From assembly GCA_963827505.1 (NCBI GenBank), contig CAWHBD010000001.1, forward strand, positions 1,286,663 through 1,350,662: DNA of 64,000 nt, given 5' to 3'. The notes beneath the pieces are model-generated. The model was given only the letters and a program-made list of their open reading frames with translations. It searched no databases and was not told the DNA's origin. This document shows, piece by piece, positions 1 to 64,000 of the stretch. Position numbers and translations under genes: made by a program. How positions within the stretch are numbered: the stretch's first letter is position 1; every line of letters begins with the position of its first letter. This DNA is from an uncultured Candidatus Rokubacteria bacterium (GTDB taxonomy: Bacteria; Methylomirabilota; Methylomirabilia; Rokubacteriales; CSP1-6).

Positions 1-1755
1 CACGACATCCCCCGGCGCGCCAACATGTTCGCCTGGGTGAAGCCGCTCCGGCCGGTCCCGCCCGAGCGCATCTTCGAGATCGGCGGGCGCATCACCGTCG
101 ACGGCACCGAGATCGAGCCGCTCGACGAAGCCGCTGTGCGCGCGGCGGCCCGCCGGCTTCGCCAGGCCGGTGTGGACTCGATCGCGGTCGTCTTCCTGCA
201 CAGCTACGCCAACCCCGCGCACGAGCGGCGCGCGCGCACACTGCTCGTCGAGGAGCATCCCGGCTGCGCGGTGTCGCTGTCGAGCGAGGTGCTGCCGGTC
301 TTCCGCGAGTTCGAGCGCTCGATGGGCACCGTGCTCAACGCTTACGTGCAGCCCCTGGTCGGGCGCTATGTGGGGCGCCTGGCCGAGCGGCTCACCGGGC
401 GGGGCATCCGGGCGCCGCTGTCGATCATGAAGTCCAACGGCGGCGTCATCGGCGCCGACGTCGTGCGGACCCAGGCGATCCACACCGCCCTGTCCGGCCC
501 CGCCGCCGGCGTGATCGGCGCGCGGCGGATCGGCGAGGCGGCCGGGTTTGACAATCTGATCTCCGTGGACGTGGGCGGCACCAGCGCGGACGTGTGCCTC
601 ATCCGCGGCGGCGAAGCCGAGGTGACGGTCGAGGGCCGCATCGGCAGCTGGCCGCTCCACGTGCCCATGATCGATATCCACACGATCGGCGCCGGCGGCG
701 GATCCATCGCGCGCGTCACCGAGGACGGCACCCTGACGGTGGGCCCCGAGAGCGCGGGGGCGCAGCCGGGGCCGGTGTGCTACGGCGCCGGCGGCGAGGA
801 GCCCACCGTCACCGACGCCCACCTCGTGCTGGGCCGCATTCCGGCGCACCTGCTGGGCGGCGAGATCGCTCTCGACGTCGACCTCGCTCGGCATGCGATC
901 GAGGAGCGGGTGGCTCGGCCGCTGGGCCTGCGCCTGGAGGCGGCCGCCCAGGGCATTCTCGACATCGTGAACAACAACATGGTGGGGGCGCTGCGGCTGG
1001 TCTCGGTCGAGCGGGGCTACGACCCGCGCGACTTCGTGCTGGTGCCCTTCGGCGGCGCCGGTCCCCTGCACGGCGCCGATCTGGCCGCGCTCCTCGCCAT
1101 GCCCACGATCGTCGTCCCCCGCCACCCCGGCGTGCTCTCGACGTTCGGGCTGCTCGGCACCGAGGTGCGCAACGACTACGCGCGCACAAGCCTGCAAAAG
1201 CCCCCCGACTACGACCTCGGCGCCATCGCCGCGGTGTACGCCGAGCTCGAGGGCCAGGCCCAGGCCTGGCTGGCCGCCGAGGGTGTGGCCGCCGCCGGCC
1301 GCCGGGTCACGCGCCTGGCCGACCTGCGCTATCGCCACCAGGGCTTCGAGCTGACGGTGCCCTGGCCCGAGCGCGATCTCGCGGTGGCCCCGTTGCTGGC
1401 GCGCTTCCACGAGCGCCACCGCCAGCTCTACACGTACGCGCTGGCCGAGGCGCCGGTCGAGATCGTCACGCTGCGCGTCGCCGCCGCCGGCCGCGTCCGG
1501 CGCTTCACCGTCCCGTCCCTCGCCCGCGGCGGCGCCCCGCGCGGGCGGCCGGCCCGGCGCCGCGTGTACTTCGCCGGCGCCGGCTGGACGGCCTGTCCGT
1601 GCATCGAGCGTGGCCGGTTGGGGGCGGGCGCCGTGGTGGCGGGCCCGGCGGTCGTCGAGCAGCTCGACGCGACGACCGTGGTGCCGCCCGGCCGGCGGGC
1701 CACCGTCGATCGCGCCGGCAATCTGGTGATCCGCGCGGGGCGGCGGGCGCGATGA
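1..1755 (+). CDS. hyuA: Hydantoinase/oxoprolinase A-family subunit (HyuA-like), 5' end outside the window
   Basis: Frame 1 is open from base 1. The translation carries hydantoinase_A hallmarks (DVGGTSADV, IGAGGGSIA, LVPFGGAGPLH). It is a paralog of 16502..18539. The stop TGA at 1753-1755 overlaps the next ATG. Confidence 0.85.
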   Translation, partial: HDIPRRANMFAWVKPLRPVPPERIFEIGGRITVDGTEIEPLDEAAVRAAARRLRQAGVDSIAVVFLHSYANPAHERRARTLLVEEHPGCAVSLSSEVLPVFREFERSMGTVLNAYVQPLVGRYVGRLAERLTGRGIRAPLSIMKSNGGVIGADVVRTQAIHTALSGPAAGVIGARRIGEAAGFDNLISVDVGGTSADVCLIRGGEAEVTVEGRIGSWPLHVPMIDIHTIGAGGGSIARVTEDGTLTVGPESAGAQPGPVCYGAGGEEPTVTDAHLVLGRIPAHLLGGEIALDVDLARHAIEERVARPLGLRLEAAAQGILDIVNNNMVGALRLVSVERGYDPRDFVLVPFGGAGPLHGADLAALLAMPTIVVPRHPGVLSTFGLLGTEVRNDYARTSLQKPPDYDLGAIAAVYAELEGQAQAWLAAEGVAAAGRRVTRLADLRYRHQGFELTVPWPERDLAVAPLLARFHERHRQLYTYALAEAPVEIVTLRVAAAGRVRRFTVPSLARGGAPRGRPARRRVYFAGAGWTACPCIERGRLGAGAVVAGPAVVEQLDATTVVPPGRRATVDRAGNLVIRAGRRAR

Positions 1756-3565
1756 GACGGTCGTCCCCTCCGCGCCGTCCCCGTGCCCTCGCTCCCGACC
1801 CGGTGACGCGGGAGATCATCCGCGGCGCTCTCCGGGCGGCGCAGACGCAGATGGAGGCGGTCATCGAGCGCACCGCGATGTCACCGTTCATCCGCGAGAA
1901 GAACGACTACTTCGCGGGCATCCTCGACGCGCGCGGCCGGGTGGTGTGCGGCACCATGGTGCCGCTCTTCGGCAATCTCACGCAGATCATCTTCGAGCAG
2001 TACCCGCCGGAGACGATGCGTCCCGGCGACCTCTACTGGTACAACGACTGCCACGGCTCGCACGGCGGCGTCTCCCACTCGCCGGACATGGTCTTCGCGG
2101 CCCCGGTGTTCCACCGCGGCCGGCTCGTGGCCTTCTCGCAGACGTGGGGTCACTTCTGGGACATCGGCGGTCTCCGGCCCGGCAGCATCTCGCCGGACGC
2201 GACCGAGATCTTTCACGAGGGAATCATCGTCCCCGCCATCCGCATCTACCGCGAGGGCGTGCTCAACGACGAGGCCTTCCGCATCTTCCTGCGCAACTCG
2301 CGCTTCCCGGACATCCTTCAGGGCGACATCCGCGCGGTGCTGGCCGGCTGCCGCCTGGGCGAGCGGCGCGTGCTCGAGCTGTTCGAGCGCTTCGGCGCCG
2401 ACACGGTGCTGGCGGCGTGGGCGCTCTTCGAGCAGCAGTGCCGCGACACCATCCGCAAGACGCTGGAGTCGCGGATCCCCGACGGGACCTACGAGAGCGA
2501 GGACGCGGTGGACGGCGACGGCATGAGCGGCCGATCCTTCCACGTCCGCATGCGCCTCACCAAGGAGGGCGGCCGGATCAGCCTCGACACCCGGGAGAGC
2601 GACGACCAGGCGCGGGGGCCGATCAACTTCATCATGCACGCCAGTGTCCCCAAGCTGATCGTGGGGATCTACCTCCTCGCCGGCCACCCGACGGTGCTGC
2701 TCAACGACGGTGCCCAGGACGCCATCGACGAGGTGCTGGTGCGGCCGGGGAGCATCCTGCAGCCCCACTGGCCGGCCGCGCTCGGCAACCGGGCCCACAC
2801 GCTGGCCCGGGTCCAGTCGAACGTGCTCGCCCTGCTCGCGCTGGCCACCGGCGGTGACGTCGCGGCGTCGAACTCGGTCTACAACATCTACTTCCTGCGC
2901 GGCTTCGACCAGCTCCGGAACGAGTTCTTCCTGTGCAGCGACGGAGTGGCGGTGGGCTACGGCGCCCGGCCGTTCGCCGACGGCCTCGACGCGATCTACT
3001 ACGTGGCGCAGAAGAACTATCCGGCCGAGTTCATGGAGATGGTGTTCCCGCTGCGCCTGCGCCGGTACGCGCTCCATCAGAACTCGGGCGGGCCCGGTCG
3101 CTTCCGCGGGGGACGGGCGTGATCCGGGAGCTCGAGCTGACCACCGACGAGGCCGTCGTGGCCATTCGGCAGGACAACATCCTGTTCCCGCCGGCCGGCG
3201 TGAACGGCGGCCACGCCGGCCGGCCGGGCTCCTGCATCGTCAACCCCGGCCGCCCCGACGAGCGCCGGCTGGCCCCGATGTCCGACGGCAACGTCCTGCG
3301 TCGCGGCGACGTGCTCCGGCTGGCGACCAGCGGCGGCGGGGGCTGGGGACATCCGTTCGACCGGCCGCTCGACCGCGTGCGCCAGGACGTGCTGGCCGGC
3401 GTCGTGTCGGTCGACGCGGCTGCCGGCGACTACGGTGTGGTCATCGACGCCGGGGGGACGGTCGACGGGCCCGGTTCGGAGGCACTACGCGCGGGCTCGC
3501 GGGGGCCGGTGCGGATGTTCCACCGCAACGGTTACTTCGGCCCGCTGGTGGAATCCGGCCGGTGA
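1752..3565 (+). pseudogene. hyuB: Hydantoinase B/oxoprolinase-family subunit (HyuB-like), one frameshift as sequenced
   Basis: ATG 1752 forms an ATGA overlap with hyuA. Frame 3 ends at TGA 3120-3122 directly after GGPGRFRGG. The conserved continuation GVIRELEL...GGGGWGHPFDR runs in frame 2 to 3565. The junction lies in the G5 run at 3108-3112. Total length is 3n+2. The paralog at 18539..20278 is uninterrupted through the same motif. Confidence 0.8.
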
Positions 3566-3579
3566 CGGCCGCCGGTCGC

Positions 3580-3609
3580 TTGCCTACTCCGACGGGCCTA
3601 CCGTACAAT
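3580..3609 (+). promoter_or_regulatory. Possible sigma70-type promoter TTGCCT-N18-TACAAT upstream of the substrate-binding protein gene
   Basis: TTGCCT is at 3580-3585 and TACAAT at 3604-3609, in the 86-nt gap between hyuB and the SBP gene. This is a pattern match only. Confidence 0.3.
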
Positions 3610-3651
3610 CCCGCCACATCGCAGGCCCGCAACGCCCCTGGGAGGCCGCCC

Positions 3652-5220
3652 ATGACCGACCGCCGCTCCTGGCTGATGCTCGCCCTCGCTCTGACCCTCG
3701 CGCTGACGGCGGCGCTCCCGTCGGCGGCGGTCGCGCAAACGCGCTTCGTGTTCGCCAACGAGAGCCCATACGACACGATGGACCCGCACGCGGCCTTCGA
3801 CGTCGGTCGGGTGGCGGTGCGCCTGAACCTCTACGACGGCCTCTACCGCTGGCTCGACAATCCGCCCAAGCTCGAGCCGTGGCTGGCCGAGAGCCACACG
3901 ATCTCCCCCGACGGGCTCACGTATACCTTCAAGCTGCGGCGGGGGGCCAAGTTCCACGACGGCTCCGAGATCACGGCCGAGGACGTGCGTTATTCCGCCG
4001 AGCGCATCCTCGCCCTGAAGAAGGGCGCGGCCGCGCTCCTGGCCACGATGATCGCGCCGGGCAGCACGAAGGCCGTCGATCGGAACACGGTCCAGTTCAC
4101 GCTCCTCAAGCCGTCGGCGATCTTCCTGGCCGTGGTGCCCGAGGTGCACGTCGTGAACGCCGCCCTCCTCAAGAAGAACGAGAAGGACGGTGACTGGGGC
4201 GCGACCTGGCTCACCAGCAACGACGCTGGCTCCGGCTCGTACATGCTCTCGCGCTACGATCCCGCCGTCGGGTTCATCGCCAAGCGGTTCCCCGGCCACT
4301 TCCTGCCGTGGGGGGCCAAGTACATCGACGAGATCGAGTTCCGGCTGGTCAAGGAAGACAACACGCGCGTGCTCGGCATGATCAAGGGTGACTACCAGGG
4401 CACCGGCGGCTACCTTCCCAACGACCAGGTCAAGCGCCTGCGCGAGGCCTCGAACGTCAAGATCCTCGAGCAGGAATCGATGCGGATCATGATGTTCCAG
4501 ATCAACAACCAGCGGGCCCCGCTCACCGACGTGCACGTGCGCCGCGCCATCAGCTACGCGTTCGACTACGACGGCTTCAACAAGGACATCCTGGGGGGCT
4601 CGGTCGAGCGCAACCCGGTGCCGATCCCCAACAACCTGTGGGGCGTCCCCCGCGACGTCAAGGGTTACAGCTACAACCTGGATCGGGCCAAGCAGGAGCT
4701 GAGCCAGGCCGGCGCCAAGGTCGACCGGCCGATCACGGTCGGATATCTGCAGGGGTTCAGCCAGACCGAGCAGGCGGCGACGGTGATGGCCAACGGCCTG
4801 CGCAAGCTCGGCCTCGAGACCAAGATGACCAGCGAGCTGTGGCCGGCCATGGTCGAGCGGATGAAGAAGCCGGAGACGTCGCCCGACCTGGTGGTGTACT
4901 GGATCAGCACCTACTACGCCGACCCCAACAACTGGATCGGCGAGATGTTCCACTCCGGTCAGTGGGGGACGTTCAAGGCGTCGAGCTTCTACAAGAACCC
5001 GCGGGTGGACGAGCTGCTCGACGTGGCGCTCAAGTCCACGGACCGCAAGGTGCGCGACAAGGCGTACCAGGACGCCGCCCGCATCGTGGTCGAGGACGCC
5101 GCCGGCGTGTGGATCTACAACACGAAGTACTTCGGGCCGTGGGCGAAGAATCTCGAGGGTATTCGCTTCAGCCCCATCGGCAATGGCCAGGAGATCCGCT
5201 GGCTGCACTACTCGAAATGA
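3652..5220 (+). CDS. ABC transporter substrate-binding protein, family 5 (peptide/nickel/opine type)
   Basis: ATG 3652 is preceded by GGGAGG. The N-terminal signal peptide is MTDRRSWLMLALALTLALTAALPSAAVAQ. The length is 522 aa with DppA/OppA-like sequence throughout. Confidence 0.9.
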   Translation: MTDRRSWLMLALALTLALTAALPSAAVAQTRFVFANESPYDTMDPHAAFDVGRVAVRLNLYDGLYRWLDNPPKLEPWLAESHTISPDGLTYTFKLRRGAKFHDGSEITAEDVRYSAERILALKKGAAALLATMIAPGSTKAVDRNTVQFTLLKPSAIFLAVVPEVHVVNAALLKKNEKDGDWGATWLTSNDAGSGSYMLSRYDPAVGFIAKRFPGHFLPWGAKYIDEIEFRLVKEDNTRVLGMIKGDYQGTGGYLPNDQVKRLREASNVKILEQESMRIMMFQINNQRAPLTDVHVRRAISYAFDYDGFNKDILGGSVERNPVPIPNNLWGVPRDVKGYSYNLDRAKQELSQAGAKVDRPITVGYLQGFSQTEQAATVMANGLRKLGLETKMTSELWPAMVERMKKPETSPDLVVYWISTYYADPNNWIGEMFHSGQWGTFKASSFYKNPRVDELLDVALKSTDRKVRDKAYQDAARIVVEDAAGVWIYNTKYFGPWAKNLEGIRFSPIGNGQEIRWLHYSK

Positions 5221-5221
5221 C

Positions 5222-5323
5222 CCGGAGGGGGGCTTCGCCCCCCTTCCGGCGGTCGTCGCGCGTCTGGTGACGCGCTCCTTCCTGCCTCCCCCCAGGATTC
5301 GGTTGCGCCGGCAAAGCCGGCGC
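5222..5323 (+). other. Two GC-rich hairpins between the SBP and permease genes (intra-operon attenuator/stabiliser candidates)
   Basis: The first is CCGGAGGGGGG-cttcg-CCCCCCTTCCGG at 5222-5249. The second is GCGCCGGC-aaa-GCCGGCGC at 5305-5323. Neither is followed by a T-tract. Confidence 0.35.
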
Positions 5324-5351
5324 TCGACATCCGCCTGAAAATACGTCGGCG

Positions 5352-6359
5352 ATGAGATTGCTCGCACTCGCACTACACCGGCTCGCCTGGTTCGTGCCGA
5401 CGTTGCTGGGCCTGCTCGTCGTGACGTTCTTCATCTCGCGCGTGATTCCGGCCGATCCGGTGGCGCTGGTGGCGGGGGAGACGGCGACGCCGGCCCAGGT
5501 GGAGGCGTTGCGGCGGCAGCTCGGGTACGACCGGCCGCTGCCCGTGCAGTTCGTCCAGTACGTCGGGCGACTGGCCCGCGGCGACATGGGCACCAGCATC
5601 TTCACCCGCCGGCCGATCGTGGAGGACCTCACGCACCGCCTGCCGGCCACGATCGAGCTGACCGTGGTGGCGATGGTCGTCTCCATCGTCATCGGCATTC
5701 CGCTCGGCGTGCTCTCGGCGCTCTGGCGCAACTCGCTGCTCGACCACGTCCTGCGAGTGGTGACGGTGTCGGGGCTGGCCATCGCCAGCTTCTGGCTGGG
5801 GATCATGCTGCAGCTCCTCTTCGCGATGCGGCTGGGCTGGACGCCGCTGAACGGGCGCCTGCAGGGGTTCCCGCCGCGGTCGATCACCGGCTTCTACCTG
5901 GTCGACGCCGCCCTCACCGGCGACTGGCCGACGTTCGCAGGTGCGGCGTGGCACCTGGTGCTGCCCGCGGCCACCCTCGCCTTCCCGGCGCTGGCCACGC
6001 TCGTGCGCTTCACCCGGGCTGGCGTCCTCGACGTGATGCAGTCGAACTTCGTCCTCTATCAGCGGGCCATGGGGTTGCCGCGCACCCTCATCGTCTGGAA
6101 GTACATGCTTCGCTCCGCGCTCACCTCGACGGTGACCCAGATCGGCCTCCTCTTCGGCATTCTCCTGGCCGGCGCCGTGGTGACGGAGGCCGTGTTCGAC
6201 TGGCCCGGCATCGGCACCTACGCGGTGAGCTCCATCCTCCGCTCCGACTACAACGCGGTGATGGGCTTCACCATCTGGGCGGGGGCGGTCTTCATCGTGG
6301 TCAACCTGCTCGTCGACGTCGCCCAGACCCTCGTCGACCCCCGGGAGCGCGCGACCTGA
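5352..6359 (+). CDS. ABC transporter permease (DppB/OppB-like)
   Basis: The product is 335 aa. The N-terminus LHRLAWFVPTLLGLLVVTFFISRVIPADP is typical of this family, with multiple hydrophobic segments. Confidence 0.9.
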   Translation: MRLLALALHRLAWFVPTLLGLLVVTFFISRVIPADPVALVAGETATPAQVEALRRQLGYDRPLPVQFVQYVGRLARGDMGTSIFTRRPIVEDLTHRLPATIELTVVAMVVSIVIGIPLGVLSALWRNSLLDHVLRVVTVSGLAIASFWLGIMLQLLFAMRLGWTPLNGRLQGFPPRSITGFYLVDAALTGDWPTFAGAAWHLVLPAATLAFPALATLVRFTRAGVLDVMQSNFVLYQRAMGLPRTLIVWKYMLRSALTSTVTQIGLLFGILLAGAVVTEAVFDWPGIGTYAVSSILRSDYNAVMGFTIWAGAVFIVVNLLVDVAQTLVDPRERAT

Positions 6360-6385
6360 ACCAATCGAAGGGGGCCTCGACTCAG

Positions 6386-7252
6386 TTGAACGCGGCAAGG
6401 TTCGTGTTGGCGAAACTGGCGAGGGACCGCTCGGCTCTCATCGGGCTCGTGCTGATCGCCGCGCTGGTGGTGTCGGCGTTGCTGGCGCCGGTGCTGGCCA
6501 CGCACCCGGACGACGTGTTCGAGCTGCACCCGGCCGAGCGGCTGAGAGCGCCCAGCGTCACTCATTGGTTGGGCACCGACAGGATGGGAGCAGACGTCTA
6601 CAGCCGCCTCCTGTTCGGGGCCCGCATCACGATCCTCATCGGCGTGATCGCGGTCGGCGCCTCGCTGCTCGTCGGCGTGCCGGTCGGGCTCGTGGCCGGC
6701 TACCATCACGGCTGGCTCAGCGACCTGCTGATGCGCGTGTCCGACATCTTCCTGGCGGTGCCGCAGGTGGTGCTGGCCATCGCGATCGCCCAGACGCTGG
6801 GCCCCTCGCTGCCCAACGTCATCCTCGCGCTCTCGGCCACCTACTGGCCGTGGTTCGCCCGGGTGGTGTACGCGGAGACGCGCACGCTCCAGAAGGAAGT
6901 GTTCGTGGAGAGCACGGCGGCGCTCGGCGCCTCGCCCTGGCGGCTGACCGTGCTGCACGTGCTGCCCAACATCGCCTCGCCGATCATCGTGCGCGCCTCG
7001 ATCGGCATGGGGTTCACCATCCTCACCGCCGCCGCCCTCGGCTTCCTCGGACTGGGGCCGCCGCCGCCCACCCCCGAGTGGGGCCGGACCATCGCCGAGT
7101 CGCGCGAGTTCCTGCCCGACGCGTGGTGGTACGCGGCGGCGCCGGGGCTGGCCATCTTCCTCACCGTGATGGGCTTCAACCTGCTCGGCGACGGCCTCCG
7201 CGACGTCCTCGACCCGCGGCTGCGCCGCAGCCGCACCGCCCGCGATGGCTGA
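6386..7252 (+). CDS. ABC transporter permease (DppC/OppC-like)
   Basis: The HWLGTDRMGADVYSRLLFGAR motif is present. There is no ATG, so TTG 6386 (GAAGGGGG upstream) was chosen, with GTG 6404 as the alternative. The 3' end overlaps the next gene by 8 nt. Confidence 0.85.
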   Translation: MNAARFVLAKLARDRSALIGLVLIAALVVSALLAPVLATHPDDVFELHPAERLRAPSVTHWLGTDRMGADVYSRLLFGARITILIGVIAVGASLLVGVPVGLVAGYHHGWLSDLLMRVSDIFLAVPQVVLAIAIAQTLGPSLPNVILALSATYWPWFARVVYAETRTLQKEVFVESTAALGASPWRLTVLHVLPNIASPIIVRASIGMGFTILTAAALGFLGLGPPPPTPEWGRTIAESREFLPDAWWYAAAPGLAIFLTVMGFNLLGDGLRDVLDPRLRRSRTARDG

Positions 7253-8267
7253 GCTCCTCGCCGTCCGCGGCCTGAGCGTCGACTTCGTCACCGATGGGGG
7301 GGTGGCGCAGGTGCTCGACGGCATCAGCCTCGACGTCGGCCCCGGCGAGGTCGTCGGCCTGGTCGGCGAGAGCGGGTGCGGCAAGACCACGCTGGCGCGC
7401 GCCATCCTCGGGATCCTGCCGGCCGGGCCGGCTCGCATTCGCGGCGGCGTGGTGCGCTTCAAGGGCACCGACCTCCTCGGCCAGGACCCCGCCGTGGTGA
7501 ATGACCGCGTGCGGGGCCGCGCCATCACCTTCATTCCCCAGGATCCCTCCACCTCGTTCAGCCCCGTCTTTCCCGTCGAGACCCAGATCATGGATCTCAT
7601 GAAGTGGAAGTCGCCGCGGGTGGCCAGCGGGGGTGGCCCGGGGACGTGGTCGGGCTACCCGCGGGAGCGCTACCGTGCCGACCGCGACGCCGTGCTGGAG
7701 ACGCTGCGGGCGGTCCAGATCCCCGAGCCCGCCCGGGCCCTGCGCCGGCTGCCCCACGAGTTCTCCGGCGGCCAGCGCCAGCGGCTGATGATCGCGATGG
7801 CGCTGCTGCCGCGTCCCGATCTGATCATCGCCGACGAGCCGACCACCTCGCTCGACGTGACGATCCAGGCCCAGATCCTCCGCCTCCTGCGCGAGCTGGT
7901 GAAGGAGCGCGGGGTCTCCGTCCTCTTCACCACCCACGACCTCGGCACCGCCCACGAGATCTGCGACCGGATCGTCGTGATGTACGCCGGCCAGGAGATG
8001 GAGGCGGCGCCGGCCGACGCGTTCTTCGGCAGGCCGGCCCACCCGTACACGCGGCGGCTCCTGGCCAGCGTCCCCACCGGCACCGGCGAGCTCCGCGATA
8101 TCCCGGGCGAGGTGCCGAGCCTCGTCGCCCCGCCGTCGGGCTGCCGCTTCCACCCGCGCTGCGAGGACGCCACGCCGGAGTGTCGCGCCGACCGGCCGGC
8201 GCCCCGCGCGCTGGCCCGCGATCACGACGTGCGCTGCCATCACCCGGTGGACGGATCCGGCCGGTGA
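7245..8267 (+). CDS. ABC transporter ATP-binding protein (DppD/OppD-like)
   Basis: Walker A is GESGCGKT, the signature is FSGGQRQR, Walker B is LIIADEPTTSLD, and a C-terminal oligopeptide-type extension is present. Confidence 0.9.
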   Translation: MAELLAVRGLSVDFVTDGGVAQVLDGISLDVGPGEVVGLVGESGCGKTTLARAILGILPAGPARIRGGVVRFKGTDLLGQDPAVVNDRVRGRAITFIPQDPSTSFSPVFPVETQIMDLMKWKSPRVASGGGPGTWSGYPRERYRADRDAVLETLRAVQIPEPARALRRLPHEFSGGQRQRLMIAMALLPRPDLIIADEPTTSLDVTIQAQILRLLRELVKERGVSVLFTTHDLGTAHEICDRIVVMYAGQEMEAAPADAFFGRPAHPYTRRLLASVPTGTGELRDIPGEVPSLVAPPSGCRFHPRCEDATPECRADRPAPRALARDHDVRCHHPVDGSGR

Positions 8268-9229
8268 GCGTCCCGCCGCCGCTCCTCGAGCTGGTCGACC
8301 TCACCCGGCACTTTCCCGTCCGCAACGCGTTCGGCCGGCGCACCGGCTGGATCCGGGCCGTCGACGGCGTCTCGCTCGCCGTGTGGCCGGGCGAGACGCT
8401 GGGTCTGGTGGGCGAGAGCGGCTGCGGCAAGTCGACGCTCGGCAAGACGGTCATGGGCATCCACGCTCCGACCGCCGGCGACATCCGCTTCGCCGGCCGC
8501 GAGATCGGCCGCCTGCCCCCGCCCGAGCGGCGCGCGATCGCCAAGCACCTGCAGTACGTCTACCAGGACCCCGGCGCCTCGCTCGATCCGCGCTGGAAGG
8601 TCGTCCACTCGCTTCACGAGCCCCTGAAGATCCACACGCGCCTCTCCCGGACCGAGCGCGAGGAGCAGGTGCGGGCGATCCTCGCCGCCGTCGGCCTGCC
8701 GGGCGCCCACCTGGATCTCTACCCGCACGAGCTGAGCGGCGGCCAGCAGCGCCGGGTCGGGCTCGCGCGGATCCTGACGCTGCGACCGCGGATGGTCATC
8801 CTCGACGAGCCGACCTCCGGGCTCGACGTGTCGGTCCAGGCCAGCGTCCTCAAGCTCTTTCGCAGCCTGCAAGAGACCTTCGCGCTCACCTACGTCTTCA
8901 TCTCGCACGACCTCGCCGTCGTCCGGGCCATGTGCGCCCGCATCGCCGTGATGTACCTGGGCCGGATCGTCGAGCTGGGCGAGACGGCCGTCGTCTTCGA
9001 GCAGCCGCGCCATCCCTACACGCGCTCGCTGCTGGCGGCGGTGCCGCGCATCGGCGGGCGCCGGATCACCCTCGACTTCGCCCTCGAGGGCGAGCCGCCC
9101 AACCCTCGCGACGTGCCGACCGGCTGCCGGTTCCGCACGCGCTGCCCGCTCGTGCAGGACGTGTGCGCCGCCGAAGAGCCGCCCCTGCGCACCGTCGAGG
9201 GCCGCCAGGTGGCCTGCCACTTCGCCTGA
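8264..9229 (+). CDS. ABC transporter ATP-binding protein (DppF/OppF-like)
   Basis: GTG 8264 forms a GTGA overlap with the previous stop. Motifs are GESGCGKST, LSGGQQRRV and VILDEPTSGLD. Confidence 0.9.
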   Translation: MSVPPPLLELVDLTRHFPVRNAFGRRTGWIRAVDGVSLAVWPGETLGLVGESGCGKSTLGKTVMGIHAPTAGDIRFAGREIGRLPPPERRAIAKHLQYVYQDPGASLDPRWKVVHSLHEPLKIHTRLSRTEREEQVRAILAAVGLPGAHLDLYPHELSGGQQRRVGLARILTLRPRMVILDEPTSGLDVSVQASVLKLFRSLQETFALTYVFISHDLAVVRAMCARIAVMYLGRIVELGETAVVFEQPRHPYTRSLLAAVPRIGGRRITLDFALEGEPPNPRDVPTGCRFRTRCPLVQDVCAAEEPPLRTVEGRQVACHFA

Positions 9230-9237
9230 GGCTGACG

Positions 9238-10800
9238 GTGCACGGCGCCGAGCTCATCCTGGGGCTCCTCATCGCCGTCGCGGCGCTCGTCACCCTCGCG
9301 CGCCGCCTCGAGATCGCCTACCCGATCTTCCTCGTCATCGGCGGGCTGGGCCTCGGGCTCATGCCGGGCGTGCCGCGGATCCACGTCGATCCCGACCTGA
9401 TCTTCCTCATCGTCTTGCCGCCCCTGCTCTACATCGCGGCGTTCTACACCCCCATCCAGAACCTGCGCGCGAATCTCGGGACCATCAGCTCGCTCGCGGT
9501 CGGTCTGGTCATCGTCTCGGCCTGCGCGGTGGCCGTGGTGGCCCACGCCCTCGTTCCGGGCATCTCGTGGTCGGCGGCCTTTGCGCTGGGCGCCATCGTG
9601 GCGCCCCCCGACGCGATCGCGGCCACCGCGGTCACGAGACGGCTGGCCGTCTCGCGCCAGATCGTGACGATCCTCGAAGGCGAGAGCCTGCTCAACGACG
9701 CCACGGCCCTGACCATCTACAGCATCGCCCTCGCGGTCGCGGCCGGGGCCGTCTTCTCTCCGACCGGGACCGTCCTCACGTTCGCGGGCGCGATCCTGGG
9801 CGGCGGTGCCATCGGTGTCGCCGTGGGGTGGATCGTCGCCCACATCCGGGCGCGCATCGAGGACACCCCGGTGGAGATGACCATCTCGCTGCTGACGCCG
9901 TACGCCGCGTTCCTGCCGGCCGACCGGCTCGACGCCTCGGGGGTCATCGCGACGGTGGCGGCCGGCCTCTACCTGGGGCACCGCGGCTCCCACATCATGG
10001 GCGCGGACGCCCGGCTGACCGGGCGCGCTGTCTGGGAGACGATCACCTTCCTGCTGAACGGCCTCGTCTTCATCGTCATGGGGCTGGAGGTACCGCTGCT
10101 CCTGCGTACGCTCACGCTGGAGCAGGCGATCCAGCTGATCGGCATCGGCGTCGCGGTGACGGTCCTGCTGGTGCTCGTCCGGGCCCTGTGGATGCTTGTG
10201 ACCGTGTTCCTGCCCCAGCGGATCCAGGGGCAGCGGAACGCCCTCGCCTGCTCGCTCGTCCTCTCCTGGGCCGGGATGCGCGGCGTCGTCTCACTGGCTG
10301 CCGTCCTGGCGCTCCCGCTGACCGTGTCGGGCGGACGGCCGTTCCCGGGTCGCGAGGCCCTGGTGATCGTCACGCTCACCGTCATCGTGCTCACACTGGT
10401 CGGGCAGGGGCTGACGCTGCCCTCGTTCATCCGGGCGCTCCGTCTGGGTACGGACCCCGGGCTCCGCGAGGAAGAGGCCCGCGCCAGACAGCGCTTGCTG
10501 GAGGCCGCCACCCGACGCCTCGACGAGCTGGATCCGGTGTGGCCGGGCCATCGTCCCCTCCTCGACCAGCTGCGGGAGACGTACCGCCACCGCTCCGAGC
10601 ACGTCGAGCGCCAGCGGGATGCCGCCGAGGGCGACGAGGAAGACCGCGAGCTGATCGAGCACCGGGAGATCCGGCGCACGGTCATCGGCGCGGAACGGGA
10701 GGCGCTGCTGCGCCTTCGCGCCGAGGGCGAGGTCAGCGACGAGGTGCTGCGCGACCTCGAGCGCGAGCTCGACCTCGAAGAGCGCCGCATGGATGCCTGA
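9238..10800 (+). CDS. Na+/H+ antiporter (CPA1 family)
   Basis: GTG 9238 is the start. The ~520 aa polytopic membrane protein has a charged C-terminal cytoplasmic tail. The sequence is typical of Na+/H+ exchanger family members. Confidence 0.85.
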   Translation: MHGAELILGLLIAVAALVTLARRLEIAYPIFLVIGGLGLGLMPGVPRIHVDPDLIFLIVLPPLLYIAAFYTPIQNLRANLGTISSLAVGLVIVSACAVAVVAHALVPGISWSAAFALGAIVAPPDAIAATAVTRRLAVSRQIVTILEGESLLNDATALTIYSIALAVAAGAVFSPTGTVLTFAGAILGGGAIGVAVGWIVAHIRARIEDTPVEMTISLLTPYAAFLPADRLDASGVIATVAAGLYLGHRGSHIMGADARLTGRAVWETITFLLNGLVFIVMGLEVPLLLRTLTLEQAIQLIGIGVAVTVLLVLVRALWMLVTVFLPQRIQGQRNALACSLVLSWAGMRGVVSLAAVLALPLTVSGGRPFPGREALVIVTLTVIVLTLVGQGLTLPSFIRALRLGTDPGLREEEARARQRLLEAATRRLDELDPVWPGHRPLLDQLRETYRHRSEHVERQRDAAEGDEEDRELIEHREIRRTVIGAEREALLRLRAEGEVSDEVLRDLERELDLEERRMDA

Positions 10801-10838
10801 GGTCCTCTGATACGGTTGTCACCGAAGGAGGTTCACGC

Positions 10839-11582
10839 ATGGCCATTCCGCCGGGTGACGTGGTCAAGCAGCAGGTCGCCGCCCACTGGGATCGGCGCGC
10901 CGCCCACTTCGACGAGGACTTCGGACACAGCATCCGGACCCCGGGCGAGCGCGCCGCCTGGGACCGCATCCTCGGCCTCGTCGTGCCCGGCCGGCCCGCG
11001 CTCGACGCCCTCGACGTCGGCGCCGGCACCGGCTTCCTCAGCTTCGAGCTGGCGGCGCGCGGTCACCGGGTCACCGGCGTGGATTTCGCGCCCGCGATGA
11101 TCGCGCAGGCCCGGCACAAGGCGGCGGAGCGGGGTGTCGTGGTGCGGTTCGAGGAGGCCGACGCCGAGCAGCTACCCTTCGCGCCGGCCAGCTTCGATCT
11201 CGTCATCAGCCGCCACCTGCTGTGGACCCTCCCGCATCCGGAGGCGGCCATCGACGAATGGATCCGGGTCTTGCGACCGGGAGGACGGCTGGTCGTGGTG
11301 GACGGCCAGTTCGACACGACCGCCCTCACGACGCCCCCGGCCGGCAGCGCCCGGGCCAGCGCGGAGTATGCCGCCATCGGCAACCGGCTGCCCTTCCTCG
11401 GAGGCCGTCCCCGAGAAGAGATCGAAGCCCTGCTGCGAGCTCGCGGCCTGATCGACGTGGCCAGCGATCCCCTGCTCGATCTCGTGGCCGCGCAGGCACA
11501 ACGGATGGTCGACGAAGGGCTGGAGCCTCGGAGCCATCGTCGCTATATCGTCTGGGGCGACGTCACCCGGGGGCGACCGTGA
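10839..11582 (+). CDS. Class I SAM-dependent methyltransferase
   Basis: ATG 10839 is preceded by GAAGGAGG. The SAM-binding motif LDVGAGTGF is present, followed by the post-I/II motifs. Confidence 0.85.
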   Translation: MAIPPGDVVKQQVAAHWDRRAAHFDEDFGHSIRTPGERAAWDRILGLVVPGRPALDALDVGAGTGFLSFELAARGHRVTGVDFAPAMIAQARHKAAERGVVVRFEEADAEQLPFAPASFDLVISRHLLWTLPHPEAAIDEWIRVLRPGGRLVVVDGQFDTTALTTPPAGSARASAEYAAIGNRLPFLGGRPREEIEALLRARGLIDVASDPLLDLVAAQAQRMVDEGLEPRSHRRYIVWGDVTRGRP

Positions 11583-11666
11583 CGTCATCGCCAAACGCGC
11601 GAATCGCCGCGGCCCTGGTGGTAGGGTGAAGGTACCAGTTCGCACGACTGACGAAGGAGGTACGTC

Positions 11667-11933
11667 ATGACTCAGAGCGTCCGGCAGTGGTTGATCGTTC
11701 CCCTGTGCGTCGTGATCGTGGCGCTGTCGTCTGGCGCCGCCGGTGCCGCCGACAAATCGAAGGTCGATCGGGCCACCAGCCGGGTCGAGCAGGGCGCCCG
11801 GCAGATAGGGCAGGGCGATCTCGGCCCGGGCTTCAAGCAGATGTTCACGGGCATCGGTTACACGATCGTCGAGGGCGCCAAGTTCAGCGGCAACTCGATC
11901 GGCGAGTTCTTCAAGAAGACGTTCAGCAGCTAG
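11667..11933 (+). CDS. Small secreted hypothetical protein (88 aa)
   Basis: A GAAGGAGG RBS precedes it. The signal peptide is MTQSVRQWLIVPLCVVIVALSSGAAGAA. I recognise no family. Confidence 0.5.
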   Translation: MTQSVRQWLIVPLCVVIVALSSGAAGAADKSKVDRATSRVEQGARQIGQGDLGPGFKQMFTGIGYTIVEGAKFSGNSIGEFFKKTFSS

Positions 11934-11944
11934 GACCGGCGAGG

Positions 11945-12775
<831 letters not shown>

Positions 12776-12779
<4 letters not shown>

Positions 12780-13695
12780 CCGTAGCGGATGCGCGGATCG
12801 AGCACGGTGTAGAGCAGGTCGATGGCCAGGTTGATGACGACGAAGATGGTGGCCGACAGGATCAGGACGGTCTGCACCACCGGGAAGTCGCGGAAGAAGA
12901 TGGCGTCGACGACGAGCTTGCCCATGCCCGGCCACGCGAAGATCGACTCGGTGATCACGGCGCCGCCCAGGAGCGTACCGATCTGCAGCCCCAGCACGGT
13001 GAGCAGCGGGATCGTCGCGTTCCGCAGCGCGTGGCGCCAGATCACCGAGCGCTCCGCCAGCCCCTTGGCCCGCCCGGTCCGGATGTAGTCCTGGCCGAGG
13101 ATCTCCAGCAGGCTCGAGCGGGTGAGGCGCGCCACCAGCGCCGTCGGGAACGCGGCCAGGGTGATGCTGGGCAGCACCAGGTACTGCCAGCCCTGGAATC
13201 CGGAGGTCGGCAGCCAGCGCAGGGTGACGCCGAAGAGCAGGATGAGCATGATCCCCAGCCAGAAGTTCGGCAGCGACTGCCCGAGCACGGCCAGCGCGGT
13301 GCCGGCATAGTCGTAGCCGGTGCCTCGACGCACCGCGGCCAGCACGCCGATCGACACGCCGAACACCACCGTCAGCAGCAGGGCGGCCAGCGCGAGCTGG
13401 ATCGTCGCCGGCAGCCGCTCGACGACGACCCGGAGCGCCGGCGCCCGGTACTGGAACGACTGGCCGAAGTCGCCCCGCGCCACCGAGCGCAGGAAGATGC
13501 CGTACTGCACCCACAGCGGCTCGCGCAGGCCGAGCTGCCGGTTGAGCGCGTCGATCGCCGACGGGGCGCGCCCTCGGGCAGGAGCATCTTGGCGGGGTCG
13601 CCGGGCACCACGCGCAGGATCACGAACACCAGCAGCGAGACGCCGACGAGCGTCACCGCCGACTGCCAGAGCCGCCTCAGCAGGTAGGAGCGCAC
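12776..13695 (-). pseudogene. ABC transporter permease (DppB-like), one frameshift as sequenced
   Basis: The N-terminus MRSYLLRRLWQSAVTLVGVSLLVFVILRVVPGDPAKMLLPEGAP starts at 13695. The remainder (...SAIDALNRQLGLREPLWVQYGIFLRSVARGDFGQS...) is in a second frame. The junction is near the G4 run at 13563-13566. Confidence 0.8.
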
Positions 13696-13723
13696 CGGCG
13701 GCCTAGGTGCGTCGGCGACGAGA

Positions 13724-15243
13724 TCAGGCGATGCCGACCTCGTGCAGCAGCACGTAGTAGTCGCGCCGGGCCTCGAAGTTGCGCAGCTTGTCGCTGATGG
13801 CGTAGATGGCCACGCTGTAGTACGGCCAGATCTCGGGCTCGTCCTCCCACAGGATCCGCTCGATCTCCTCGTACTTCTGCTGGCGCACCTTGGGGTCGGG
13901 CACCCGGCCTTCCGCGATGAGCTGCTCGACCTTGGGGTCGGCGAAGCGCGTCATCTTCTCGGCCCCGGCCTTGGTGAACCACTGGCCGAAGTACCAGTCG
14001 GGGTCGTGCGGCATGTGGGCCCAGCCCGAGAAGAAGAGGTCGTAGTTGCCCGCCGTCCGTTGCTCGCGGGCGGTGGCGATCTCCAGATTGCGGATGTTGA
14101 CCTTGATCCCGACGTCGCCCAGCATCGCCGCCACCGCCTGGGCGATCTCCAGCTGCTTGGGATAGAGATCCTTCATCAGCACGAAGTCGATCACCAGGTT
14201 CGACTGTGCCGGCCTGCTTGAGCAGCTGGCGCGCCTTGTCGGGGTCGTACGGCTTCTGCCCGAGATTCGTGTGGCCGATGAGCCCGGGCGGGACGGGGTT
14301 CACGACCGGACGGGCGTAGCCCAGCAGCAGGTCCTTGATGATGACGTTACGGTCGATGGCCAGCGAGATGGCCTTGCGCACGCGCGGATCCTTGACCGTC
14401 TCCCTGGCGAGCTGGAAATGCCAGCGCTGCGCCTCGAGCGCCGGCGTGTCGAGCACCTTCACGCCCGGCGTGCCCTTGAGGGTCTGGACCATGTCCGGCC
14501 ACACGCGATCGATCACGTGGATCTCCCCGGCCCGGAGGGCGGCCGCGCGGGTGGAGAGCTCCGGGATGAAGCGGAAGGTCACCTTCTCCACCTTCGGAAG
14601 ACCCGGCTTCCAGTACCGGGGGTTCGCCGCCAGCTCCACGCGGTCGCCGTGGATCCAGCTGACGAACCGGAACGGGCCCGTCCCCACCGGCTTCTGGAAG
14701 AACGCGTCCTCGGCGCCGGCCACGCTGGGCGGCAGCATGCCGAGCATCGTCAGGTGCGCCGGCAGCGAGCCAAACGGCCGCTTCGTCGTCACCGTGACCG
14801 CGTAGTCGCCGTCCTTCTGGACGTCCTCGATGTCCTGGTAGACGAACGACTTGACCAGCTTGGCGTTGTCGCGCACGCGCTTGAGCGTGAAGACCACGCT
14901 GTCGGCCGTGAAGGGGGTGCCGTCGTGGAAGGTGACGCCCTTGCGCAGGGTGAACCGCCACGTGGTGTTGTTGACGGGCCGCCAGGTCTCGGCCAGCGCC
15001 GGCACGAACTTCGTCGTCGTTGGTGACGTCGAGCAGCGGATCGTAGACGTGGCGGAGCACGGAGGTCGCCGAGATCGAGTAGTGATTCGCCGGGTCGAGC
15101 GTGAGCATCCGCTCGGACAGCCCGGCGATGATCTCCCCCCGCCGGCCCTGGGCCCGCGCCACGCCGGGGCCGACCATCGAGGCTCCGAGGACGGCTCCGC
15201 CTCCGAGAAGGAATTGACGACGATTGACTCTCGATCTCGGCAT
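13724..15243 (-). pseudogene. ABC transporter substrate-binding protein family 5 with a Tat-type signal, two frameshifts as sequenced
   Basis: Three consecutive ORF pieces cover one SBP. Piece one is MPRSRVNRRQFLLGGGAVLG...VTNDDE. Piece two is FVPALAETWRPVNNTTW...LLKQAG. Piece three is NLVIDFVLMKDLYPKQLEIAQ...HEVGIA. The junctions are at about 15006-15012 and 14195-14212. Confidence 0.8.
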
Positions 15244-15293
15244 GCGCTGGCCCCCCCCCGGCCCGGTATCCTCGCAGCCCGCCACCGCCGGCG

Positions 15294-16463
15294 TCAAGGC
15301 GCGATCTCGAACTCCGTGGCCCACCGGTCGAGGAAGAGCGCCAGCATCTTCGTGCGCTCGAGCAACGTGGCGACCTCGATGTACTCCTCGGCGCTGTGGG
15401 CGCGGTTGCCGCGCGGGCCCATGCCGTCGAGCGTGGGGGCGAGGGCGGAGGTATGGTTGCCGTCGGAGCCGCCCCCGGTCTTGATGGCCCGCACGTCGAC
15501 GCCGAGATCGCGGCCGGCGGCCCGCATGATCGCCAGCAGCCGCTCGGTCCCGGGCAACCCGGGGGGCCAGGGCGGGAAGCTCACCTCACCCGTGAAGCGG
15601 GAGGTCGTGCCGGGGACGTGCGGCTGGGCGCAGATCTTCTGCATCGCGGCGATCGCCGCCTCGGCGTCCGCCCGACTCCAGGCCCGCAGGTCGACCTCCG
15701 CGAACGCGCGGTCGGCGACCACGTTGGGGCGCTCGCCGCCGCGCACGGTGCCGACGTTGACGGTGGTGCCCTTCTCGAGATCGGTGAGCGCGTGCAGCGC
15801 AGCGACCTTCTGGGCGAGATCCCAGATGGCACTGGCGCCCAGCTCGGGCTGGAGCCCGGCGTGGGCGGCCTTGCCCGTCACCTCGAGGGAGAACGTCCCG
15901 GCGCCCTTGCGCGCCATCACGTACTCGCCACCGGGCCGCGCCGGCTCCAGGATGCCCACGCTGTGAGCGCGGCGCGCCTCCTCGCCGATGACCTCGCGCG
16001 AGGTCGGCGACAGCCGCTCCTCGTCGGCGTTGAACACGACGCTGACGTTCGTCGCCGCCCAGGTGCGGGTGCGCGCCTCCTGGTGGGCCCGGAGCGCGTA
16101 CAGCAGGGCGGTCAGCCCGCCCTTCATGTCGTACACGCCGGGGCCCCACGCGCGGCCCTGGTCGTCGATGCGGAACGGCCGCTGCTTGGCCGTGCCGGAC
16201 GGGAACACCGTGTCGTAGTGGCCGACGAAGAGGAAGCGCTTGGGCCCGGTGCCCGGCTTGTGGCCGACCAGGTGATCGCCGAAGCGATCGTTGACGACGC
16301 GACGGACGGTGAAGCCCAGACGCTCGAGCCGCTCGACCAGGATGGCGCCCACGCGGTTGACGTCCAGCACGTCGTCGGTGCCGCTGTCGTGGTTCACGAG
16401 GCGCGCGAGAAACTCGATCTGCTCGTCGCGCCAGCCGTCGAGGCGGTCCAGGAGGTCGCGCAT
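15294..16463 (-). CDS. M20 family metallopeptidase (glutamate carboxypeptidase / carbamoylase-like)
   Basis: Motifs are HYDTVFP, GVYDMKGG, NADEE and GGGSDGN. ATG 16463 (MRDLLDRL) is preferred over the upstream TTG at 16490. Confidence 0.85.
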   Translation of the reverse strand: MRDLLDRLDGWRDEQIEFLARLVNHDSGTDDVLDVNRVGAILVERLERLGFTVRRVVNDRFGDHLVGHKPGTGPKRFLFVGHYDTVFPSGTAKQRPFRIDDQGRAWGPGVYDMKGGLTALLYALRAHQEARTRTWAATNVSVVFNADEERLSPTSREVIGEEARRAHSVGILEPARPGGEYVMARKGAGTFSLEVTGKAAHAGLQPELGASAIWDLAQKVAALHALTDLEKGTTVNVGTVRGGERPNVVADRAFAEVDLRAWSRADAEAAIAAMQKICAQPHVPGTTSRFTGEVSFPPWPPGLPGTERLLAIMRAAGRDLGVDVRAIKTGGGSDGNHTSALAPTLDGMGPRGNRAHSAEEYIEVATLLERTKMLALFLDRWATEFEIAP

Positions 16464-16501
16464 CGCCGTATGATACCCTGGCCCCGCCAAGGAGGATCGC
16501 G

Positions 16502-18539
16502 GTGCAGATCGGCGTCGACATCGGCGGCACCTTCACCGACATCGTGGCCCTCGACCGCGCGGGACGCCTGGCCCTCGCGAAGGTTCCGAGCACACCGAAG
16601 GATCTCCTCGAGGGCATCGCGGCCGCCGTCACCCAGGTGCTGGCGCTGGCCGGCGCCCGGCCGGCCGACGTCGAGCGCTTCATCCACGGCACCACCGTCG
16701 CCACCAACGCCGTCCTCGAGCAGAAGGGCGCGGTCACCGCGATCCTCACCACCGAGGGGTTCGAGGACGTGCTCGAGCTGGGCCGCATGAAGCGCTCGCG
16801 CATGTACGACCTGGCCATGGACCCGGAGGTGCCGACGTTCCTCGCCCCCCGCCGGCGCCGGCTGGGCATCGGCGAGCGGCTCGACGCCCGGGGACAGATC
16901 CTCGTCCCCCTCGACGAGGACGCGGTGCGGGCCGCGGTGCGAGCGCTCCGCGCCCAGGCCGTGCAGGCCATCGCGGTCTGCTACCTGTTCTCGTTCGTGA
17001 ATCCGGCCCACGAGCGGCGCACGCGCGAGCTCGTCGCCGAGCTGGCGCCCGAGATCAGCGTCTCGCTCTCGTCGGAGGTCGATCCGACGTTCCGCGAGTA
17101 CGAGCGTCTGTGCGTGACCGCCTTCGACGCCTACCTCGGCCCCGTCGTGAAGCGCTACCTCGCCGGGCTCGCCGACACGCTCCGGGCGCTCGGCATCCCC
17201 GGGGTGCCGCTGATCATGCGCTCTCGCGGCGGCATCGTGTCGGCGGCGCTGGCCGCGCAGCAGCCCGTCACGCTCTTTCTGTCCGGTCCGGCCGGGGGCG
17301 TGATCGGCGCCGGCTTCGCCGCCGAGCGCTCGGGGGTGCGTGACTTCGTCTCTCTCGACATGGGCGGGACCAGCAACGACGTGGCCGTGGTCCGCGACGG
17401 TACGCCACTGCTGGCCAGCGAGGGCGCGATCGGTCCCTATCCCGTCCGCACGCCGATGGTGGACGTGAACACGATCGGCGCCGGCGGCGGGAGCATCGCC
17501 TGGATCGACGCGGCCGGCGGGCTGCGGGTGGGGCCGCGCAGCGCCGGCGCCGACCCCGGTCCCGCCTGCTACGGACGCGGCGGCGACGAGGCGACCGTGA
17601 CCGACGCCAGCGTCGTCCTCGGCTACCTCAACCCCGCCCGGTTCGCCGGCGGCACGCTGGCGCTGGACGCCGCGGCGGCCGAGCGCGCCGTGGCGCGCGG
17701 TCGGGCGCCGGCTGGGCGTGGACACCGTGGCCGCGGCGGCCGGCATCCATCGTGTGGTGAACGCGCGGATGGCCGACCAGATCCGCCTGGTCACGATCAA
17801 GCGGGGTTACGACCCGCGTCAGTTCTCGCTGGTGGTGCTGGGCGGCGCCGGGCCGGTGCACGGCGCCGCCCTGGCCGCCGAGATGGGCATGGCCGAGGTG
17901 CTGGTGCCCGAGGCCCCGGGCGTCCTCGCCGCCTTCGGCCTCCTCGCCGCCGCCATCGAGCACCACCACGCGCGCACCCTGCAGGCCCGCACCGAGGCCG
18001 CCGACCTCGATGCCGTCAACCGGTGTCTGGCCGAGCTCGACGCGGCCGGGCGCGGCCGCATGGGCGAGGAGGGCGTGCCGGCCGACCAGGTGCGCGTCGC
18101 CTATGCCGCCGACATGCGCTACGTCGGCCAGGCGTACGAGCTGGAGGTGCCGATCGCGGTGCCGGTCACGCCCGCCCGGATGCCGGAGATCCTGGCGGCC
18201 TTCCACGCGGTCCACGAGCGCGTCTACGGCTACGCTCGCGCGCAGCAGCCGGTGGAGTTCGTGAACTTCCGAGCGGTGCACAGCTACCCGCTGCCCCGGC
18301 CGGTCGTGACGCCGGCGGCTCGCGCGACTGGCTCGCTGGGCGATGCGCGGCTGGGCGAGCGCCGGGCGTACTTCGGGGCCTTCGTGCCGACGGCGATCTA
18401 CGAGCGGGCCCGGCTGCCCCTCGGCGCGCGCCTGGCCGGCCCGGCCATCGTGGAGCAGAGCGACACGACCACCGTGATCCCACCCGGCGTCACCGCGCTG
18501 GTGGACGATGCCGGCAACCTGCGCCTGCGGAGAGCGTGA
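16502..18539 (+). pseudogene. hyuA: Hydantoinase/oxoprolinase A-family subunit (second copy), one frameshift as sequenced
   Basis: GTG 16502 follows AAGGAGG. The N-terminal ~398 aa (MQIGVDIGGTFTDIV...) are in frame 2. The C-terminal part (VDTVAAAAGIHRVVNARMADQIRLVTIKRGYDPR... to 18539) is in frame 3. The junction is at about 17695-17703. The 1258-aa track ORF is a read-through artefact. Confidence 0.85.
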
Positions 18540-20278
18540 TGGCCATCGACCCGATCCTGCTCGAGGTGCTGCGCAACCGGCTGGACGCCATCGCCGACGA
18601 GATGGAGCTGACGCTCCTCAAGAGCGCGGCCTCACCGATCGTGAAGGAAGGTCTCGACGCCTCGGCCGCGCTCTTCAACACCGAGGGCGAGACCATCGCC
18701 CAGGCGGCGGCGATCCCCATCCACCTGGGCGCCTTGCAGTTCGCCGCCCAGCGGCTCGTGCACGCGTTCCCGCCCGAGCGCATGCAGGACGGCGACGCCT
18801 TCCTGCTCAACGACCCCTACGATGGCGGCACCCACCTGCCCGACATCACGCTGGCGGTGCCGGTGCTCGCCGACGGCCGCGTGGTGGCGCTGGCGTGCAC
18901 GATGTGCCACCACCAGGACGTGGGCGGCCGCACGCCTGGCAGCGTCCCGACCGACGCCACCGAGCTGTATCAGGAGGGCGTGATCATCCCGCCCACCCAG
19001 CTCTTCCGGGCCGGGGTGCTGGACGAGAACCTCTTCCGGCTGCTCACGCGCAACGTCCGCCTGCCCGACGTGTTCACCGGGGATCTCATGGCCCAGCTGG
19101 CGGCGGGGCGGCTCGGCGGCCTCCGCCTGCAAGAGCTGTTCGCCACGCACGGCGCCGCGACCGTGGTGTCGTACGTCGACGAGCTGCTCTCGCGGGCCGA
19201 GCGGCTCACCCGCGCCCAGATCGCCGACATCCCCGACGGCGACTACGCCTTCGCCGACTGGCTCGACGACGACGGCGTCGACATCGGACGACCGGTGAAG
19301 ATCGCGGTGACCCTGCGGGTGCGGGGCTCGGCGATGACGTTCGACTTCACGGGCAGCGATCCCCAGGTACGCGGCCCCTTCAACTCCGTGCCCGCCTCGA
19401 CGATGTCGGCGGTCTACTACGCGGTGCGGGCGATCTCGGATGCGTCGGTGCCGAACAACGGCGGCTGCTTCCGTGCCGTCGACGCGATCCTCCCGGAGGG
19501 GACGATCGTGAACCCGCGGCCGCCGGCGCCGGTGAGCTGCCGGACGGCGACGATCAAGCGTATCGCGGACACGATCCTGGGGGCGCTGGTCGGCGCCCTG
19601 CCCGGCCGCATGCCGGCGGCGAACTCGGGCACGCTGCTGGTGATGGCCTTCGGCGGCCGCGACCCCGAGACGGGGCGGCCATTCGTGGCCAGCGAGCTGG
19701 CCGCCGGCGGCATGGGGGCCCGGCCGGACAAGGACGGCATCGACGTCATCGAGACCGACGTCTCGAACTGCATGAACATCCCGGTCGAGTCGGTCGAGAT
19801 GAACTTCCCGCTGCGCATCGCCCGCGCGCGCCTGTGGACGGGCTCGGGCGGCGCCGGGCGCTTCCGCGGTGGTCTCGGGCTGGAGAAGGTCTACGAGGCG
19901 ACGACGACGGACGTGATGGTTTCCCATCGCGGCGAGCGGTTCGCGTCAGCCCCGTGGGGTCTCGAGGGTGGGGCCCCGGGCACCCGGGCCCACGCGCATA
20001 TCGAGAGAGCCGACGGCACCCGCGAGGAGCTGCCGTCCAAGAAGATGATCGTCCTGCACCCCGGCGATCAGCTCTGGGAGTACATCGCCGGTGGCGCCGG
20101 CTACGGCGATCCGCTGGACCGCGAGCCGGCCGCGGTGCTCGCCGACCTGCTGGACGGCAAGATCACGGCGGCCGGGGCCGCGCTGGAATATGGCGTCGTC
20201 TTCACGCCGGACGGCACCGCGGTGGACGAGGTGAAGACGAAGGAGTCGCGGGCCGCGCTGCGACGGACGTCGTCGTGA
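18539..20278 (+). CDS. hyuB: Hydantoinase B/oxoprolinase-family subunit (second copy, intact)
   Basis: ATG 18539 overlaps the hyuA stop by 1 nt. The 579 aa product begins MAIDPILLEVLRNRLDAIADEM and carries GSGGAGRFRGGLG. Confidence 0.9.
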   Translation: MAIDPILLEVLRNRLDAIADEMELTLLKSAASPIVKEGLDASAALFNTEGETIAQAAAIPIHLGALQFAAQRLVHAFPPERMQDGDAFLLNDPYDGGTHLPDITLAVPVLADGRVVALACTMCHHQDVGGRTPGSVPTDATELYQEGVIIPPTQLFRAGVLDENLFRLLTRNVRLPDVFTGDLMAQLAAGRLGGLRLQELFATHGAATVVSYVDELLSRAERLTRAQIADIPDGDYAFADWLDDDGVDIGRPVKIAVTLRVRGSAMTFDFTGSDPQVRGPFNSVPASTMSAVYYAVRAISDASVPNNGGCFRAVDAILPEGTIVNPRPPAPVSCRTATIKRIADTILGALVGALPGRMPAANSGTLLVMAFGGRDPETGRPFVASELAAGGMGARPDKDGIDVIETDVSNCMNIPVESVEMNFPLRIARARLWTGSGGAGRFRGGLGLEKVYEATTTDVMVSHRGERFASAPWGLEGGAPGTRAHAHIERADGTREELPSKKMIVLHPGDQLWEYIAGGAGYGDPLDREPAAVLADLLDGKITAAGAALEYGVVFTPDGTAVDEVKTKESRAALRRTSS

Positions 20279-21240
20279 TTCCCGTGATCGATCTCGGTCC
20301 GTACCTCGCGGCTCGCCCCGGGGCCGCGGCCATCACGTCGGCCGAGCTCGGGCGAGCCCTGCAGGACGTCGGCTTCTTCGTGATCGTGAACCACGGAATC
20401 CCGCCGGCGCTGATCGACGACACCTTCGCCGAGGCCCGGCGCTTCCATGCCCAGCCCATGGACGCCAAGCTCGCCCTGCGCATGAACGAGCACAACAACG
20501 GCTACATGATGCTGGGGCGCTACGCCGTCTGGACCTCGGACGTGAACGCCAACGACAAGCCCGACCTGAACGAGGCCTTCTTCGTCAAGCGCGAGCGGGG
20601 GCCGGACGATCCGCTCGCGCGGGCCGGACGCCGCTTCGCCGGGCCCAACCAGTGGCCCGCGCAGCTGCCCGGCTTTCGCGAGACCGTCCTCGCCTACACC
20701 GAGGCCGTCGACACCCTGGGCCGGAAGCTCCTGCCCCTCTGCGCGGCGGCCCTCGACCTGCCCCCGGACGCCTTCGACGGCGCCTTCGCCGAGAGCCAGT
20801 TCAGCTTCCGGCTCACCCACTACCCGCCGGTGGTGCCCGAGGCGAACCAGTTCGGCATCGCCCCCCACACGGACGCCAACTTCATGACCTTCCTCGCCCA
20901 GACGGAGGTTCCGGGGCTTCAGGTGCGGATGCCGGATGGGGCGTGGGTCGACGTGCCGTACGTGCCCGGCTCCTTCGCCGTGAACTCGGGTGACATGATG
21001 CAGCGGTGGACGAACCACCGGTTCAAGTCCACGCCGCACCGCGCGCTGCCCCCGGTGGGTCGCCCGCGCTATGCGATCCCGTACTTCATGGGACCTCATC
21101 TCGATACCGAGATCGCGTGCCTGCCCACCTGCCAGGGACCGGGCAACCCGCCGCGCTACGCGCCCATCAGCTACGCGACGTACCTCGACTGGTGGTACGA
21201 CACCAACTACAACGCCGCCCGCCAGCGCGACGTCGCCTGA
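20275..21240 (+). CDS. 2-oxoglutarate/Fe(II)-dependent oxygenase (isopenicillin-N-synthase-like family)
   Basis: GTG 20275 forms a GTGA overlap with hyuB. The N-terminus is IPVIDL. The HxD facial triad HTDANF, a distal His in STPHRA and the RYAIPYF motif are present. Confidence 0.85.
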   Translation: MIPVIDLGPYLAARPGAAAITSAELGRALQDVGFFVIVNHGIPPALIDDTFAEARRFHAQPMDAKLALRMNEHNNGYMMLGRYAVWTSDVNANDKPDLNEAFFVKRERGPDDPLARAGRRFAGPNQWPAQLPGFRETVLAYTEAVDTLGRKLLPLCAAALDLPPDAFDGAFAESQFSFRLTHYPPVVPEANQFGIAPHTDANFMTFLAQTEVPGLQVRMPDGAWVDVPYVPGSFAVNSGDMMQRWTNHRFKSTPHRALPPVGRPRYAIPYFMGPHLDTEIACLPTCQGPGNPPRYAPISYATYLDWWYDTNYNAARQRDVA

Positions 21241-21552
21241 AGCCCGGGATGCGCCGCCGCCGGCCCGGGTCTGCGACGATCCTCCAGCGGCCCCCGGCGC
21301 GCGCCTGTCAGCCATCTTTCCAACTGCACGATCCGACGCACGACGACGTCGCTCAAGCTACTGTTGTTTCGGCTCCATCACTCCTGGCACTCCATGTGCT
21401 ATGGGTCCAGTCCGGGCGCAGGCAACCCGCCTGGCGCTCCGAGGAGGCGTGTCTGACGACAATCGTCGGCGTTATTGAACACATCGGGCCACGATCGACT
21501 TCCGACGGCGCCGGGCACCGACGCTCGATCACCCATTGAACCCGAAGCGCTG

Positions 21553-21732
21553 ATGCGTTGGCGCCGTCTTCTGGTGCTCATGTGGCTGCTGGTCAGGATC
21601 GATGACGACTGGGATCTGACCATCATCGGCGGCTACGACACCGAGCAGAGATGCCGCGTCGCGCAGGAGCGCAGTCTCTGGGGTTCGCGGGTGTTCTGCG
21701 CCCCCGCCAAGACACGAACCATCCTGCTGTAG
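21553..21732 (+). CDS. Possible small secreted/membrane protein (59 aa), speculative
   Basis: The sequence MRWRRLLVLMWLLVRIDDDWDLTIIGGYDTEQRCRVAQERSLWGSRVFCAPAKTRTILL has a hydrophobic N-terminus and two Cys. It lies in a 600-bp gene-poor spacer. No RBS is obvious. Confidence 0.25.
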   Translation: MRWRRLLVLMWLLVRIDDDWDLTIIGGYDTEQRCRVAQERSLWGSRVFCAPAKTRTILL

Positions 21733-21841
21733 AGGCAGGGCTCGGGCGCCTCCGCCCTTCCGCACGGCGTCCATCCGGATGGCGGCCGTGGCCGATCCTG
21801 AGATACTCGCGCCGCCGTCGGAAGCGAGCTATCGTTGACGC

Positions 21842-23101
21842 ATGTCGCGCCTCAGCACCAGAAAACGAGCGCGCCTCCCGGACAGGGCGTTCGCGTATGT
21901 CGACTCTCGCGGCCGGCGTCGGCTGCCCGTCCACGACAAGGCGCACGTGAAGAATGCGCTCGCCCGGTTCAGTCGGGTCATCTTCGAGACCGATGCCGCT
22001 CGGGAGCGGGCGCGCCGCCGGCTGCTCAATGCGGCGAAGAAATTCCGCATCGTGCCCGTCGGGTTCATCACCGGCCAGCTGCAATCGGAAGAGCGGCACG
22101 CGACGACCGGTCGCCTCGTCATCGAGCTGGGACGGAACCCCGCCCCGGGCGAGCTCGAACGGCGACTGCGAACCGTCCTGCGTGATCCGACGCTCGCCGT
22201 TCTGCACTGGTCCGACGCGGCGGGGGCGTATGTGGACGGCACTGGCAAGCCGGTCCCGCTGCCGGCGGACGGAGACCAGCGTGGCGTGACGTATCTCGAG
22301 CGCCAGGGGCGGCCGATGACAGCGCTGGTGCATAGCCCGAAGGTCCTCGACGATGCGGATCTCTCGGAGACCGTGCTGGCGGCCGTGCGCTTCGTCATCG
22401 AGAAGGAGCGTCTGCACGGCCAGATCCAGGCCACGTCGACCGATGCCGCGGCCCTGCCTCGCGGGTTCGTCACGCTTCTCATGACCGACATCGAGGCGTC
22501 CACCGGCCTGCTCCGCAGGCTCGGCGATGGCTATGGCGCGCTGCTGAACGACGTCAGGTCCACCGTCCGGAGAGCGGTGTCGCGAGGGAGCGGCCGCGAG
22601 ATCGATGCGCGAGCCGACGAGTTCTTCGCGGTCTTCGACCGCCCCGCGGCCGCTGTCGAGGCGGCGGTGGCCATCCAGCGGGCCCTCGGCAACCGCAGGT
22701 GGCCTGGCAATCTGGAGGTACGAGTGCGTGTCGGGATTCACAGCGGCCACCCGACCCTGACGGACGTCGGGTACATCGGTCTGGCCGTCCACACCACGGC
22801 CCGCCTCTGCGCGGCGGCCCATGGCGGGCAGATCGTCGTGTCCGCCGCGACCAGAACGGCGGCGGCCGAATCGACACCGACGGGCATCCGATTCCGGAGC
22901 CTCGGTCGACATCGCCTTCCCGGCCTTCCCGATGCCGAGATCCTGTTCCAGGTTCAGGCGCAGGGACTACCACTCAGCTTCCCGCCCCCGCGGATCAGCC
23001 GTCGCTCGACGTCCCGCCGGCGCCCGCGGGATCGTCAGGACGGCCGCACGGATCGAACGTCTCCGCGACGCGGCCAGCTGGAGCTGCCCGAGCCGCCGTG
23101 A
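21842..23101 (+). CDS. Class III adenylate/guanylate cyclase domain protein with two N-terminal accessory modules
   Basis: The C-terminal CHD carries FVTLLMTDIEASTGLL, ADEFFAVF, VRVGIHSG and LAVHTTARL. The N-terminal module is LPDRAFAYVDSRGRRRLPVHDKAHVKNALARF. The middle module is DPTLAVLHWSDAAGAYVD...ALVHSPKVLDD. Confidence 0.8.
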   Translation: MSRLSTRKRARLPDRAFAYVDSRGRRRLPVHDKAHVKNALARFSRVIFETDAARERARRRLLNAAKKFRIVPVGFITGQLQSEERHATTGRLVIELGRNPAPGELERRLRTVLRDPTLAVLHWSDAAGAYVDGTGKPVPLPADGDQRGVTYLERQGRPMTALVHSPKVLDDADLSETVLAAVRFVIEKERLHGQIQATSTDAAALPRGFVTLLMTDIEASTGLLRRLGDGYGALLNDVRSTVRRAVSRGSGREIDARADEFFAVFDRPAAAVEAAVAIQRALGNRRWPGNLEVRVRVGIHSGHPTLTDVGYIGLAVHTTARLCAAAHGGQIVVSAATRTAAAESTPTGIRFRSLGRHRLPGLPDAEILFQVQAQGLPLSFPPPRISRRSTSRRRPRDRQDGRTDRTSPRRGQLELPEPP

Positions 23102-23118
23102 GTGCGCGGGACCCCGCG

Positions 23119-24340
23119 CTAGCGCAGCCGCGGGCCCGGGTCCATCTTCAGGAAGACTCGGCCGCCCATCGGGTACCACTCGGGCATGATCGTGACCGCC
23201 TGGCCGACGACCTGGAGATCGCGCCAGCACTCCGCCAGGCGGCTCTCGCGCCGGTAGGATGTGCTGCCACCCTGCCGGTAGACCAGATCCATCGCCTCGC
23301 GAGCGCAGTCGGCTGCATGGACCGCGGCCAGCCGGCAGCGGGCGCGCTGCTCGAGCGTGGTGTCCTCGCCCGCCGCAATGGTGTTCCAGACCTCCGTGAT
23401 CGTCGAGGTCCGGTACGCGCGGCCGGCGTTCAGGATCGCATCGGCCCGACCGACCGCGTCCTGAACTTGGGGGTTCTCGCAGAGCCGAGCGGTCCGGCCG
23501 CGGGGCGTCTTCTCGACCGCCAAGTCGATCAATGCGTCGATGCCGGCCCGGGCGATTCCCGTGATCACTGCGCTGTGGTGGGGGCCGACCCAGGCCTGGG
23601 CTGGCAGAGCGTACGAGATTCCCGGCCAGTGGCTCCACTGGTTGTCGAGCGGGACGCCGGCGTGGACCATCGTTCGCCGCTCTGGCAGGAAGACGTCGTC
23701 GACCGTCCAGTCGAAGCTACCGGTTGCCCGGAGGCCGGACACGTCCCAGCTTCCCGCGACGGTTTGCGCTTCGGACCGGTGGAAGACGCCGCGCCAGTAG
23801 ACCGAGGTGCCATCCGGGCTGCGGCGCGGCTGGTCACCGTCGAGGATCTGGAAGCTCCCGAGCATCCAGGCGCTCTCCTGGCAGCCGGTGCCGAATGGCC
23901 AGCGACCGGTGACGCGGTAGCCACCGTCGACAGGTGTGGCCCGGCCGCCCCCCTGCACGGCGGTGCCGGCGATGGCCACGTCGCCTCCGGGCCCGAAGAT
24001 CTCCTGGATACCCTCGTCCGGCAAACCGAGCGTGACGAGCTGGGCGATATTGTTGTTGCAGAGGTTCCAGCCGACCGAGCCGGAACCCTCGGCCAGCAGC
24101 TCGACCGTCCGTAGATAGGTGAGCGGGTCGGCCTGCAGACCGCCCAGCTCACGCGGTCTCACGAGCCTGTAGAAGCCGGCCGCGTGGAACTGCTCGACCA
24201 GCGCCTTCGGCAGGCGCTGCTCGCGCTCGAGCTCGTCGTGATAGCCGCGGATGACCGACCGCAGCGCGGCCGCGGCCCGTACCGGGGGCTCGAGCTTCGA
24301 CGTCGGCCGGCAAACGCTTGTCGTCGGTGATCGGACGCAT
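23119..24340 (-). pseudogene. Acyl-CoA dehydrogenase-fold flavin-dependent monooxygenase (group D type), one frameshift as sequenced
   Basis: ATG 24340 begins MRPITDDKRLPADVEARAP. The frame then shifts at the G5 run 24284-24288 into VRAAAALRSVIRGYHDELEREQRLPKALVEQFHAAGFYRLVRPRELGG, which continues to the stop at 23119. Length is 3n+1. Confidence 0.8.
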
Positions 24341-24344
24341 TGAC

Positions 24345-24390
24345 CGGGATGTTCCGCTGGCCAAGCGGAGGTGTCAAGAGGTACTGTCGC
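24345..24390 (+). promoter_or_regulatory. Copy A of a conserved ~45-nt intergenic motif (function unknown)
   Basis: CGGGATGTTCCGCTGG-ccaagcgg-AGGTGTCaAGAGGTACTGTCGC lies 28 nt upstream of the LLM start. It is near-identical to 25661-25705. Confidence 0.4.
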
Positions 24391-24418
24391 TGATCATCAC
24401 CAACCAGGAGACCTGCTC

Positions 24419-25651
24419 ATGCCCCGTCTAAGCTTCGGCGCCTTCCTCGCCCCCCACCACCCGATCGGCGAGCATCCGATGCTGCAGTTCCGCCGCGATC
24501 TCGACCTCGTCGAGCACCTGGACAAGCTCGGCTACGACGAGTTCTGGTGCGGCGAGCATCACTCCAGCGGCTGGGAGATGATCGCCTCGCCCGAGATGTT
24601 CCTGGCCGCGGCGGGCGAGCGCACGAAGCGCATCAAGCTCGCCACCGGCGTCGTCTCGCTGCCCTATCACCATCCGTACAACGTCGCGCAGCGCATGGTG
24701 CAGCTCGACTACATGACCGGCGGACGGGCGATCTTCGGCTCCGGGCCGGGCGCGCTGGCCTCGGACGCCCACACGCTCGGGATCGATCCGATGCTGCTGC
24801 GCGACCGCCAGGACGAGGCCATCGGCGTCATCCGCCGCCTGATGCGCGGCGAGCGCGTGACCGTCAAGTCCGACTGGTTCACGCTTGCAGGACGCCGCCC
24901 TGCAGCTGCTGCCGTTGCAGGAGGAGATGCCGTTCGCGGTCGCCTCGCAGATCAGCCCGTCGGGCATGACGCTGGCCGGCAAGCACGGCATCGGCATCAT
25001 CTCGATCGGCTCGCTGTCGGAGGAAGGGCTGAACGCCCTGCCGACGCAGTGGGGCTTCGCCGAGGCCGCCGCCGCCGAAGCACGGCCAGACCGTCGATCG
25101 CAAGAACTGGCGCGTGCTGCTGAGCTGGCACATCGCCGAGACGCGCGAGAAGGCCCGCGCCGAGGCCCGCGACGGCCTGTTGCGCCACCACAACGAGTAC
25201 ATCATCGGCGACCCTGCAGCGCCCCGGCGCGCGGCCCTTCAGCGACCCCGACGAGGCCGTGGACAAGACCGCCTTCGTCCCCGGCGCCGTCGCCACGATC
25301 GGCACGCCGGACGATCTCGTGGCGCGGATCAAGTCGGTGCTCGAGATCTCCGGCGGGTTCGGCACCGTGGTCGGCTTCGTCCACGACTGGGCCAACCCGG
25401 AGAACACGATGCGCAGCTGGGACATGGTGGCGCGCTACGTGGTGCCGGAGATCAACGGCTATCTCGCCGGCCTGCGCACGTCGCGCGAGTTCGTCGCCAA
25501 CAACCGCGAGTACTTCAACCGCGCGCGCGAGGCGGTGATGGCGAAGATCACCGAGAACGAGGCCGCGGCCGAGGCGCTCAAGGTCACGAAGTCGCCGCTG
25601 CTGGCCGCCTCGGCCGGCAACGTGCCCGACTTCAATCAGGGTCGTCAATAA
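24419..25651 (+). pseudogene. LLM-class (luciferase-like) flavin-dependent monooxygenase, three frameshifts as sequenced
   Basis: Four ORF pieces tile one LLM protein. They are MPRLSFGAFLAPHH...SDWFTL, then QDAALQLLPLQEEMPFAVAS...AAAAE, then HGQTVDRKNWRVLLSWHIAETREKA...EYIIG, then TLQRPGARPFSDPDEAVDKTAFVPGAVATIGTPDDLV...NQGRQ. The junctions are at about 24884-24888, 25076-25082 and 25207-25212. The total length is a multiple of 3, consistent with three +1 events. Confidence 0.8.
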
Positions 25652-25660
25652 CCCGCGGCT

Positions 25661-25705
25661 CGGGATGTTCCGCTGGCACGCGAAGGTGTCCAGAGGTACT
25701 GTCGC
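25661..25705 (+). promoter_or_regulatory. Copy B of the conserved ~45-nt intergenic motif
   Basis: CGGGATGTTCCGCTGG-cacgcga-AGGTGTCcAGAGGTACTGTCGC lies 21 nt upstream of the Gfo/Idh/MocA start. Confidence 0.4.
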
Positions 25706-25726
25706 GAACAAAGCTTGGAGGCTCGG

Positions 25727-26827
25727 ATGACAGACAAGATCCGCGTGGGAATCGTTGGAGCGACCGTGACTCAGGGCGGCAGCGGCTGGGGGGCCAACGC
25801 CCACGTTCCCGCCCTGAAGGCACTGCCGGGCTATGAGCTGAAGGCGGTGTGCACCGCGCACGAGGACACCGCCAAGGCTTCGGCCGCGGCGTTCGGTGCC
25901 GAGCGGGGCTTTCACCGCTTCAGCGACATGGCGGCCTCTCCGGAGGTCGACCTCATCGTCGTCTGCGTGCGCGTGCCCGGCCACCGGGAACTGGTCATGG
26001 CGGGCCTGCAGGCCGGCAAGGCCGTGTGTTGCGAGTGGCCGCTGGGGGCGACTCTGGCCGAGGCGCAAGAGATGGCCGGGCTCGCCCGCCAGCGCTCGCT
26101 GAACACCATCGTCGGCCTGCAGGCGCGCAGCGATCCGGCGATCCTGTACGCGCGTGACCTCGTCCAGGGGGGCTACATCGGTGAGGTGCTCACGGCGCAC
26201 CTGCACGCCTCGGTCCCGGCCGTGCTGCAGCGGGGACCCGGCCGCATCTGGCAGGGCGTGCGCGCCAACGGCGCCAACACGATGACCATCGCCGGCGGCC
26301 ACGCCATCGACGCCATGTGCGCCGTCCTCGGCGAGTTCGCGGAGCTCGCGGCCCGGGTGTCGACCCGGATCCCGGAGTGGCGAGACATGAGCGGGAAGCC
26401 GGTTCCGGTTGACTCGCCGGACAGCATCAACGTGGTCGGCCGCCTGGCCAGCGGCGCCGAGGTGTCGGTCAACGTGGCGGCCGTCCCCTCGAATCCCAGC
26501 GGCAACCGGCTGGAGATCCATGGGCGCGAGGGCGCCCTGGTCGTCCGGACGGATGGCTCCCTCAACATCGGCCCCAGCCAGGTGCACGCCGGCAAGGGCA
26601 AGGAGCCCATGGCGCCGATGCCCGTGCCGTCCAAGTACAGGGTCGTTCCGGAGGGCACTCCGGCCGGCCAGGCCTACAACGTCGCCCAGGCCTATACGCG
26701 CGCGGCCGGCGCCCTGCGCGGCGGTGGGTCCTTCGACGTCGACTTCAACCTGGCCGTCCAGCGCCACAAGCTGATCGACGCGATCGAGCGCTCCTCCGCC
26801 ACGGGCCGGTCGGTGAAGCTGGACTAG
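25727..26827 (+). CDS. Gfo/Idh/MocA family oxidoreductase
   Basis: ATG 25727 follows GGAGG. The N-terminal Rossmann motif is IRVGIVGATV and EWPLG is present. The product is 366 aa. Confidence 0.9.
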   Translation: MTDKIRVGIVGATVTQGGSGWGANAHVPALKALPGYELKAVCTAHEDTAKASAAAFGAERGFHRFSDMAASPEVDLIVVCVRVPGHRELVMAGLQAGKAVCCEWPLGATLAEAQEMAGLARQRSLNTIVGLQARSDPAILYARDLVQGGYIGEVLTAHLHASVPAVLQRGPGRIWQGVRANGANTMTIAGGHAIDAMCAVLGEFAELAARVSTRIPEWRDMSGKPVPVDSPDSINVVGRLASGAEVSVNVAAVPSNPSGNRLEIHGREGALVVRTDGSLNIGPSQVHAGKGKEPMAPMPVPSKYRVVPEGTPAGQAYNVAQAYTRAAGALRGGGSFDVDFNLAVQRHKLIDAIERSSATGRSVKLD

Positions 26828-26828
26828 C

Positions 26829-27362
26829 TTGAACGACACCGACCTGGGGCCAGGGCGCCCGGACGCGGACGAGTGCCTGCCCTACTACTTTCAGTACATC
26901 AAGCTCGTCCCTGACGGGGACGTCGTGGGGCTCCTCGAGCGTCAGATCGCCGAGAGCGCCGCGTTCCTGGCCACCTTCACGGCGGAACAGGCGTTGTGGC
27001 GGGAAGCGCCGGGGGAGTGGAACACCGTCGAGATCGTCGGGCACCTGGCCGATACCGAGCGCGTCTTCGAATACCGCGCGCTCCGCATCGCCCGCGCCGA
27101 CCCGGTCATGTGGACCCAGGTCGAGTTCCCGGGCTACGTGGCGGCCGCCAACTTCCCGGCGCGGCCGCTCGGCGCCGTCGTGTCCGAATACGCGGCGGTA
27201 CGGGTTGCCTTCGTCGCCTTCCTCCGTGGCCTGGATGCCGAAGCCTGGGCACGGCGGGCGCCGGCGGACTGGACCATCCGCAGCGTGCGGGCCGTCGCCT
27301 ACGCCATGGCCGGTCACGAGCTCCATCACCTGGCCGACATCCGTCGGCAGCACGGCCGGTGA
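26829..27362 (+). CDS. DinB-family (DinB_2) metal-dependent protein
   Basis: The start is TTG. The His triad context is HLADTERVF...HELHHLADI. The product is 177 aa. Confidence 0.8.
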   Translation: MNDTDLGPGRPDADECLPYYFQYIKLVPDGDVVGLLERQIAESAAFLATFTAEQALWREAPGEWNTVEIVGHLADTERVFEYRALRIARADPVMWTQVEFPGYVAAANFPARPLGAVVSEYAAVRVAFVAFLRGLDAEAWARRAPADWTIRSVRAVAYAMAGHELHHLADIRRQHGR

Positions 27363-28291
27363 TGGAGGACGTCTACTGCTTCGGCGGCAACCCGCTCGAT
27401 CGGGCCAGCGAGCGCCGGGATGACGGCGCGTGGATCGCCAAGTTGCTCGGCGATCCGCAGACCCGCCTCCTGGCCCTGCGCGACCTGAAGCCGTTGACAC
27501 GCGGCACCACGGTCCCGGCGCTCGACTGGCAGCCGGTGGCGCCGTGGCGCGACCAGATCGACGCCGGCGCGCCGCTGATCTTTCTCGGCCTCGGCGACGG
27601 CCGCGCGCACTTCGCAATCGACGCGGCCGGAACCGATGTCACGCGCGATGTCGGCACCGGGTCGATCGACGTGCGCGCCCTCGCCCCCACGCTCGCCCCC
27701 GGCGAGGCGGCGATCCTCGCCGAGGCGCGCTCCCTGCTGGACTGGCACGCCCGACATCGCTTCTGCGCCCAGTGCGGATCGCCGACCCGGATGGTGTCGG
27801 CGGGCTGGAAACGTCTCTGCCCGCAGTGCCGGGCGTCACACTTTCCGCGCACCGATCCCGTCGTGATCATGCTCGCCATCCGCGGCGAGCGGGCATTGCT
27901 CGGCCGCAACCGCCGGCGCCCGGGCGCCCGGTTCTCCTGCCTCGCCGGCTTCGTCGAGCCGGGGGAAACGCCGGAGGAGGCGGTGCGCCGCGAGGTGCGC
28001 GAGGAGGCGGGCGTCCGCTGCGGGCGTGTGCGCTACCTGGCCGCGCAGCCGTGGCCGTTTCCGTCGAGCCTGATGATGGGGTTTCTCACCGAGGCGCTGA
28101 CGGAGGAGATCACGGTGGACGCCGAGGAGATCGCCGAGGCCCGCTGGTTCTCGCGCGATGAGGTCCGGGAGATGGTGGCGCGGGCCGTCACCGGCCCCGA
28201 CGATCCCACGCAGGTGTCGCTGCCCTCGCCCATCGCGATCGCGCATCACATCTGCCGGCGGTGGTCGAGCGGCCAAGACGACCTCACGTGA
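27362..28291 (+). CDS. nudC: NADH pyrophosphatase (NudC-type Nudix hydrolase)
   Basis: The zinc ribbon is CAQCGSPT...CPQC. The Nudix box is GFVEPGETPEEAVRREVREEAG, followed by the QPWPFPSS motif. The start overlaps the DinB stop (GTG 27359 is the alternative). Confidence 0.85.
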   Translation: MEDVYCFGGNPLDRASERRDDGAWIAKLLGDPQTRLLALRDLKPLTRGTTVPALDWQPVAPWRDQIDAGAPLIFLGLGDGRAHFAIDAAGTDVTRDVGTGSIDVRALAPTLAPGEAAILAEARSLLDWHARHRFCAQCGSPTRMVSAGWKRLCPQCRASHFPRTDPVVIMLAIRGERALLGRNRRRPGARFSCLAGFVEPGETPEEAVRREVREEAGVRCGRVRYLAAQPWPFPSSLMMGFLTEALTEEITVDAEEIAEARWFSRDEVREMVARAVTGPDDPTQVSLPSPIAIAHHICRRWSSGQDDLT

Positions 28292-28304
28292 GGAGGAGCA
28301 CTCG

Positions 28305-28784
28305 ATGGCGCGCCTGCTGGTGATCAATGGCCCCAACCTCAACATGCTGGGTATCCGCGAGCCGCACATCTATGGCTCGACGACGCTGGGTGCCATCGAG
28401 GCGAGCTGCCAGGAGTTCGCCGACTATCTCGGCGTCGAGCTGGCCTTCCATCAATCCAACAACGAATCGGTAATCGTCGATCTGATCCAGTCGGCGCGCG
28501 GCACCGCCGACGCGATCATCATCAACCCGGCGGCCTATTCCTTCACCTCGGTCGCCATCTACGACGCTTTGAAGATCTTCGAGGGCCCGATCGTCGAGGT
28601 GCACATCTCCAACATCCATGCCCGCGACGAGCTGCACCGCCATTCCAAGCTCTCGGCCGCCGCGACGTCGGTGATCTGCGGCATGGGGCCGTACGGCTAC
28701 ATCGTCGCCATGCAGGCGGCGGCGCGGCTGGTGGCCAAGCTTCCCGACGCCCTGCCGGCGTCGATCAGGATCGGCCCGCGGTAG
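28305..28784 (+). CDS. aroQ: Type II 3-dehydroquinate dehydratase
   Basis: GAGGAGG precedes ATG 28305. The sequence LLVINGPNLNMLGIREPHIYG...IINPAAYSFTSVAI...VEVHISNIHARE-like is diagnostic of AroQ. Confidence 0.9.
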   Translation: MARLLVINGPNLNMLGIREPHIYGSTTLGAIEASCQEFADYLGVELAFHQSNNESVIVDLIQSARGTADAIIINPAAYSFTSVAIYDALKIFEGPIVEVHISNIHARDELHRHSKLSAAATSVICGMGPYGYIVAMQAAARLVAKLPDALPASIRIGPR

Positions 28785-28814
28785 CGGCGACAGCCGCGTA
28801 CCCGGCCGGGCAGG

Positions 28815-29435
28815 TCAGCGGTGGCCTACCCAGTCCGGGAAGGTCCTCCCGTTGATCTTGTACCGAAGCGTGTAGTCCCAGGCCAGGGTCGGAACCTTCT
28901 TGTCGAAGGGCCAGGTGCCGGGCTGGTCGTCGACGTACTTGCGGTAGCTCGGAAGGTCCATCCAGCGAGTCAACCAGTAGGTCTCTTGCGGCCCGCTGCG
29001 GAAGACGACCTCGTCGGTGTACGGATTGACGAATTCGAGCTCGATGTTGGTCACGAGACCGGGAACCGGCCACCAGAGCTCACGATCCCCGAGGCCCGCG
29101 ATCTTCTCGCGGATGGGGGCGACATAATCGTCGGGGAGGTCGGGAATCAAGTCGGCGATCATGCGCCCGGGCATCCTGCCGTACACGCCGACCTCGCCGC
29201 CGATGCCGCCCGGCATGTTCTTCATGTGCAGGAACTGCTGGCACCAGCCCTTCCACAGCTGAATGATCACGGGCGTGCCGTCGATCGTGTCGTCGATGAC
29301 CGTCGTCCCATAGTCCGGCCACCAGAGCGCAGCGAAGCACGGCAAGGGGCGACAGGCTTCCCTCCACTCGAAGGACGTCTCGATGTACCGGTAACCCTTC
29401 TCATCGAAGAACTCATTGGTCGGGCTCAGCGGCAT
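28815..29435 (-). CDS. Hypothetical Trp-rich protein (206 aa), family not recognised with confidence
   Basis: ATG 29435 follows GGGAGG. It is a lone minus-strand gene between plus-strand genes. The motif IIQLWKGWCQQF...GGIGGEVGVYG recalls the LWKGxYG...GxE(I/V)GVY signature I associate with DUF4474-type proteins. This is from memory and unverified. Confidence 0.6.
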   Translation of the reverse strand: MPLSPTNEFFDEKGYRYIETSFEWREACRPLPCFAALWWPDYGTTVIDDTIDGTPVIIQLWKGWCQQFLHMKNMPGGIGGEVGVYGRMPGRMIADLIPDLPDDYVAPIREKIAGLGDRELWWPVPGLVTNIELEFVNPYTDEVVFRSGPQETYWLTRWMDLPSYRKYVDDQPGTWPFDKKVPTLAWDYTLRYKINGRTFPDWVGHR

Positions 29436-29621
29436 GGCGGTTCCCTCCCCCCGGCAGGCCGTGGCCACTGGAGGCCCCGACCCGCGGATCAGATCGACCC
29501 GAATAGTCGCAAACCCAGCGCAGCCAGGTCAACCACGCCGTGCGGCGGGTCGTCCACGACGCCTGGGTCGGACCGATCTCCTGAACGGCCCTGCGACCGG
29601 TTACACTACGGACCGAGCCCG

Positions 29622-30788
29622 ATGCCCGAATTGCCGCCGCTGCCCAGTGAAGTCCTCCCCGCTGGCGTCCGCGCCCGCTTCGTCTCAGCCATCAATGGCC
29701 TGGACATGCACGTCCTCGAGGCCGGGTCGGCGGCGCCGGACCGCCCCGCGGTCCTGCTGCTGCACGGGTTCCCCGAGCTAGCCTATTCCTGGCGGAAGAT
29801 CATGCCGACGCTGGCCGCCGCGGGGTTCCACGTCATCGCCCCCGACCAGCGCGGGTACGGCCGCACCACCGGCTGGAGCGCGAACTACGACGACGATCTC
29901 CGGCCATTCCGGCTGCTGAACGCCGTGCGCGACGCCGTGGGGCTGGTGGCGGCGCTCGGCTACCGCTCGGTGGCGTCGGTCGTCGGCCACGATTTCGGCG
30001 CGTCGATCGCCGCCTGGTGCGCCCTGGTGCGACCCGACGTGTTCCGGTCGGTGGCGTTGATGAGCGCGCCGTTTGGCGGGCCACCGGATCTGCCGTTCGA
30101 CACCGAGCGGCAGCCGCCGACGGTCCCCGCGAGCCCCACCATCCACGAGGCGCTGGCGGCCCTGCCCCGGCCGCGCAAGCATTACCAGTGGTGGTACTCG
30201 ACCCGGTCGGCGAATGCCCAGATGTGGCATTGCCGGCAGGGCGTCCACGACTTCCTCCGCGCCTACTTCCATCACAAGAGCGCGGACTGGAAGGACAACC
30301 GACCCCATCGGTTGGCCGCGTGGTCGGCGGAAGAGCTGGCGAAGATGCCGACCTACTACATCATGGACCTCGCCGACGACATGCCGACGGCGGTGGCCAA
30401 GGAGATGCCGTCCCCGCACGAGATCGCCGCCTGCCGATGGCTTCCGGACGATGAGCTGGCCGTCTACGCCGGCGAGTATCGGCGCCACGGGTTTCAGGGC
30501 GGCCTCAACTGGTACCGCTCGCGCAGCGGCGGCGCCTTCGAGTCCGAATTGCAGCTGTTCTCCGGGCGGACCATCGACGTGCCGTCGATCTTCATCTCCG
30601 GCCAGAGTGACTGGGGCGTCTACCAGCGGCCGGGCGCGGTCGAACGCATGCAGGACACGGCCTGCACCCGCTTCGCCGGCTGTCACCTGCTCGAAGGTGC
30701 CGGCCACTGGGTGCAGCAGGAGCAGGCGGCCCGGGTCAGCGAGTTGCTGCTGGACTTCCTGAAGGGGCCTGCCGCGAACCTTCGTTGA
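29622..30788 (+). CDS. Alpha/beta hydrolase, epoxide-hydrolase-like
   Basis: HGFPELAYSWR is the oxyanion HGxP motif. The nucleophile elbow is GHDFGA, with a cap-domain insertion and a C-terminal GHWVQQE. Confidence 0.85.
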   Translation: MPELPPLPSEVLPAGVRARFVSAINGLDMHVLEAGSAAPDRPAVLLLHGFPELAYSWRKIMPTLAAAGFHVIAPDQRGYGRTTGWSANYDDDLRPFRLLNAVRDAVGLVAALGYRSVASVVGHDFGASIAAWCALVRPDVFRSVALMSAPFGGPPDLPFDTERQPPTVPASPTIHEALAALPRPRKHYQWWYSTRSANAQMWHCRQGVHDFLRAYFHHKSADWKDNRPHRLAAWSAEELAKMPTYYIMDLADDMPTAVAKEMPSPHEIAACRWLPDDELAVYAGEYRRHGFQGGLNWYRSRSGGAFESELQLFSGRTIDVPSIFISGQSDWGVYQRPGAVERMQDTACTRFAGCHLLEGAGHWVQQEQAARVSELLLDFLKGPAANLR

Positions 30789-30898
30789 AGCCAGACCGCT
30801 ACGCCAACGGCGCGAGGCTATGCGAAGATTCAGAAGCTCGAGCGGGCTCAGGCGCCTGCACAGTATGCGTGCTGGGGGGGCCCGCCACTACCGAGAGG

Positions 30899-31807
30899 AT
30901 GCGCATGGACAACGTAGAGTACGACCGCGAGCCGCCGGCCAACTTGACGACGATGGTCATAGCGTTCGGGGGATGGATCGATGCCGGCCGGGCGGCCACC
31001 GGCGCCCTGCGCCACCTGACCCGCGACCTCCCGGCCGCGCGGCTGGCCCGCATCAACCCCGAGGAGTTTTTCGTGTTCACCCAGGAACGGCCCGAGGTGC
31101 GGTTGAGGGCCGATGGGGGCCGCGACATCCAGTGGCCGCGGAGCGAGTTCTTCGCGTGGTCCCCAGGGAATAGCCGGGACGGCCTCCTCCTGTTCTGTGG
31201 CCCGGAGCCCCACCAGCGGTGGCAGACCTATACGAAGGCGTTCCTCGATGTGGCCGAGCGCTGCGGGGTGAGGCGGATCGTCTCGCTGGGGGCGCTCCTG
31301 GCCGGCGCTCCTCATACCCGGCCGGTCCGTGTCACCGCCCGTTGCACCGACCCCGCCGAGAGGTCGTTGCTCGAGGCTTGGGGCATCTACCGTCGTCCGA
31401 CCTACGAAGGCCCGACCGGCATTTCCACGATCGTCCTGGACGCGGCGGAGCGACGGGGAATCCAGCACGTCGGCTTCATGGGGCAGGCGCCACACTATCT
31501 ACCCGACTCCGAGAATCCGGCGGCGATCCAGACCCTGGTGAGCTATGTCGCCCGCCTGCTCAACCTGAGCCCGGACATGTCCCATTTCGCCGAGGCCATC
31601 CAGGAGTTCCGCACCCAGTGTGATCAGGCGGTGGCGCGGGACCGGGCCACCCGAGAGCACGTCCGGAAGCTGGAGCAGGAGTACGACGCGGCAGCGGGCG
31701 AGGAGCAGCAGCCACCACTACCGGGCGGGGAGCTCGACTCCGAAAAGCTGATGCAAGAGCTCCAGGACTTCCTGCGCAAGCAGCGGGAAGGTGGTGCGCA
31801 AGGCTGA
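30899..31807 (+). CDS. PAC2 (proteasome assembly chaperone 2-like) family protein
   Basis: The sequence TMVIAFGGWIDAGRAATGALRHL...GPTGISTIVLDAAERRGI is typical of bacterial PAC2 proteins. ATG 30905 is an alternative start. Confidence 0.75.
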   Translation: MRMDNVEYDREPPANLTTMVIAFGGWIDAGRAATGALRHLTRDLPAARLARINPEEFFVFTQERPEVRLRADGGRDIQWPRSEFFAWSPGNSRDGLLLFCGPEPHQRWQTYTKAFLDVAERCGVRRIVSLGALLAGAPHTRPVRVTARCTDPAERSLLEAWGIYRRPTYEGPTGISTIVLDAAERRGIQHVGFMGQAPHYLPDSENPAAIQTLVSYVARLLNLSPDMSHFAEAIQEFRTQCDQAVARDRATREHVRKLEQEYDAAAGEEQQPPLPGGELDSEKLMQELQDFLRKQREGGAQG

Positions 31808-31818
31808 CGGGCGCCCGG

Positions 31819-32932
31819 CTAGAGCTTGATCCCGAGCAGCTTGGCCGCTGTCTCGCCGAGCATCGCCCTTCGCTCCGCGTTGGTGAAGCCCGGCGTCTTG
31901 AGGATGTGGTCCACCGACTTGTCCTGCCAGGGGATGGGATGGTCGGTGCCGATGACGAGCCGGTTCGAGCCGACCTCCGCCGCGAGGTGCCGCAAGGCCT
32001 CCGAGGTGAACACGAGCGTGTCGTAGTACATCCGACGCAGATACTCGGTCGGCTTTCTCTTCAGCTTCACGCCGGTGTCCTTGTCCGGTGCCACGCGCAG
32101 GCTGTGGTCGGAGCGCGGGCCCGTAGGAGGGCAGGAAGCCCCCGCCGTGGGCCGAGCAGATCTTGAGCCCGGGGAAACGATCGAGCGTCCCCTCGAAGAT
32201 CAGGTGCGAGAGTGCGATGGTGGTGTCGAGCGGGTTGCCGATGGTGTTCTCCAGCCATCCGTTGCCCTTCAGTCTCCGGGCGAGGTCCGGCGTGCTCTGC
32301 GGATGTATGAAGATGAGCACCCCGAGCTCCTCGGCCTTGGCCCAGAACGGGTGAAACTTCGGGTCGGAGAACTCGTCGCCGGCCACGCTGGCGCCGACGG
32401 CCGCGCCGCGCAGCCCCAGCTTCTTCACGCCGTCCACGAGCTGCTGCACCGCCAGGTCCGGAAACTGGAGCGCGACCGAGGCGAAGGCCACGAATCGATC
32501 CGGGTACGTCGCGCAGAACTCGGCGAGCCGCTCGTTCTGGATCCTGATCACCTGAGTCACGACGTCACGCTCGGCCCGGTACCATCGCGGGTTGATGCTG
32601 AGCGCCTCCATGTCGATACCCTGGGCGTCCATCTCGCGGAGCCGTCGCGGCCCGACCTCGTCGATCCCCGGCCCTCGATGCTCGTCAACGCTCAGCCCGA
32701 GCAGGGCGTACGCCTCCGGGATCACGCAATGCGCGTGAACGTCGATCGTCTTGACGCGGCGCCCACCCACCATCACCGCGCGGCGACGGCCGACCACGGC
32801 CATGCTGGCGCGGCGCTCGGCCGGTCTCGATCGCCCCGTGCCTCGCGCCGCCGAGCGCGCCGGGGATCGCGCGGCTGACCGCAGCTCACATCCGGTGAAG
32901 GTGATACCGGCCAGCCCACCGAGCGCCTTCAT
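31819..32932 (-). pseudogene. Amidohydrolase-2 family protein (ACMSD-like decarboxylase/hydrolase), one frameshift as sequenced
   Basis: The sequence IDVHAHCVIPE...FIHPQSTP...CSAHGGGFLPSYGP then changes frame at about 32110-32124. It continues as SDHSLRVAPDKDTGVKLKRKPTEYLRRMYYDTLVF...GTDHPIPW to the stop at 31819. The start is uncertain: ATG 32932 has a strong GGGAGAGGA RBS, and ATG 32803/32773 are alternatives. Confidence 0.75.
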
Positions 32933-33124
32933 GTCCGTCCTCTCCCTTCCCTGGGGTCCGTCCGAGCCGCCACTATAGTCCATCTTGCGACAGTCCCCGC
33001 CGGCGCCCGTCCCGATCTCCCAACGTCACGATTCCCGGCGCGCCCGACCGGGCAGGAGTGGGAGGACATCGTGAAACGTGGTACTAGACTCTATTCCGGA
33101 TCGCCTGACTCCCGCGGAGGGGAG

Positions 33125-33805
33125 ATGCCGATGGTCGAGACATCCGCCGCTGACGTGCACCCGCCATACTTCTACCCCGGCTACAAGAGCACACGCCTGC
33201 GGGCGCCGGCGCAGCCCCTCGTGCGCGTGACGCCGAGTCCGCTGGAGGCGGTGGGTCCGACGTTCCCGCGGCACAGTGAGGCCGACCTCACGACCTGGGG
33301 CCGGAGCGCGCCTCTCGGCGAGAAGATGGTGCTCGTCGGCCGCGTGCTCGACGAGGACGGCCGGCCAGTGCGCCAGGCGCTCATCGAGGTATGGCAGGCC
33401 AATGCCTCCGGGAAATACCCACATCCCGTGGACGACCACGAGGCGCCTCTCGATCCGAACTTTCTCGGCAAGGGGCAGGTGCTCACGGACGACGAGGGGC
33501 GCTATCGGATCGTGACGGTCAAGCCCGGGGCCTATCCCTGGCAGAACCATGCCTTCGGGTGGCGGCCGGCGCACATCCACTTTTCCCTGTTCGGGAACGC
33601 CTACGCTCAGCGGCTCATCACGCAGATGTTCTTCCCCGGCGATCCCCTGCTCGCGATCGATCCGATCTTCCAGAGCGTCCCCGAGAGCGGGCGGCAGCTG
33701 CTCATCGCCGATCTCGACCTCGAACAGGGCATCGAGGGCGTCGCGCTCGGCTACCGGTGGGACATGGTGCTGCGCGGTCCGCGCGCCACGCCGATGGGGG
33801 TGTGA
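33125..33805 (+). CDS. pcaH: Protocatechuate 3,4-dioxygenase beta subunit
   Basis: The sequence YPGYKSTRLRAP...WQANASGKYPHPVD...GAYPW...RPAHIHFS is present. ATG 33125 follows GGAGG. Confidence 0.9.
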   Translation: MPMVETSAADVHPPYFYPGYKSTRLRAPAQPLVRVTPSPLEAVGPTFPRHSEADLTTWGRSAPLGEKMVLVGRVLDEDGRPVRQALIEVWQANASGKYPHPVDDHEAPLDPNFLGKGQVLTDDEGRYRIVTVKPGAYPWQNHAFGWRPAHIHFSLFGNAYAQRLITQMFFPGDPLLAIDPIFQSVPESGRQLLIADLDLEQGIEGVALGYRWDMVLRGPRATPMGV

Positions 33806-33807
33806 TC

Positions 33808-34356
33808 ATGGCGAGACCCACGCCCTCGCAGACCGTCGGTCCGTTCTTCGCGCGCGAGTTGCTCTGGAAGGATGGCGGCACGGTGCTGTTCCCAGGTCGC
33901 GGTGACCGCATCACCTTGACCGGGCGCGTGGTCGACGGCGATGGCGCGCCCATCTACGACGCCCTCTTCGAGACCTGGCAGGCTGACCCCACCGGCGCCT
34001 TCCCGTCGGGCCACGACGGCGTCAGACCCTATGGGTACGGCCGCGTCTCGACCGACACCGACGGCCGCTATGCGATCGAGACGGTCGTGCCGGGATCCTT
34101 CAAGGGTCCGGGCGGCGAGACGTACGCGCCCCAGATCAGTGTGGCGATCTTCGCGCGCGGACTCCTCAAGGCCCTGCACACGCGAGTGTTCCTCGCTCCG
34201 CTCGAAGTGGTCAAGGGCGACCCCCTCGCGCGGGCGATCGGTGATCCCGATCGGCTTCGCACGCTGATCGCGACCCGCGACCCGAAGGATCCGAAGATCT
34301 ATCAGTGGGACGTCCGCCTGCGCGGAAGCGGCGAAGCGGTCTTCCTCGAGTACTGA
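33808..34356 (+). CDS. pcaG: Protocatechuate 3,4-dioxygenase alpha subunit
   Basis: The sequence PTPSQTVGPFF...ETWQADPTG...APQISVAIFARGLL is present. The gene starts 2 nt after pcaH. Confidence 0.9.
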   Translation: MARPTPSQTVGPFFARELLWKDGGTVLFPGRGDRITLTGRVVDGDGAPIYDALFETWQADPTGAFPSGHDGVRPYGYGRVSTDTDGRYAIETVVPGSFKGPGGETYAPQISVAIFARGLLKALHTRVFLAPLEVVKGDPLARAIGDPDRLRTLIATRDPKDPKIYQWDVRLRGSGEAVFLEY

Positions 34357-34375
34357 CGCCCGGGCGTCGATCGCC

Positions 34376-35727
34376 GTGAACCTCGTCGGCCGGAGCTTCG
34401 CGCGCGACACGTTCGTGCAGGCCTTGTCCGCCGACGCGTTCGTGCGGGCGATGCTCGACTTCGAGCGCGCGCTGGCCGAGGCCGAAGGCGACGCCGGCGT
34501 CATCCCCCCGGAGGCCGCGCGCATCATCGCGTCCGCCTGTGCCGAGCTGAGCCCGGCACCGGAGGGGCTGGCCCGCGACGGGAAGCGGTCGGGCTCGCTG
34601 GCGGTTCCCCTGGTGAAGGCGCTCACCGAGCAGGTCGCCCGCACCGACGGGCGCGCGGCGGCCTTCGTGCACTACGGCTCGACGAGCCAGGATGTGCTCG
34701 ACACCGCTCTCGTCCTCTGCTTGAAACCCTGCCTCACCGAGGCCGACCACGTGCTGGCGGCGGCGGTGAGCCGCCTGGCTGGCCACGCCCGGCGTCACGC
34801 CGGCGTCGTGATGCTCGGCCGCACACTCATGCAACCCGCCACCCCGATCACGGCCGGCGTGAAGATCGCGCGCTGGGCGGCCTCGCTCCACCGCTGCCGG
34901 CTCCGCCTCGCCGAGGCCCGCGACCGCGCGCTGCGCATCCAGCTCGGCGGCGCCGTCGGCACGCTCGACGCCCTCGGCCGCAGCCGCGCCGCCGTCCGGC
35001 ACGGCGTGGCCAGGCGCCTGGAGCTGGGCGAAGCGGGCGCGTGGCACGACCAGCGTGACGAGCTGCTGCGGGCAATGGCCGAGCTGGCGATCGTCACCGA
35101 GACCGTGGGCAAGATCGCGCGCGATGTGGCCCTGCTCTCACAAGCCGAGGTCGGGGAGATGCTGGAGTCGCCGCCGGCCAAGGGTGTGGGCGGCTCGAGC
35201 GCGATGCCCCACAAGCGCAACCCCGTGGCCTGTCTGCAGGCCCTGGCCGCCGCGGTGCGCGCCCCCGGCTTGATGGCCACCCTCCTGTCGGGCTCCCTCG
35301 GCGAGCACGAGCGAGCGCTCGGCGGCTGGCAGGCCGAGCTCGTGACCATCCCCGACCTGGTGGACGCGGCCGGCAGCGCGCTCGATGCCCTCGAGCGGAT
35401 CGCCGCCGGCCTCGTCGTGAACCCCGAGCGCATGAAGGCGAATCTCGAAGCGCTGCAGGGCCTCGTGTTCTCCGAGCGCCTGGCGCGCGTGATCGCACGC
35501 GACACTGACCGGGCCAGCGCCCTCGCGGTGGTCGACGACTGGTCCGCCGTCGCCGTCACCGAGCGTCGGCATCTCAGGGACATCGCCCTCGCCGCGCGGC
35601 CGGAGCTGACCGGGCAGCTCGACGAGGTCTTCTCGCTCGAGGCGATCATCGGCGAGCTCAGGCCGGTCCTCGACGAGACACTGGCCGGAATCACCGCCGA
35701 CGCCGGGAGACGCTGCTGCGCACCTGA
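34376..35727 (+). CDS. pcaB: 3-carboxy-cis,cis-muconate cycloisomerase (fumarate-lyase superfamily), 3' end unresolved
   Basis: The GSSAMPHKRNP signature is present. Homology-like sequence ends near LRPVLDETLAGI (about 35690). The reading frame has no stop until 36514. The end shown is a guess at the nearest out-of-frame TGA (35725-35727). Confidence 0.75.
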
Positions 35728-35817
35728 GATCGTTGACCCCCTTCGAGAAGGAACCGCACGGACATCCGGCGTAGGCTTGGCGGTGCAGGCGCATGTGCCG
35801 TCGTCGCTCCCGGCCTC

Positions 35818-36216
35818 TTGCTCAGCGCCGTCACCGGCGCCGACGCCTCCGACGAGGCGGCCGTCACCGAGAACGTCGAGATCCTGCGAAAGGGGTTGCT
35901 CGAAGCGGACCGGACCAAGCTGGAGCAGGTCGCATCCGCTCAGATCAGCTACGGCCACTCGGATGGCAGGGTCGAGACCAAGGAGCAATTCATCCACGCC
36001 GTGGCGACCCGCAAGCAGGTCGTCAAGTCGCTCGCCTTCCCCGAGCTCAAGGTGGCGGTGGTCGGCGATGCCGCCGTCGCGCGTCACATCTACCTGTCCG
36101 AAGCCGAACTCGAAGGCAAGGCGACGACCACCCGGATCGGCGCCCTGCAGGTCTGGCAAAAGCAAAACGGGAGCTGGAAGCTGCTCGCCCGGCAGGGATT
36201 CAGATTGCCGGCCTAG
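35818..36216 (+). CDS. SnoaL-like / DUF4440 (NTF2-fold) protein, probably secreted
   Basis: The sequence VTENVEILRKGLLEADRTKLEQV...GALQVWQKQNGSWKLLARQGF is present. The in-frame upstream stretch DIRRRLGGAGACAVVAPGLLLSAVTGADA looks like a signal peptide. It has only ACG (35758) as a possible start after GAGAAGGA. The conservative TTG 35818 is given. Confidence 0.7.
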   Translation: MLSAVTGADASDEAAVTENVEILRKGLLEADRTKLEQVASAQISYGHSDGRVETKEQFIHAVATRKQVVKSLAFPELKVAVVGDAAVARHIYLSEAELEGKATTTRIGALQVWQKQNGSWKLLARQGFRLPA

Positions 36217-36222
36217 TGGGAA

Positions 36223-36254
36223 GCGGGGCCGCCCCCTTTGGGGAGCGGCCCCGC
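36223..36254. terminator. Bidirectional GC-rich hairpin between convergent genes
   Basis: GCGGGGCCGC-cccctttgggga-GCGGCCCCGC has a perfect 10-bp stem. It lies between the stops at 36216 (+) and 36289 (-). Confidence 0.5.
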
Positions 36255-36288
36255 ACCGACAAGCTTCAGCTCGATCAGCGGTGGCGGG

Positions 36289-37131
36289 TCACGCCCTCTT
36301 AGGCGACCACTTGTACACGCGCTGCAGCGCTCCGCCCATCAGCGTGCTCTTGTCGCTCTCGGACAGGCGATCGGTACCGCGGAAGGCATCGACCCCCTGC
36401 TTGTACGTCAGCAGCCCGACCGCGCGGGTCCAGTCCGTACCCCACATGCAGCGGTCGATGCCGAAGGCCTCGAAGATGCGCGCGAGCGGGTCCCAGATGT
36501 CCTTGAAGGGATAGGCCTCGCGCGAGAGCGTGCAGGCGCCGGTGATCTTGATCGCGACGTTCCGATGGCCGGCGAGCTTCAGGACCTCCGGCAGATCGGC
36601 GAACGGCTGCGCCGGCGGCGGCGGCTCGAACGGCTGTTGCAGACCGAGATGGTCGATCACGATCGACGTATCCGGATTGCGAGCCGCCAGCGCCCCGGCC
36701 TGCTCCAGGCGGCCCCAGCACAGGATGTTCACCGGCAGCCCGTGTCGCGCCCCGGCGGCCAGCACGCGGTTGAGCCCGGGATCGGCGGGGTCCTCGGGCA
36801 CGCCGCGGTTCATCATGATGCGGATGCCGACCGTGCCCGGGGTGGCCGCCCACTCGGCGACGGTCTCGGCGATAGCGGGGTCGGCGGGATCGACCGGCTT
36901 GATCAGCCCGAACCGACCGGGATGCCTGCCGTGCACCTCGATCGCATAGCTCGCGTCCCAGCGGTACATGGTGAACGGCGAGACGAGCAGCGCGCCATCC
37001 ACCCCGACGGCATCCATCGCCGCCACCATGTCGTCACCCGTGACCTGCGCCGGACCGTGCAGCACCGCCGCCCAGGGCCGGCCGGGGTGATTGCGCTCGT
37101 AGGCGTGCACCTGGGCATCGATCGTCAGCAT
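36289..37131 (-). CDS. Amidohydrolase-2 family metal-dependent hydrolase (LigI/lactonase-like)
   Basis: The sequence MLTIDAQVHAYE...VIDHLG...WGTDW is present. The product is 280 aa. Confidence 0.85.
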   Translation of the reverse strand: MLTIDAQVHAYERNHPGRPWAAVLHGPAQVTGDDMVAAMDAVGVDGALLVSPFTMYRWDASYAIEVHGRHPGRFGLIKPVDPADPAIAETVAEWAATPGTVGIRIMMNRGVPEDPADPGLNRVLAAGARHGLPVNILCWGRLEQAGALAARNPDTSIVIDHLGLQQPFEPPPPAQPFADLPEVLKLAGHRNVAIKITGACTLSREAYPFKDIWDPLARIFEAFGIDRCMWGTDWTRAVGLLTYKQGVDAFRGTDRLSESDKSTLMGGALQRVYKWSPKRA

Positions 37132-37342
37132 GGGGTCGATCCTTTCGCCGCCCTCATCGCCTCGCGGAGCGGCCTCTGGTCGTGAGCCCTCAGCCTATCA
37201 GGCCGTACCAGCGAACGGCTCGCCAGGCCCGATAGGGCAACGGTAAACGAGCCGCGTCGCTCCCAAACGACATCACCGAGCGTGATCCACAGGCCTATGC
37301 GAAGATCCGGAGCGCGATGGAGGGTAGTGAAAGGGGGAACCC

Positions 37343-39478
37343 ATGAAGCGTGCGTCGTCCATGCTGGCCCTCGCCGCGATCGCCCTCGCCGTGCTCATCG
37401 GTGGTGCTCGTCCGGACAGCGCCCTCGCGCAAGGTGCTGCGGACAAGATCTCTCCGGATCGCATCCGCGCCGCGACCGGCAAGGTCGACGACGCCGGCAT
37501 CCGCGCGAACACGCGTACGTCGCGCGACTGGCCGACTCACGGCCTGGACTACGCGGAGACGCGATTCAGCCGGCTCGCCCAGATCAACGCGGACAACGTC
37601 AAGGCGCTCGGCCTGGTGTGGGCCTACGACCTCGAGTCCACGCGCGGGGTGGAAGCGACACCCCTGGTGGTGGACGGCGTGATGTACGTCAGCGCCTCCT
37701 GGAGCGTGGTGCACGCCGTCGACGTCCGGACGGGCAAGCGGCTCTGGATCTACGATCCAGACGTGCCGCGCGAGGCGGGCTACAAGGGCTGCTGTGACGT
37801 GGTCAACCGCGGCGTGGCGGTCTACAAGGGCAAGGTGTTCGTCGCCACCTACGACGGCCGCCTGGTGGCTCTCGATGCCGCCACCGGCCGGGTGGTGTGG
37901 GCGAAGGACACCATCATCGACCGCTCGCGATCGTACACGATCACGGGCGCGCCGCGTGTTTACAAGGGCAAGGTGATCATCGGCAACGGGGGCGCCGAGT
38001 ACGGCGTGCGCGGCTATATCACCGCCTATGACACCGAGACGGGCGCCCAGCGCTGGCGCTGGTTCACCGTGCCCGGCGATCCTTCCAAGCCCTTCGAGGA
38101 CGCCTCCATGGCCCGGGCCGCCAAGACGTGGGATCCGAGCGGCAAGTACTGGGAGGCCGGCGGCGGCGGAACGGCGTGGGACACCATGACGTTCGATCCC
38201 GATCTCAATCTCATGTACGTGGGCACGGGCAATGGTTCGCCGTGGGCGCGCAGCAAGCGGAGCCCGGCGGGCGGCGACAATCTCTACCTCGCCTCCATCG
38301 TCGCCCTCAACCCCGACATCGGGAAGTATGTCTGGCACTACCAGGAGACGCCGGGCGACAACTGGGACTTCACCTCGGCGCAGCCGATGATCCTGGCCGA
38401 CCTCAAGATCGCCGGGGCCACCCGCAAGGTCATCCTCCACGCGCCCAAGAACGGCTTCTTCTTCGTCATCGATCGCACCAACGGCAGGTTCATCTCGGCG
38501 AAGAACTTCGTGGACGTGAACTGGGCGACCGGCTACGACAAGGACGGCCGTCCGATGGAGACGCCCGAGGCCCGGGTGATCGATCGGCCACGCGAGATCA
38601 TCCCGAGCGCGTACGGCGCGCACAACTGGCACCCGATGTCGTTCAATCCGATGACGGGATTTGTCTATCTGCCGGTGCAGAACATCCCCATCAACCTGAT
38701 GGACAACAAGAACTGGAAGTTCGGCGGGAACACCCCCGGCGAGCCGCACGGCGGCCTCGGCTGGAACCTCGCCATGTACGCCAACGTGGAACCGCCCAAG
38801 AGCGCGCCCTTCGGCCGCCTCGTGGCGTGGGATCCCGTGAACCAGAAGGAAGCGTGGCGCCAGGAACACGTGTCGCCGTGGAACGGCGGCACGCTCACCA
38901 CCGCCGGCAACCTCGTGTTCCAGGGCACCGCCGACGGGCGCTTCATCGCCTACAACGCCACCACCGGCGACAAGCTGTGGGAGGCCCCGACCGGCACCGG
39001 CGTGGTGGCCGGGCCCGTCACCTATTTCGTGGACGGTCGGCAGTACGTCTCGGTGGCGGTGGGCTGGGGTGGCGTGTACGGCATCATGCATCGGGCCACC
39101 AACCGGCGCGGACCGGGCACCGTCTACACGTTCGCCATCGGCAGCAACGTCCCGCCGCCCGCCTTCGTCGAGTACCAGCAGGGTGCCCTCGTCCAGGGCG
39201 TCGCCTACGATCCCGCCCACGTGAAGGAGGGCACGCTCCTCTACGTGAGCAACTGCGTCTTCTGCCACGGCGTCCCCGGCGTGGACCGCGGCGGCAACGT
39301 GAAGAACCTCGGCTATTCTCCGGCCGACGTGATCGCCAACATGAACAAGTGGGTCTACCGTGGCCCGGCCATGGGCGTCGGCATGCCGGACTTCACCGGG
39401 AAGATCTCGCCGGAGGATCTCGAGAAGATCAAGGCTTTCATCCAGGGCACGGCGGACGCGATCCGGCCGAAGAACTAG
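37343..39478 (+). CDS. PQQ-dependent quinohemoprotein alcohol dehydrogenase (type II, with a C-terminal cytochrome c domain)
   Basis: It has a signal peptide, the eight-bladed propeller sequence (TRFSRLAQIN, GVEATPLVVDGVMY, the CCDVVNRG vicinal Cys pair) and a C-terminal CVFCHG heme c site. The product is 711 aa. Confidence 0.9.
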   Translation: MKRASSMLALAAIALAVLIGGARPDSALAQGAADKISPDRIRAATGKVDDAGIRANTRTSRDWPTHGLDYAETRFSRLAQINADNVKALGLVWAYDLESTRGVEATPLVVDGVMYVSASWSVVHAVDVRTGKRLWIYDPDVPREAGYKGCCDVVNRGVAVYKGKVFVATYDGRLVALDAATGRVVWAKDTIIDRSRSYTITGAPRVYKGKVIIGNGGAEYGVRGYITAYDTETGAQRWRWFTVPGDPSKPFEDASMARAAKTWDPSGKYWEAGGGGTAWDTMTFDPDLNLMYVGTGNGSPWARSKRSPAGGDNLYLASIVALNPDIGKYVWHYQETPGDNWDFTSAQPMILADLKIAGATRKVILHAPKNGFFFVIDRTNGRFISAKNFVDVNWATGYDKDGRPMETPEARVIDRPREIIPSAYGAHNWHPMSFNPMTGFVYLPVQNIPINLMDNKNWKFGGNTPGEPHGGLGWNLAMYANVEPPKSAPFGRLVAWDPVNQKEAWRQEHVSPWNGGTLTTAGNLVFQGTADGRFIAYNATTGDKLWEAPTGTGVVAGPVTYFVDGRQYVSVAVGWGGVYGIMHRATNRRGPGTVYTFAIGSNVPPPAFVEYQQGALVQGVAYDPAHVKEGTLLYVSNCVFCHGVPGVDRGGNVKNLGYSPADVIANMNKWVYRGPAMGVGMPDFTGKISPEDLEKIKAFIQGTADAIRPKN

Positions 39479-40462
39479 ATGCGCGCCACCGAGACCGTCG
39501 AGATCGGCCGAACCGGGCTTCGTGTCACGCGCCTCGGACTCGGGGGCGTCGCCCTTTCGGGCGCGCCGCCCGCCACGGACCCCGAACGGGCCACCGCGGA
39601 GGGGGAGGCCGTGGCGCTGATCCAGCGCAGCCTGGCGCTGGGCGTCAACTACCTCGATACCGCACCGATGTACGGCGTCGGCGAGAGTGAGGCGCGCTAC
39701 GGCGAAGCCCTGCGCGGCGTCCCTCGCGGGAGTTACGTGCTGTCGACCAAGGTGGGCCGCGTTCTCCAGCCACCGGCGCCGGCGTCGGCGAAGGCCACGT
39801 GGGCGTTCGACTTCAGCGCCCGGGGCGTCCGCGAGTCATTCAAGGCCTCGCTCGAGCGCCTCGGACTCGAGCGCGTCGACATCGTGTTCGTCCATGATCC
39901 CGACGACCACTACGAGCAAGCCCTGAAGGAAGCCTTCCCCGTCCTCGTCGAGCTCCGCGCCGCTGGCGTGGTCCGGGCCATCGGCGCCGGTATGAATCAA
40001 TGGCAGATGGAGCTGGCGTTCGCGCGGGAGGGCCACTGCGACTGCTTCCTGCTCGCCGGCCGGTACACGCTCCTGGATCAGACTGCGCTCTCCGAGTTCC
40101 TGCCGTACTGCGTCGAGCGCGGGATCGCGGTCGTCGCGGGCGGCCCGTACAACAGCGGCATCCTCGCGGTGGGCGCCCGGGCCGGCGCCACGTTCAACTA
40201 CCGCGCCGCCTCACCGGAGATGATGGACAGGGCCGCGCGGATCGGCGAGGTGTGCGCGCGCCACGGCGTGCCCTTGAAGGCGGCGGCGCTGCAGTTCATC
40301 CTCGCGCATCCGGCCATCGTCTCCGTGATCCCTGGCGCGCGGTCCATCCAGGAGGTCGAGGACAACGTGCGCATGGTCGAGCTTCCGATCCCCGGGGCGC
40401 TCTGGGCGGAGTTGAAGGGCAGCGGCTTGATCGCCGAGGCGGCACCGACGCCGAGGAGCTGA
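39479..40462 (+). CDS. Aldo/keto reductase
   Basis: The ATG immediately follows the TAG of the ADH gene. The sequence LGLGGVALSG...YLDTAPMYG...VFVHDPD is present. The product is 327 aa. Confidence 0.9.
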   Translation: MRATETVEIGRTGLRVTRLGLGGVALSGAPPATDPERATAEGEAVALIQRSLALGVNYLDTAPMYGVGESEARYGEALRGVPRGSYVLSTKVGRVLQPPAPASAKATWAFDFSARGVRESFKASLERLGLERVDIVFVHDPDDHYEQALKEAFPVLVELRAAGVVRAIGAGMNQWQMELAFAREGHCDCFLLAGRYTLLDQTALSEFLPYCVERGIAVVAGGPYNSGILAVGARAGATFNYRAASPEMMDRAARIGEVCARHGVPLKAAALQFILAHPAIVSVIPGARSIQEVEDNVRMVELPIPGALWAELKGSGLIAEAAPTPRS

Positions 40463-40470
40463 GCACCGCC

Positions 40471-40502
40471 CGACGGGCCGCCCCTCGCGGAGCGGCCCGT
40501 CG
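40471..40502. terminator. Bidirectional GC-rich hairpin between convergent genes
   Basis: CGACGGGCCGC-ccctcgcgga-GCGGCCCGTCG has a perfect 11-bp stem. Confidence 0.5.
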
Positions 40503-40520
40503 TCGTGACGGTTCAGTGGC

Positions 40521-42180
40521 TCAGCTGTGCCACTTGAACTGCTGCGGCTTGCGGGCGGACTCCTGGGAGATGACCGACGTTGACCAGCGCCGGGCCCTTG
40601 AACGCCGTCGCCTGCTCCAGCGCCGACTTCAAGTCTTTTGGATTCTCGACGAACCAGCCCTTGCCGCCGAAGGCCTCCATCATCTTGTCGTAGCGGGCGC
40701 CGTAGATCAGCGCGTTCGGCCGCATGTTCTGCAGCGGGTTGTCCGGATGCTTGGCGTGGCCGGGCCCGATGCCGCCGTTGTTGAAGACGACGATCTTGAC
40801 CGGCAGCTGATAGCGGCAGACCGTCTCCATCTCCATGCCGGAGAAGCCGATCGCCGAGTCGCCCGAGACCGAGATGATCGGCTTGTCGGGATGCACCACC
40901 GCGGCGGCGACGACGAAGCCCATGCCGATGCCCATCGTGCCGTAGCTGCCGGCGTCGAGCCGGTGCCGCGGCCTGGCGTTGAGCAGCTGGGTACGCCCGA
41001 TGTCCATCGTGCTCGCGCCCTCGCCGATGATGATCGCGTCCTCCGGCGCCCACGCGGCCACGTCCTTCAGGGCGCGGTAGTAGTTGGCCGGCGCCGTGTC
41101 GTCGACCAGCTGGGGTGCGATCTGCGCCGCGTTCGCCGCCGCCTTCTCGGCGATGGCAGCGTGCCAGGGCGAATCTTTGGGATAGACCCACTCGCGCTTC
41201 TCGAGCGCCTTGTTGAGCTGCCCGACGATCGCCTTGCCGTCGCCGACCAGGGCGACCTCGGTCGGCGCGTTCTGGCCGATCGTCTCCGGCGCGATGTCGA
41301 GCTGGATGATGCGGACGTTCTTGTTGAAGCGCGGCGGCAGGCCGAAGTGCATGATCCAGTTGAGCCGCGCGCCCATCAGGAAGACGACGTCGGCATTCTG
41401 GAGCGCGTGGCTGCGGGCGGCGCCGACCGACAGCGGATGGTCGTCGGGCATCACGCCCTTGCCCATCGGCGAGGCCAGGAACGGCACCTTGGTGCGCTCG
41501 ATGAACTTGCGGACCTCGTCCTCGGCCCGCGCGTAGGCCATGCCCTTGCCGACGATGACGAGCGGCCGCTCGGCCGAGCGGAGCACGTCCAGCGCCTGCT
41601 CGACGTTCTCCGGGATGGCCTGGGTGCGGGGCGGATCCGGGCAGCGCGCCGGCTCGTCCACCTGTGACTCGTCGACCTTGCCGGTGATGATGTCGTCCGG
41701 CATGTCGAGATAGCTGGCGCCGGGCCGGCCGTAGATGGCGTTCCGCACCGCCATCTCGACGTAGAACGGGATGCGGTGGACGTGCTCGACCGCGTGCGCG
41801 AACTTGCAGAAGGGCGTGGCGATCAGCACCTGCCGCTCTTCCTGGAACGCGCCCATGCCGTTGCGCCAGGACTCGGAGGCGCCGCCGATGAGGATCATCG
41901 GCCAGCCGTTCTGCTGGGCGTTGGCGAGGCCGGCGAGGGCGTGGATCACGCCAGGACCCGACACGACGAGGCAGGCGCCGGGGCGGCCGGTCAGATAGCC
42001 GACGGCCTGGGCGGCATACGAGGCGGACTGCTCGTTGCGCATCCCGACGTAGGTGATTCCTTCCGCCTGCGCGGCGGTGGCGATCGGGCCCACCGGGAAC
42101 CCGACGATCCCGAACATGTACTGCACGCCCTGCTTCTTGAGGCTCCTCGCTACTAGGGTTGCGCCGTCGACTTCGGCCAT
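40521..42180 (-). pseudogene. Thiamine-diphosphate enzyme, oxalyl-CoA decarboxylase / 2-hydroxyacyl-CoA lyase-like, C-terminal frameshift as sequenced
   Basis: ATG 42180 follows AGGAGAG. The ThDP motif is GDSAIGFSGMEMETVCRYQLPVKIVVFNNGG. After ...GPALVNV the track frame gives GHLPGVRPQAAAVQVAQLSH. A 1-nt shift at about 40573-40578 gives VISQESARKPQQFKWHS-stop (TGA 40521-40523), the canonical family C-terminus. Confidence 0.85.
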
Positions 42181-42307
42181 GAGTTCTCTCCTGTCAGAAT
42201 GGGATCGTCCGGAGCCCGTCTCCTCTTTCCCGCCTGGGCCCGAGCCAAGATCGCGCCCCCCGGACCCAGAGTCAAGCCCCGGGCCGAGGAATGCCCGGTG
42301 GCCGGGC

Positions 42308-43360
42308 TCAGGACGGCAGGATGACCGCCTTGCCGGTCGTCTGCGTGTCGAAAAGCTTGTAGGCTTCCTCGGCCTGGTCGAGCTTCCAGCGGTGCGTGAA
42401 GAGCTTCTCCACATCCACCTTCCGGTCAGCCACGAACTCGGCGCATTCGGCCTGGCCTTGCTTCGAGAACGTCCAGGACCCTACCAGCGTCACCTGCCGG
42501 CGCAAGAGATCCGGGCTGACGTCCAGCGTCACCTGGCCGCGCTCGCCGACGAAGCAGGCCGTGCCCCAGGAACGCACGGCGCGCACGGCGGCGGCGCGGG
42601 CATCCGGCGCCGAGGAGGCGTCCAGGGTCTTGTGGGCGCCCTCGCCGTGGGTGAGCTGGCGGATGGCCGCCACCACGTCGCCCGCCTTGCCGTCGATCAC
42701 CTCGTGGGCGCCGAATGCCTGGGCGAGCTTGCGTCGCTCGGGAGCCACGTCGATGGCGATGACGCGCGCCCCCATCTCGACGGCGAGCTGGGTCGCCGAC
42801 AGTCCCACCGGCCCCTGGCCGAAGATGGCGATCGTCTCGCCGCCCTGCAGGTTGACTCGCCTCAGGGCGCCCCAGGCCGTGCCGGTGCCGCACGAGATCG
42901 CCGCGCCCGTCACGAAGGAGAGCGCGTCCGGCAGCGGCACCAGCGTGGACACCGGCACCTTCATGTACCGGGCGTGGCCGCCGTGCCCGCCGGAGCCGTA
43001 GACCACCGTGCCCGCCAGGCACATCTGCGTCCAGCCCGCCCGGCAATGCTTGCAGTTGCCGCAGCCGTCGTAGTGGTGGTCCATCACGCGCTGGCCGACC
43101 CGGGCCTCCTTCTCGGCGACCCCGGCGCCCACCGCGGCGACGACGCCGCAGGGCTCGTGGCCGGCGATCATTCCGGCCTCCCGCTTGATGCCACCGGTCA
43201 CGGTCCCCGGCTGATGGGCCGGGGCGCGATAGTTGTGCAGGTCGCTGCCGCACATGCCCGAGGCCTTGATCTCGAGGATCACGTCCCGGGGGCCGGGTGT
43301 CGGGTCGGGGAACTCCCTGATCTCCAGCTTGCGATCTCCGAGAAACACGACGCCTTTCAT
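42308..43360 (-). CDS. Zinc-dependent alcohol dehydrogenase family (MDR) oxidoreductase
   Basis: ATG 43360 (MKGVVFLGDRK) follows GGAGGAAG. The zinc ligands are GMCGSDLH, GHEPCG and the structural CGNCKHC. The Rossmann motif is GQGPVG. Confidence 0.85.
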   Translation of the reverse strand: MKGVVFLGDRKLEIREFPDPTPGPRDVILEIKASGMCGSDLHNYRAPAHQPGTVTGGIKREAGMIAGHEPCGVVAAVGAGVAEKEARVGQRVMDHHYDGCGNCKHCRAGWTQMCLAGTVVYGSGGHGGHARYMKVPVSTLVPLPDALSFVTGAAISCGTGTAWGALRRVNLQGGETIAIFGQGPVGLSATQLAVEMGARVIAIDVAPERRKLAQAFGAHEVIDGKAGDVVAAIRQLTHGEGAHKTLDASSAPDARAAAVRAVRSWGTACFVGERGQVTLDVSPDLLRRQVTLVGSWTFSKQGQAECAEFVADRKVDVEKLFTHRWKLDQAEEAYKLFDTQTTGKAVILPS

Positions 43361-43418
43361 GGCTTCCTCCGGTGCCCTATCCTCGTGCCTCTCCTCGGTT
43401 CTGTCCACCCCTACCCGG

Positions 43419-43448
43419 TTGACCGCCCTCGGGCCGCCGGACTACGCT
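43419..43448 (+). promoter_or_regulatory. Possible sigma70-type promoter TTGACC-N18-TACGCT upstream of the NIPSNAP gene
   Basis: This is a pattern match in the 147-nt divergent intergenic region. Confidence 0.3.
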
Positions 43449-43507
43449 CTCGTCACCTTCAACCCGGCCCACCGAACGAAAACAAACGAGGATGCGGGAG
43501 GATCGCC

Positions 43508-43834
43508 ATGACGGTGTATGAGATGCGGACCTACACGCTTCAGGTCGGCAAGATGGGCGAAGCCGTGAAGCTCTATTCCGAGTTCGGGTACCCCGCGCTC
43601 CAGAAAGGCGGCCAGGACAAGAAGCTGATCGGCTACTTCCAGAGCGACACGGGCACGATCAATCAGCTCGTTCACCTGTGGAAGTTCGACGACGACGCCG
43701 ACCGCCGCGCCCACTGGGCTTCGGTCTTTGCCAACAAGGATTTCGTCGAAGGCTTCGCCGTCAAATTCCGCCCGTTGCTCATCTCCCAGGAGGTCAAGCT
43801 CCTGACCGCGGCCCCGTGGGGACCGCATCCCTGA
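43508..43834 (+). CDS. NIPSNAP family protein
   Basis: The sequence MTVYEMRTYTLQVGKMGEAVKLY...INQLVHLWKFDD is a typical NIPSNAP repeat. The product is 108 aa. Confidence 0.8.
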   Translation: MTVYEMRTYTLQVGKMGEAVKLYSEFGYPALQKGGQDKKLIGYFQSDTGTINQLVHLWKFDDDADRRAHWASVFANKDFVEGFAVKFRPLLISQEVKLLTAAPWGPHP

Positions 43835-43856
43835 GAAGGCCTGCGGGTCGCGAGGG

Positions 43857-44429
43857 CTAGCCGCGCCCGGCCGCCAGCGGCGGCGGACCGAACGCGCCGC
43901 CGGTGGTGGTCGGCATGTCCAGCAGCGCGTTGACGAGATCGGCCAGCGCCGCCCGCGACGGCTGATCGGCCAGCGCGCCCTCCCGGAAGTGCGCGGCTTC
44001 CAGGTAGACGCTGGTCGGCACCACCCGCGCGCCGAACCAGGCCAGTACCGCGCGGAGCTGCCAGTCGACGCCCAGGTAGTGATGCGGCGTCGCGCCCATG
44101 GCCACGATGCCCACGGGCTTGGCGCGCAGCGCCTCGATGGGCGTCAGGTCGAGCAGGTTCTTGAGCGCCCCCGTGAAGGTGCCGCGATAGACGGGACTGG
44201 CCAGCAGCACGCAGTCGGCCCCGGCCACGGCCGCCACGACGGTGCCGGTGTCGTCGCCGAACTTCTCGGGAGGGCGGCCGTCGGCGAAGGAGACACGGTG
44301 ATCGGCCAGGTTGAGCAGCGACGCCGACACGCCGGGCCGCGCCGCCGCCACCTCCACCGCCGTGGCGATCGCCGCGTTCAACCGGCCGGGCGGGGTCACG
44401 CTGCCGACGACGGCCAGAAAGGTGGTCAC
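43857..44429 (-). CDS. NAD(P)H-dependent FMN reductase
   Basis: GTG 44429 forms a GTGA overlap with the upstream LLM stop. The sequence LAVVGSVTPPGRLN...ASPVYRGTFTGALKNLLD is present. Confidence 0.8.
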   Translation of the reverse strand: MTTFLAVVGSVTPPGRLNAAIATAVEVAAARPGVSASLLNLADHRVSFADGRPPEKFGDDTGTVVAAVAGADCVLLASPVYRGTFTGALKNLLDLTPIEALRAKPVGIVAMGATPHHYLGVDWQLRAVLAWFGARVVPTSVYLEAAHFREGALADQPSRAALADLVNALLDMPTTTGGAFGPPPLAAGRG

Positions 44430-45526
44430 GCCCCCACCATGGCCGCGCGATCGCGGCGGGCCACCTCGGCGCGCACCAGCGGGATCAGCTCGCGCCCGTA
44501 GTCGAGCGCGTCGTTCAGCGGATCGAAGCCGCGGATGAGCAGGGTCGTGCAGCCGATGTCGTAGTAGTCGAGCAGCGCCTCGGCCACCTGCTCCGGAGTG
44601 CCCACGAGCGCGGTGGTGTTGCCGGCCCCGCCCATGGCGGCGGCAATCGGCGTCCACAGGCGCTTGTCGTGCACCTCGGCCTCACGCGCGAAGTCCACGA
44701 GCCGCCGCGCCCCCACCGCCTGTGGGCGCATGCCCGCCCCCTCGCCCACCACGCTCGGTCGAGCCTCCATCACCTTGGCCAGGATGCGTCGCGCGCGCGC
44801 CCACGCCTGTGTCTCCGTGGGCGCGATGATCGGTCGCAGCGAAACGCTGATGCGGGGACGGCGCCCGAACACCGCCGCCCTCTCGTGGATGTCCGCGATG
44901 CGCTGCGTGACGGCGGCGAGTGGCTCGCCCCAGAGCGCGTACACGTCGCAATGCCTGGCCGCCACCGTGGCGGCGGCACCCGAGGCGCCGCCGAAGTAGA
45001 GCGGGATGCCGCCGGGTCGGAGCGGCTTGACCTCCGAGAACGCCTTGGCGAATCGGTAGAACTCACCCTCGTGATCGAACGGCTCGGGCGCCGTCCACAT
45101 GCGGCGCAGCACGTCCAGATACTCGTCGGTGCGCCGGTAGCGCGTGTCGTGGTCGAGCCAGTCGCCATCACGGGTCTGCTCGGCATCGCTGCCGCCCGTG
45201 ATGATGTGCAGCGCGACGCGGCCGTTCGTCACGTGGTCCAGCGTGGCTGCGGCGCGCGCGGTGAGCGTGGGCGCCACGAAGCCGGGCCGGTGGGCGATCA
45301 GGTAGCTCAGCCGCTCGGTGTGGGCGGCCGCGTAGCCCGTCACCGCGAATCCCTCGGCCGACGTCGAGGTGTAGCCGACCAGCACGCGGTCAAAGTCGGC
45401 CTTCTCGTGAGCCTGGGCGAAGCCGCGTAGCCACTGGGTGTCGACGGCGCCCCCGATCACGTGCACGGCGGCGCCGTCCGCGCCTTCCGGCTTCACCCCG
45501 ATCATGCCGACGATCTCGACGGGCAT
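44426..45526 (-). CDS. LLM-class flavin-dependent monooxygenase (alkanesulfonate-monooxygenase-like)
   Basis: The 366 aa product carries HRPGFVAPTLTARAAATLDHVTNGRVALHIITGG and a C-terminal GTPEQVAEALLDY. Confidence 0.85.
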   Translation of the reverse strand: MPVEIVGMIGVKPEGADGAAVHVIGGAVDTQWLRGFAQAHEKADFDRVLVGYTSTSAEGFAVTGYAAAHTERLSYLIAHRPGFVAPTLTARAAATLDHVTNGRVALHIITGGSDAEQTRDGDWLDHDTRYRRTDEYLDVLRRMWTAPEPFDHEGEFYRFAKAFSEVKPLRPGGIPLYFGGASGAAATVAARHCDVYALWGEPLAAVTQRIADIHERAAVFGRRPRISVSLRPIIAPTETQAWARARRILAKVMEARPSVVGEGAGMRPQAVGARRLVDFAREAEVHDKRLWTPIAAAMGGAGNTTALVGTPEQVAEALLDYYDIGCTTLLIRGFDPLNDALDYGRELIPLVRAEVARRDRAAMVGA

Positions 45527-45629
45527 GGTGGCGACTATACCCCGGGTCGCGGCCGTTCAGTCGAGGGGCCTTCGACTTCCCCCGCGACGACACCGGTCGT
45601 ATGCTGGATCTGCGGAGGAGGAGATTGGC

Positions 45630-46037
45630 GTGACGGCGATTGACCGGTTGAATGAGCTCCTCGAGGCAGAGCGGGCGGGCGTGGACACGCTCTCCCGGCT
45701 GTTTCCCGAGGCCCGCAGCCCCGAGATGCAGAAGCTCTTCGAGGAGGTCCGGGACGACGAGGCCTGGTCCTGCGCGGGGCTCGTCCGCTCCATCCAGGCG
45801 ATGGGCGGGGCCATCTCCGACAAGAAGGGAGACTTCGCGGAGAAGGTGATGAGTGAGCCCACCCTCGCCGCCCGGCTTCGGTTTCTGAACCGGGGGCAAG
45901 GGTGGGTCGTGAAACGACTGGATGGCCTACTCGGCGAAACCCTCCCGGCGTCAGTCGGCGGCTTCCTCGAAGAGATGAAGACACGCCACCTCGCCAACAT
46001 CGAGGCCTGCGAGCGGTTGGCGGAGTCTCTGCACTGA
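45630..46037 (+). CDS. Hypothetical helical protein (ferritin-like four-helix-bundle guess)
   Basis: GTG 45630 follows GGAGGAGGAG. The 135 aa sequence begins IDRLNELLEAERAGVDTLSRL... The family is not confidently recognised. Confidence 0.55.
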   Translation: MTAIDRLNELLEAERAGVDTLSRLFPEARSPEMQKLFEEVRDDEAWSCAGLVRSIQAMGGAISDKKGDFAEKVMSEPTLAARLRFLNRGQGWVVKRLDGLLGETLPASVGGFLEEMKTRHLANIEACERLAESLH

Positions 46038-46708
46038 GCGCCGACGACGTCAAAGCCTGGAGAAAATCCGAGCGCGCCCGGCTGATCGCAGCACGTGAGA
46101 GTCTCGACGCGGCCACGCTGGACCGCTTCCGCCAGCGCATGGACGCTCTGCTCTGGCGCTCGTTTCCTGGGCTCGCGGCCGCGAAGCTCGCCTTCTGCTG
46201 GCCGATCCGCAAGGAATACGACGCCCGGCCCCTCGCCCAGCGGCTACGAGAGCGTGGCACGGTCACTGCGCTGCCGGTGGTCGTGGGGCCCCGGCAGCCC
46301 CTCGTCTTCCACGAATGGCACCCCGGCGTGGCCCTCGCCTCCGGCCCGCTCGGCATTCCCTACCCGGTGGGGTCTGAGCCCGTCGCTCCCACCGCCGTAC
46401 TACTGCCCATGAACGGGTGGGACGAAGCCGGCTACCGCCTCGGCTACGGGGGCGGCTTCTTCGACCGAACCCTGGCGAGCCTGGCGAAGAAGCCCGTTGT
46501 CGTCGGCGTCAGCTACGAGCTGGCCAGAATGAAGACCATCCGGCCGCAGAGCTGGGATATCCCGATGGACTGGGTCGTGACCGAGCGCGGTATTTACCGA
46601 CGTGATCCAGAGGGGCTGGTGTTCCTTGGCGAACCCGCCGCCGGAGAGCCCAGCGCCCTCGCCTCCCCGGTCTGCTACGCCGCCGAGGTCGATCCCGGGC
46701 AGCCCTGA
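46034..46708 (+). CDS. 5-formyltetrahydrofolate cyclo-ligase family protein, start codon uncertain
   Basis: The family-typical sequence is KAWRKSERARLIAARESL...LLPMNGWDEAGYRLGYGGGFFDRTL. There is no ATG/GTG/TTG near the expected N-terminus. CTG 46034 overlaps the upstream TGA (CTGA). The GTG at 45902 would overlap the previous gene by 136 nt. Confidence 0.7.
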   Translation: MSADDVKAWRKSERARLIAARESLDAATLDRFRQRMDALLWRSFPGLAAAKLAFCWPIRKEYDARPLAQRLRERGTVTALPVVVGPRQPLVFHEWHPGVALASGPLGIPYPVGSEPVAPTAVLLPMNGWDEAGYRLGYGGGFFDRTLASLAKKPVVVGVSYELARMKTIRPQSWDIPMDWVVTERGIYRRDPEGLVFLGEPAAGEPSALASPVCYAAEVDPGQP

Positions 46709-46719
46709 TGTACCGATCC

Positions 46720-47668
46720 TCAGGGGCCGAAGGTGAAGACGAACACTCGCAGGCCGGGGTCGCTCGCGATCAGGGTCAGAACGTGCTTTCCCCGCGGCGC
46801 GCCGGGCCACCAGGCGAATCATCCCTGATCGATCGACGCGTGCCACTCCGGCGGGGTCGACGTCGGCCCCGCGCGCCTCGCCGATCGGTTTGCCGTCGAG
46901 CAGCACCATGATCGCCGCTGTCCCCAGCGGCCCCGGTTGCACGACCAGGTTCACCTCACCAGCCGTGAAGGGAAGGATGATCTTGCCGGTGCCCTTCTGG
47001 AGCTCGAGGTACTGGCGGCCGCTCTGCCAATCACCCTCCAGCGTGATCGTGCCCGGCTCGCGCCGCTCGGCGCCGACGTACGTCTCGTCGGTGATCCCGG
47101 CGTAGGAGGGCATCCCGGTCTTCGCGAACGCCGTCGCCTCGGGGCTGACCGGCGGCAGCGTGGTCCCGGGCCTGGCCGCAACGAGGAGGCGGCGGATCTC
47201 CGCCTCGATCTTGTCGTAGCTCCCCTCGCCGACCCACCGCTTCACCAGCTTCCCGTGCGCGTCGAAGAGGTATTTCGCCGGCCAGGCGTTGTTGCCCAGG
47301 GCCCGCCAGATCGCAAACTCGTTGTCGAGTGCGATCGGATACGTGAGCCCATGGTCGCGAATCCCACGGTCGATGTTCTCGGCGCGCTTGCCGAATTCGA
47401 ACTCGGGCGCATGCACGCCGACCACGACCAGGCCGAGCTTGGCGTAGTCGCGGTCCCACGCCTTGACGTAGGGTGCGGTCCGGATCCAGTTGATGCAGGT
47501 GTACTCCCAGAAGTCGACCAGGACGACCTTGCCGCGCAGTCCCTCGGCCGTGAGCGGCGTCGAGTTCACCCAGCGCTCCGCGTTGAAGGCGGGCATGTCG
47601 CCAGCCGCCCCGGCCAGGCCGGGACCGGCAAGGGCACCGAAGAGCAGGAATGGCAGGATGGCTCTCAT
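46720..47668 (-). pseudogene. Secreted thioredoxin-fold redoxin with a DipZ-C-terminal-like domain, one frameshift as sequenced
   Basis: It has a signal peptide MRAILPFLLFGALAGPGLAGAAG and the redoxin motif VLVDFWEYTCINWIRT. After ...SGMIRLV the frame changes at about 46789-46810. It continues as KHVLTLIASDPGLRVFVFTFGP-stop (TGA 46720-46722), a family-like C-terminus. Confidence 0.75.
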
Positions 47669-47758
47669 ATTCACCTTAAGATGGCGGCTCCGAGGAAAGG
47701 TTTCGCGCAGCGCCAGCCGGTCTCGGTCGTGATCTCGATGGTGCATAATGGCCCGCAC

Positions 47759-48814
47759 ATGACGATCGCACCGCTCCCGAAACGCCTGGGTTTCTTCACC
47801 CGCCTGCTCGATCAGGCCACCCCCGCCGAGCGGTACCGGCTGGCGACCGCGCAGATCATCCACGCCGAGCGGTTCGGCTTCGATACGGCCTGGATCGCCC
47901 AGCACCATTTCCATGAGGACGAGGGCGGCCTGCCCGCGCCGTTCGTCTTCCTGGCCCAGGTCGCGGCCCAGACGACGCGGATCCGCCTCGGAACGGGGAT
48001 CGTGACCTTGCCGCTGGAGCTGCCGATCCGGGTGGCCGAGGACTCCGCGGTGCTCGACCTGATGTGTGGCGGCCGCCTCGAAGTGGGCGTCGGCGGTGGC
48101 GGCAACCTTTCCTCGTACGCGGCGTTCGGCCAGGACAGTGCCGAGCGCACGGCGGTGCTGGTCAGACACCTTCAAGTGCTGCGCGATGCCTGGGCGGGGC
48201 GATCGCTGCCCGGAGGCGCGGACCAGCTGTATCCAAAGAATCCAAGCCTGGTCGAGCGGGTGTGGCAGGCCACCTTCTCGGTGGATGGAGCAAGGCGGGC
48301 CGGCGCCGCCGGCGACGGGCTCATGCTGTCGCGCACGCAGCCGAGGCCGGCCAGCACTCCCGATCTGTCGCTGGCCGAGATCCAGAACCCGATGATCGAC
48401 GCGTACCTGGAGGCGCTGCCCGAGGGCCGCAGTCCCCGCATCCTCGCCTCCCGCACCGTGTTCGTGGCCGATGACGGCCAGGAGGCCTTGCGTCTCGCCG
48501 AGACCGGGCTGGGGCGGCATCGCGCACGCCTGACCAGATTGGGCCGGGCCACCGGAGACGGAACGCTCGATGCGATGATCGGCGCGATGGATGTTCACCT
48601 GGGAACGCCTGACGAGGTGATCGCCTCGCTCAAGACGGACAGCGCGCTTGCCCGGGCGACAGAGCTCGCGGTTCAGGTGCATTCGATCGATCCGCCGCAC
48701 CCCTTCATCCTCAGGTCGATCGAGCTGGTTGCCGAGGTCGTGGCGCCGGCACTCGGCTGGGGGCGTGATGCGGCGGGGTCCGGCGTGGTGACCATCCAGC
48801 CAAGAGGGCGGTGA
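47759..48814 (+). CDS. LLM-class FMN-dependent oxidoreductase (the type that partners with CMD/AhpD-like proteins)
   Basis: The sequence MTIAPLPKRLGFFTRLLD...FGFDTAWIAQHHF is present. ATG 47738 is an alternative start. Confidence 0.8.
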   Translation: MTIAPLPKRLGFFTRLLDQATPAERYRLATAQIIHAERFGFDTAWIAQHHFHEDEGGLPAPFVFLAQVAAQTTRIRLGTGIVTLPLELPIRVAEDSAVLDLMCGGRLEVGVGGGGNLSSYAAFGQDSAERTAVLVRHLQVLRDAWAGRSLPGGADQLYPKNPSLVERVWQATFSVDGARRAGAAGDGLMLSRTQPRPASTPDLSLAEIQNPMIDAYLEALPEGRSPRILASRTVFVADDGQEALRLAETGLGRHRARLTRLGRATGDGTLDAMIGAMDVHLGTPDEVIASLKTDSALARATELAVQVHSIDPPHPFILRSIELVAEVVAPALGWGRDAAGSGVVTIQPRGR

Positions 48815-49419
48815 AGATGCCAGGAACAGACGCCGACGTCATCGATGCGCTGGTCGGGATCACGCCGGGGTCTCCCCTGGATGCGATTCGCGCCCGGAGA
48901 CCGGAGGCGCGCGCGCACGCGCAGGCGACGTACCGGGCGCTGTTCGCGCCCGCGACGCCCGGCGGCGTCTCCCCGCCGGAGCGTTTCGCCTTGGGCCAGT
49001 TCGTCGCCGGCCTGCACGGCGCCACGGCGATCGCCACCAGCTATGCCTCGCGCCTCGCCGAGAGCGGAGCCCCGGCGGCTTTGAAGGAAGCCGTCGACGC
49101 GACCATCGCGGAGGCCCGGACCAACGGCCCCTATGGCCGCTACCCGGCGGGGCCGCTCAGCCGCGAAGATGCTGCCGGCTCGAGCTATCGTGTGGGAGCA
49201 GCGAGCCGCCGGGCACTGGGTCCGCGCCTCGCCGCGGCATTCGAGCACGTGCACATGCTCGTCTTCCACCCGCGCGACGCCGCGCCGGCGGCGCTGCAGG
49301 CGCTACTGGACGCCGGCTGGTCCACGACCGACATCGTGACGCTCTCCCAGATCGTCGCTTTCATGTCCTTCCAGATCCGGGTGGTCACTGGATTGCGCGT
49401 CCTGGCCGGCCATTCCTGA
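48811..49419 (+). CDS. CMD (carboxymuconolactone decarboxylase-like) domain protein
   Basis: GTG 48811 forms a GTGA overlap (ATG 48817 is the alternative). The sequence DVIDALVGITPGSPLDAIRARRPEARAHAQ... and C-terminal WSTTDIVTLSQIVAFMSFQIR resemble the Avi_7170-type family from memory. Confidence 0.75.
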   Translation: MKMPGTDADVIDALVGITPGSPLDAIRARRPEARAHAQATYRALFAPATPGGVSPPERFALGQFVAGLHGATAIATSYASRLAESGAPAALKEAVDATIAEARTNGPYGRYPAGPLSREDAAGSSYRVGAASRRALGPRLAAAFEHVHMLVFHPRDAAPAALQALLDAGWSTTDIVTLSQIVAFMSFQIRVVTGLRVLAGHS

Positions 49420-49435
49420 CGAGCGAGGTCCCGAC

Positions 49436-50044
49436 ATGACCGATACCGTCCTGGTGCCTCCGGAACACACGGTTCCGACCGTCTTCACCCGGGCTCAGCT
49501 CGACTGGCTCCCCTGGCTCGAGCCGCTCGCCATCGATGCGATGACCGAGCGCCACCTGGCGAGTCTCGTGGATGCCGCCCGCGTGAAATCGCCCTACTTC
49601 CGCCTCCTCGCCCGGGACCCGGACGCCCTGGAGGCCAGGACGCGGACCGACAAGGACATCTTCTACAACCCCGATGCCGGCCTGCCCCGGGCCGAGCGCG
49701 AGCTGGCCGCCGCCGCGACGTCTCGCTTCAACGGGTGCCTCTACTGCGCCTCCGTGCATGCCCGCCATGCGGCGACCTATTCGAAGCGCGAGGCCGATGT
49801 TCAGCGCCTGCTCGACGCCGGCGTCACCGCCGATCTCGGAGAACGCTGGAATGCCATCGTCGCGGCCTCGGTGGCGCTGACCTCGACACCGAGCGCGTTC
49901 GGGCCGGAGCACGTCGACCGTCTGCGTCGCTCCGGGCTCGACGATCTGGCGATCGCCGACGTCATCCACGCCGCGGCCTTCTTCAACTGGGCCAATCGCC
50001 TGATGCTCTCGCTCGGTGAACCCGCGGCCCCGACCGGATCGTAG
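49436..50044 (+). CDS. Peroxidase-related / alkylhydroperoxidase (AhpD-like) domain protein
   Basis: The CLYC motif occurs in SRFNGCLYCASVHA, with C-terminal FFNWANRLMLSLG. It resembles the Avi_7169-type family from memory. Confidence 0.8.
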   Translation: MTDTVLVPPEHTVPTVFTRAQLDWLPWLEPLAIDAMTERHLASLVDAARVKSPYFRLLARDPDALEARTRTDKDIFYNPDAGLPRAERELAAAATSRFNGCLYCASVHARHAATYSKREADVQRLLDAGVTADLGERWNAIVAASVALTSTPSAFGPEHVDRLRRSGLDDLAIADVIHAAAFFNWANRLMLSLGEPAAPTGS

Positions 50045-50047
50045 ACC

Positions 50048-50458
50048 ATGGCGCACTGGCTCCTGAAGTCCGAGCCTGACGATTGGTCGTGGGCCGAGCA
50101 GGTCGCGAAGGGGCGTGAGGGCGCGGAGTGGACCGGCATCCGCAACCACTCGGCCCAGAACCACCTGCGCGCCATGAAGAAGGGCGAGCAGGCGTTCTTC
50201 TACCACACCGGCAAGGAGCGCGCGATCGTCGGGATCGTCAAGGTGATCGCAGAGGCGCACCCGGATTCGACCGACGCCGCCTGGCGCGCCATCGACGTCG
50301 CCGCGGTGCGGAAGCTGCCGACACCGGTCGGCCTCGACCGAATCAAGGCCGACCAGCGCCTGGCCGGCATGGTATTGGCCAGGCTCCCGCGCCTGTCGGT
50401 CCAGCCAGTGTCGGAGGCCGAGTGGCGGATCATCTGCCAGATTGGCGGACTCGACTGA
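50048..50458 (+). CDS. EVE (PUA-like) domain protein
   Basis: The sequence MAHWLLKSEPDDWSW...WTGIRNHSAQNHLRAMKKGEQAFFYHTG is present. The 136 aa stand-alone form is typical. Confidence 0.85.
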   Translation: MAHWLLKSEPDDWSWAEQVAKGREGAEWTGIRNHSAQNHLRAMKKGEQAFFYHTGKERAIVGIVKVIAEAHPDSTDAAWRAIDVAAVRKLPTPVGLDRIKADQRLAGMVLARLPRLSVQPVSEAEWRIICQIGGLD

Positions 50459-50471
50459 CCGAGCGGCAGCG

Positions 50472-50588
50472 CTACGGTGCGATCGGCGCCGCCATGTCGG
50501 CCTGGATCTCGACCGGGCTGAGCGCCCGGTTGTAGATCCGGATCTCGTCGATCCGGCCCTGGAAGAACTCGCCCCAGATCCCGTTGCT
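50472..50588 (-). pseudogene. Remnant of a LamG/concanavalin-A-like lectin domain gene (C-terminal ~38 codons only)
   Basis: NGIWGEFFQGRIDEIRIYNRALSPVEIQADMAAPIAP-stop matches the usual C-terminal F.G.IDEVRIYNRALS motif. The upstream codons look like non-homologous junk. Confidence 0.5.
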
Positions 50589-50791
50589 CCTGAGCCACGA
50601 CCGGACCATGCGAGTTCCTCGCCGAAGAAGAGTGCGCGCGTCGAGCGTCCGGCGAGAGTGTCTCGCGGTCACGACGTTGTCAACGACAAAGCCCGCACTA
50701 GCTCACATCTGTAAAGACCTCCGACGCTCGACAGGGTAACGTGAGGCTCCGAGGCGGGATCAGCCCGACATCGATCGAGGAGAGGTGCCCC

Positions 50792-51169
50792 GTGTCCATT
50801 GGCCGTGTCCTCGTCGTGGACGACGAACCCCTGGTGCTGAGTACCGTGCGTGACATGCTGCAGTACTTCGGGTATGAAGTCAGCACCGCGGCGAGCGCCG
50901 AGGAGGCCTTTGCCTCCATGAACGCCGGCCGGTCTCAGATCGTGTTGCTCGATCTACACTTGCGGGGAACCTCCGGGCTGGAGGGGCTGACATCGCTCCG
51001 CGAGCTCTATCCGACGGTGCCGGTGATCGTCGCGACCGGGGACATCGGGCACCGATTGGCACGCGAGGCCCGCGACAGTGGGGCATTCGAGGTCATCAGC
51101 AAGCCGTTCAACCTGACCATCCTCAGAAGCCTGCTGGCGCGGGCGATGACGCTGGCACCGCCTCAGTGA
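50792..51169 (+). CDS. Single-domain response regulator (CheY-like receiver)
   Basis: GTG 50792 follows GAGGAGAGG. The acidic pocket is VVDDE, the phospho-acceptor context is VLLDLHL, and the T of ATG and the K of SKPF are present. Confidence 0.85.
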   Translation: MSIGRVLVVDDEPLVLSTVRDMLQYFGYEVSTAASAEEAFASMNAGRSQIVLLDLHLRGTSGLEGLTSLRELYPTVPVIVATGDIGHRLAREARDSGAFEVISKPFNLTILRSLLARAMTLAPPQ

Positions 51170-51250
51170 CCGGACTGCGCGGCCCCCTTCCCGCAGCACC
51201 GCCCTCGGCCCCTGCCCCCAGCGCGCGCCCCTTCGGGCTCCCATGAGGGC

Positions 51251-51769
51251 ATGTTGATTGCTGCTCCAGGTAACGTGCTCATCTCTCGATGCGCCTGGCA
51301 CGACCGGAACTATGGCCACGCGAAGCTGCTTGGCGTGAGCACGTGGCGCGGACGGGGCATCGCGTTCACCAACGGTCTCTGTTCGAGGTGCGCCGCGCGC
51401 ATAAACCCGGCCGTCCCTCCACAGGTCATCCGCGGAGTGACCAAACGCGGCTGCCCGGCCACTGTCGCCGGCTTGTCCGCCGTCATGATGGCACTGATGC
51501 AGGGTGGTGGGCTCGCGCCCCATGTCCCATCTCGTGAACTTCGATCGCACCATGCGGCGTCGCTTCCACGCGAATTTACGTCGCCGCCCCGCGAACTGGC
51601 GTCGCCCCCCAAGAGGGCACCGCTACGGACGCCCGGCACGCCGCCTCGACCCGTCCGCATGGCCCAGGCCCACTCGAGGCCCCCAGCGTCAGCTACCCGC
51701 ATCTCCCTCCCACGTACCGTTTCTTTCACGGAGTCTTCTACAGGGCGGCGCTCGCACCAGTCGCCCTAG
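51251..51769 (+). CDS. Hypothetical protein with an N-terminal Cys/His zinc-knuckle-like motif and a Pro-rich tail
   Basis: The sequence ISRCAWHDRNYG...FTNGLCSRCAAR resembles the CAWC...HGICxxC small-protein motif. The tail has an imperfect repeat REFTSPP/RELASPP. Third-position GC is visibly weaker than in neighbours, so coding status is uncertain. Confidence 0.45.
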   Translation: MLIAAPGNVLISRCAWHDRNYGHAKLLGVSTWRGRGIAFTNGLCSRCAARINPAVPPQVIRGVTKRGCPATVAGLSAVMMALMQGGGLAPHVPSRELRSHHAASLPREFTSPPRELASPPKRAPLRTPGTPPRPVRMAQAHSRPPASATRISLPRTVSFTESSTGRRSHQSP

Positions 51770-51952
51770 GCCCAAGGCGGGAACCCGTGTGACGTCCGCT
51801 GTCCTCAGATGTGCAACGAAGTACCAGGGTTAGGACCACCACGCACTACAGTGGCGACGACCCGCACCAGCAGTATTACGCTGGACCAAGTCAATGGCGT
51901 GTTTATTGAAGCGCCTACCCCACGGAGCGGACATGCATTCCGAACAGCGCGC

Positions 51953-52435
51953 ATGACACCGGCCCCTCGCCCGGACGGCGGCGACCCTGAGCAGACGGCG
52001 CTCCCTCGCCGCGGGCGGCGTCCGTCATCAACGCGACGCCCCACGATCCTGATCGCCGACGATACAACCGACACCCGCGAGCTCTATGCCGAGTACTTTG
52101 GCGGCCGAGGCTTCACGGTGGTCACCGCCGCCGACGGCACTCTGGCCATTCAGGCCGCGCTGGACCATCAGCCCGACGTGATTGTGATGGACCTGGCCAT
52201 GCCGCACATCGATGGCATCACGGCCACCCGGCTGATCAAGGCCGACGCCCGGACGCTACAGAGTCGCGTGATTCTTCTCACCGGGTACACGGGCATGGCC
52301 GTCGAGCGAGACCCGCTGGGTGCGGGCGCGGACCTGGTCGTGACCAAGCCGTGCCTTCCCGACCATCTGGAGCGCCACGTGAACCGACTGCGACGACGTC
52401 GAGCCGCGCCACACCGCGGAAGCCGGCTGCCATGA
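51953..52435 (+). CDS. Response regulator receiver protein with a basic N-terminal extension
   Basis: The sequence ILIADDTTDTRELYAEYF...VIVMDLAMPHIDG...LLTGY...VTKP is present. The ATG 51953 choice is tentative. Confidence 0.8.
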   Translation: MTPAPRPDGGDPEQTALPRRGRRPSSTRRPTILIADDTTDTRELYAEYFGGRGFTVVTAADGTLAIQAALDHQPDVIVMDLAMPHIDGITATRLIKADARTLQSRVILLTGYTGMAVERDPLGAGADLVVTKPCLPDHLERHVNRLRRRRAAPHRGSRLP

Positions 52436-52821
52436 GCCCGCTGGCGCAGCAAATCGCTCACGCCGTTCGCCAGAACGCTCCGCACGTGTACTGCTTCGCC
52501 TGCCTGGCGACGCAGCAGGCGGTGAACGAGCATGACATCCGCGCGGTCGCACTGGTCCTGGTTGCGCGCGCCGGCCTCCGACTGGAGCATCACGTGTGTC
52601 TCCGATGCCAGTGCTCAGGCGAAGTGCTTCTTGCTCAGCCGGCGGCGCCGACCCTATCAGCGAGCCCCGGTAGACCGCGACGGTGGCGTCAGGCGCGCGC
52701 GGACCACCCCTCGGGGGGATCGCAGGCCACGGTGCCCATGTCCGCCGGAACGGACAGCTCCAGGAGCTCCAGGTCTGCTGACGCCCCGGTCTCGTTGTGC
52801 CGCAAGCCGCCCGGAATGTAG
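52432..52821 (+). CDS. Possible small zinc-ribbon protein translationally coupled to the response regulator, 3' end doubtful
   Basis: There is an ATGA overlap with the RR stop. The sequence MSPLAQQIAHAVRQNAPHVYCFACLATQQ...HHVCLRCQCSG contains CxxC...CxxC. Beyond about 52640 the ORF runs antisense to the cupin gene. The real end may lie earlier. Confidence 0.35.
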   Translation: MSPLAQQIAHAVRQNAPHVYCFACLATQQAVNEHDIRAVALVLVARAGLRLEHHVCLRCQCSGEVLLAQPAAPTLSASPGRPRRWRQARADHPSGGSQATVPMSAGTDSSRSSRSADAPVSLCRKPPGM

Positions 52822-53138
52822 AGCGACTCGCCCGACTGGATGCGCAGCTTCTGGCCGTCCTCGAACTCCAGGTCAACCCATCCACTGAGCATGTACACGA
52901 ACTGACCCTCGCAGACGTGGTAGTGCCACCCCGTCGGCTGCGTCATCCCCTCGGCCCCGATGGTGACCTGCGCGCGGATCTTCCCGCTGCTCGCAGCCGT
53001 GACGCCGAGGTCGCGGTATTTGAAGAAGGAGCGCCGGCCCGCCACGAGGGGGGCGGTGATCGGCGTCGCGTACGCCAGCTTGCCCGGGGGGCTCACGGCC
53101 GCCGGCTGTCCGATTGGCTTGCTCGCATCGTTCATCAT
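52689..53138 (-). CDS. Cupin domain protein (cytoplasmic)
   Basis: ATG 53138 follows GAGGAGGCC. Cupin motif 1 is GWHYHVCEGQFVYMLSG and motif 2 is GESLYIPGGLRHNE. Confidence 0.8.
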   Translation of the reverse strand: MMNDASKPIGQPAAVSPPGKLAYATPITAPLVAGRRSFFKYRDLGVTAASSGKIRAQVTIGAEGMTQPTGWHYHVCEGQFVYMLSGWVDLEFEDGQKLRIQSGESLYIPGGLRHNETGASADLELLELSVPADMGTVACDPPEGWSARA

Positions 53139-53189
53139 GGAGGCCTCCTCTGAGTTCGTATCGGTGATACTACCCGATTGGGAGGGCCT

Positions 53190-55235
53190 ATGCGGGCGTG
53201 GACCGTGGACGCCGACGACATCCGGGTTGCCGAGGACCTCGACGAGGCCCTGCTGCACCGCACACCCGAGATCGACAGCTTCCTGAGCCTGGACCGTGAC
53301 GACAAGTTCATCGTCATCGGCACGAAGGGCTTCGGGAAGACGCTGCTCCTCAAGGCCAAGCGAATCCTCTACCAGCGCAAGACGCGGTCGGTCTGTCTGC
53401 CCGCCAGCAACCTGCTCGACAAGCCGATCGGTGACAAGATCTTCAGCAAGGATGCCCTGGCGTTCTTCGCGGAGTCCTCGCTGCCGTGGTCGAAGCTCTG
53501 GCTGACCGCGATCGCGCTCACGACGCTGAAGCACGTGGGCCAGACCGACGACCTGAAGGTGAACCCGCGGCTCGGGCGCCTGCTCGCTGACGCGCCGCTC
53601 CGCGGCGTCATCGACCATTTCGTCCGTCTGCTCGACTTCGCTCCCAGCGAGCTCCTGCGCACCGCCAACGACACCGATGGCCACCTGGTTCCGCGGCTGC
53701 GCGCGATCAAGACGCCGGTGGCCATCTTCATCGACGGCGTCGACGAGTACTTCAACAAGCACATCGAGGCGGTGCGCAACCGGGCCAGCGTGGCGGGGGA
53801 GCTATCACCTGACATCTGGCATTTCGCCCAGCTGGGCCTCGTCGAGGTCGCCTACCAGCTCCGGCGGATCAACCATCACCTGAAGGTCTTCGCGGCGGTG
53901 CGCAAGGAGGCGTACGCACGACTGCTGCAGAGCACGGTGATGAGCCAGCAGTATCGCGGCAGCGCCGTCGACATCGTCTACCCGATCGACAGCCTGCGCG
54001 AGATCTTCGTCAACAACATCCGCCTGGAGAAGGCCGACCGGATGGTCCGTCCCGAGCGCCTGCGCGATGACCCCATCGAGGCGTTCCTGGGTCGGACGAC
54101 GGTGACCCATGTCTACACCGGCCTCGAGGAAGACGCCTTCGACTATGTGTGCCGGCACACGCTGCTCCGCCCGCGCGACCTCATGACGCTGGGCCAGCGG
54201 CTGGCCGCCCTGCGCCCGGACGAGCGGCGCAACGAGCCGCGCCTGAAAGAGGTCGTGAACCAGGCCGCCACCGAGATCGCCCAGGAGTACCTCGTCGAGA
54301 TCGCGCCCTATGTGGTCGGCCTCGACCTGCCCCAGTTCCTCCGCCGCCTCCCCGGCCACATCCTGACCCGCCACGAGGTCGAGACGCTGTTCGACGCCCA
54401 CACCTCGACGACGGGCGCCGTGGAGCCGCAGCACGTCTTCTGCGCGCTCTACCGGGTCGGCTTGCTCGGGTACCCGCTGCCCGACCGGGTGCGCGGCGAG
54501 ACGGTGCAGCGCTTCCTGCGACCCGGCGAGGGGACGCTCGAGCCGGACGGCGTGCTGCCGCGGGCGACGCACTACGTCGTGCACCCGGTGCTCTCGGATG
54601 TCATCGGCCAGGTCAACCCCGCCTACCTGGGCAGAATCGACCGGACGAACATCGTCGGCTATGGCCGACCCTGGCAGGCAACGCGACGCGCCGAGCCTGG
54701 CGCCACACTGCGGATGCTCTGCGTGCTCGTGGCCGACGTCCAGGGCTTCGGCGGCCTCATGCGGGCCGGCGCCGATGCCCCCGTCCGCCGCGCGCTCGAG
54801 GAGGCGGTGCGGAGATCGGCCAAGGACGCCGTCTGCGCCGAGACTGGCGGCGGTGACGCCGTGTTCGTCGTCCACGACGACCCGGTCGCGCTGGCCCGGA
54901 GCGCACGCCATCTCGTGGACGAGGTCTACGGTGCGCCCGGGCAGCCCCGCCTGCGGGTGGCCCTGCACCACGGCGAGGTCCTGACCCGCCGGCGCGAGAG
55001 CGACGACACCATCGCGGTGGCCGGCGGCGAGGCCGTGCTCTGCGCGGTGCGCGTCGAGCCCCACGTGGAGCCTGGTCAGATCTGGGTGACCGAGGCGTTC
55101 CGCGACCAGCTGGCGCGCCAGCCGTCCCTGTGGCGCACCTCACCGGTGGTACTACCCGGTGGCGACGGGCGCTTGAATGCCAGGAAGGGCGACGAGCCCG
55201 ACCTGTGGGTCCGGCTGTATCGCCTCGAGTTCTGA
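53190..55235 (+). CDS. P-loop NTPase fused to a C-terminal class-III-nucleotide-cyclase-like domain (681 aa)
   Basis: ATG 53190 follows GGGAGGG. Walker A is GTKGFGKT (53319-53342) and the Walker B-like motif is VAIFIDGVDE (53718-53747). The C-terminal ~175 aa (about 54702-55232) carry the CHD motif order VLVADVQGFGG / GGGDAVFVV / LRVALHHGEV / GGEAVLCAVRVE. A strong hairpin follows directly. Confidence 0.8.
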   Translation: MRAWTVDADDIRVAEDLDEALLHRTPEIDSFLSLDRDDKFIVIGTKGFGKTLLLKAKRILYQRKTRSVCLPASNLLDKPIGDKIFSKDALAFFAESSLPWSKLWLTAIALTTLKHVGQTDDLKVNPRLGRLLADAPLRGVIDHFVRLLDFAPSELLRTANDTDGHLVPRLRAIKTPVAIFIDGVDEYFNKHIEAVRNRASVAGELSPDIWHFAQLGLVEVAYQLRRINHHLKVFAAVRKEAYARLLQSTVMSQQYRGSAVDIVYPIDSLREIFVNNIRLEKADRMVRPERLRDDPIEAFLGRTTVTHVYTGLEEDAFDYVCRHTLLRPRDLMTLGQRLAALRPDERRNEPRLKEVVNQAATEIAQEYLVEIAPYVVGLDLPQFLRRLPGHILTRHEVETLFDAHTSTTGAVEPQHVFCALYRVGLLGYPLPDRVRGETVQRFLRPGEGTLEPDGVLPRATHYVVHPVLSDVIGQVNPAYLGRIDRTNIVGYGRPWQATRRAEPGATLRMLCVLVADVQGFGGLMRAGADAPVRRALEEAVRRSAKDAVCAETGGGDAVFVVHDDPVALARSARHLVDEVYGAPGQPRLRVALHHGEVLTRRRESDDTIAVAGGEAVLCAVRVEPHVEPGQIWVTEAFRDQLARQPSLWRTSPVVLPGGDGRLNARKGDEPDLWVRLYRLEF

Positions 55236-55248
55236 TCGATGCGGATGA

Positions 55249-55277
55249 GACCGAGGGCGGCCGGGCCGCCCTCGGTC
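55249..55277. terminator. Bidirectional GC-rich hairpin between convergent genes
   Basis: GACCGAGGGCGGCC-g-GGCCGCCCTCGGTC has 14-nt complementary arms. It lies between the stops at 55235 (+) and 55285 (-). Confidence 0.55.
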
Positions 55278-55284
55278 CTCTGCG

Positions 55285-55785
55285 TTATTTCTTGCGCGGG
55301 TCGTCGGCGGGATTGACGTACATCACGTCGAAGGGGCCGGTGCCGTTGATCTGCACGACCGACTCCGCCTCGGCGAGAGCGTAGTGTGGCATGCCGGCCG
55401 GCAGGTGGACGAAGCTCGCCGCCGGCAGCGGCTGCAGCGCTGCCCGGTCGATTTTTTCGCCGGACGTGACCGCGAACGCCCCCGAGATGACGGTGACCAG
55501 CTCGTCCTTCGAGTGGCGATGCGGCGGCACGATGAAGCCGGCGGGGAACCGGAGACGGAGGACGAACGGCCCTTCCTTCGCCGGGTTACCCATCAGGATG
55601 GCAGCCTGGGCGCCCGGTGGCAGCGACGGCGGGGCCGCGCCCCACTGGATCGCGTCCGCTCGAACCACGGTGTGGTGCATCTCGGCGGCATCCAGCGGCG
55701 CTGCCGTCGTGCCGAACGCGGCGACGAGGCCGAGGGACAGGGCGATCAGACGACTCGCGGCATTCCAGGACATCGCGTGCTTCAT
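55285..55785 (-). CDS. Secreted cupin domain protein
   Basis: ATG 55785 follows GGAAAGGA. The signal peptide is MKHAMSWNAASRLIALSLGLVAAFGTTAAP. The cupin core is PPHRHSKDELVTVISG...HLPAGMPH. Confidence 0.75.
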   Translation of the reverse strand: MKHAMSWNAASRLIALSLGLVAAFGTTAAPLDAAEMHHTVVRADAIQWGAAPPSLPPGAQAAILMGNPAKEGPFVLRLRFPAGFIVPPHRHSKDELVTVISGAFAVTSGEKIDRAALQPLPAASFVHLPAGMPHYALAEAESVVQINGTGPFDVMYVNPADDPRKK

Positions 55786-55826
55786 GGCTCGGTCCTTTCC
55801 TGTGTGGGTGGTGTGCAACACGAGGG

Positions 55827-56681
55827 TCACTCCCGCACGATCACGATCTGGAGGTACTCGCTCGGCACGACCATGCTCCCGTCCGTCGCGCGGTTGCCCT
55901 CGTGGGCCAGGGCCAGGAGATCGCGCTCCAGTCCCGCCTGGGCCGTCGGGGCAAGCGCGGCGAAGGCCTTGAGCACCGGGCCGTAGTAGGTCCGGAAGAC
56001 CTCCAGCCAGTGCTCGGGCGAGCGATAGCGGAAGACGAAGCTCCGCGGTGCCGTCGCGATCGAGCGCGCGTGCGGCTCGAACAGCTCGACGATCCGCGCC
56101 TGGCTGCCCCAGAGGGCCGGCGACTTGACCCCCGCCGGCGGCGGAACGTGCTTGCCGACGGTCTTGAAGACCCGCCCGATGAAGCCCTCGGGGGTCCAGT
56201 TGGCCAGGCCGATCTTGCCGCCGGGCTTGCAGACGCGGAGCATCTCGGCCGCGGCCCGCGCCTGGTCCGGGGCGAACATGACCCCGAACGTCGAGACGAC
56301 CACGTCGAACGACCCGTCCGCGAACGGCAACGCCTCCACGTCGGCCTCGCGGAACTCGATGGCGAGCCGCTCGGCCACGGCGCGCTCACGGGCGCGCTCG
56401 AGCAGCGCGGGCACATAGTCCGTGGCGACGACCTCGCACCAGCGCCGGGCGGCGGCCAGCGAGGCATTGCCGTTGCCGGCGGCGACGTCGAGCACCTTCT
56501 GTCCGGCCCGGACATCCAGGGCAAGCGACTCGCACAGCTCCTCGCCCACGATCTGCAGCGTGGTTCCGATGACGGCGTAGTCCCCCGACGACCACGCGAC
56601 CCGCTGGCGGGCCTTGACCGTCTCGAGATCGGGCTGGCCAGCCTCACAGCTGATACCACTCGCGGCAACGGCGGTCTCCAT
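55827..56681 (-). CDS. Class I SAM-dependent methyltransferase
   Basis: The SAM motif is VLDVAAGNGN, with FDVVVSTFGVMF and LRVCKPGGKIGL. The product is 284 aa. Confidence 0.85.
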   Translation of the reverse strand: METAVAASGISCEAGQPDLETVKARQRVAWSSGDYAVIGTTLQIVGEELCESLALDVRAGQKVLDVAAGNGNASLAAARRWCEVVATDYVPALLERARERAVAERLAIEFREADVEALPFADGSFDVVVSTFGVMFAPDQARAAAEMLRVCKPGGKIGLANWTPEGFIGRVFKTVGKHVPPPAGVKSPALWGSQARIVELFEPHARSIATAPRSFVFRYRSPEHWLEVFRTYYGPVLKAFAALAPTAQAGLERDLLALAHEGNRATDGSMVVPSEYLQIVIVRE

Positions 56682-56852
56682 GGCTCCCCTTCCTCCTGGC
56701 GGCTTGGCCCCGCGACGTCCCGCGTCGCCTCACCGACACGCCGATGCTGCGCTCCGACCGTGGGAGCCAGCGTGGGAACGGCCGTGGAATCGCCACCGGT
56801 CGGCAGCTCCCGGTCAGCCGATGCTCGGCGCATGGCGGACCGGCCACCGGAC

Positions 56853-56861
56853 TGGCATAAT
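56853..56861 (+). promoter_or_regulatory. Possible extended -10 element TGGCATAAT upstream of the SARP-type regulator
   Basis: This is a pattern match only. It lies 20-110 nt upstream of the candidate starts. Confidence 0.25.
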
Positions 56862-56970
56862 CAGTCGCATTCGTGGCCATTTGCGTGTGCGGCCTGGATC
56901 GCGACTGAAGCGGCCGGACGGAGGGCCGCCGGCGGCAGCTCGCGCGTCGGACGGCGAGCCGTCGACCCAG

Positions 56971-58915
56971 GTGCGCGTCCTCGGACCGTTGACGATCGTG
57001 CGGGCCGGTCGCGCGCTGCCCCTACCCGCGTCGCGCAAGGTGCGCGCGCTCTTCGCCTACCTGGCCCTGGCGCCGCTTCCCGTAACGAGAACCCACCTGT
57101 GCGAGCTGCTCTGGGATGTGCCCAACGATCCCCGTGGCGAGCTCCGCTGGTGCCTCAGCAAGGTCCGGAGCGTCGTCGACGAGCCCGGCCGCCGGCGTGT
57201 CCACACGCGCGAGGACACCGTCGAGCTCGACCTGGCCGACTGCTTCGTCGACGCCGCCGAGGTCGCCCGCGCGGCCCAGGCGGGCATCCCGACGCTGCCG
57301 CCGGACCGGCTGCGGACGCTGTCCACCCTCTTCAACGGAGACTTCCTGGAGGGGCTGGACGTCGATGGCACCCTGGCCTTCAATGGCTGGCTGACCGCTC
57401 AGCGGCGTCGGTTCCGGGCCTGTCACACCGCCCTGCTGGAGCACCTCGTCAGGACCGCTCCGGGTGATGAGGCCTTCACGCATCTGGAGACGTGGCTCCA
57501 GCTGGCGCCCTTCGACCCTCACGTCCACGAGATCCTCCTCGCCGCGCTCGCACGGCGCGGCCGTATCCGGGAGGGCGAGGACCACCTGACGGCAACGACC
57601 CGGCTATTCGAGGCCGAGGGTCTCGATCCCGGTGCGATCCGGGACGCCTGGCGGTCGGCCCGAGCGTCCGCGGCCCCCTCGGTGACGGTTCCCGCGAGCG
57701 TTGGCGTCGAGCCCATCGTCCTCATCGCCGCTCGCCGCGCCTCCCTGGCGGTGATGCCGTTCGTCGACCGGTCGGGGGACGGTGCGGGGGGTGGACCGGG
57801 CGACGCCCTCGCGCACGACGTGATCACCCGGCTGGCGCAGCTGCGCAGTCTGTTCGTCATCGCCCAGGGCACCGTGTTCGTCCTGCACGAGCGACACGTC
57901 GGATCCGAAGAAGCGGGGCGGATGCTGAACGTCGACTACGTGGTCAGCGGGTCCGTCCGGCGCCAGGGCCGGCGCCTCACGGTGACGGTCGAGCTGGTCG
58001 AGACGCGCACGGCCCGGATCGTCTGGGCGGAGATCTTCAACCGCACAGCCGACGACACTTTCGTGGTCCTCGACGAGATCGGGAACCGGATCGTCGCGTC
58101 GATCGCCGGCGAGATCGAGATGATCGAGCGCAACCGGGCCATCCTGAAGCCGCCGAGCTCGCTGGACGCGTGGGAGGCGCATCACTGCGGCCTGTGGCAC
58201 ATGTACCGCTTCAGCAAGGCCGACAACGAGCGGGCCCGGCACTTCTTCGAGACCGCGGTCCACCTCGATCCGACCTTCGCGCGCGCCTACGCCGGCCTGT
58301 CCTTCACGCACTTCCAGAGCGCCTTCCAGGGCTGGGCCAAGCGCCAGCCGGAGGTCGATCGCGCCTTCGCGACAGCCGGCCAGAGCCTCATGGTCGACGA
58401 TCGCGATCCCGCCGCGCACTGGGCCATGGGTCGAGCCCTCTGGCTACGCGGGCAGCACGACCAGTCGATCGTCGAGCTGGAGCGGTCCATCGACCTCAGC
58501 CCGAACTTCGCGCTGGGCCACTACACGCTCGCCTTCGTTCAATCCCAGGCCGGCGATCCGACCGCCGCCATCTCGTCCGCGGACTACTCGCGCCACCTGA
58601 GCCCCTTCGACCCGCTGCTCTTCGGCATGCTCGGCGCCCGGGCCATGGCCCTGGTGCGCCTGGGCCAGTTCGACGAGGCCGCAGACTGGGGCGTCAAGGC
58701 CGCCGCCCGCCCCAACGCGCACCCGCACATCCTGGCGATCGCCGCCTACAGTCTGGCACTGGCCGGTCGGCTGCCGCGACGCCCGTGCGCATGCCGCTGC
58801 GTTGCACGGCCGGCTTCCTCGTTACACCGTCGCCGACTTCCTTGCCGCCTTCCAGTTCGATCCGCAGGGCACCGCCCTGTTCCGCAAGGGGGCCCGGCGA
58901 CTGGGGACAGGATAG
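56971..58915 (+). pseudogene. SARP/AfsR-type regulator: winged-helix DNA-binding + BTAD + TolB-N-like + TPR region, C-terminal frameshift as sequenced
   Basis: The sequence VRVLGPLTIVRAGRALPLPASRKVRALFAYLAL...LCELLWDVPNDPRGELRW covers the OmpR/PhoB-type wHTH and BTAD. SLAVMPFVDRSGD is the TolB-N-like part, followed by TPR-like repeats. After ...SLALAGRL the frame shifts at about 58771-58782. It continues as ARAHAAALHGRLPRYTVADFLAAFQFDPQGTALFRKGARRLGTG-stop (TAG 58913-58915). The start is uncertain (GTG 56971, or TTG 56881 / GTG 56887). Confidence 0.75.
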
Positions 58916-59017
58916 GGCCGGCTACTCTCGTCCTTCTATGAGTCCCGCGTGTCGATCCCCGAGGTCTCCGTTCGACTCAAGGGCAGAGCACATGCAGACG
59001 AAGGAGCTGGAGACAAC

Positions 59018-59821
59018 GTGACAACTCTCGAACCGAAGCCCATGCAGAGCGGCCATGCCGCGGTCAACGGAATCAGCATGTACTACGAAGTGCATGGTCG
59101 CCGGGACGGCGTTCCGCTCGTCCTGCTTCACGGCGGTGGTTCGACCATCGAGGTCACGTTCAGCAGAGTGCTCCCGGTCTTTGCCGGCCGCCGCCGGGTC
59201 ATCGCGCTGGAGGAGCAAGGGCACGGTCGCACGACCGATCGCGATGCCCCGGTCGCGTTCGAGTCCTCTGCGGACGACGTCGCGGCCCTGCTCCGGCACC
59301 TGAGAGTCGACAGGGCGGACGTCTTTGGGTTCAGCAACGGCGCCAGCGTCGCCCTGCAGGTCGCCATACGACACCCGCAGCTCGTGCGAAAGATGGTCTT
59401 CGCCTCATCGATCACCAAGAGGGCCGGCGCTCAACCGCAGCTCTGGGAGTTCATGAAGCAGGCGGACTTCTCGAACATGCCGCAGCCGCTCAAAGACGCG
59501 TTCCTGCGAGTGAACCCGGACACGCGGCAGCTCAAGACCATGCACGACAAGGACCTCGCAAGAATGCAAGGCTTCAAGGACGTACCGGACGATGCGGTAC
59601 GGTCCGTCCGCGCTCCGACGTTGATCGTGCTCGGTGACCGAGATATCGTGACACCTGAGCATGCCCTCGAGCTGACTCGCCTGATGTCAAAGGCACGCCT
59701 GCTGATTCTGCCCGGAGGGCACGGGGACTATCTTGGCGAAGCCGTCATGACACAGAAGCCGACCCGGTATCCCGAGCTCACCGCGCGGTTGATCGAGGAG
59801 TTCCTCGACTCCGAGTCATGA
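59018..59821 (+). CDS. Alpha/beta hydrolase
   Basis: Motifs are LLHGGGS and the nucleophile elbow GFSNGA, with a C-terminal GGHGDY. GTG 59018 follows GAAGGAG. GTG 58949 and ATG 59042 are alternatives. Confidence 0.8.
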   Translation: MTTLEPKPMQSGHAAVNGISMYYEVHGRRDGVPLVLLHGGGSTIEVTFSRVLPVFAGRRRVIALEEQGHGRTTDRDAPVAFESSADDVAALLRHLRVDRADVFGFSNGASVALQVAIRHPQLVRKMVFASSITKRAGAQPQLWEFMKQADFSNMPQPLKDAFLRVNPDTRQLKTMHDKDLARMQGFKDVPDDAVRSVRAPTLIVLGDRDIVTPEHALELTRLMSKARLLILPGGHGDYLGEAVMTQKPTRYPELTARLIEEFLDSES

Positions 59822-59846
59822 CTGCGCATCGAAAGGAGTAGTCGTC

Positions 59847-60293
59847 ATGTCCACCGGCACCGTCCGGCTTCACCGAGTACTTCGTGCGTCGCCGGAAAAG
59901 ATCTATCGCGCATTCCTCGATCCGGAGGCGATGGCCAAATGGCTTCCGCCGAACGGCTTCACGGGCAAGGTTCACGCGATCGATGCGAAAGTCGGCGGTA
60001 CCTACAAGATGTCCTTCACGAACTTCACCACAGGTCACAGCCACTCCTTCGGCGGAAAGTATCTCGAGCTGGTGCCCCATGAACGCATTCGCCACACGGA
60101 CACGTTCGACGACCCAGGCCTCCCCGGGGAGATGCAGACGACGGTATCGCTGAAGAAGGTGTCGGTAGGTACCGAGGTCAACATCGTGCAAGAAGGCATA
60201 CCGGAGGCCATTCCAGCCGAGGCCTGCTATCTCGGCTGGCAAGAGTCGCTCACCCTTCTTGCGCAGCTCATCGAAGCAGAGATTCCGGAGTAG
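59847..60293 (+). CDS. SRPBCC / Aha1-like (activator of Hsp90 ATPase homolog 1-like) domain protein
   Basis: The sequence LHRVLRASPEKIYRAFLDPEAMAKWLPP...GGTYKMSF...YLELVPHERI is present. The product is 148 aa. Confidence 0.85.
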   Translation: MSTGTVRLHRVLRASPEKIYRAFLDPEAMAKWLPPNGFTGKVHAIDAKVGGTYKMSFTNFTTGHSHSFGGKYLELVPHERIRHTDTFDDPGLPGEMQTTVSLKKVSVGTEVNIVQEGIPEAIPAEACYLGWQESLTLLAQLIEAEIPE

Positions 60294-60329
60294 CGGCGCG
60301 CCCACCGACCACTCCGTGAGGAGAGTGCA

Positions 60330-60662
60330 ATGTCCGAGTTCCCTGAGTGCCTGCTGATCGTGACCGTGGAGATCGACGCCTCGATCGAGGCCGAGTGGAA
60401 TCGGTGGTACGACACGGTTCACCTCCCGGATGCGCTGAAATGCCCCGGGGTGCGTCGCGGCCGACGGTATGTCTCCTCGGGTGAGATATCGGAGACCGCG
60501 GCCGGCAAGACGGAACGGACGGCGAAGCGGATCTACACGACGATCTACGAGCTGGACAGTCCGGACGCCGTCGGCACCCCCGAGTTCCGCGCCATGCGTG
60601 GCTGGTATCAGTTCGCGCCGCATGTCCGCTCGCGCACGCAGGTGATCGTTCCGGTCCGATGA
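60330..60662 (+). CDS. Small alpha+beta-barrel-like protein (DUF4286-like guess)
   Basis: The sequence CLLIVTVEIDASIEAEWNRWYDTVHLPDAL is present. The product is 110 aa. The family assignment is from memory only. Confidence 0.6.
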   Translation: MSEFPECLLIVTVEIDASIEAEWNRWYDTVHLPDALKCPGVRRGRRYVSSGEISETAAGKTERTAKRIYTTIYELDSPDAVGTPEFRAMRGWYQFAPHVRSRTQVIVPVR

Positions 60663-60809
60663 CGGCGCTCCTCGCCGCGCTTCTGGTCCTTCTCTCGGTG
60701 CTCCCCACGCAGGGAGCGGAGCACGCCTGGCTGGTCGGCCGGTGGGAGCTGACGCACGCGCCGGATGGAGATCCTACTCGGCCAGGACGCGTAACACCTC
60801 CATCTGCGG

Positions 60810-63248
60810 ATGGCACGGACGATGCTGGCCGTCCTCGTGACGCTCGGCATGCTCTGGCAACTCGGTGCCGGCACGACGGGCCACGCGAGCGGCGTCGCGC
60901 CGGGTGGCTCGGCGGCGGCGCCGGCGGCACCGACCAGGGTCCTCCTGTTGCACATGTCGCCGCGGGTTGCTCCCGCGGTCCTCGCCATCGAGGAGGGGTT
61001 CAGGACGACGTTCGGGAAGGCCGTCGGCCAACCGGTCGCCTTCCACAGCGAGTATTTCGAGCAGACGGCGTTCGCCGACGACGAAAGCCTTCAGGAGGAG
61101 ATCGCCGCCTATCTACGTGCGAAGTACTCCCGGACGAAGCTCGATGTCGTCGCGGTGACGAGCAGCCGGGGGCTGCGCTTCGCCGTGCGTCACCGCGCCA
61201 GCCTGTTCTCCGGCGTGCCGATCGCCTTCGCCGCGGTTGACAAGGCGGCAGCCGCCGACGTCAGGCTCCCTGACGACGTCTCGGGCGTCTGGCTGTCGCT
61301 GGACTGGACGGGAACCCTCGAGGCCGCACTGCGGCTGCAGCCAGACACCGAGCGTGCCGTCGTCGTCACGGGTGCATCCGCCTTCGATCAGACCTGGGCG
61401 GCGGCGGCGCGGGTCCAGCTCGCATCGCCCCGCCGTCCGATCGAGATCACGTACCTGGTCGGACTGCCCATCGAGACCCTCGTGCAGCGGCTCGCCGCCC
61501 TGCCCCGCCGCACGGTGGTCCTGCTGGGTGCCTTCAGCCGCGATGGCGCCGGCCAGGAGATCCGCTCGGTGGAGCAACGAGCGCCGATCCTCACGGCGTC
61601 GACCGTCCCGGTCTACTCCGTCGGCGGCGCCACCTTCGGCCACGGCGTGGTGGGCGGCCACGTCGTGAGCTTCGAGGCGCAGGGGCAACGGCAGGCGGAG
61701 ATTGCCGCTCAGTTGCTGCGGGGCCAGCGCCCGTCGCCGACCGAGGCCGGTACGAACGTGTATCGCTTCGACGCGCGCCAGATCCTGCGCTGAGGTCTCG
61801 ACGCCACGCGATTGCCTCCCGGCAGCGACATCGCGTTTGCCGAGCCATCGGTGTGGCAGACATACCGTGGCTACATCGTCGCCGCCCTCGGCGTGCTCGC
61901 GCTGCAGACGTGGCTGATCGTCGGGCTCCTCGCCAACCGCGCCCAGCGCCGGCGCGCCCGGCGGGCCCTCGACGAACAGCTCCGTTTCGAGACGCTGGTC
62001 TCGGACGTCCTCGCCACGCTCATCATGCAGCCGGCCGATGGCGTGGACGCCCAGATCAGGCGGGCCCTGGCGCGGATCGCGGCCGACCTCGACGTCGACC
62101 GCATCGTGCTCGAGGAGCACCGAGACAAGCACGCCGCCAACGTCACGCATGCGTGGACTGGCACCAGCATTCGGCCGGTACCGGCGTCGATCGACTGGAG
62201 CGAGTTCCCCTGGATGGCGGGGCGTGTGGACGACGGTCACGTCGTCGTCGCGTCGCTCCGCCAGTCGCTGCCGGCCGAAGCGGAGACGGACCGGCAAAGC
62301 ATGCTCGCGCGCGGTATCCACTCGATGCTGGCCGTGCCTCTCGTCCTTGAAGGCACCGTCGTCGGTGTCTTGAGCTGCGCCACCGGGCGACCAGGACTCG
62401 AATGGCGGGGAGAAGTCACCGAGCCGTTGCGGGTGCTGGCGGAGGTCTTCGCCAACACGCTCGCGCGACGCCGGGCCGAGGCCGCTGCCCTCGAGACCGA
62501 GGAGCGCTTCCACCGCCAGCGAGAAGAGCTGACCCATGCGCTGCGGGTCAACACTCTGGGTGAGCTTAGCACTTCGCTCGCCCACGAGCTCACGCAACCG
62601 CTGACCGCCATCCTGATGAATACCCGCGTGCTGGAACGCCGGCCCGCCGACGCGACCACGGCGGCCGAGACGCTGGCCGACATCGCCGCCGACGCCCGGC
62701 GCGCGGGCGCCATCATCGACCGCCTCCGCGCGCTCGCTCGCAAGGAACATGCGTTCCAGGCCGGCCTGAATCTCGATGCGCTGATCGACGAGGTGGCCGG
62801 TCTCCTGCACCAGGACTTCGTGCGTAAGGGCATCGTGGTCCGTCGCATCGCCCCGCCCGACCTGCCCCGCCTCTCCGGCGACCCCATCCAGCTCCAGCAG
62901 ATCTTCCTGAACCTGCTGGTGAACGCCAGCGACGCCGTCGTTAGCGCCGCCCGGGGGAGTCGCGAGATCACCATCGTCACGGGCCACCCGGCGCCCGGCC
63001 TGGTGGAAGCCTCGATCCGTGACACGGGGCCCGGCGGCGACCAGGTGGATCTCGAGCAGATCTTCCAGCGCTTCGTCACCACCAAGGCGGGCGGCCTCGG
63101 GATGGGCCTGGCGATCAGCCGGTCCATCGCCGAGGCGCACGGCGGCCGCATCTACGCCAAGGCGAACACCGACCACGGGCTCACCCTGCACGTCGAACTC
63201 CCGGCCGAGCCGGTGCCGGCAGCGACGGCCGAGATCGGACTGGGCTAA
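60810..63248 (+). pseudogene. Sensor histidine kinase (periplasmic ABC-substrate-binding-like domain, TM, GAF-like, HisKA, HATPase_c) interrupted by one in-frame TGA
   Basis: The two track ORFs (60810..61793 and 61812..63248) are in the same frame. They are separated only by TGA 61791-61793, inside ...DARQILR-stop-GLDATRLPPGSDIAF..., where related kinases have Trp. The H-box is SLAHELTQPL and the G-boxes are DTGPGG and GGLGMGL. Confidence 0.8.
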
Positions 63249-63256
63249 GGGCCCGG

Positions 63257-64000
63257 CTACCCGCTATTCGGGGCGGCGTCCTGGAGGAGCCGCACCTCGT
63301 GCTGGGAGAAGGGGATCTTCATCCCGGCGGCGCGGAGCGCCGCGTACACGGCGATGGCCAGCTCGGTCGCGATGGTGGGCCACCGCTCGAAGCGGTCCGT
63401 CCAGGCCTGGAGCTCGAAAGTGATGGCGCTGTCGGCGAACGCCACGAAGACGGCCTGGGGCGGCGGCACCTTCAGGATCTGGGGATGCTCGCGGGCCACC
63501 CCCTCCAGCAGCTTCACGACGTTCTCGGGCTCGGTCCCGTAGTCCACCCCCACGCGCAGCTCGATGCGGCGGCGCCGGTCGGAGCGGGTCCAGTTGACCA
63601 CGCGCTCGGTGACGATCTGCGCATTCGGGATGATGATCTCGGCTCCCTGCCAGGTCCGTACGGTGCTGGCGCGGATCCCGATCCGGGCCACCTCGCCCTG
63701 GAGCCCGCCGATCTCGACGACGTCGCCCACCTGGATCGGCCGCTCGAAGAGCACGATGAGGCCGGAGACGAAATTGTTCACGACGCCCTGCAGGCCGAAG
63801 CCGATGCCGACGCCAAAGGCGCCGGCCAGGATCGTCACCTTGGAGAGATCCAGCCCGAGCGAGCCCAGGGCCAGCAGGAGCCCGAGGGTGAGGACGACGT
63901 AGTTCAGCAGGCTCGACAGCGCGTACGACGCCCCGCGCGGCAACCGCGTGTGCGGATACACATCCTCCTGCAGCACGAAGCGGATGAAGGCGGAGAGCAG
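63257..64000 (-). CDS. Mechanosensitive ion channel (MscS family), N-terminus outside the window
   Basis: The pore/beta-domain sequence is AGAFGVGIGFGLQGVVNNFVSGLIVLFERPIQVGDVVEIGG...GEVARIGIRASTVRTW. The ORF is open to the window edge. Confidence 0.85.
   Translation of the reverse strand: MLSAFIRFVLQEDVYPHTRLPRGASYALSSLLNYVVLTLGLLLALGSLGLDLSKVTILAGAFGVGIGFGLQGVVNNFVSGLIVLFERPIQVGDVVEIGGLQGEVARIGIRASTVRTWQGAEIIIPNAQIVTERVVNWTRSDRRRRIELRVGVDYGTEPENVVKLLEGVAREHPQILKVPPPQAVFVAFADSAITFELQAWTDRFERWPTIATELAIAVYAALRAAGMKIPFSQHEVRLLQDAAPNSG

Follow-up and report, generated by a model that had tools for sequence, protein, structure and literature searches.

Can a single polypeptide, encoded by a gene that stands by itself, produce a nucleotide signal under the control of its own ATPase, and if so in what biological role? 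The question is raised by an open reading frame (ORF) of 681 aa in the 64,000-nt window analysed here, a stretch of DNA from an uncultured Candidatus Rokubacteria bacterium. Its coding sequence (53190..55235, plus strand) specifies a P-loop ATPase of the Sll1717 family with a C-terminal class III cyclase-homology domain. The searchable literature on Sll1717, NF047389 and ATPase-cyclase defence fusions yielded no description or functional study of the family, and no function-annotated family covers the whole architecture, the available labels being the NCBIfam ATPase name and an automatic JGI annotation, "class 3 adenylate cyclase". This agrees with the first-pass annotation of this DNA, made from the sequence, which had called the protein a candidate undescribed one.

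A solitary gene between two cupin genes

The ORF begins at an ATG at 53190 and ends with a TGA at 55235. An in-frame TTG at 53178 would yield 685 aa, and the ATG is favoured because homologues begin there. GC3 (0.92) and GC2 (0.43) are typical of coding sequence in a window of 70 % GC. A Shine-Dalgarno-like GGGAGGG (53180..53186, plus strand), read from the sequence, lies 3 nt 5' of the ATG, and a perfect GC-rich palindrome (55249..55277) lies downstream, between the ORF and its convergent neighbour. The two 14-nt arms of the latter (55249-55262 and 55264-55277) are 100 % complementary, and a 71-nt stretch at this site folds at -40 kcal/mol (z = -3.7); it is likely a bidirectional terminator or an RNA-stabilising hairpin. 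A strict promoter and terminator scan made no call at the locus, the palindrome being missed because its T-run is weak, and an Rfam search of 49000-58000 returned no match. The ribosome-binding site and the 14-bp-arm hairpin that the first-pass annotation had attributed to this ORF are therefore both present, and the coordinates it gave for the protein motifs (Walker A, Walker B, D516, GGGD(556), LR(589)VALHHG and AVR(621)VE) held when checked codon by codon.

Upstream, a cupin gene (52689-53141, minus strand) diverges from the ORF at a distance of 48 bp, and downstream a cupin/DUF4437 gene (55285-55830, minus strand) converges with it; since one neighbour is divergent and the other convergent, this geometry makes the ORF monocistronic. 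The gene had also been placed in a patchy region beside a gene remnant, which our analysis did not bear out: the flanking genes are intact, GC is 0.694 in the gene versus 0.688 in its flanks with no compositional anomaly, and a remnant was not found. A 25-nt imperfect direct repeat (53162-53186 and 55144-55168) that brackets most of the gene was considered as a cassette boundary and rejected as a chance occurrence, because it is absent from 81 other loci.

The ATPase module and the cyclase-homology domain

The N-terminal module, a putative ATPase switch (aa 1-497; 53190..54680, plus strand), matches the NCBIfam model NF047389 ("P-loop ATPase, Sll1717 family") with 88.2 bits and E = 6e-25, above the curated cutoff of 75, in an alignment that pairs aa 7-469 with profile positions 5-451 of 454. 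It comprises a conserved N-terminal segment, a P-loop core with a helical insertion, a helical lid, a winged-helix-like hairpin and a conserved linker (YLIHP / NIVG-GR-W). Invariant columns, taken from 75 diverse sequences, include G47, G49 and K50 of the Walker A motif GTKGFGKT (53319..53342, plus strand), whose T51 is invariant in alignment A1, and D182 and D185 of the Walker B motif VAIFIDGVDE (53718..53747, plus strand), where E186 is conserved in >= 90 %. R238 and E240, in the R238-K-E240 segment that ends the strand formed by residues 231-238 (53901..53909, plus strand), are likewise invariant, R238 being a candidate sensor-1-type Arg, as are R322, H323 and R329 of the lid motif R322-H-T-L-L-R-P-R329-D330 (54153..54179, plus strand). 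AlphaFold2 (AF2) modelled the ATPase module alone with pLDDT 95.4 and pTM 0.94, and its model has a beta-hairpin (426-441) besides a helical region. For the full-length protein, mean pLDDT was 90.8 and pTM 0.75, and the relative orientation of the ATPase and cyclase modules in that model is less certain.

Foldseek matches of the ATPase were weak, and were to RdrA (a heptamer), Cdc6/Orc1, MalT, the wheat resistosome and NOD2, all of which are ring- or oligomer-forming switch ATPases. The best of them had E = 5e-3, with MalT, NOD2 and the resistosome at 0.013-0.07; since all are weaker than E = 1e-3, the assignment of the module as an oligomerising switch draws on weak fold similarity together with motifs. 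Pfam NACHT, NB-ARC and AAA_16 gave no significant match to the query. Weak similarity plus motifs suggest an AAA+/STAND-like module, for which there is no close solved structure or Pfam model; the first-pass annotation had described lid and winged-helix parts reminiscent of that group. No TPR, WD40 or LRR repeat and no large sensor domain was found in the protein, which has no more than some 40 residues before the P-loop and ends with the cyclase, and we identified no sensor domain, receptor or effector for a product.

The C-terminal domain (aa 505-681; 54702..55232, plus strand) was assigned by comparing a family profile with the PDB and by Foldseek. The profile matched PDB cyclases with E = 3.7e-11 to 1e-6, the best being Rv1264 (3.7e-11), 3mr7 (1.6e-10) and Rv1900c (1.9e-10). 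The top 50 Foldseek matches in the PDB were all class III cyclase domains, Rv1900c again being the best (TM 0.79-0.83, rmsd 2.6-3.0 Å). pLDDT in this region is mostly 81-97, with 77 in one 10-residue block at the N-terminal edge. The proposal of a C-terminal cyclase-homology domain was in this way confirmed, and failure to model as a cyclase fold was excluded. Searches of Pfam, PADLOC and the PDB with the single query sequence returned nothing significant, the query stayed below threshold for Pfam Guanylate_cyc (PF00211), and only one of 40 relatives touched that model (E = 0.003); significance of the C-terminal homology was reached only with the family profile.

Catalytic residues were surveyed in 327 relatives with 27-91 % identity. 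The first metal-binding Asp (D516; 54735..54737, plus strand), the second, in the GD motif (D556; 54855..54857, plus strand), the Arg of the R-x-G-x-H-x-G strand (R589; 54954..54956, plus strand) and the transition-state Arg (R621; 55050..55052, plus strand) are present in 327/327. R589 aligns with the corresponding Arg of Rv1264 and 3mr7, a position that contacts phosphate in canonical cyclases. A C-terminal Lys (K666; 55185..55187, plus strand) is kept in 323/327 and probably corresponds to the gamma-phosphate Lys of canonical cyclases. By contrast with these, the position of the canonical transition-state Asn, which aligns with the N of VNVASR in Rv1264, is L617 in the query (55038..55040, plus strand), as the first-pass annotation had noted in describing an Arg retained and an Asn replaced; across the family this residue is Leu in 214, Arg in 94 (together 308/327) and Gln in 7, and is Asn in none. 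The residue pair that specifies a purine, Lys/Asp for ATP or Glu/Cys for GTP in canonical enzymes, is also absent, its equivalents, set by motif spacing and HMM alignment and not by a ligand complex, being T552 (T/V/I/A in the family) and V610 (I/V/L). Purifying selection acts on both domains: over 2775 pairs, the ATPase has a dN/dS of about 0.2 and the cyclase domain one of 0.28, and comparison with the closest loci gives 0.10-0.13.

With its metal and phosphate residues kept, the cyclase domain still looks active from its sequence; as the Asn and the purine pair are missing family-wide, activity could nevertheless be low or the chemistry different. The suggestion that this is a degenerate cyclase used as a nucleotide sensor, that is, a catalytically dead domain that binds nucleotide and regulates the ATPase, could draw on the missing Asn, the non-canonical specificity residues and the inactive cyclase domains found in other NTPase conflict systems (PMC7159879). 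We nonetheless consider it highly improbable: near-complete invariance, in 327 sequences, of the metal Asp pair, the two Arg and the terminal Lys is unexpected for a pure binding module, dN/dS is only 0.1-0.3, and bona fide enzymes occupy the same slot in paralogues (see below). An active cyclase fold that performs another nucleotidyl transfer, or that uses a pyrimidine or modified NTP instead of making cAMP or cGMP, would accommodate a family with invariant metal and phosphate residues but with Leu or Arg at the Asn position in most members and hydrophobic base contacts, and class III-like folds in Pycsar do make cCMP or cUMP (PMC11224242). Adenylyl and guanylyl cyclases of the ordinary kind are, however, the nearest matches in both sequence and structure, and similarity to 8jsz, a Pycsar uridylate cyclase, reaches only E = 1.1; we hold this reading to be distinctly improbable. 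Since phosphate and metal residues are invariant and ribose and base contacts are replaced, the family could extend the class III cyclases by a new product or specificity class.

An ATPase that carries interchangeable tails

Compared with known enzymes, the query resembles the class III cyclases Rv1900c, Rv1264 and Ma1120 in catalytic fold and motif order, and retains their metal Asp pair, the Arg of the strand and that of the transition state, and the terminal Lys. It differs from Rv1900c-type cyclases in the lack of the transition-state Asn, the hydrophobic base-specifying residues and the sub-threshold PF00211 score, and its regulatory partner is an N-terminal AAA+/STAND-like ATPase rather than the sensor, alpha/beta-hydrolase or pH-sensing domain of Rv1900c/Rv1264-type cyclases. 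Mycobacterial proteins of the Rv0386 / Rv1358 / Rv2488c type have cyclase, ATPase, TPR and LuxR parts in one polypeptide. Like them, the query combines a class III cyclase and a P-loop ATPase, in its case a putatively STAND-like one, in a single chain, but its ATPase comes first, belongs to the different family NF047389 and is matched significantly by neither AAA_16 nor NB-ARC, and TPR and HTH are absent; Pfam searches and the AF2 model thus upheld the reversed domain order that had been proposed for it.

The order recurs widely. The ATPase-cyclase architecture is found in more than 1000 protein clusters at 90 % identity from several phyla, with 414 representatives at 50 % clustering having E <= 1e-30, and the family is abundant in soil metagenomes, nearly all members coming from uncultured lineages. 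Among 95 representatives with a complete ATPase, 61 have a cyclase tail, 30 other tails and four no tail, so the architecture is dominant in its ATPase clade and not a rare or orphan one. The alternative tails include TIR, SEFIR, DUF4062, PIG-L, Ser/Thr kinase, CN-hydrolase, methyltransferase, PNP/MTA-nucleosidase-like and AdoHcyase-like. Tails of ~420, ~280 and ~170 aa with no domain assignment also occur, in the P0146, P0183 and P0211 clades. Of 55 paralogues that carry a tail other than the cyclase, 53 score against NF047389 at E <= 1e-5. Exchange of this kind is known from NTPase conflict systems, in which cNMP cyclase, TIR-like and nucleoside phosphorylase domains swap in the nucleotide-signal slot (Kaur, Burroughs, Iyer & Aravind 2020, PMC7159879). 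Those systems are multi-gene (vWA-MoxR, VMAP and others) and enriched in multicellular bacteria (PMC7159879); the query family shares with them an interchangeable enzyme slot on an NTPase-linked scaffold, but consists of one solitary gene, lacks associated components and uses another ATPase.

Orthologues 66-88 % identical to the query occur in metagenome-assembled genomes labelled Rokubacteria, Acidobacteria, Alpha-, Beta- and Deltaproteobacteria and Chloroflexia. In a collection of 185,579 species genomes, 307 candidate loci encode a relative, a lower bound because the scan was pattern-seeded, and with so few loci among so many species the distribution looks patchy. Nucleotide similarity to nine loci ends at the borders of the gene, at 53178-53181 on one side and at 55233-55244 on the other (55139 for L076, one of the nine), even at 84-85 % identity. 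In some hosts gene and flanks differ in GC by as much as 6-7 percentage points. Clustering of the neighbour ORFs that lie within 6 kb, across 88 loci, yielded no conserved operon partner, as had been supposed from this locus, and no conserved housekeeping operon; no neighbour family occurred at more than 11 loci, and the commonest reached that number because of Rokubacteria synteny. The gene is accessory, moves horizontally and has no partner gene.

Catalysis by class III cyclases depends on dimerisation. In these enzymes, including those of Pycsar, the active sites in the dimer are symmetric and isolated monomers become active once dimerised, dimerisation having been proposed as the activation step of the Pycsar cyclase (PMC11224242). 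The best explanation of the present protein, to which we would give about even credence, is a single-polypeptide, NTP-gated nucleotide cyclase in which an NTP-driven oligomerisation switch activates a dimer-dependent cyclase. Upon a trigger, the ATPase would bind NTP and oligomerise, and the oligomer would pair the C-terminal cyclase domains into the head-to-tail dimers needed for catalysis. The paired cyclase would then convert NTP to a cyclic or otherwise processed nucleotide that would be read by receptors from other parts of the genome; alternatively, NTP consumption itself would be the effect. The same ATPase would carry interchangeable enzymes, each activated by proximity. The NTP-gated signal generator put forward in the first-pass annotation therefore stays the best mechanistic reading, as an inferred one, and is strengthened by the TIR, SEFIR, DUF4062, nucleosidase and kinase tails in the same slot. 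If the model holds, the protein would be a compact one-protein example of an AAA+/STAND-like switch that controls a cyclase by induced proximity, and the tails exchanged in nature (cyclase, TIR, SEFIR, nucleosidase, kinase) would make it possible to test directly how a single switch acts on different enzymes.

Genomic context and biological role

That the gene might be a single-gene defence module had been suggested at the outset. As a dedicated anti-phage or abortive-infection system, its ATPase would sense a phage cue and its cyclase effector would make a toxic or alarm nucleotide or drain NTP. Hallmark immune effectors fill the output slot in paralogues (TIR, SEFIR, DUF4062, a nucleosidase of the PNP type and a kinase similar to MAD6 of MADS), RdrA of RADAR and NLR/STAND receptors are among the best, if weak, fold matches of the ATPase, and a one-gene unit has spread horizontally across phyla. 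Moreover, one divergent member (L092, 32 % identity) lies where GC dips within a mobile element, with RES toxin, HNH, HigB/HigA, relaxase and phage lysozyme genes around it. A homologue 84 % identical to this member is encoded by the isolate Roseinatronobacter monicus (locus BD293_4046). The L092 locus is, however, an exception. Searches of 110 non-redundant neighbour proteins from 59 loci with PADLOC and Pfam found no defence-island enrichment, a handful touching defence models and the Pfam content being ordinary metabolism and transport. Neighbours were also ordinary at 12 further annotated places (8 distinct neighbourhoods, divergent members included) and at the four loci found for the TIR-tailed paralogue, none of which is in a defence island. 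With PADLOC-DB 2.0 the query matched no defence model, the only hit being to the P-loop of GajA (E = 0.068). Two of 72,556 plasmids (PLSDB) carry a relative, distant and with the ATPase module only, and none of 50,697 phages does; IMG/VR contributed one locus. Conservation (66-91 % identity, dN/dS 0.1-0.3) is unusually high for an arms-race gene, and a receptor or effector partner is missing, unlike in Pycsar, CBASS and Thoeris. We therefore regard a dedicated anti-phage role as rather unlikely.

Pycsar (PycC with PycTIR or PycTM) resembles the query in that its cyclase is class III-like and its specificity residues are of a non-purine type, but the query has no adjacent cNMP-binding TIR or TM effector in 88 loci, no PADLOC Pycsar match and only the negligible similarity to 8jsz given above. 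RdrA of RADAR and STAND/NLR-like immune ATPases (Avs, bNACHT) have the logic of an oligomerising switch ATPase with an enzymatic effector, and differ in that Foldseek links them to the query only at 5e-3 or weaker, the query lacks a repeat or sensor domain, its effector is C-terminal and not N-terminal, and a defence context was not found. A broader and to us doubtful proposal is that Sll1717-type ATPases are an unrecognised family of self-contained immune or stress sensor-switch-effectors, a widespread single-gene conflict system of uncultured soil bacteria missed by defence-finder models. In the cyclase-tailed majority, NTP-driven oligomerisation would then activate a cyclase made non-canonical by its missing Asn and hydrophobic base pocket, to give an unusual nucleotide or collapse of the NTP pool, and the TIR-, SEFIR-, nucleosidase- and kinase-tailed paralogues would share the same switch. 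Were the role one of defence, the system would be one that current detection tools miss.

Were it not, an NTP-gated cyclase of the kind we favour would bring a regulatory input of a new kind to cyclic-nucleotide signalling in bacteria. In its plainest form, the protein would be an ordinary physiological cAMP or cGMP enzyme whose ATPase serves as a regulatory input, for example of energy charge or a metabolite, like multidomain class III cyclases of soil bacteria. We think this improbable, though not strikingly so. No member of the family has the catalytic Asn or the purine-specifying residues, and the gene is patchy (307 loci in 185,579 species), crosses phyla at 66-75 % identity and has different flanks each time; TIR and SEFIR fusions of the same ATPase are, moreover, untypical for housekeeping regulators. 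On the other hand, the surroundings are always ordinary chromosomal genes, purifying selection is strong and the gene in the window is compositionally normal. Within one Rokubacteria lineage, synteny with a luciferase-like monooxygenase and an FAA hydrolase is kept and therefore indicates vertical inheritance in that lineage, and at one locus (L089) a cNMP-binding SulP transporter and another cyclase are encoded nearby.

The ATPase–cyclase gene and its surroundings

The 681-aa ORF (ATG 53190 to TGA 55233–55235, + strand) is a real gene, with codon-position GC contents of 0.73/0.43/0.92, as expected of a coding region in a window of 70% GC, and a GGGAGGG element 3 nt upstream of its ATG; every motif coordinate assigned to it in the first-pass annotation was exact when checked against the sequence. 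It must be monocistronic, since its upstream neighbour, a cupin gene 48 bp away (52689–53141, − strand), is divergent and its downstream neighbour, a cupin/DUF4437 gene (55285–55830, − strand), is convergent. Between the stop codons of the convergent genes lies a perfect palindrome (arms 55249–55262 and 55264–55277), for which a 71-nt stretch has a folding energy of −40 kcal/mol (z = −3.7) and which, given its weak T-run, is no textbook intrinsic terminator.

The patchy region with a gene remnant that had been proposed as the setting of this gene was not found: gene and flanks have the same GC content, and the neighbours are intact, comprising two orphan receiver domains, an EVE-domain protein, a CMD protein, cupins, a methyltransferase and a BTAD-TPR regulator. 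Both receiver genes (50741–51169 and 51809–52435, + strand) stand alone, with neither an output domain nor an adjacent histidine kinase, and the ~780-bp gap between them (~51170–51950), in which there is no called gene or Rfam match, may be the source of the 'remnant'. The EVE-domain protein (50048–50458, +) is small and PUA-like (Pfam E = 2.7e-41), and upstream of its gene are a CMD-family gene and a 202-aa ORF without a Pfam match. The longest ORF for the BTAD-TPR regulator (56614–58941, +) begins at a TTG and overlaps the 5′ end of the methyltransferase gene (55827–56681, −) by ~70 nt; its real start is probably further downstream. An imperfect 25-nt direct repeat (53162–53186 and 55144–55168; 80% identity, common core TACTACCCG) brackets nearly the whole ATPase–cyclase gene, with one copy just 5′ of the RBS/ATG and the other ~70 nt before the stop, and is probably due to chance, since it is missing at the equivalent positions in 81 orthologous loci.

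The C-terminal class III cyclase domain

A single-sequence search with the C-terminal ~177 aa gave no significant match. Among solved class III cyclases, a 30-sequence profile of the domain matched Rv1264 (E = 3.7e-11), 3mr7 (E = 1.6e-10) and Rv1900c (E = 1.9e-10) and, more weakly, sGC, Ma1120, Rv1625c, CyaC and mammalian AC5/AC9. With the full-length AF2 model (pLDDT 90.8), the 50 top Foldseek matches in the PDB were all cyclase-homology domains, Rv1900c aligning with TM 0.79–0.83 at 2.6–3.0 Å. Profile matches and the predicted structure together establish a class III cyclase fold and homology.

A census of 327 family members (27–91% identity) found the metal aspartates D516 and D556, the strand arginine R589 and the transition-state arginine R621 in all 327, and the C-terminal lysine K666 in 323. 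The domain departs from the canonical active site at two points, the transition-state Asn and the purine-specifying pair: position L617, site of the former, is Asn in no member (Leu in 214, Arg in 94, Gln in 7), and the positions of the latter, T552 and V610, are T/V/I/A and I/V/L respectively. These departures had left room for a degenerate cyclase acting as a nucleotide sensor, which is unlikely with the metal and phosphate residues retained in 323–327 of 327 members, since a decaying or merely ligand-binding domain is not expected to keep exactly these. The domain is therefore probably active as an enzyme, but its pocket for ribose and base is non-canonical. Nei–Gojobori dN/dS over 2775 pairs was ~0.20 in the ATPase and 0.28 in the cyclase domain; in comparisons with the closest loci it was 0.10–0.13. 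One orthologue, L021 (~513/514; Deltaproteobacteria MAG JAJONK010000062.1), lacks the equivalent of 53688–53807, 40 codons around Walker B, and its GC content is 6.7 percentage points above that of its flanks; this copy may be an inactivated, recent acquisition.

An Sll1717-type ATPase with interchangeable tails

Residues 7–469 scored 88.2 bits against the NCBIfam model NF047389 'P-loop ATPase, Sll1717 family' (cutoff 75) and are covered by no Pfam or PADLOC model. The AF2 model of aa 1–497, built on an alignment of 75 diverse relatives, was very confident (pLDDT 95.4, pTM 0.94) and shows, after a conserved N-terminal segment, a P-loop core whose Walker A and Walker B are separated by a long helical insertion, a helical lid with an invariant R322-H323...R329-D330 motif, a winged-helix-like hairpin and, C-terminal to it, a conserved linker. 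Foldseek with this model returned no PDB or viral structure at E < 1e-3, its weak leaders being the RdrA heptamer, Cdc6/Orc1, MalT, Clp/FtsH, a wheat resistosome, NOD2 and a KAP-like protein, and a sequence-profile search found no relative among solved structures. The module is thus an AAA+/STAND-like switch ATPase with no characterised close relative.

A word-indexed search placed relatives of the protein in >1000 clusters (90% identity); among the matches listed, almost every one is full-length at ~680 aa, and many already carry the JGI pipeline label 'class 3 adenylate cyclase'. An exhaustive search of 50%-identity representatives gave 1376 matches at E <= 1e-3, of which 414 reached E <= 1e-30. 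Among 95 representatives with a complete ATPase module, drawn from the top 150, the tail was a cyclase domain in 61, another domain in 30 and absent in four, the other tails attaching after the same conserved linker. These alternatives include TIR, DUF4062, PIG-L deacetylase, Ser/Thr kinase, CN-hydrolase, methyltransferase, PNP/MTA-nucleosidase-like and AdoHcyase-like domains, and a SEFIR tail carried on a Butyrivibrio plasmid. Three further tail types without a Pfam match, those of paralogues P0146 (~420 aa), P0183 (~280 aa) and P0211 (~170 aa), occur in seven, four and three representative clusters respectively and are candidate output domains. NF047389 also matches 53 of the 55 proteins in alignment A2, which holds relatives without a single-sequence match to the query C-terminus.

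Induced proximity or dimerisation is a common mode of activation for TIR, kinase and cyclase domains, and for cyclases it has been described (PMC11224242). NTPase-based conflict systems have a 'nucleotide-derived signal' slot occupied by cNMP cyclase, TIR-like or nucleoside phosphorylase domains (Kaur et al., 2020; PMC7159879), a set with which the swapped tails of the Sll1717-type ATPase agree. From this likeness and from activation by proximity or dimerisation, we infer that the ATPase would act as an oligomerisation switch for the attached enzyme.

The protein is best placed in the Sll1717 ATPase family of NCBIfam and, as a divergent member, in the class III cyclase superfamily, and its architecture represents a new variant among NTPase-regulated cyclases and NTPase–effector fusions; the protein is not categorically novel. 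The core of the first-pass annotation, an NTP-gated and undescribed cyclase, survives all three refutations envisaged with it (a whole-architecture family of known function, a C-terminus of another fold, a conserved housekeeping operon). The protein is abundant, unstudied and accessible to mechanistic tests.

Distribution, mobility and a possible role in conflict

In a collection of species-representative genomes, 307 candidate loci encode a relative, and the best 80 of these (66–88% identity) are without exception in MAGs, labelled Rokubacteria/Methylomirabilota, Vicinamibacterales, Burkholderiales (many), Acetobacteraceae, other Alphaproteobacteria, one deltaproteobacterium and Chloroflexia. 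In blastn comparisons of nine loci with the window, similarity begins at 53178–53190 and stops at 55233–55244 (55139 in one, L076), even at 84–85% nucleotide identity, with no similarity in the flanks. Clustering of neighbour ORFs revealed no family in more than 11 of 88 loci, the most frequent ones (11/88) reflecting synteny within one Rokubacteria lineage. In some hosts the GC content of the gene departs from that of its flanks, by as much as −6.3 or +6.7 percentage points; in the window it does not. With similarity confined to it, no conserved neighbour and these GC deviations, the gene thus behaves like a solitary accessory gene that is horizontally mobile, and vertically inherited in some lineages.

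A 73% identical copy (L018) lies on a contig labelled Nitrosotalea sp., an archaeal ammonia oxidiser (DATIWG010000062.1). Nitrosotalea genomes are expected to have low GC, and the 68.6% GC of the flanks suggests that this is probably a misbinned contig rather than a case of inter-domain transfer. An Acetobacteraceae MAG (L035; DATMND010000009.1) has, besides a full copy (10001–12047), a partial one 2.4 kb upstream (7348–7605), corresponding to the first ~86 codons and 81% identical to 53190–53447, which could be a remnant of duplication or replacement.

A defence role, as raised in the first-pass annotation, is unproven. When 110 non-redundant proteins encoded next to the gene at 59 loci were surveyed with PADLOC and Pfam, the contextual test was negative: PADLOC matches were isolated (one kinase matching many PD-T4-6 models, one or two MADS-like proteins and one MkoA-like protein), and Pfam content was that of metabolism, transport and two-component systems. 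Annotated neighbourhoods were ordinary for close members, for those 34–53% identical and for other divergent ones, as they were at the four loci where the TIR-tailed paralogue was found. Relatives occurred in two of 72,556 plasmid records, as the ATPase module only, and in none of 50,697 entries of a phage collection. The sole exception is L092 (IMG/VR contig IMGVR_UViG_3300040801_002902, 1–18061), a mobile-element island where a full-length, 32% identical member sits at a GC dip (47–49% versus 53–66%) among genes for an HNH nuclease, a RES-domain toxin, HigB/HigA, a MobA/VirD2-like relaxase, a phage lysozyme and a 1253-aa protein without a Pfam match (3112–6873). A conflict role is thus suggested by the domain-swap logic, mobility and the L092 context, and is not supported by neighbourhood statistics. 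The isolate Roseinatronobacter monicus carries a copy 84% identical to the L092 member. At L089, which encodes a 34% identical member, a SulP/STAS transporter that includes a cNMP-binding domain is encoded 3 kb upstream (2710–4947) and a separate Guanylate_cyc-TPR protein 1.8 kb downstream (11845–13980), surroundings that could reflect coincidence or a local cNMP module.
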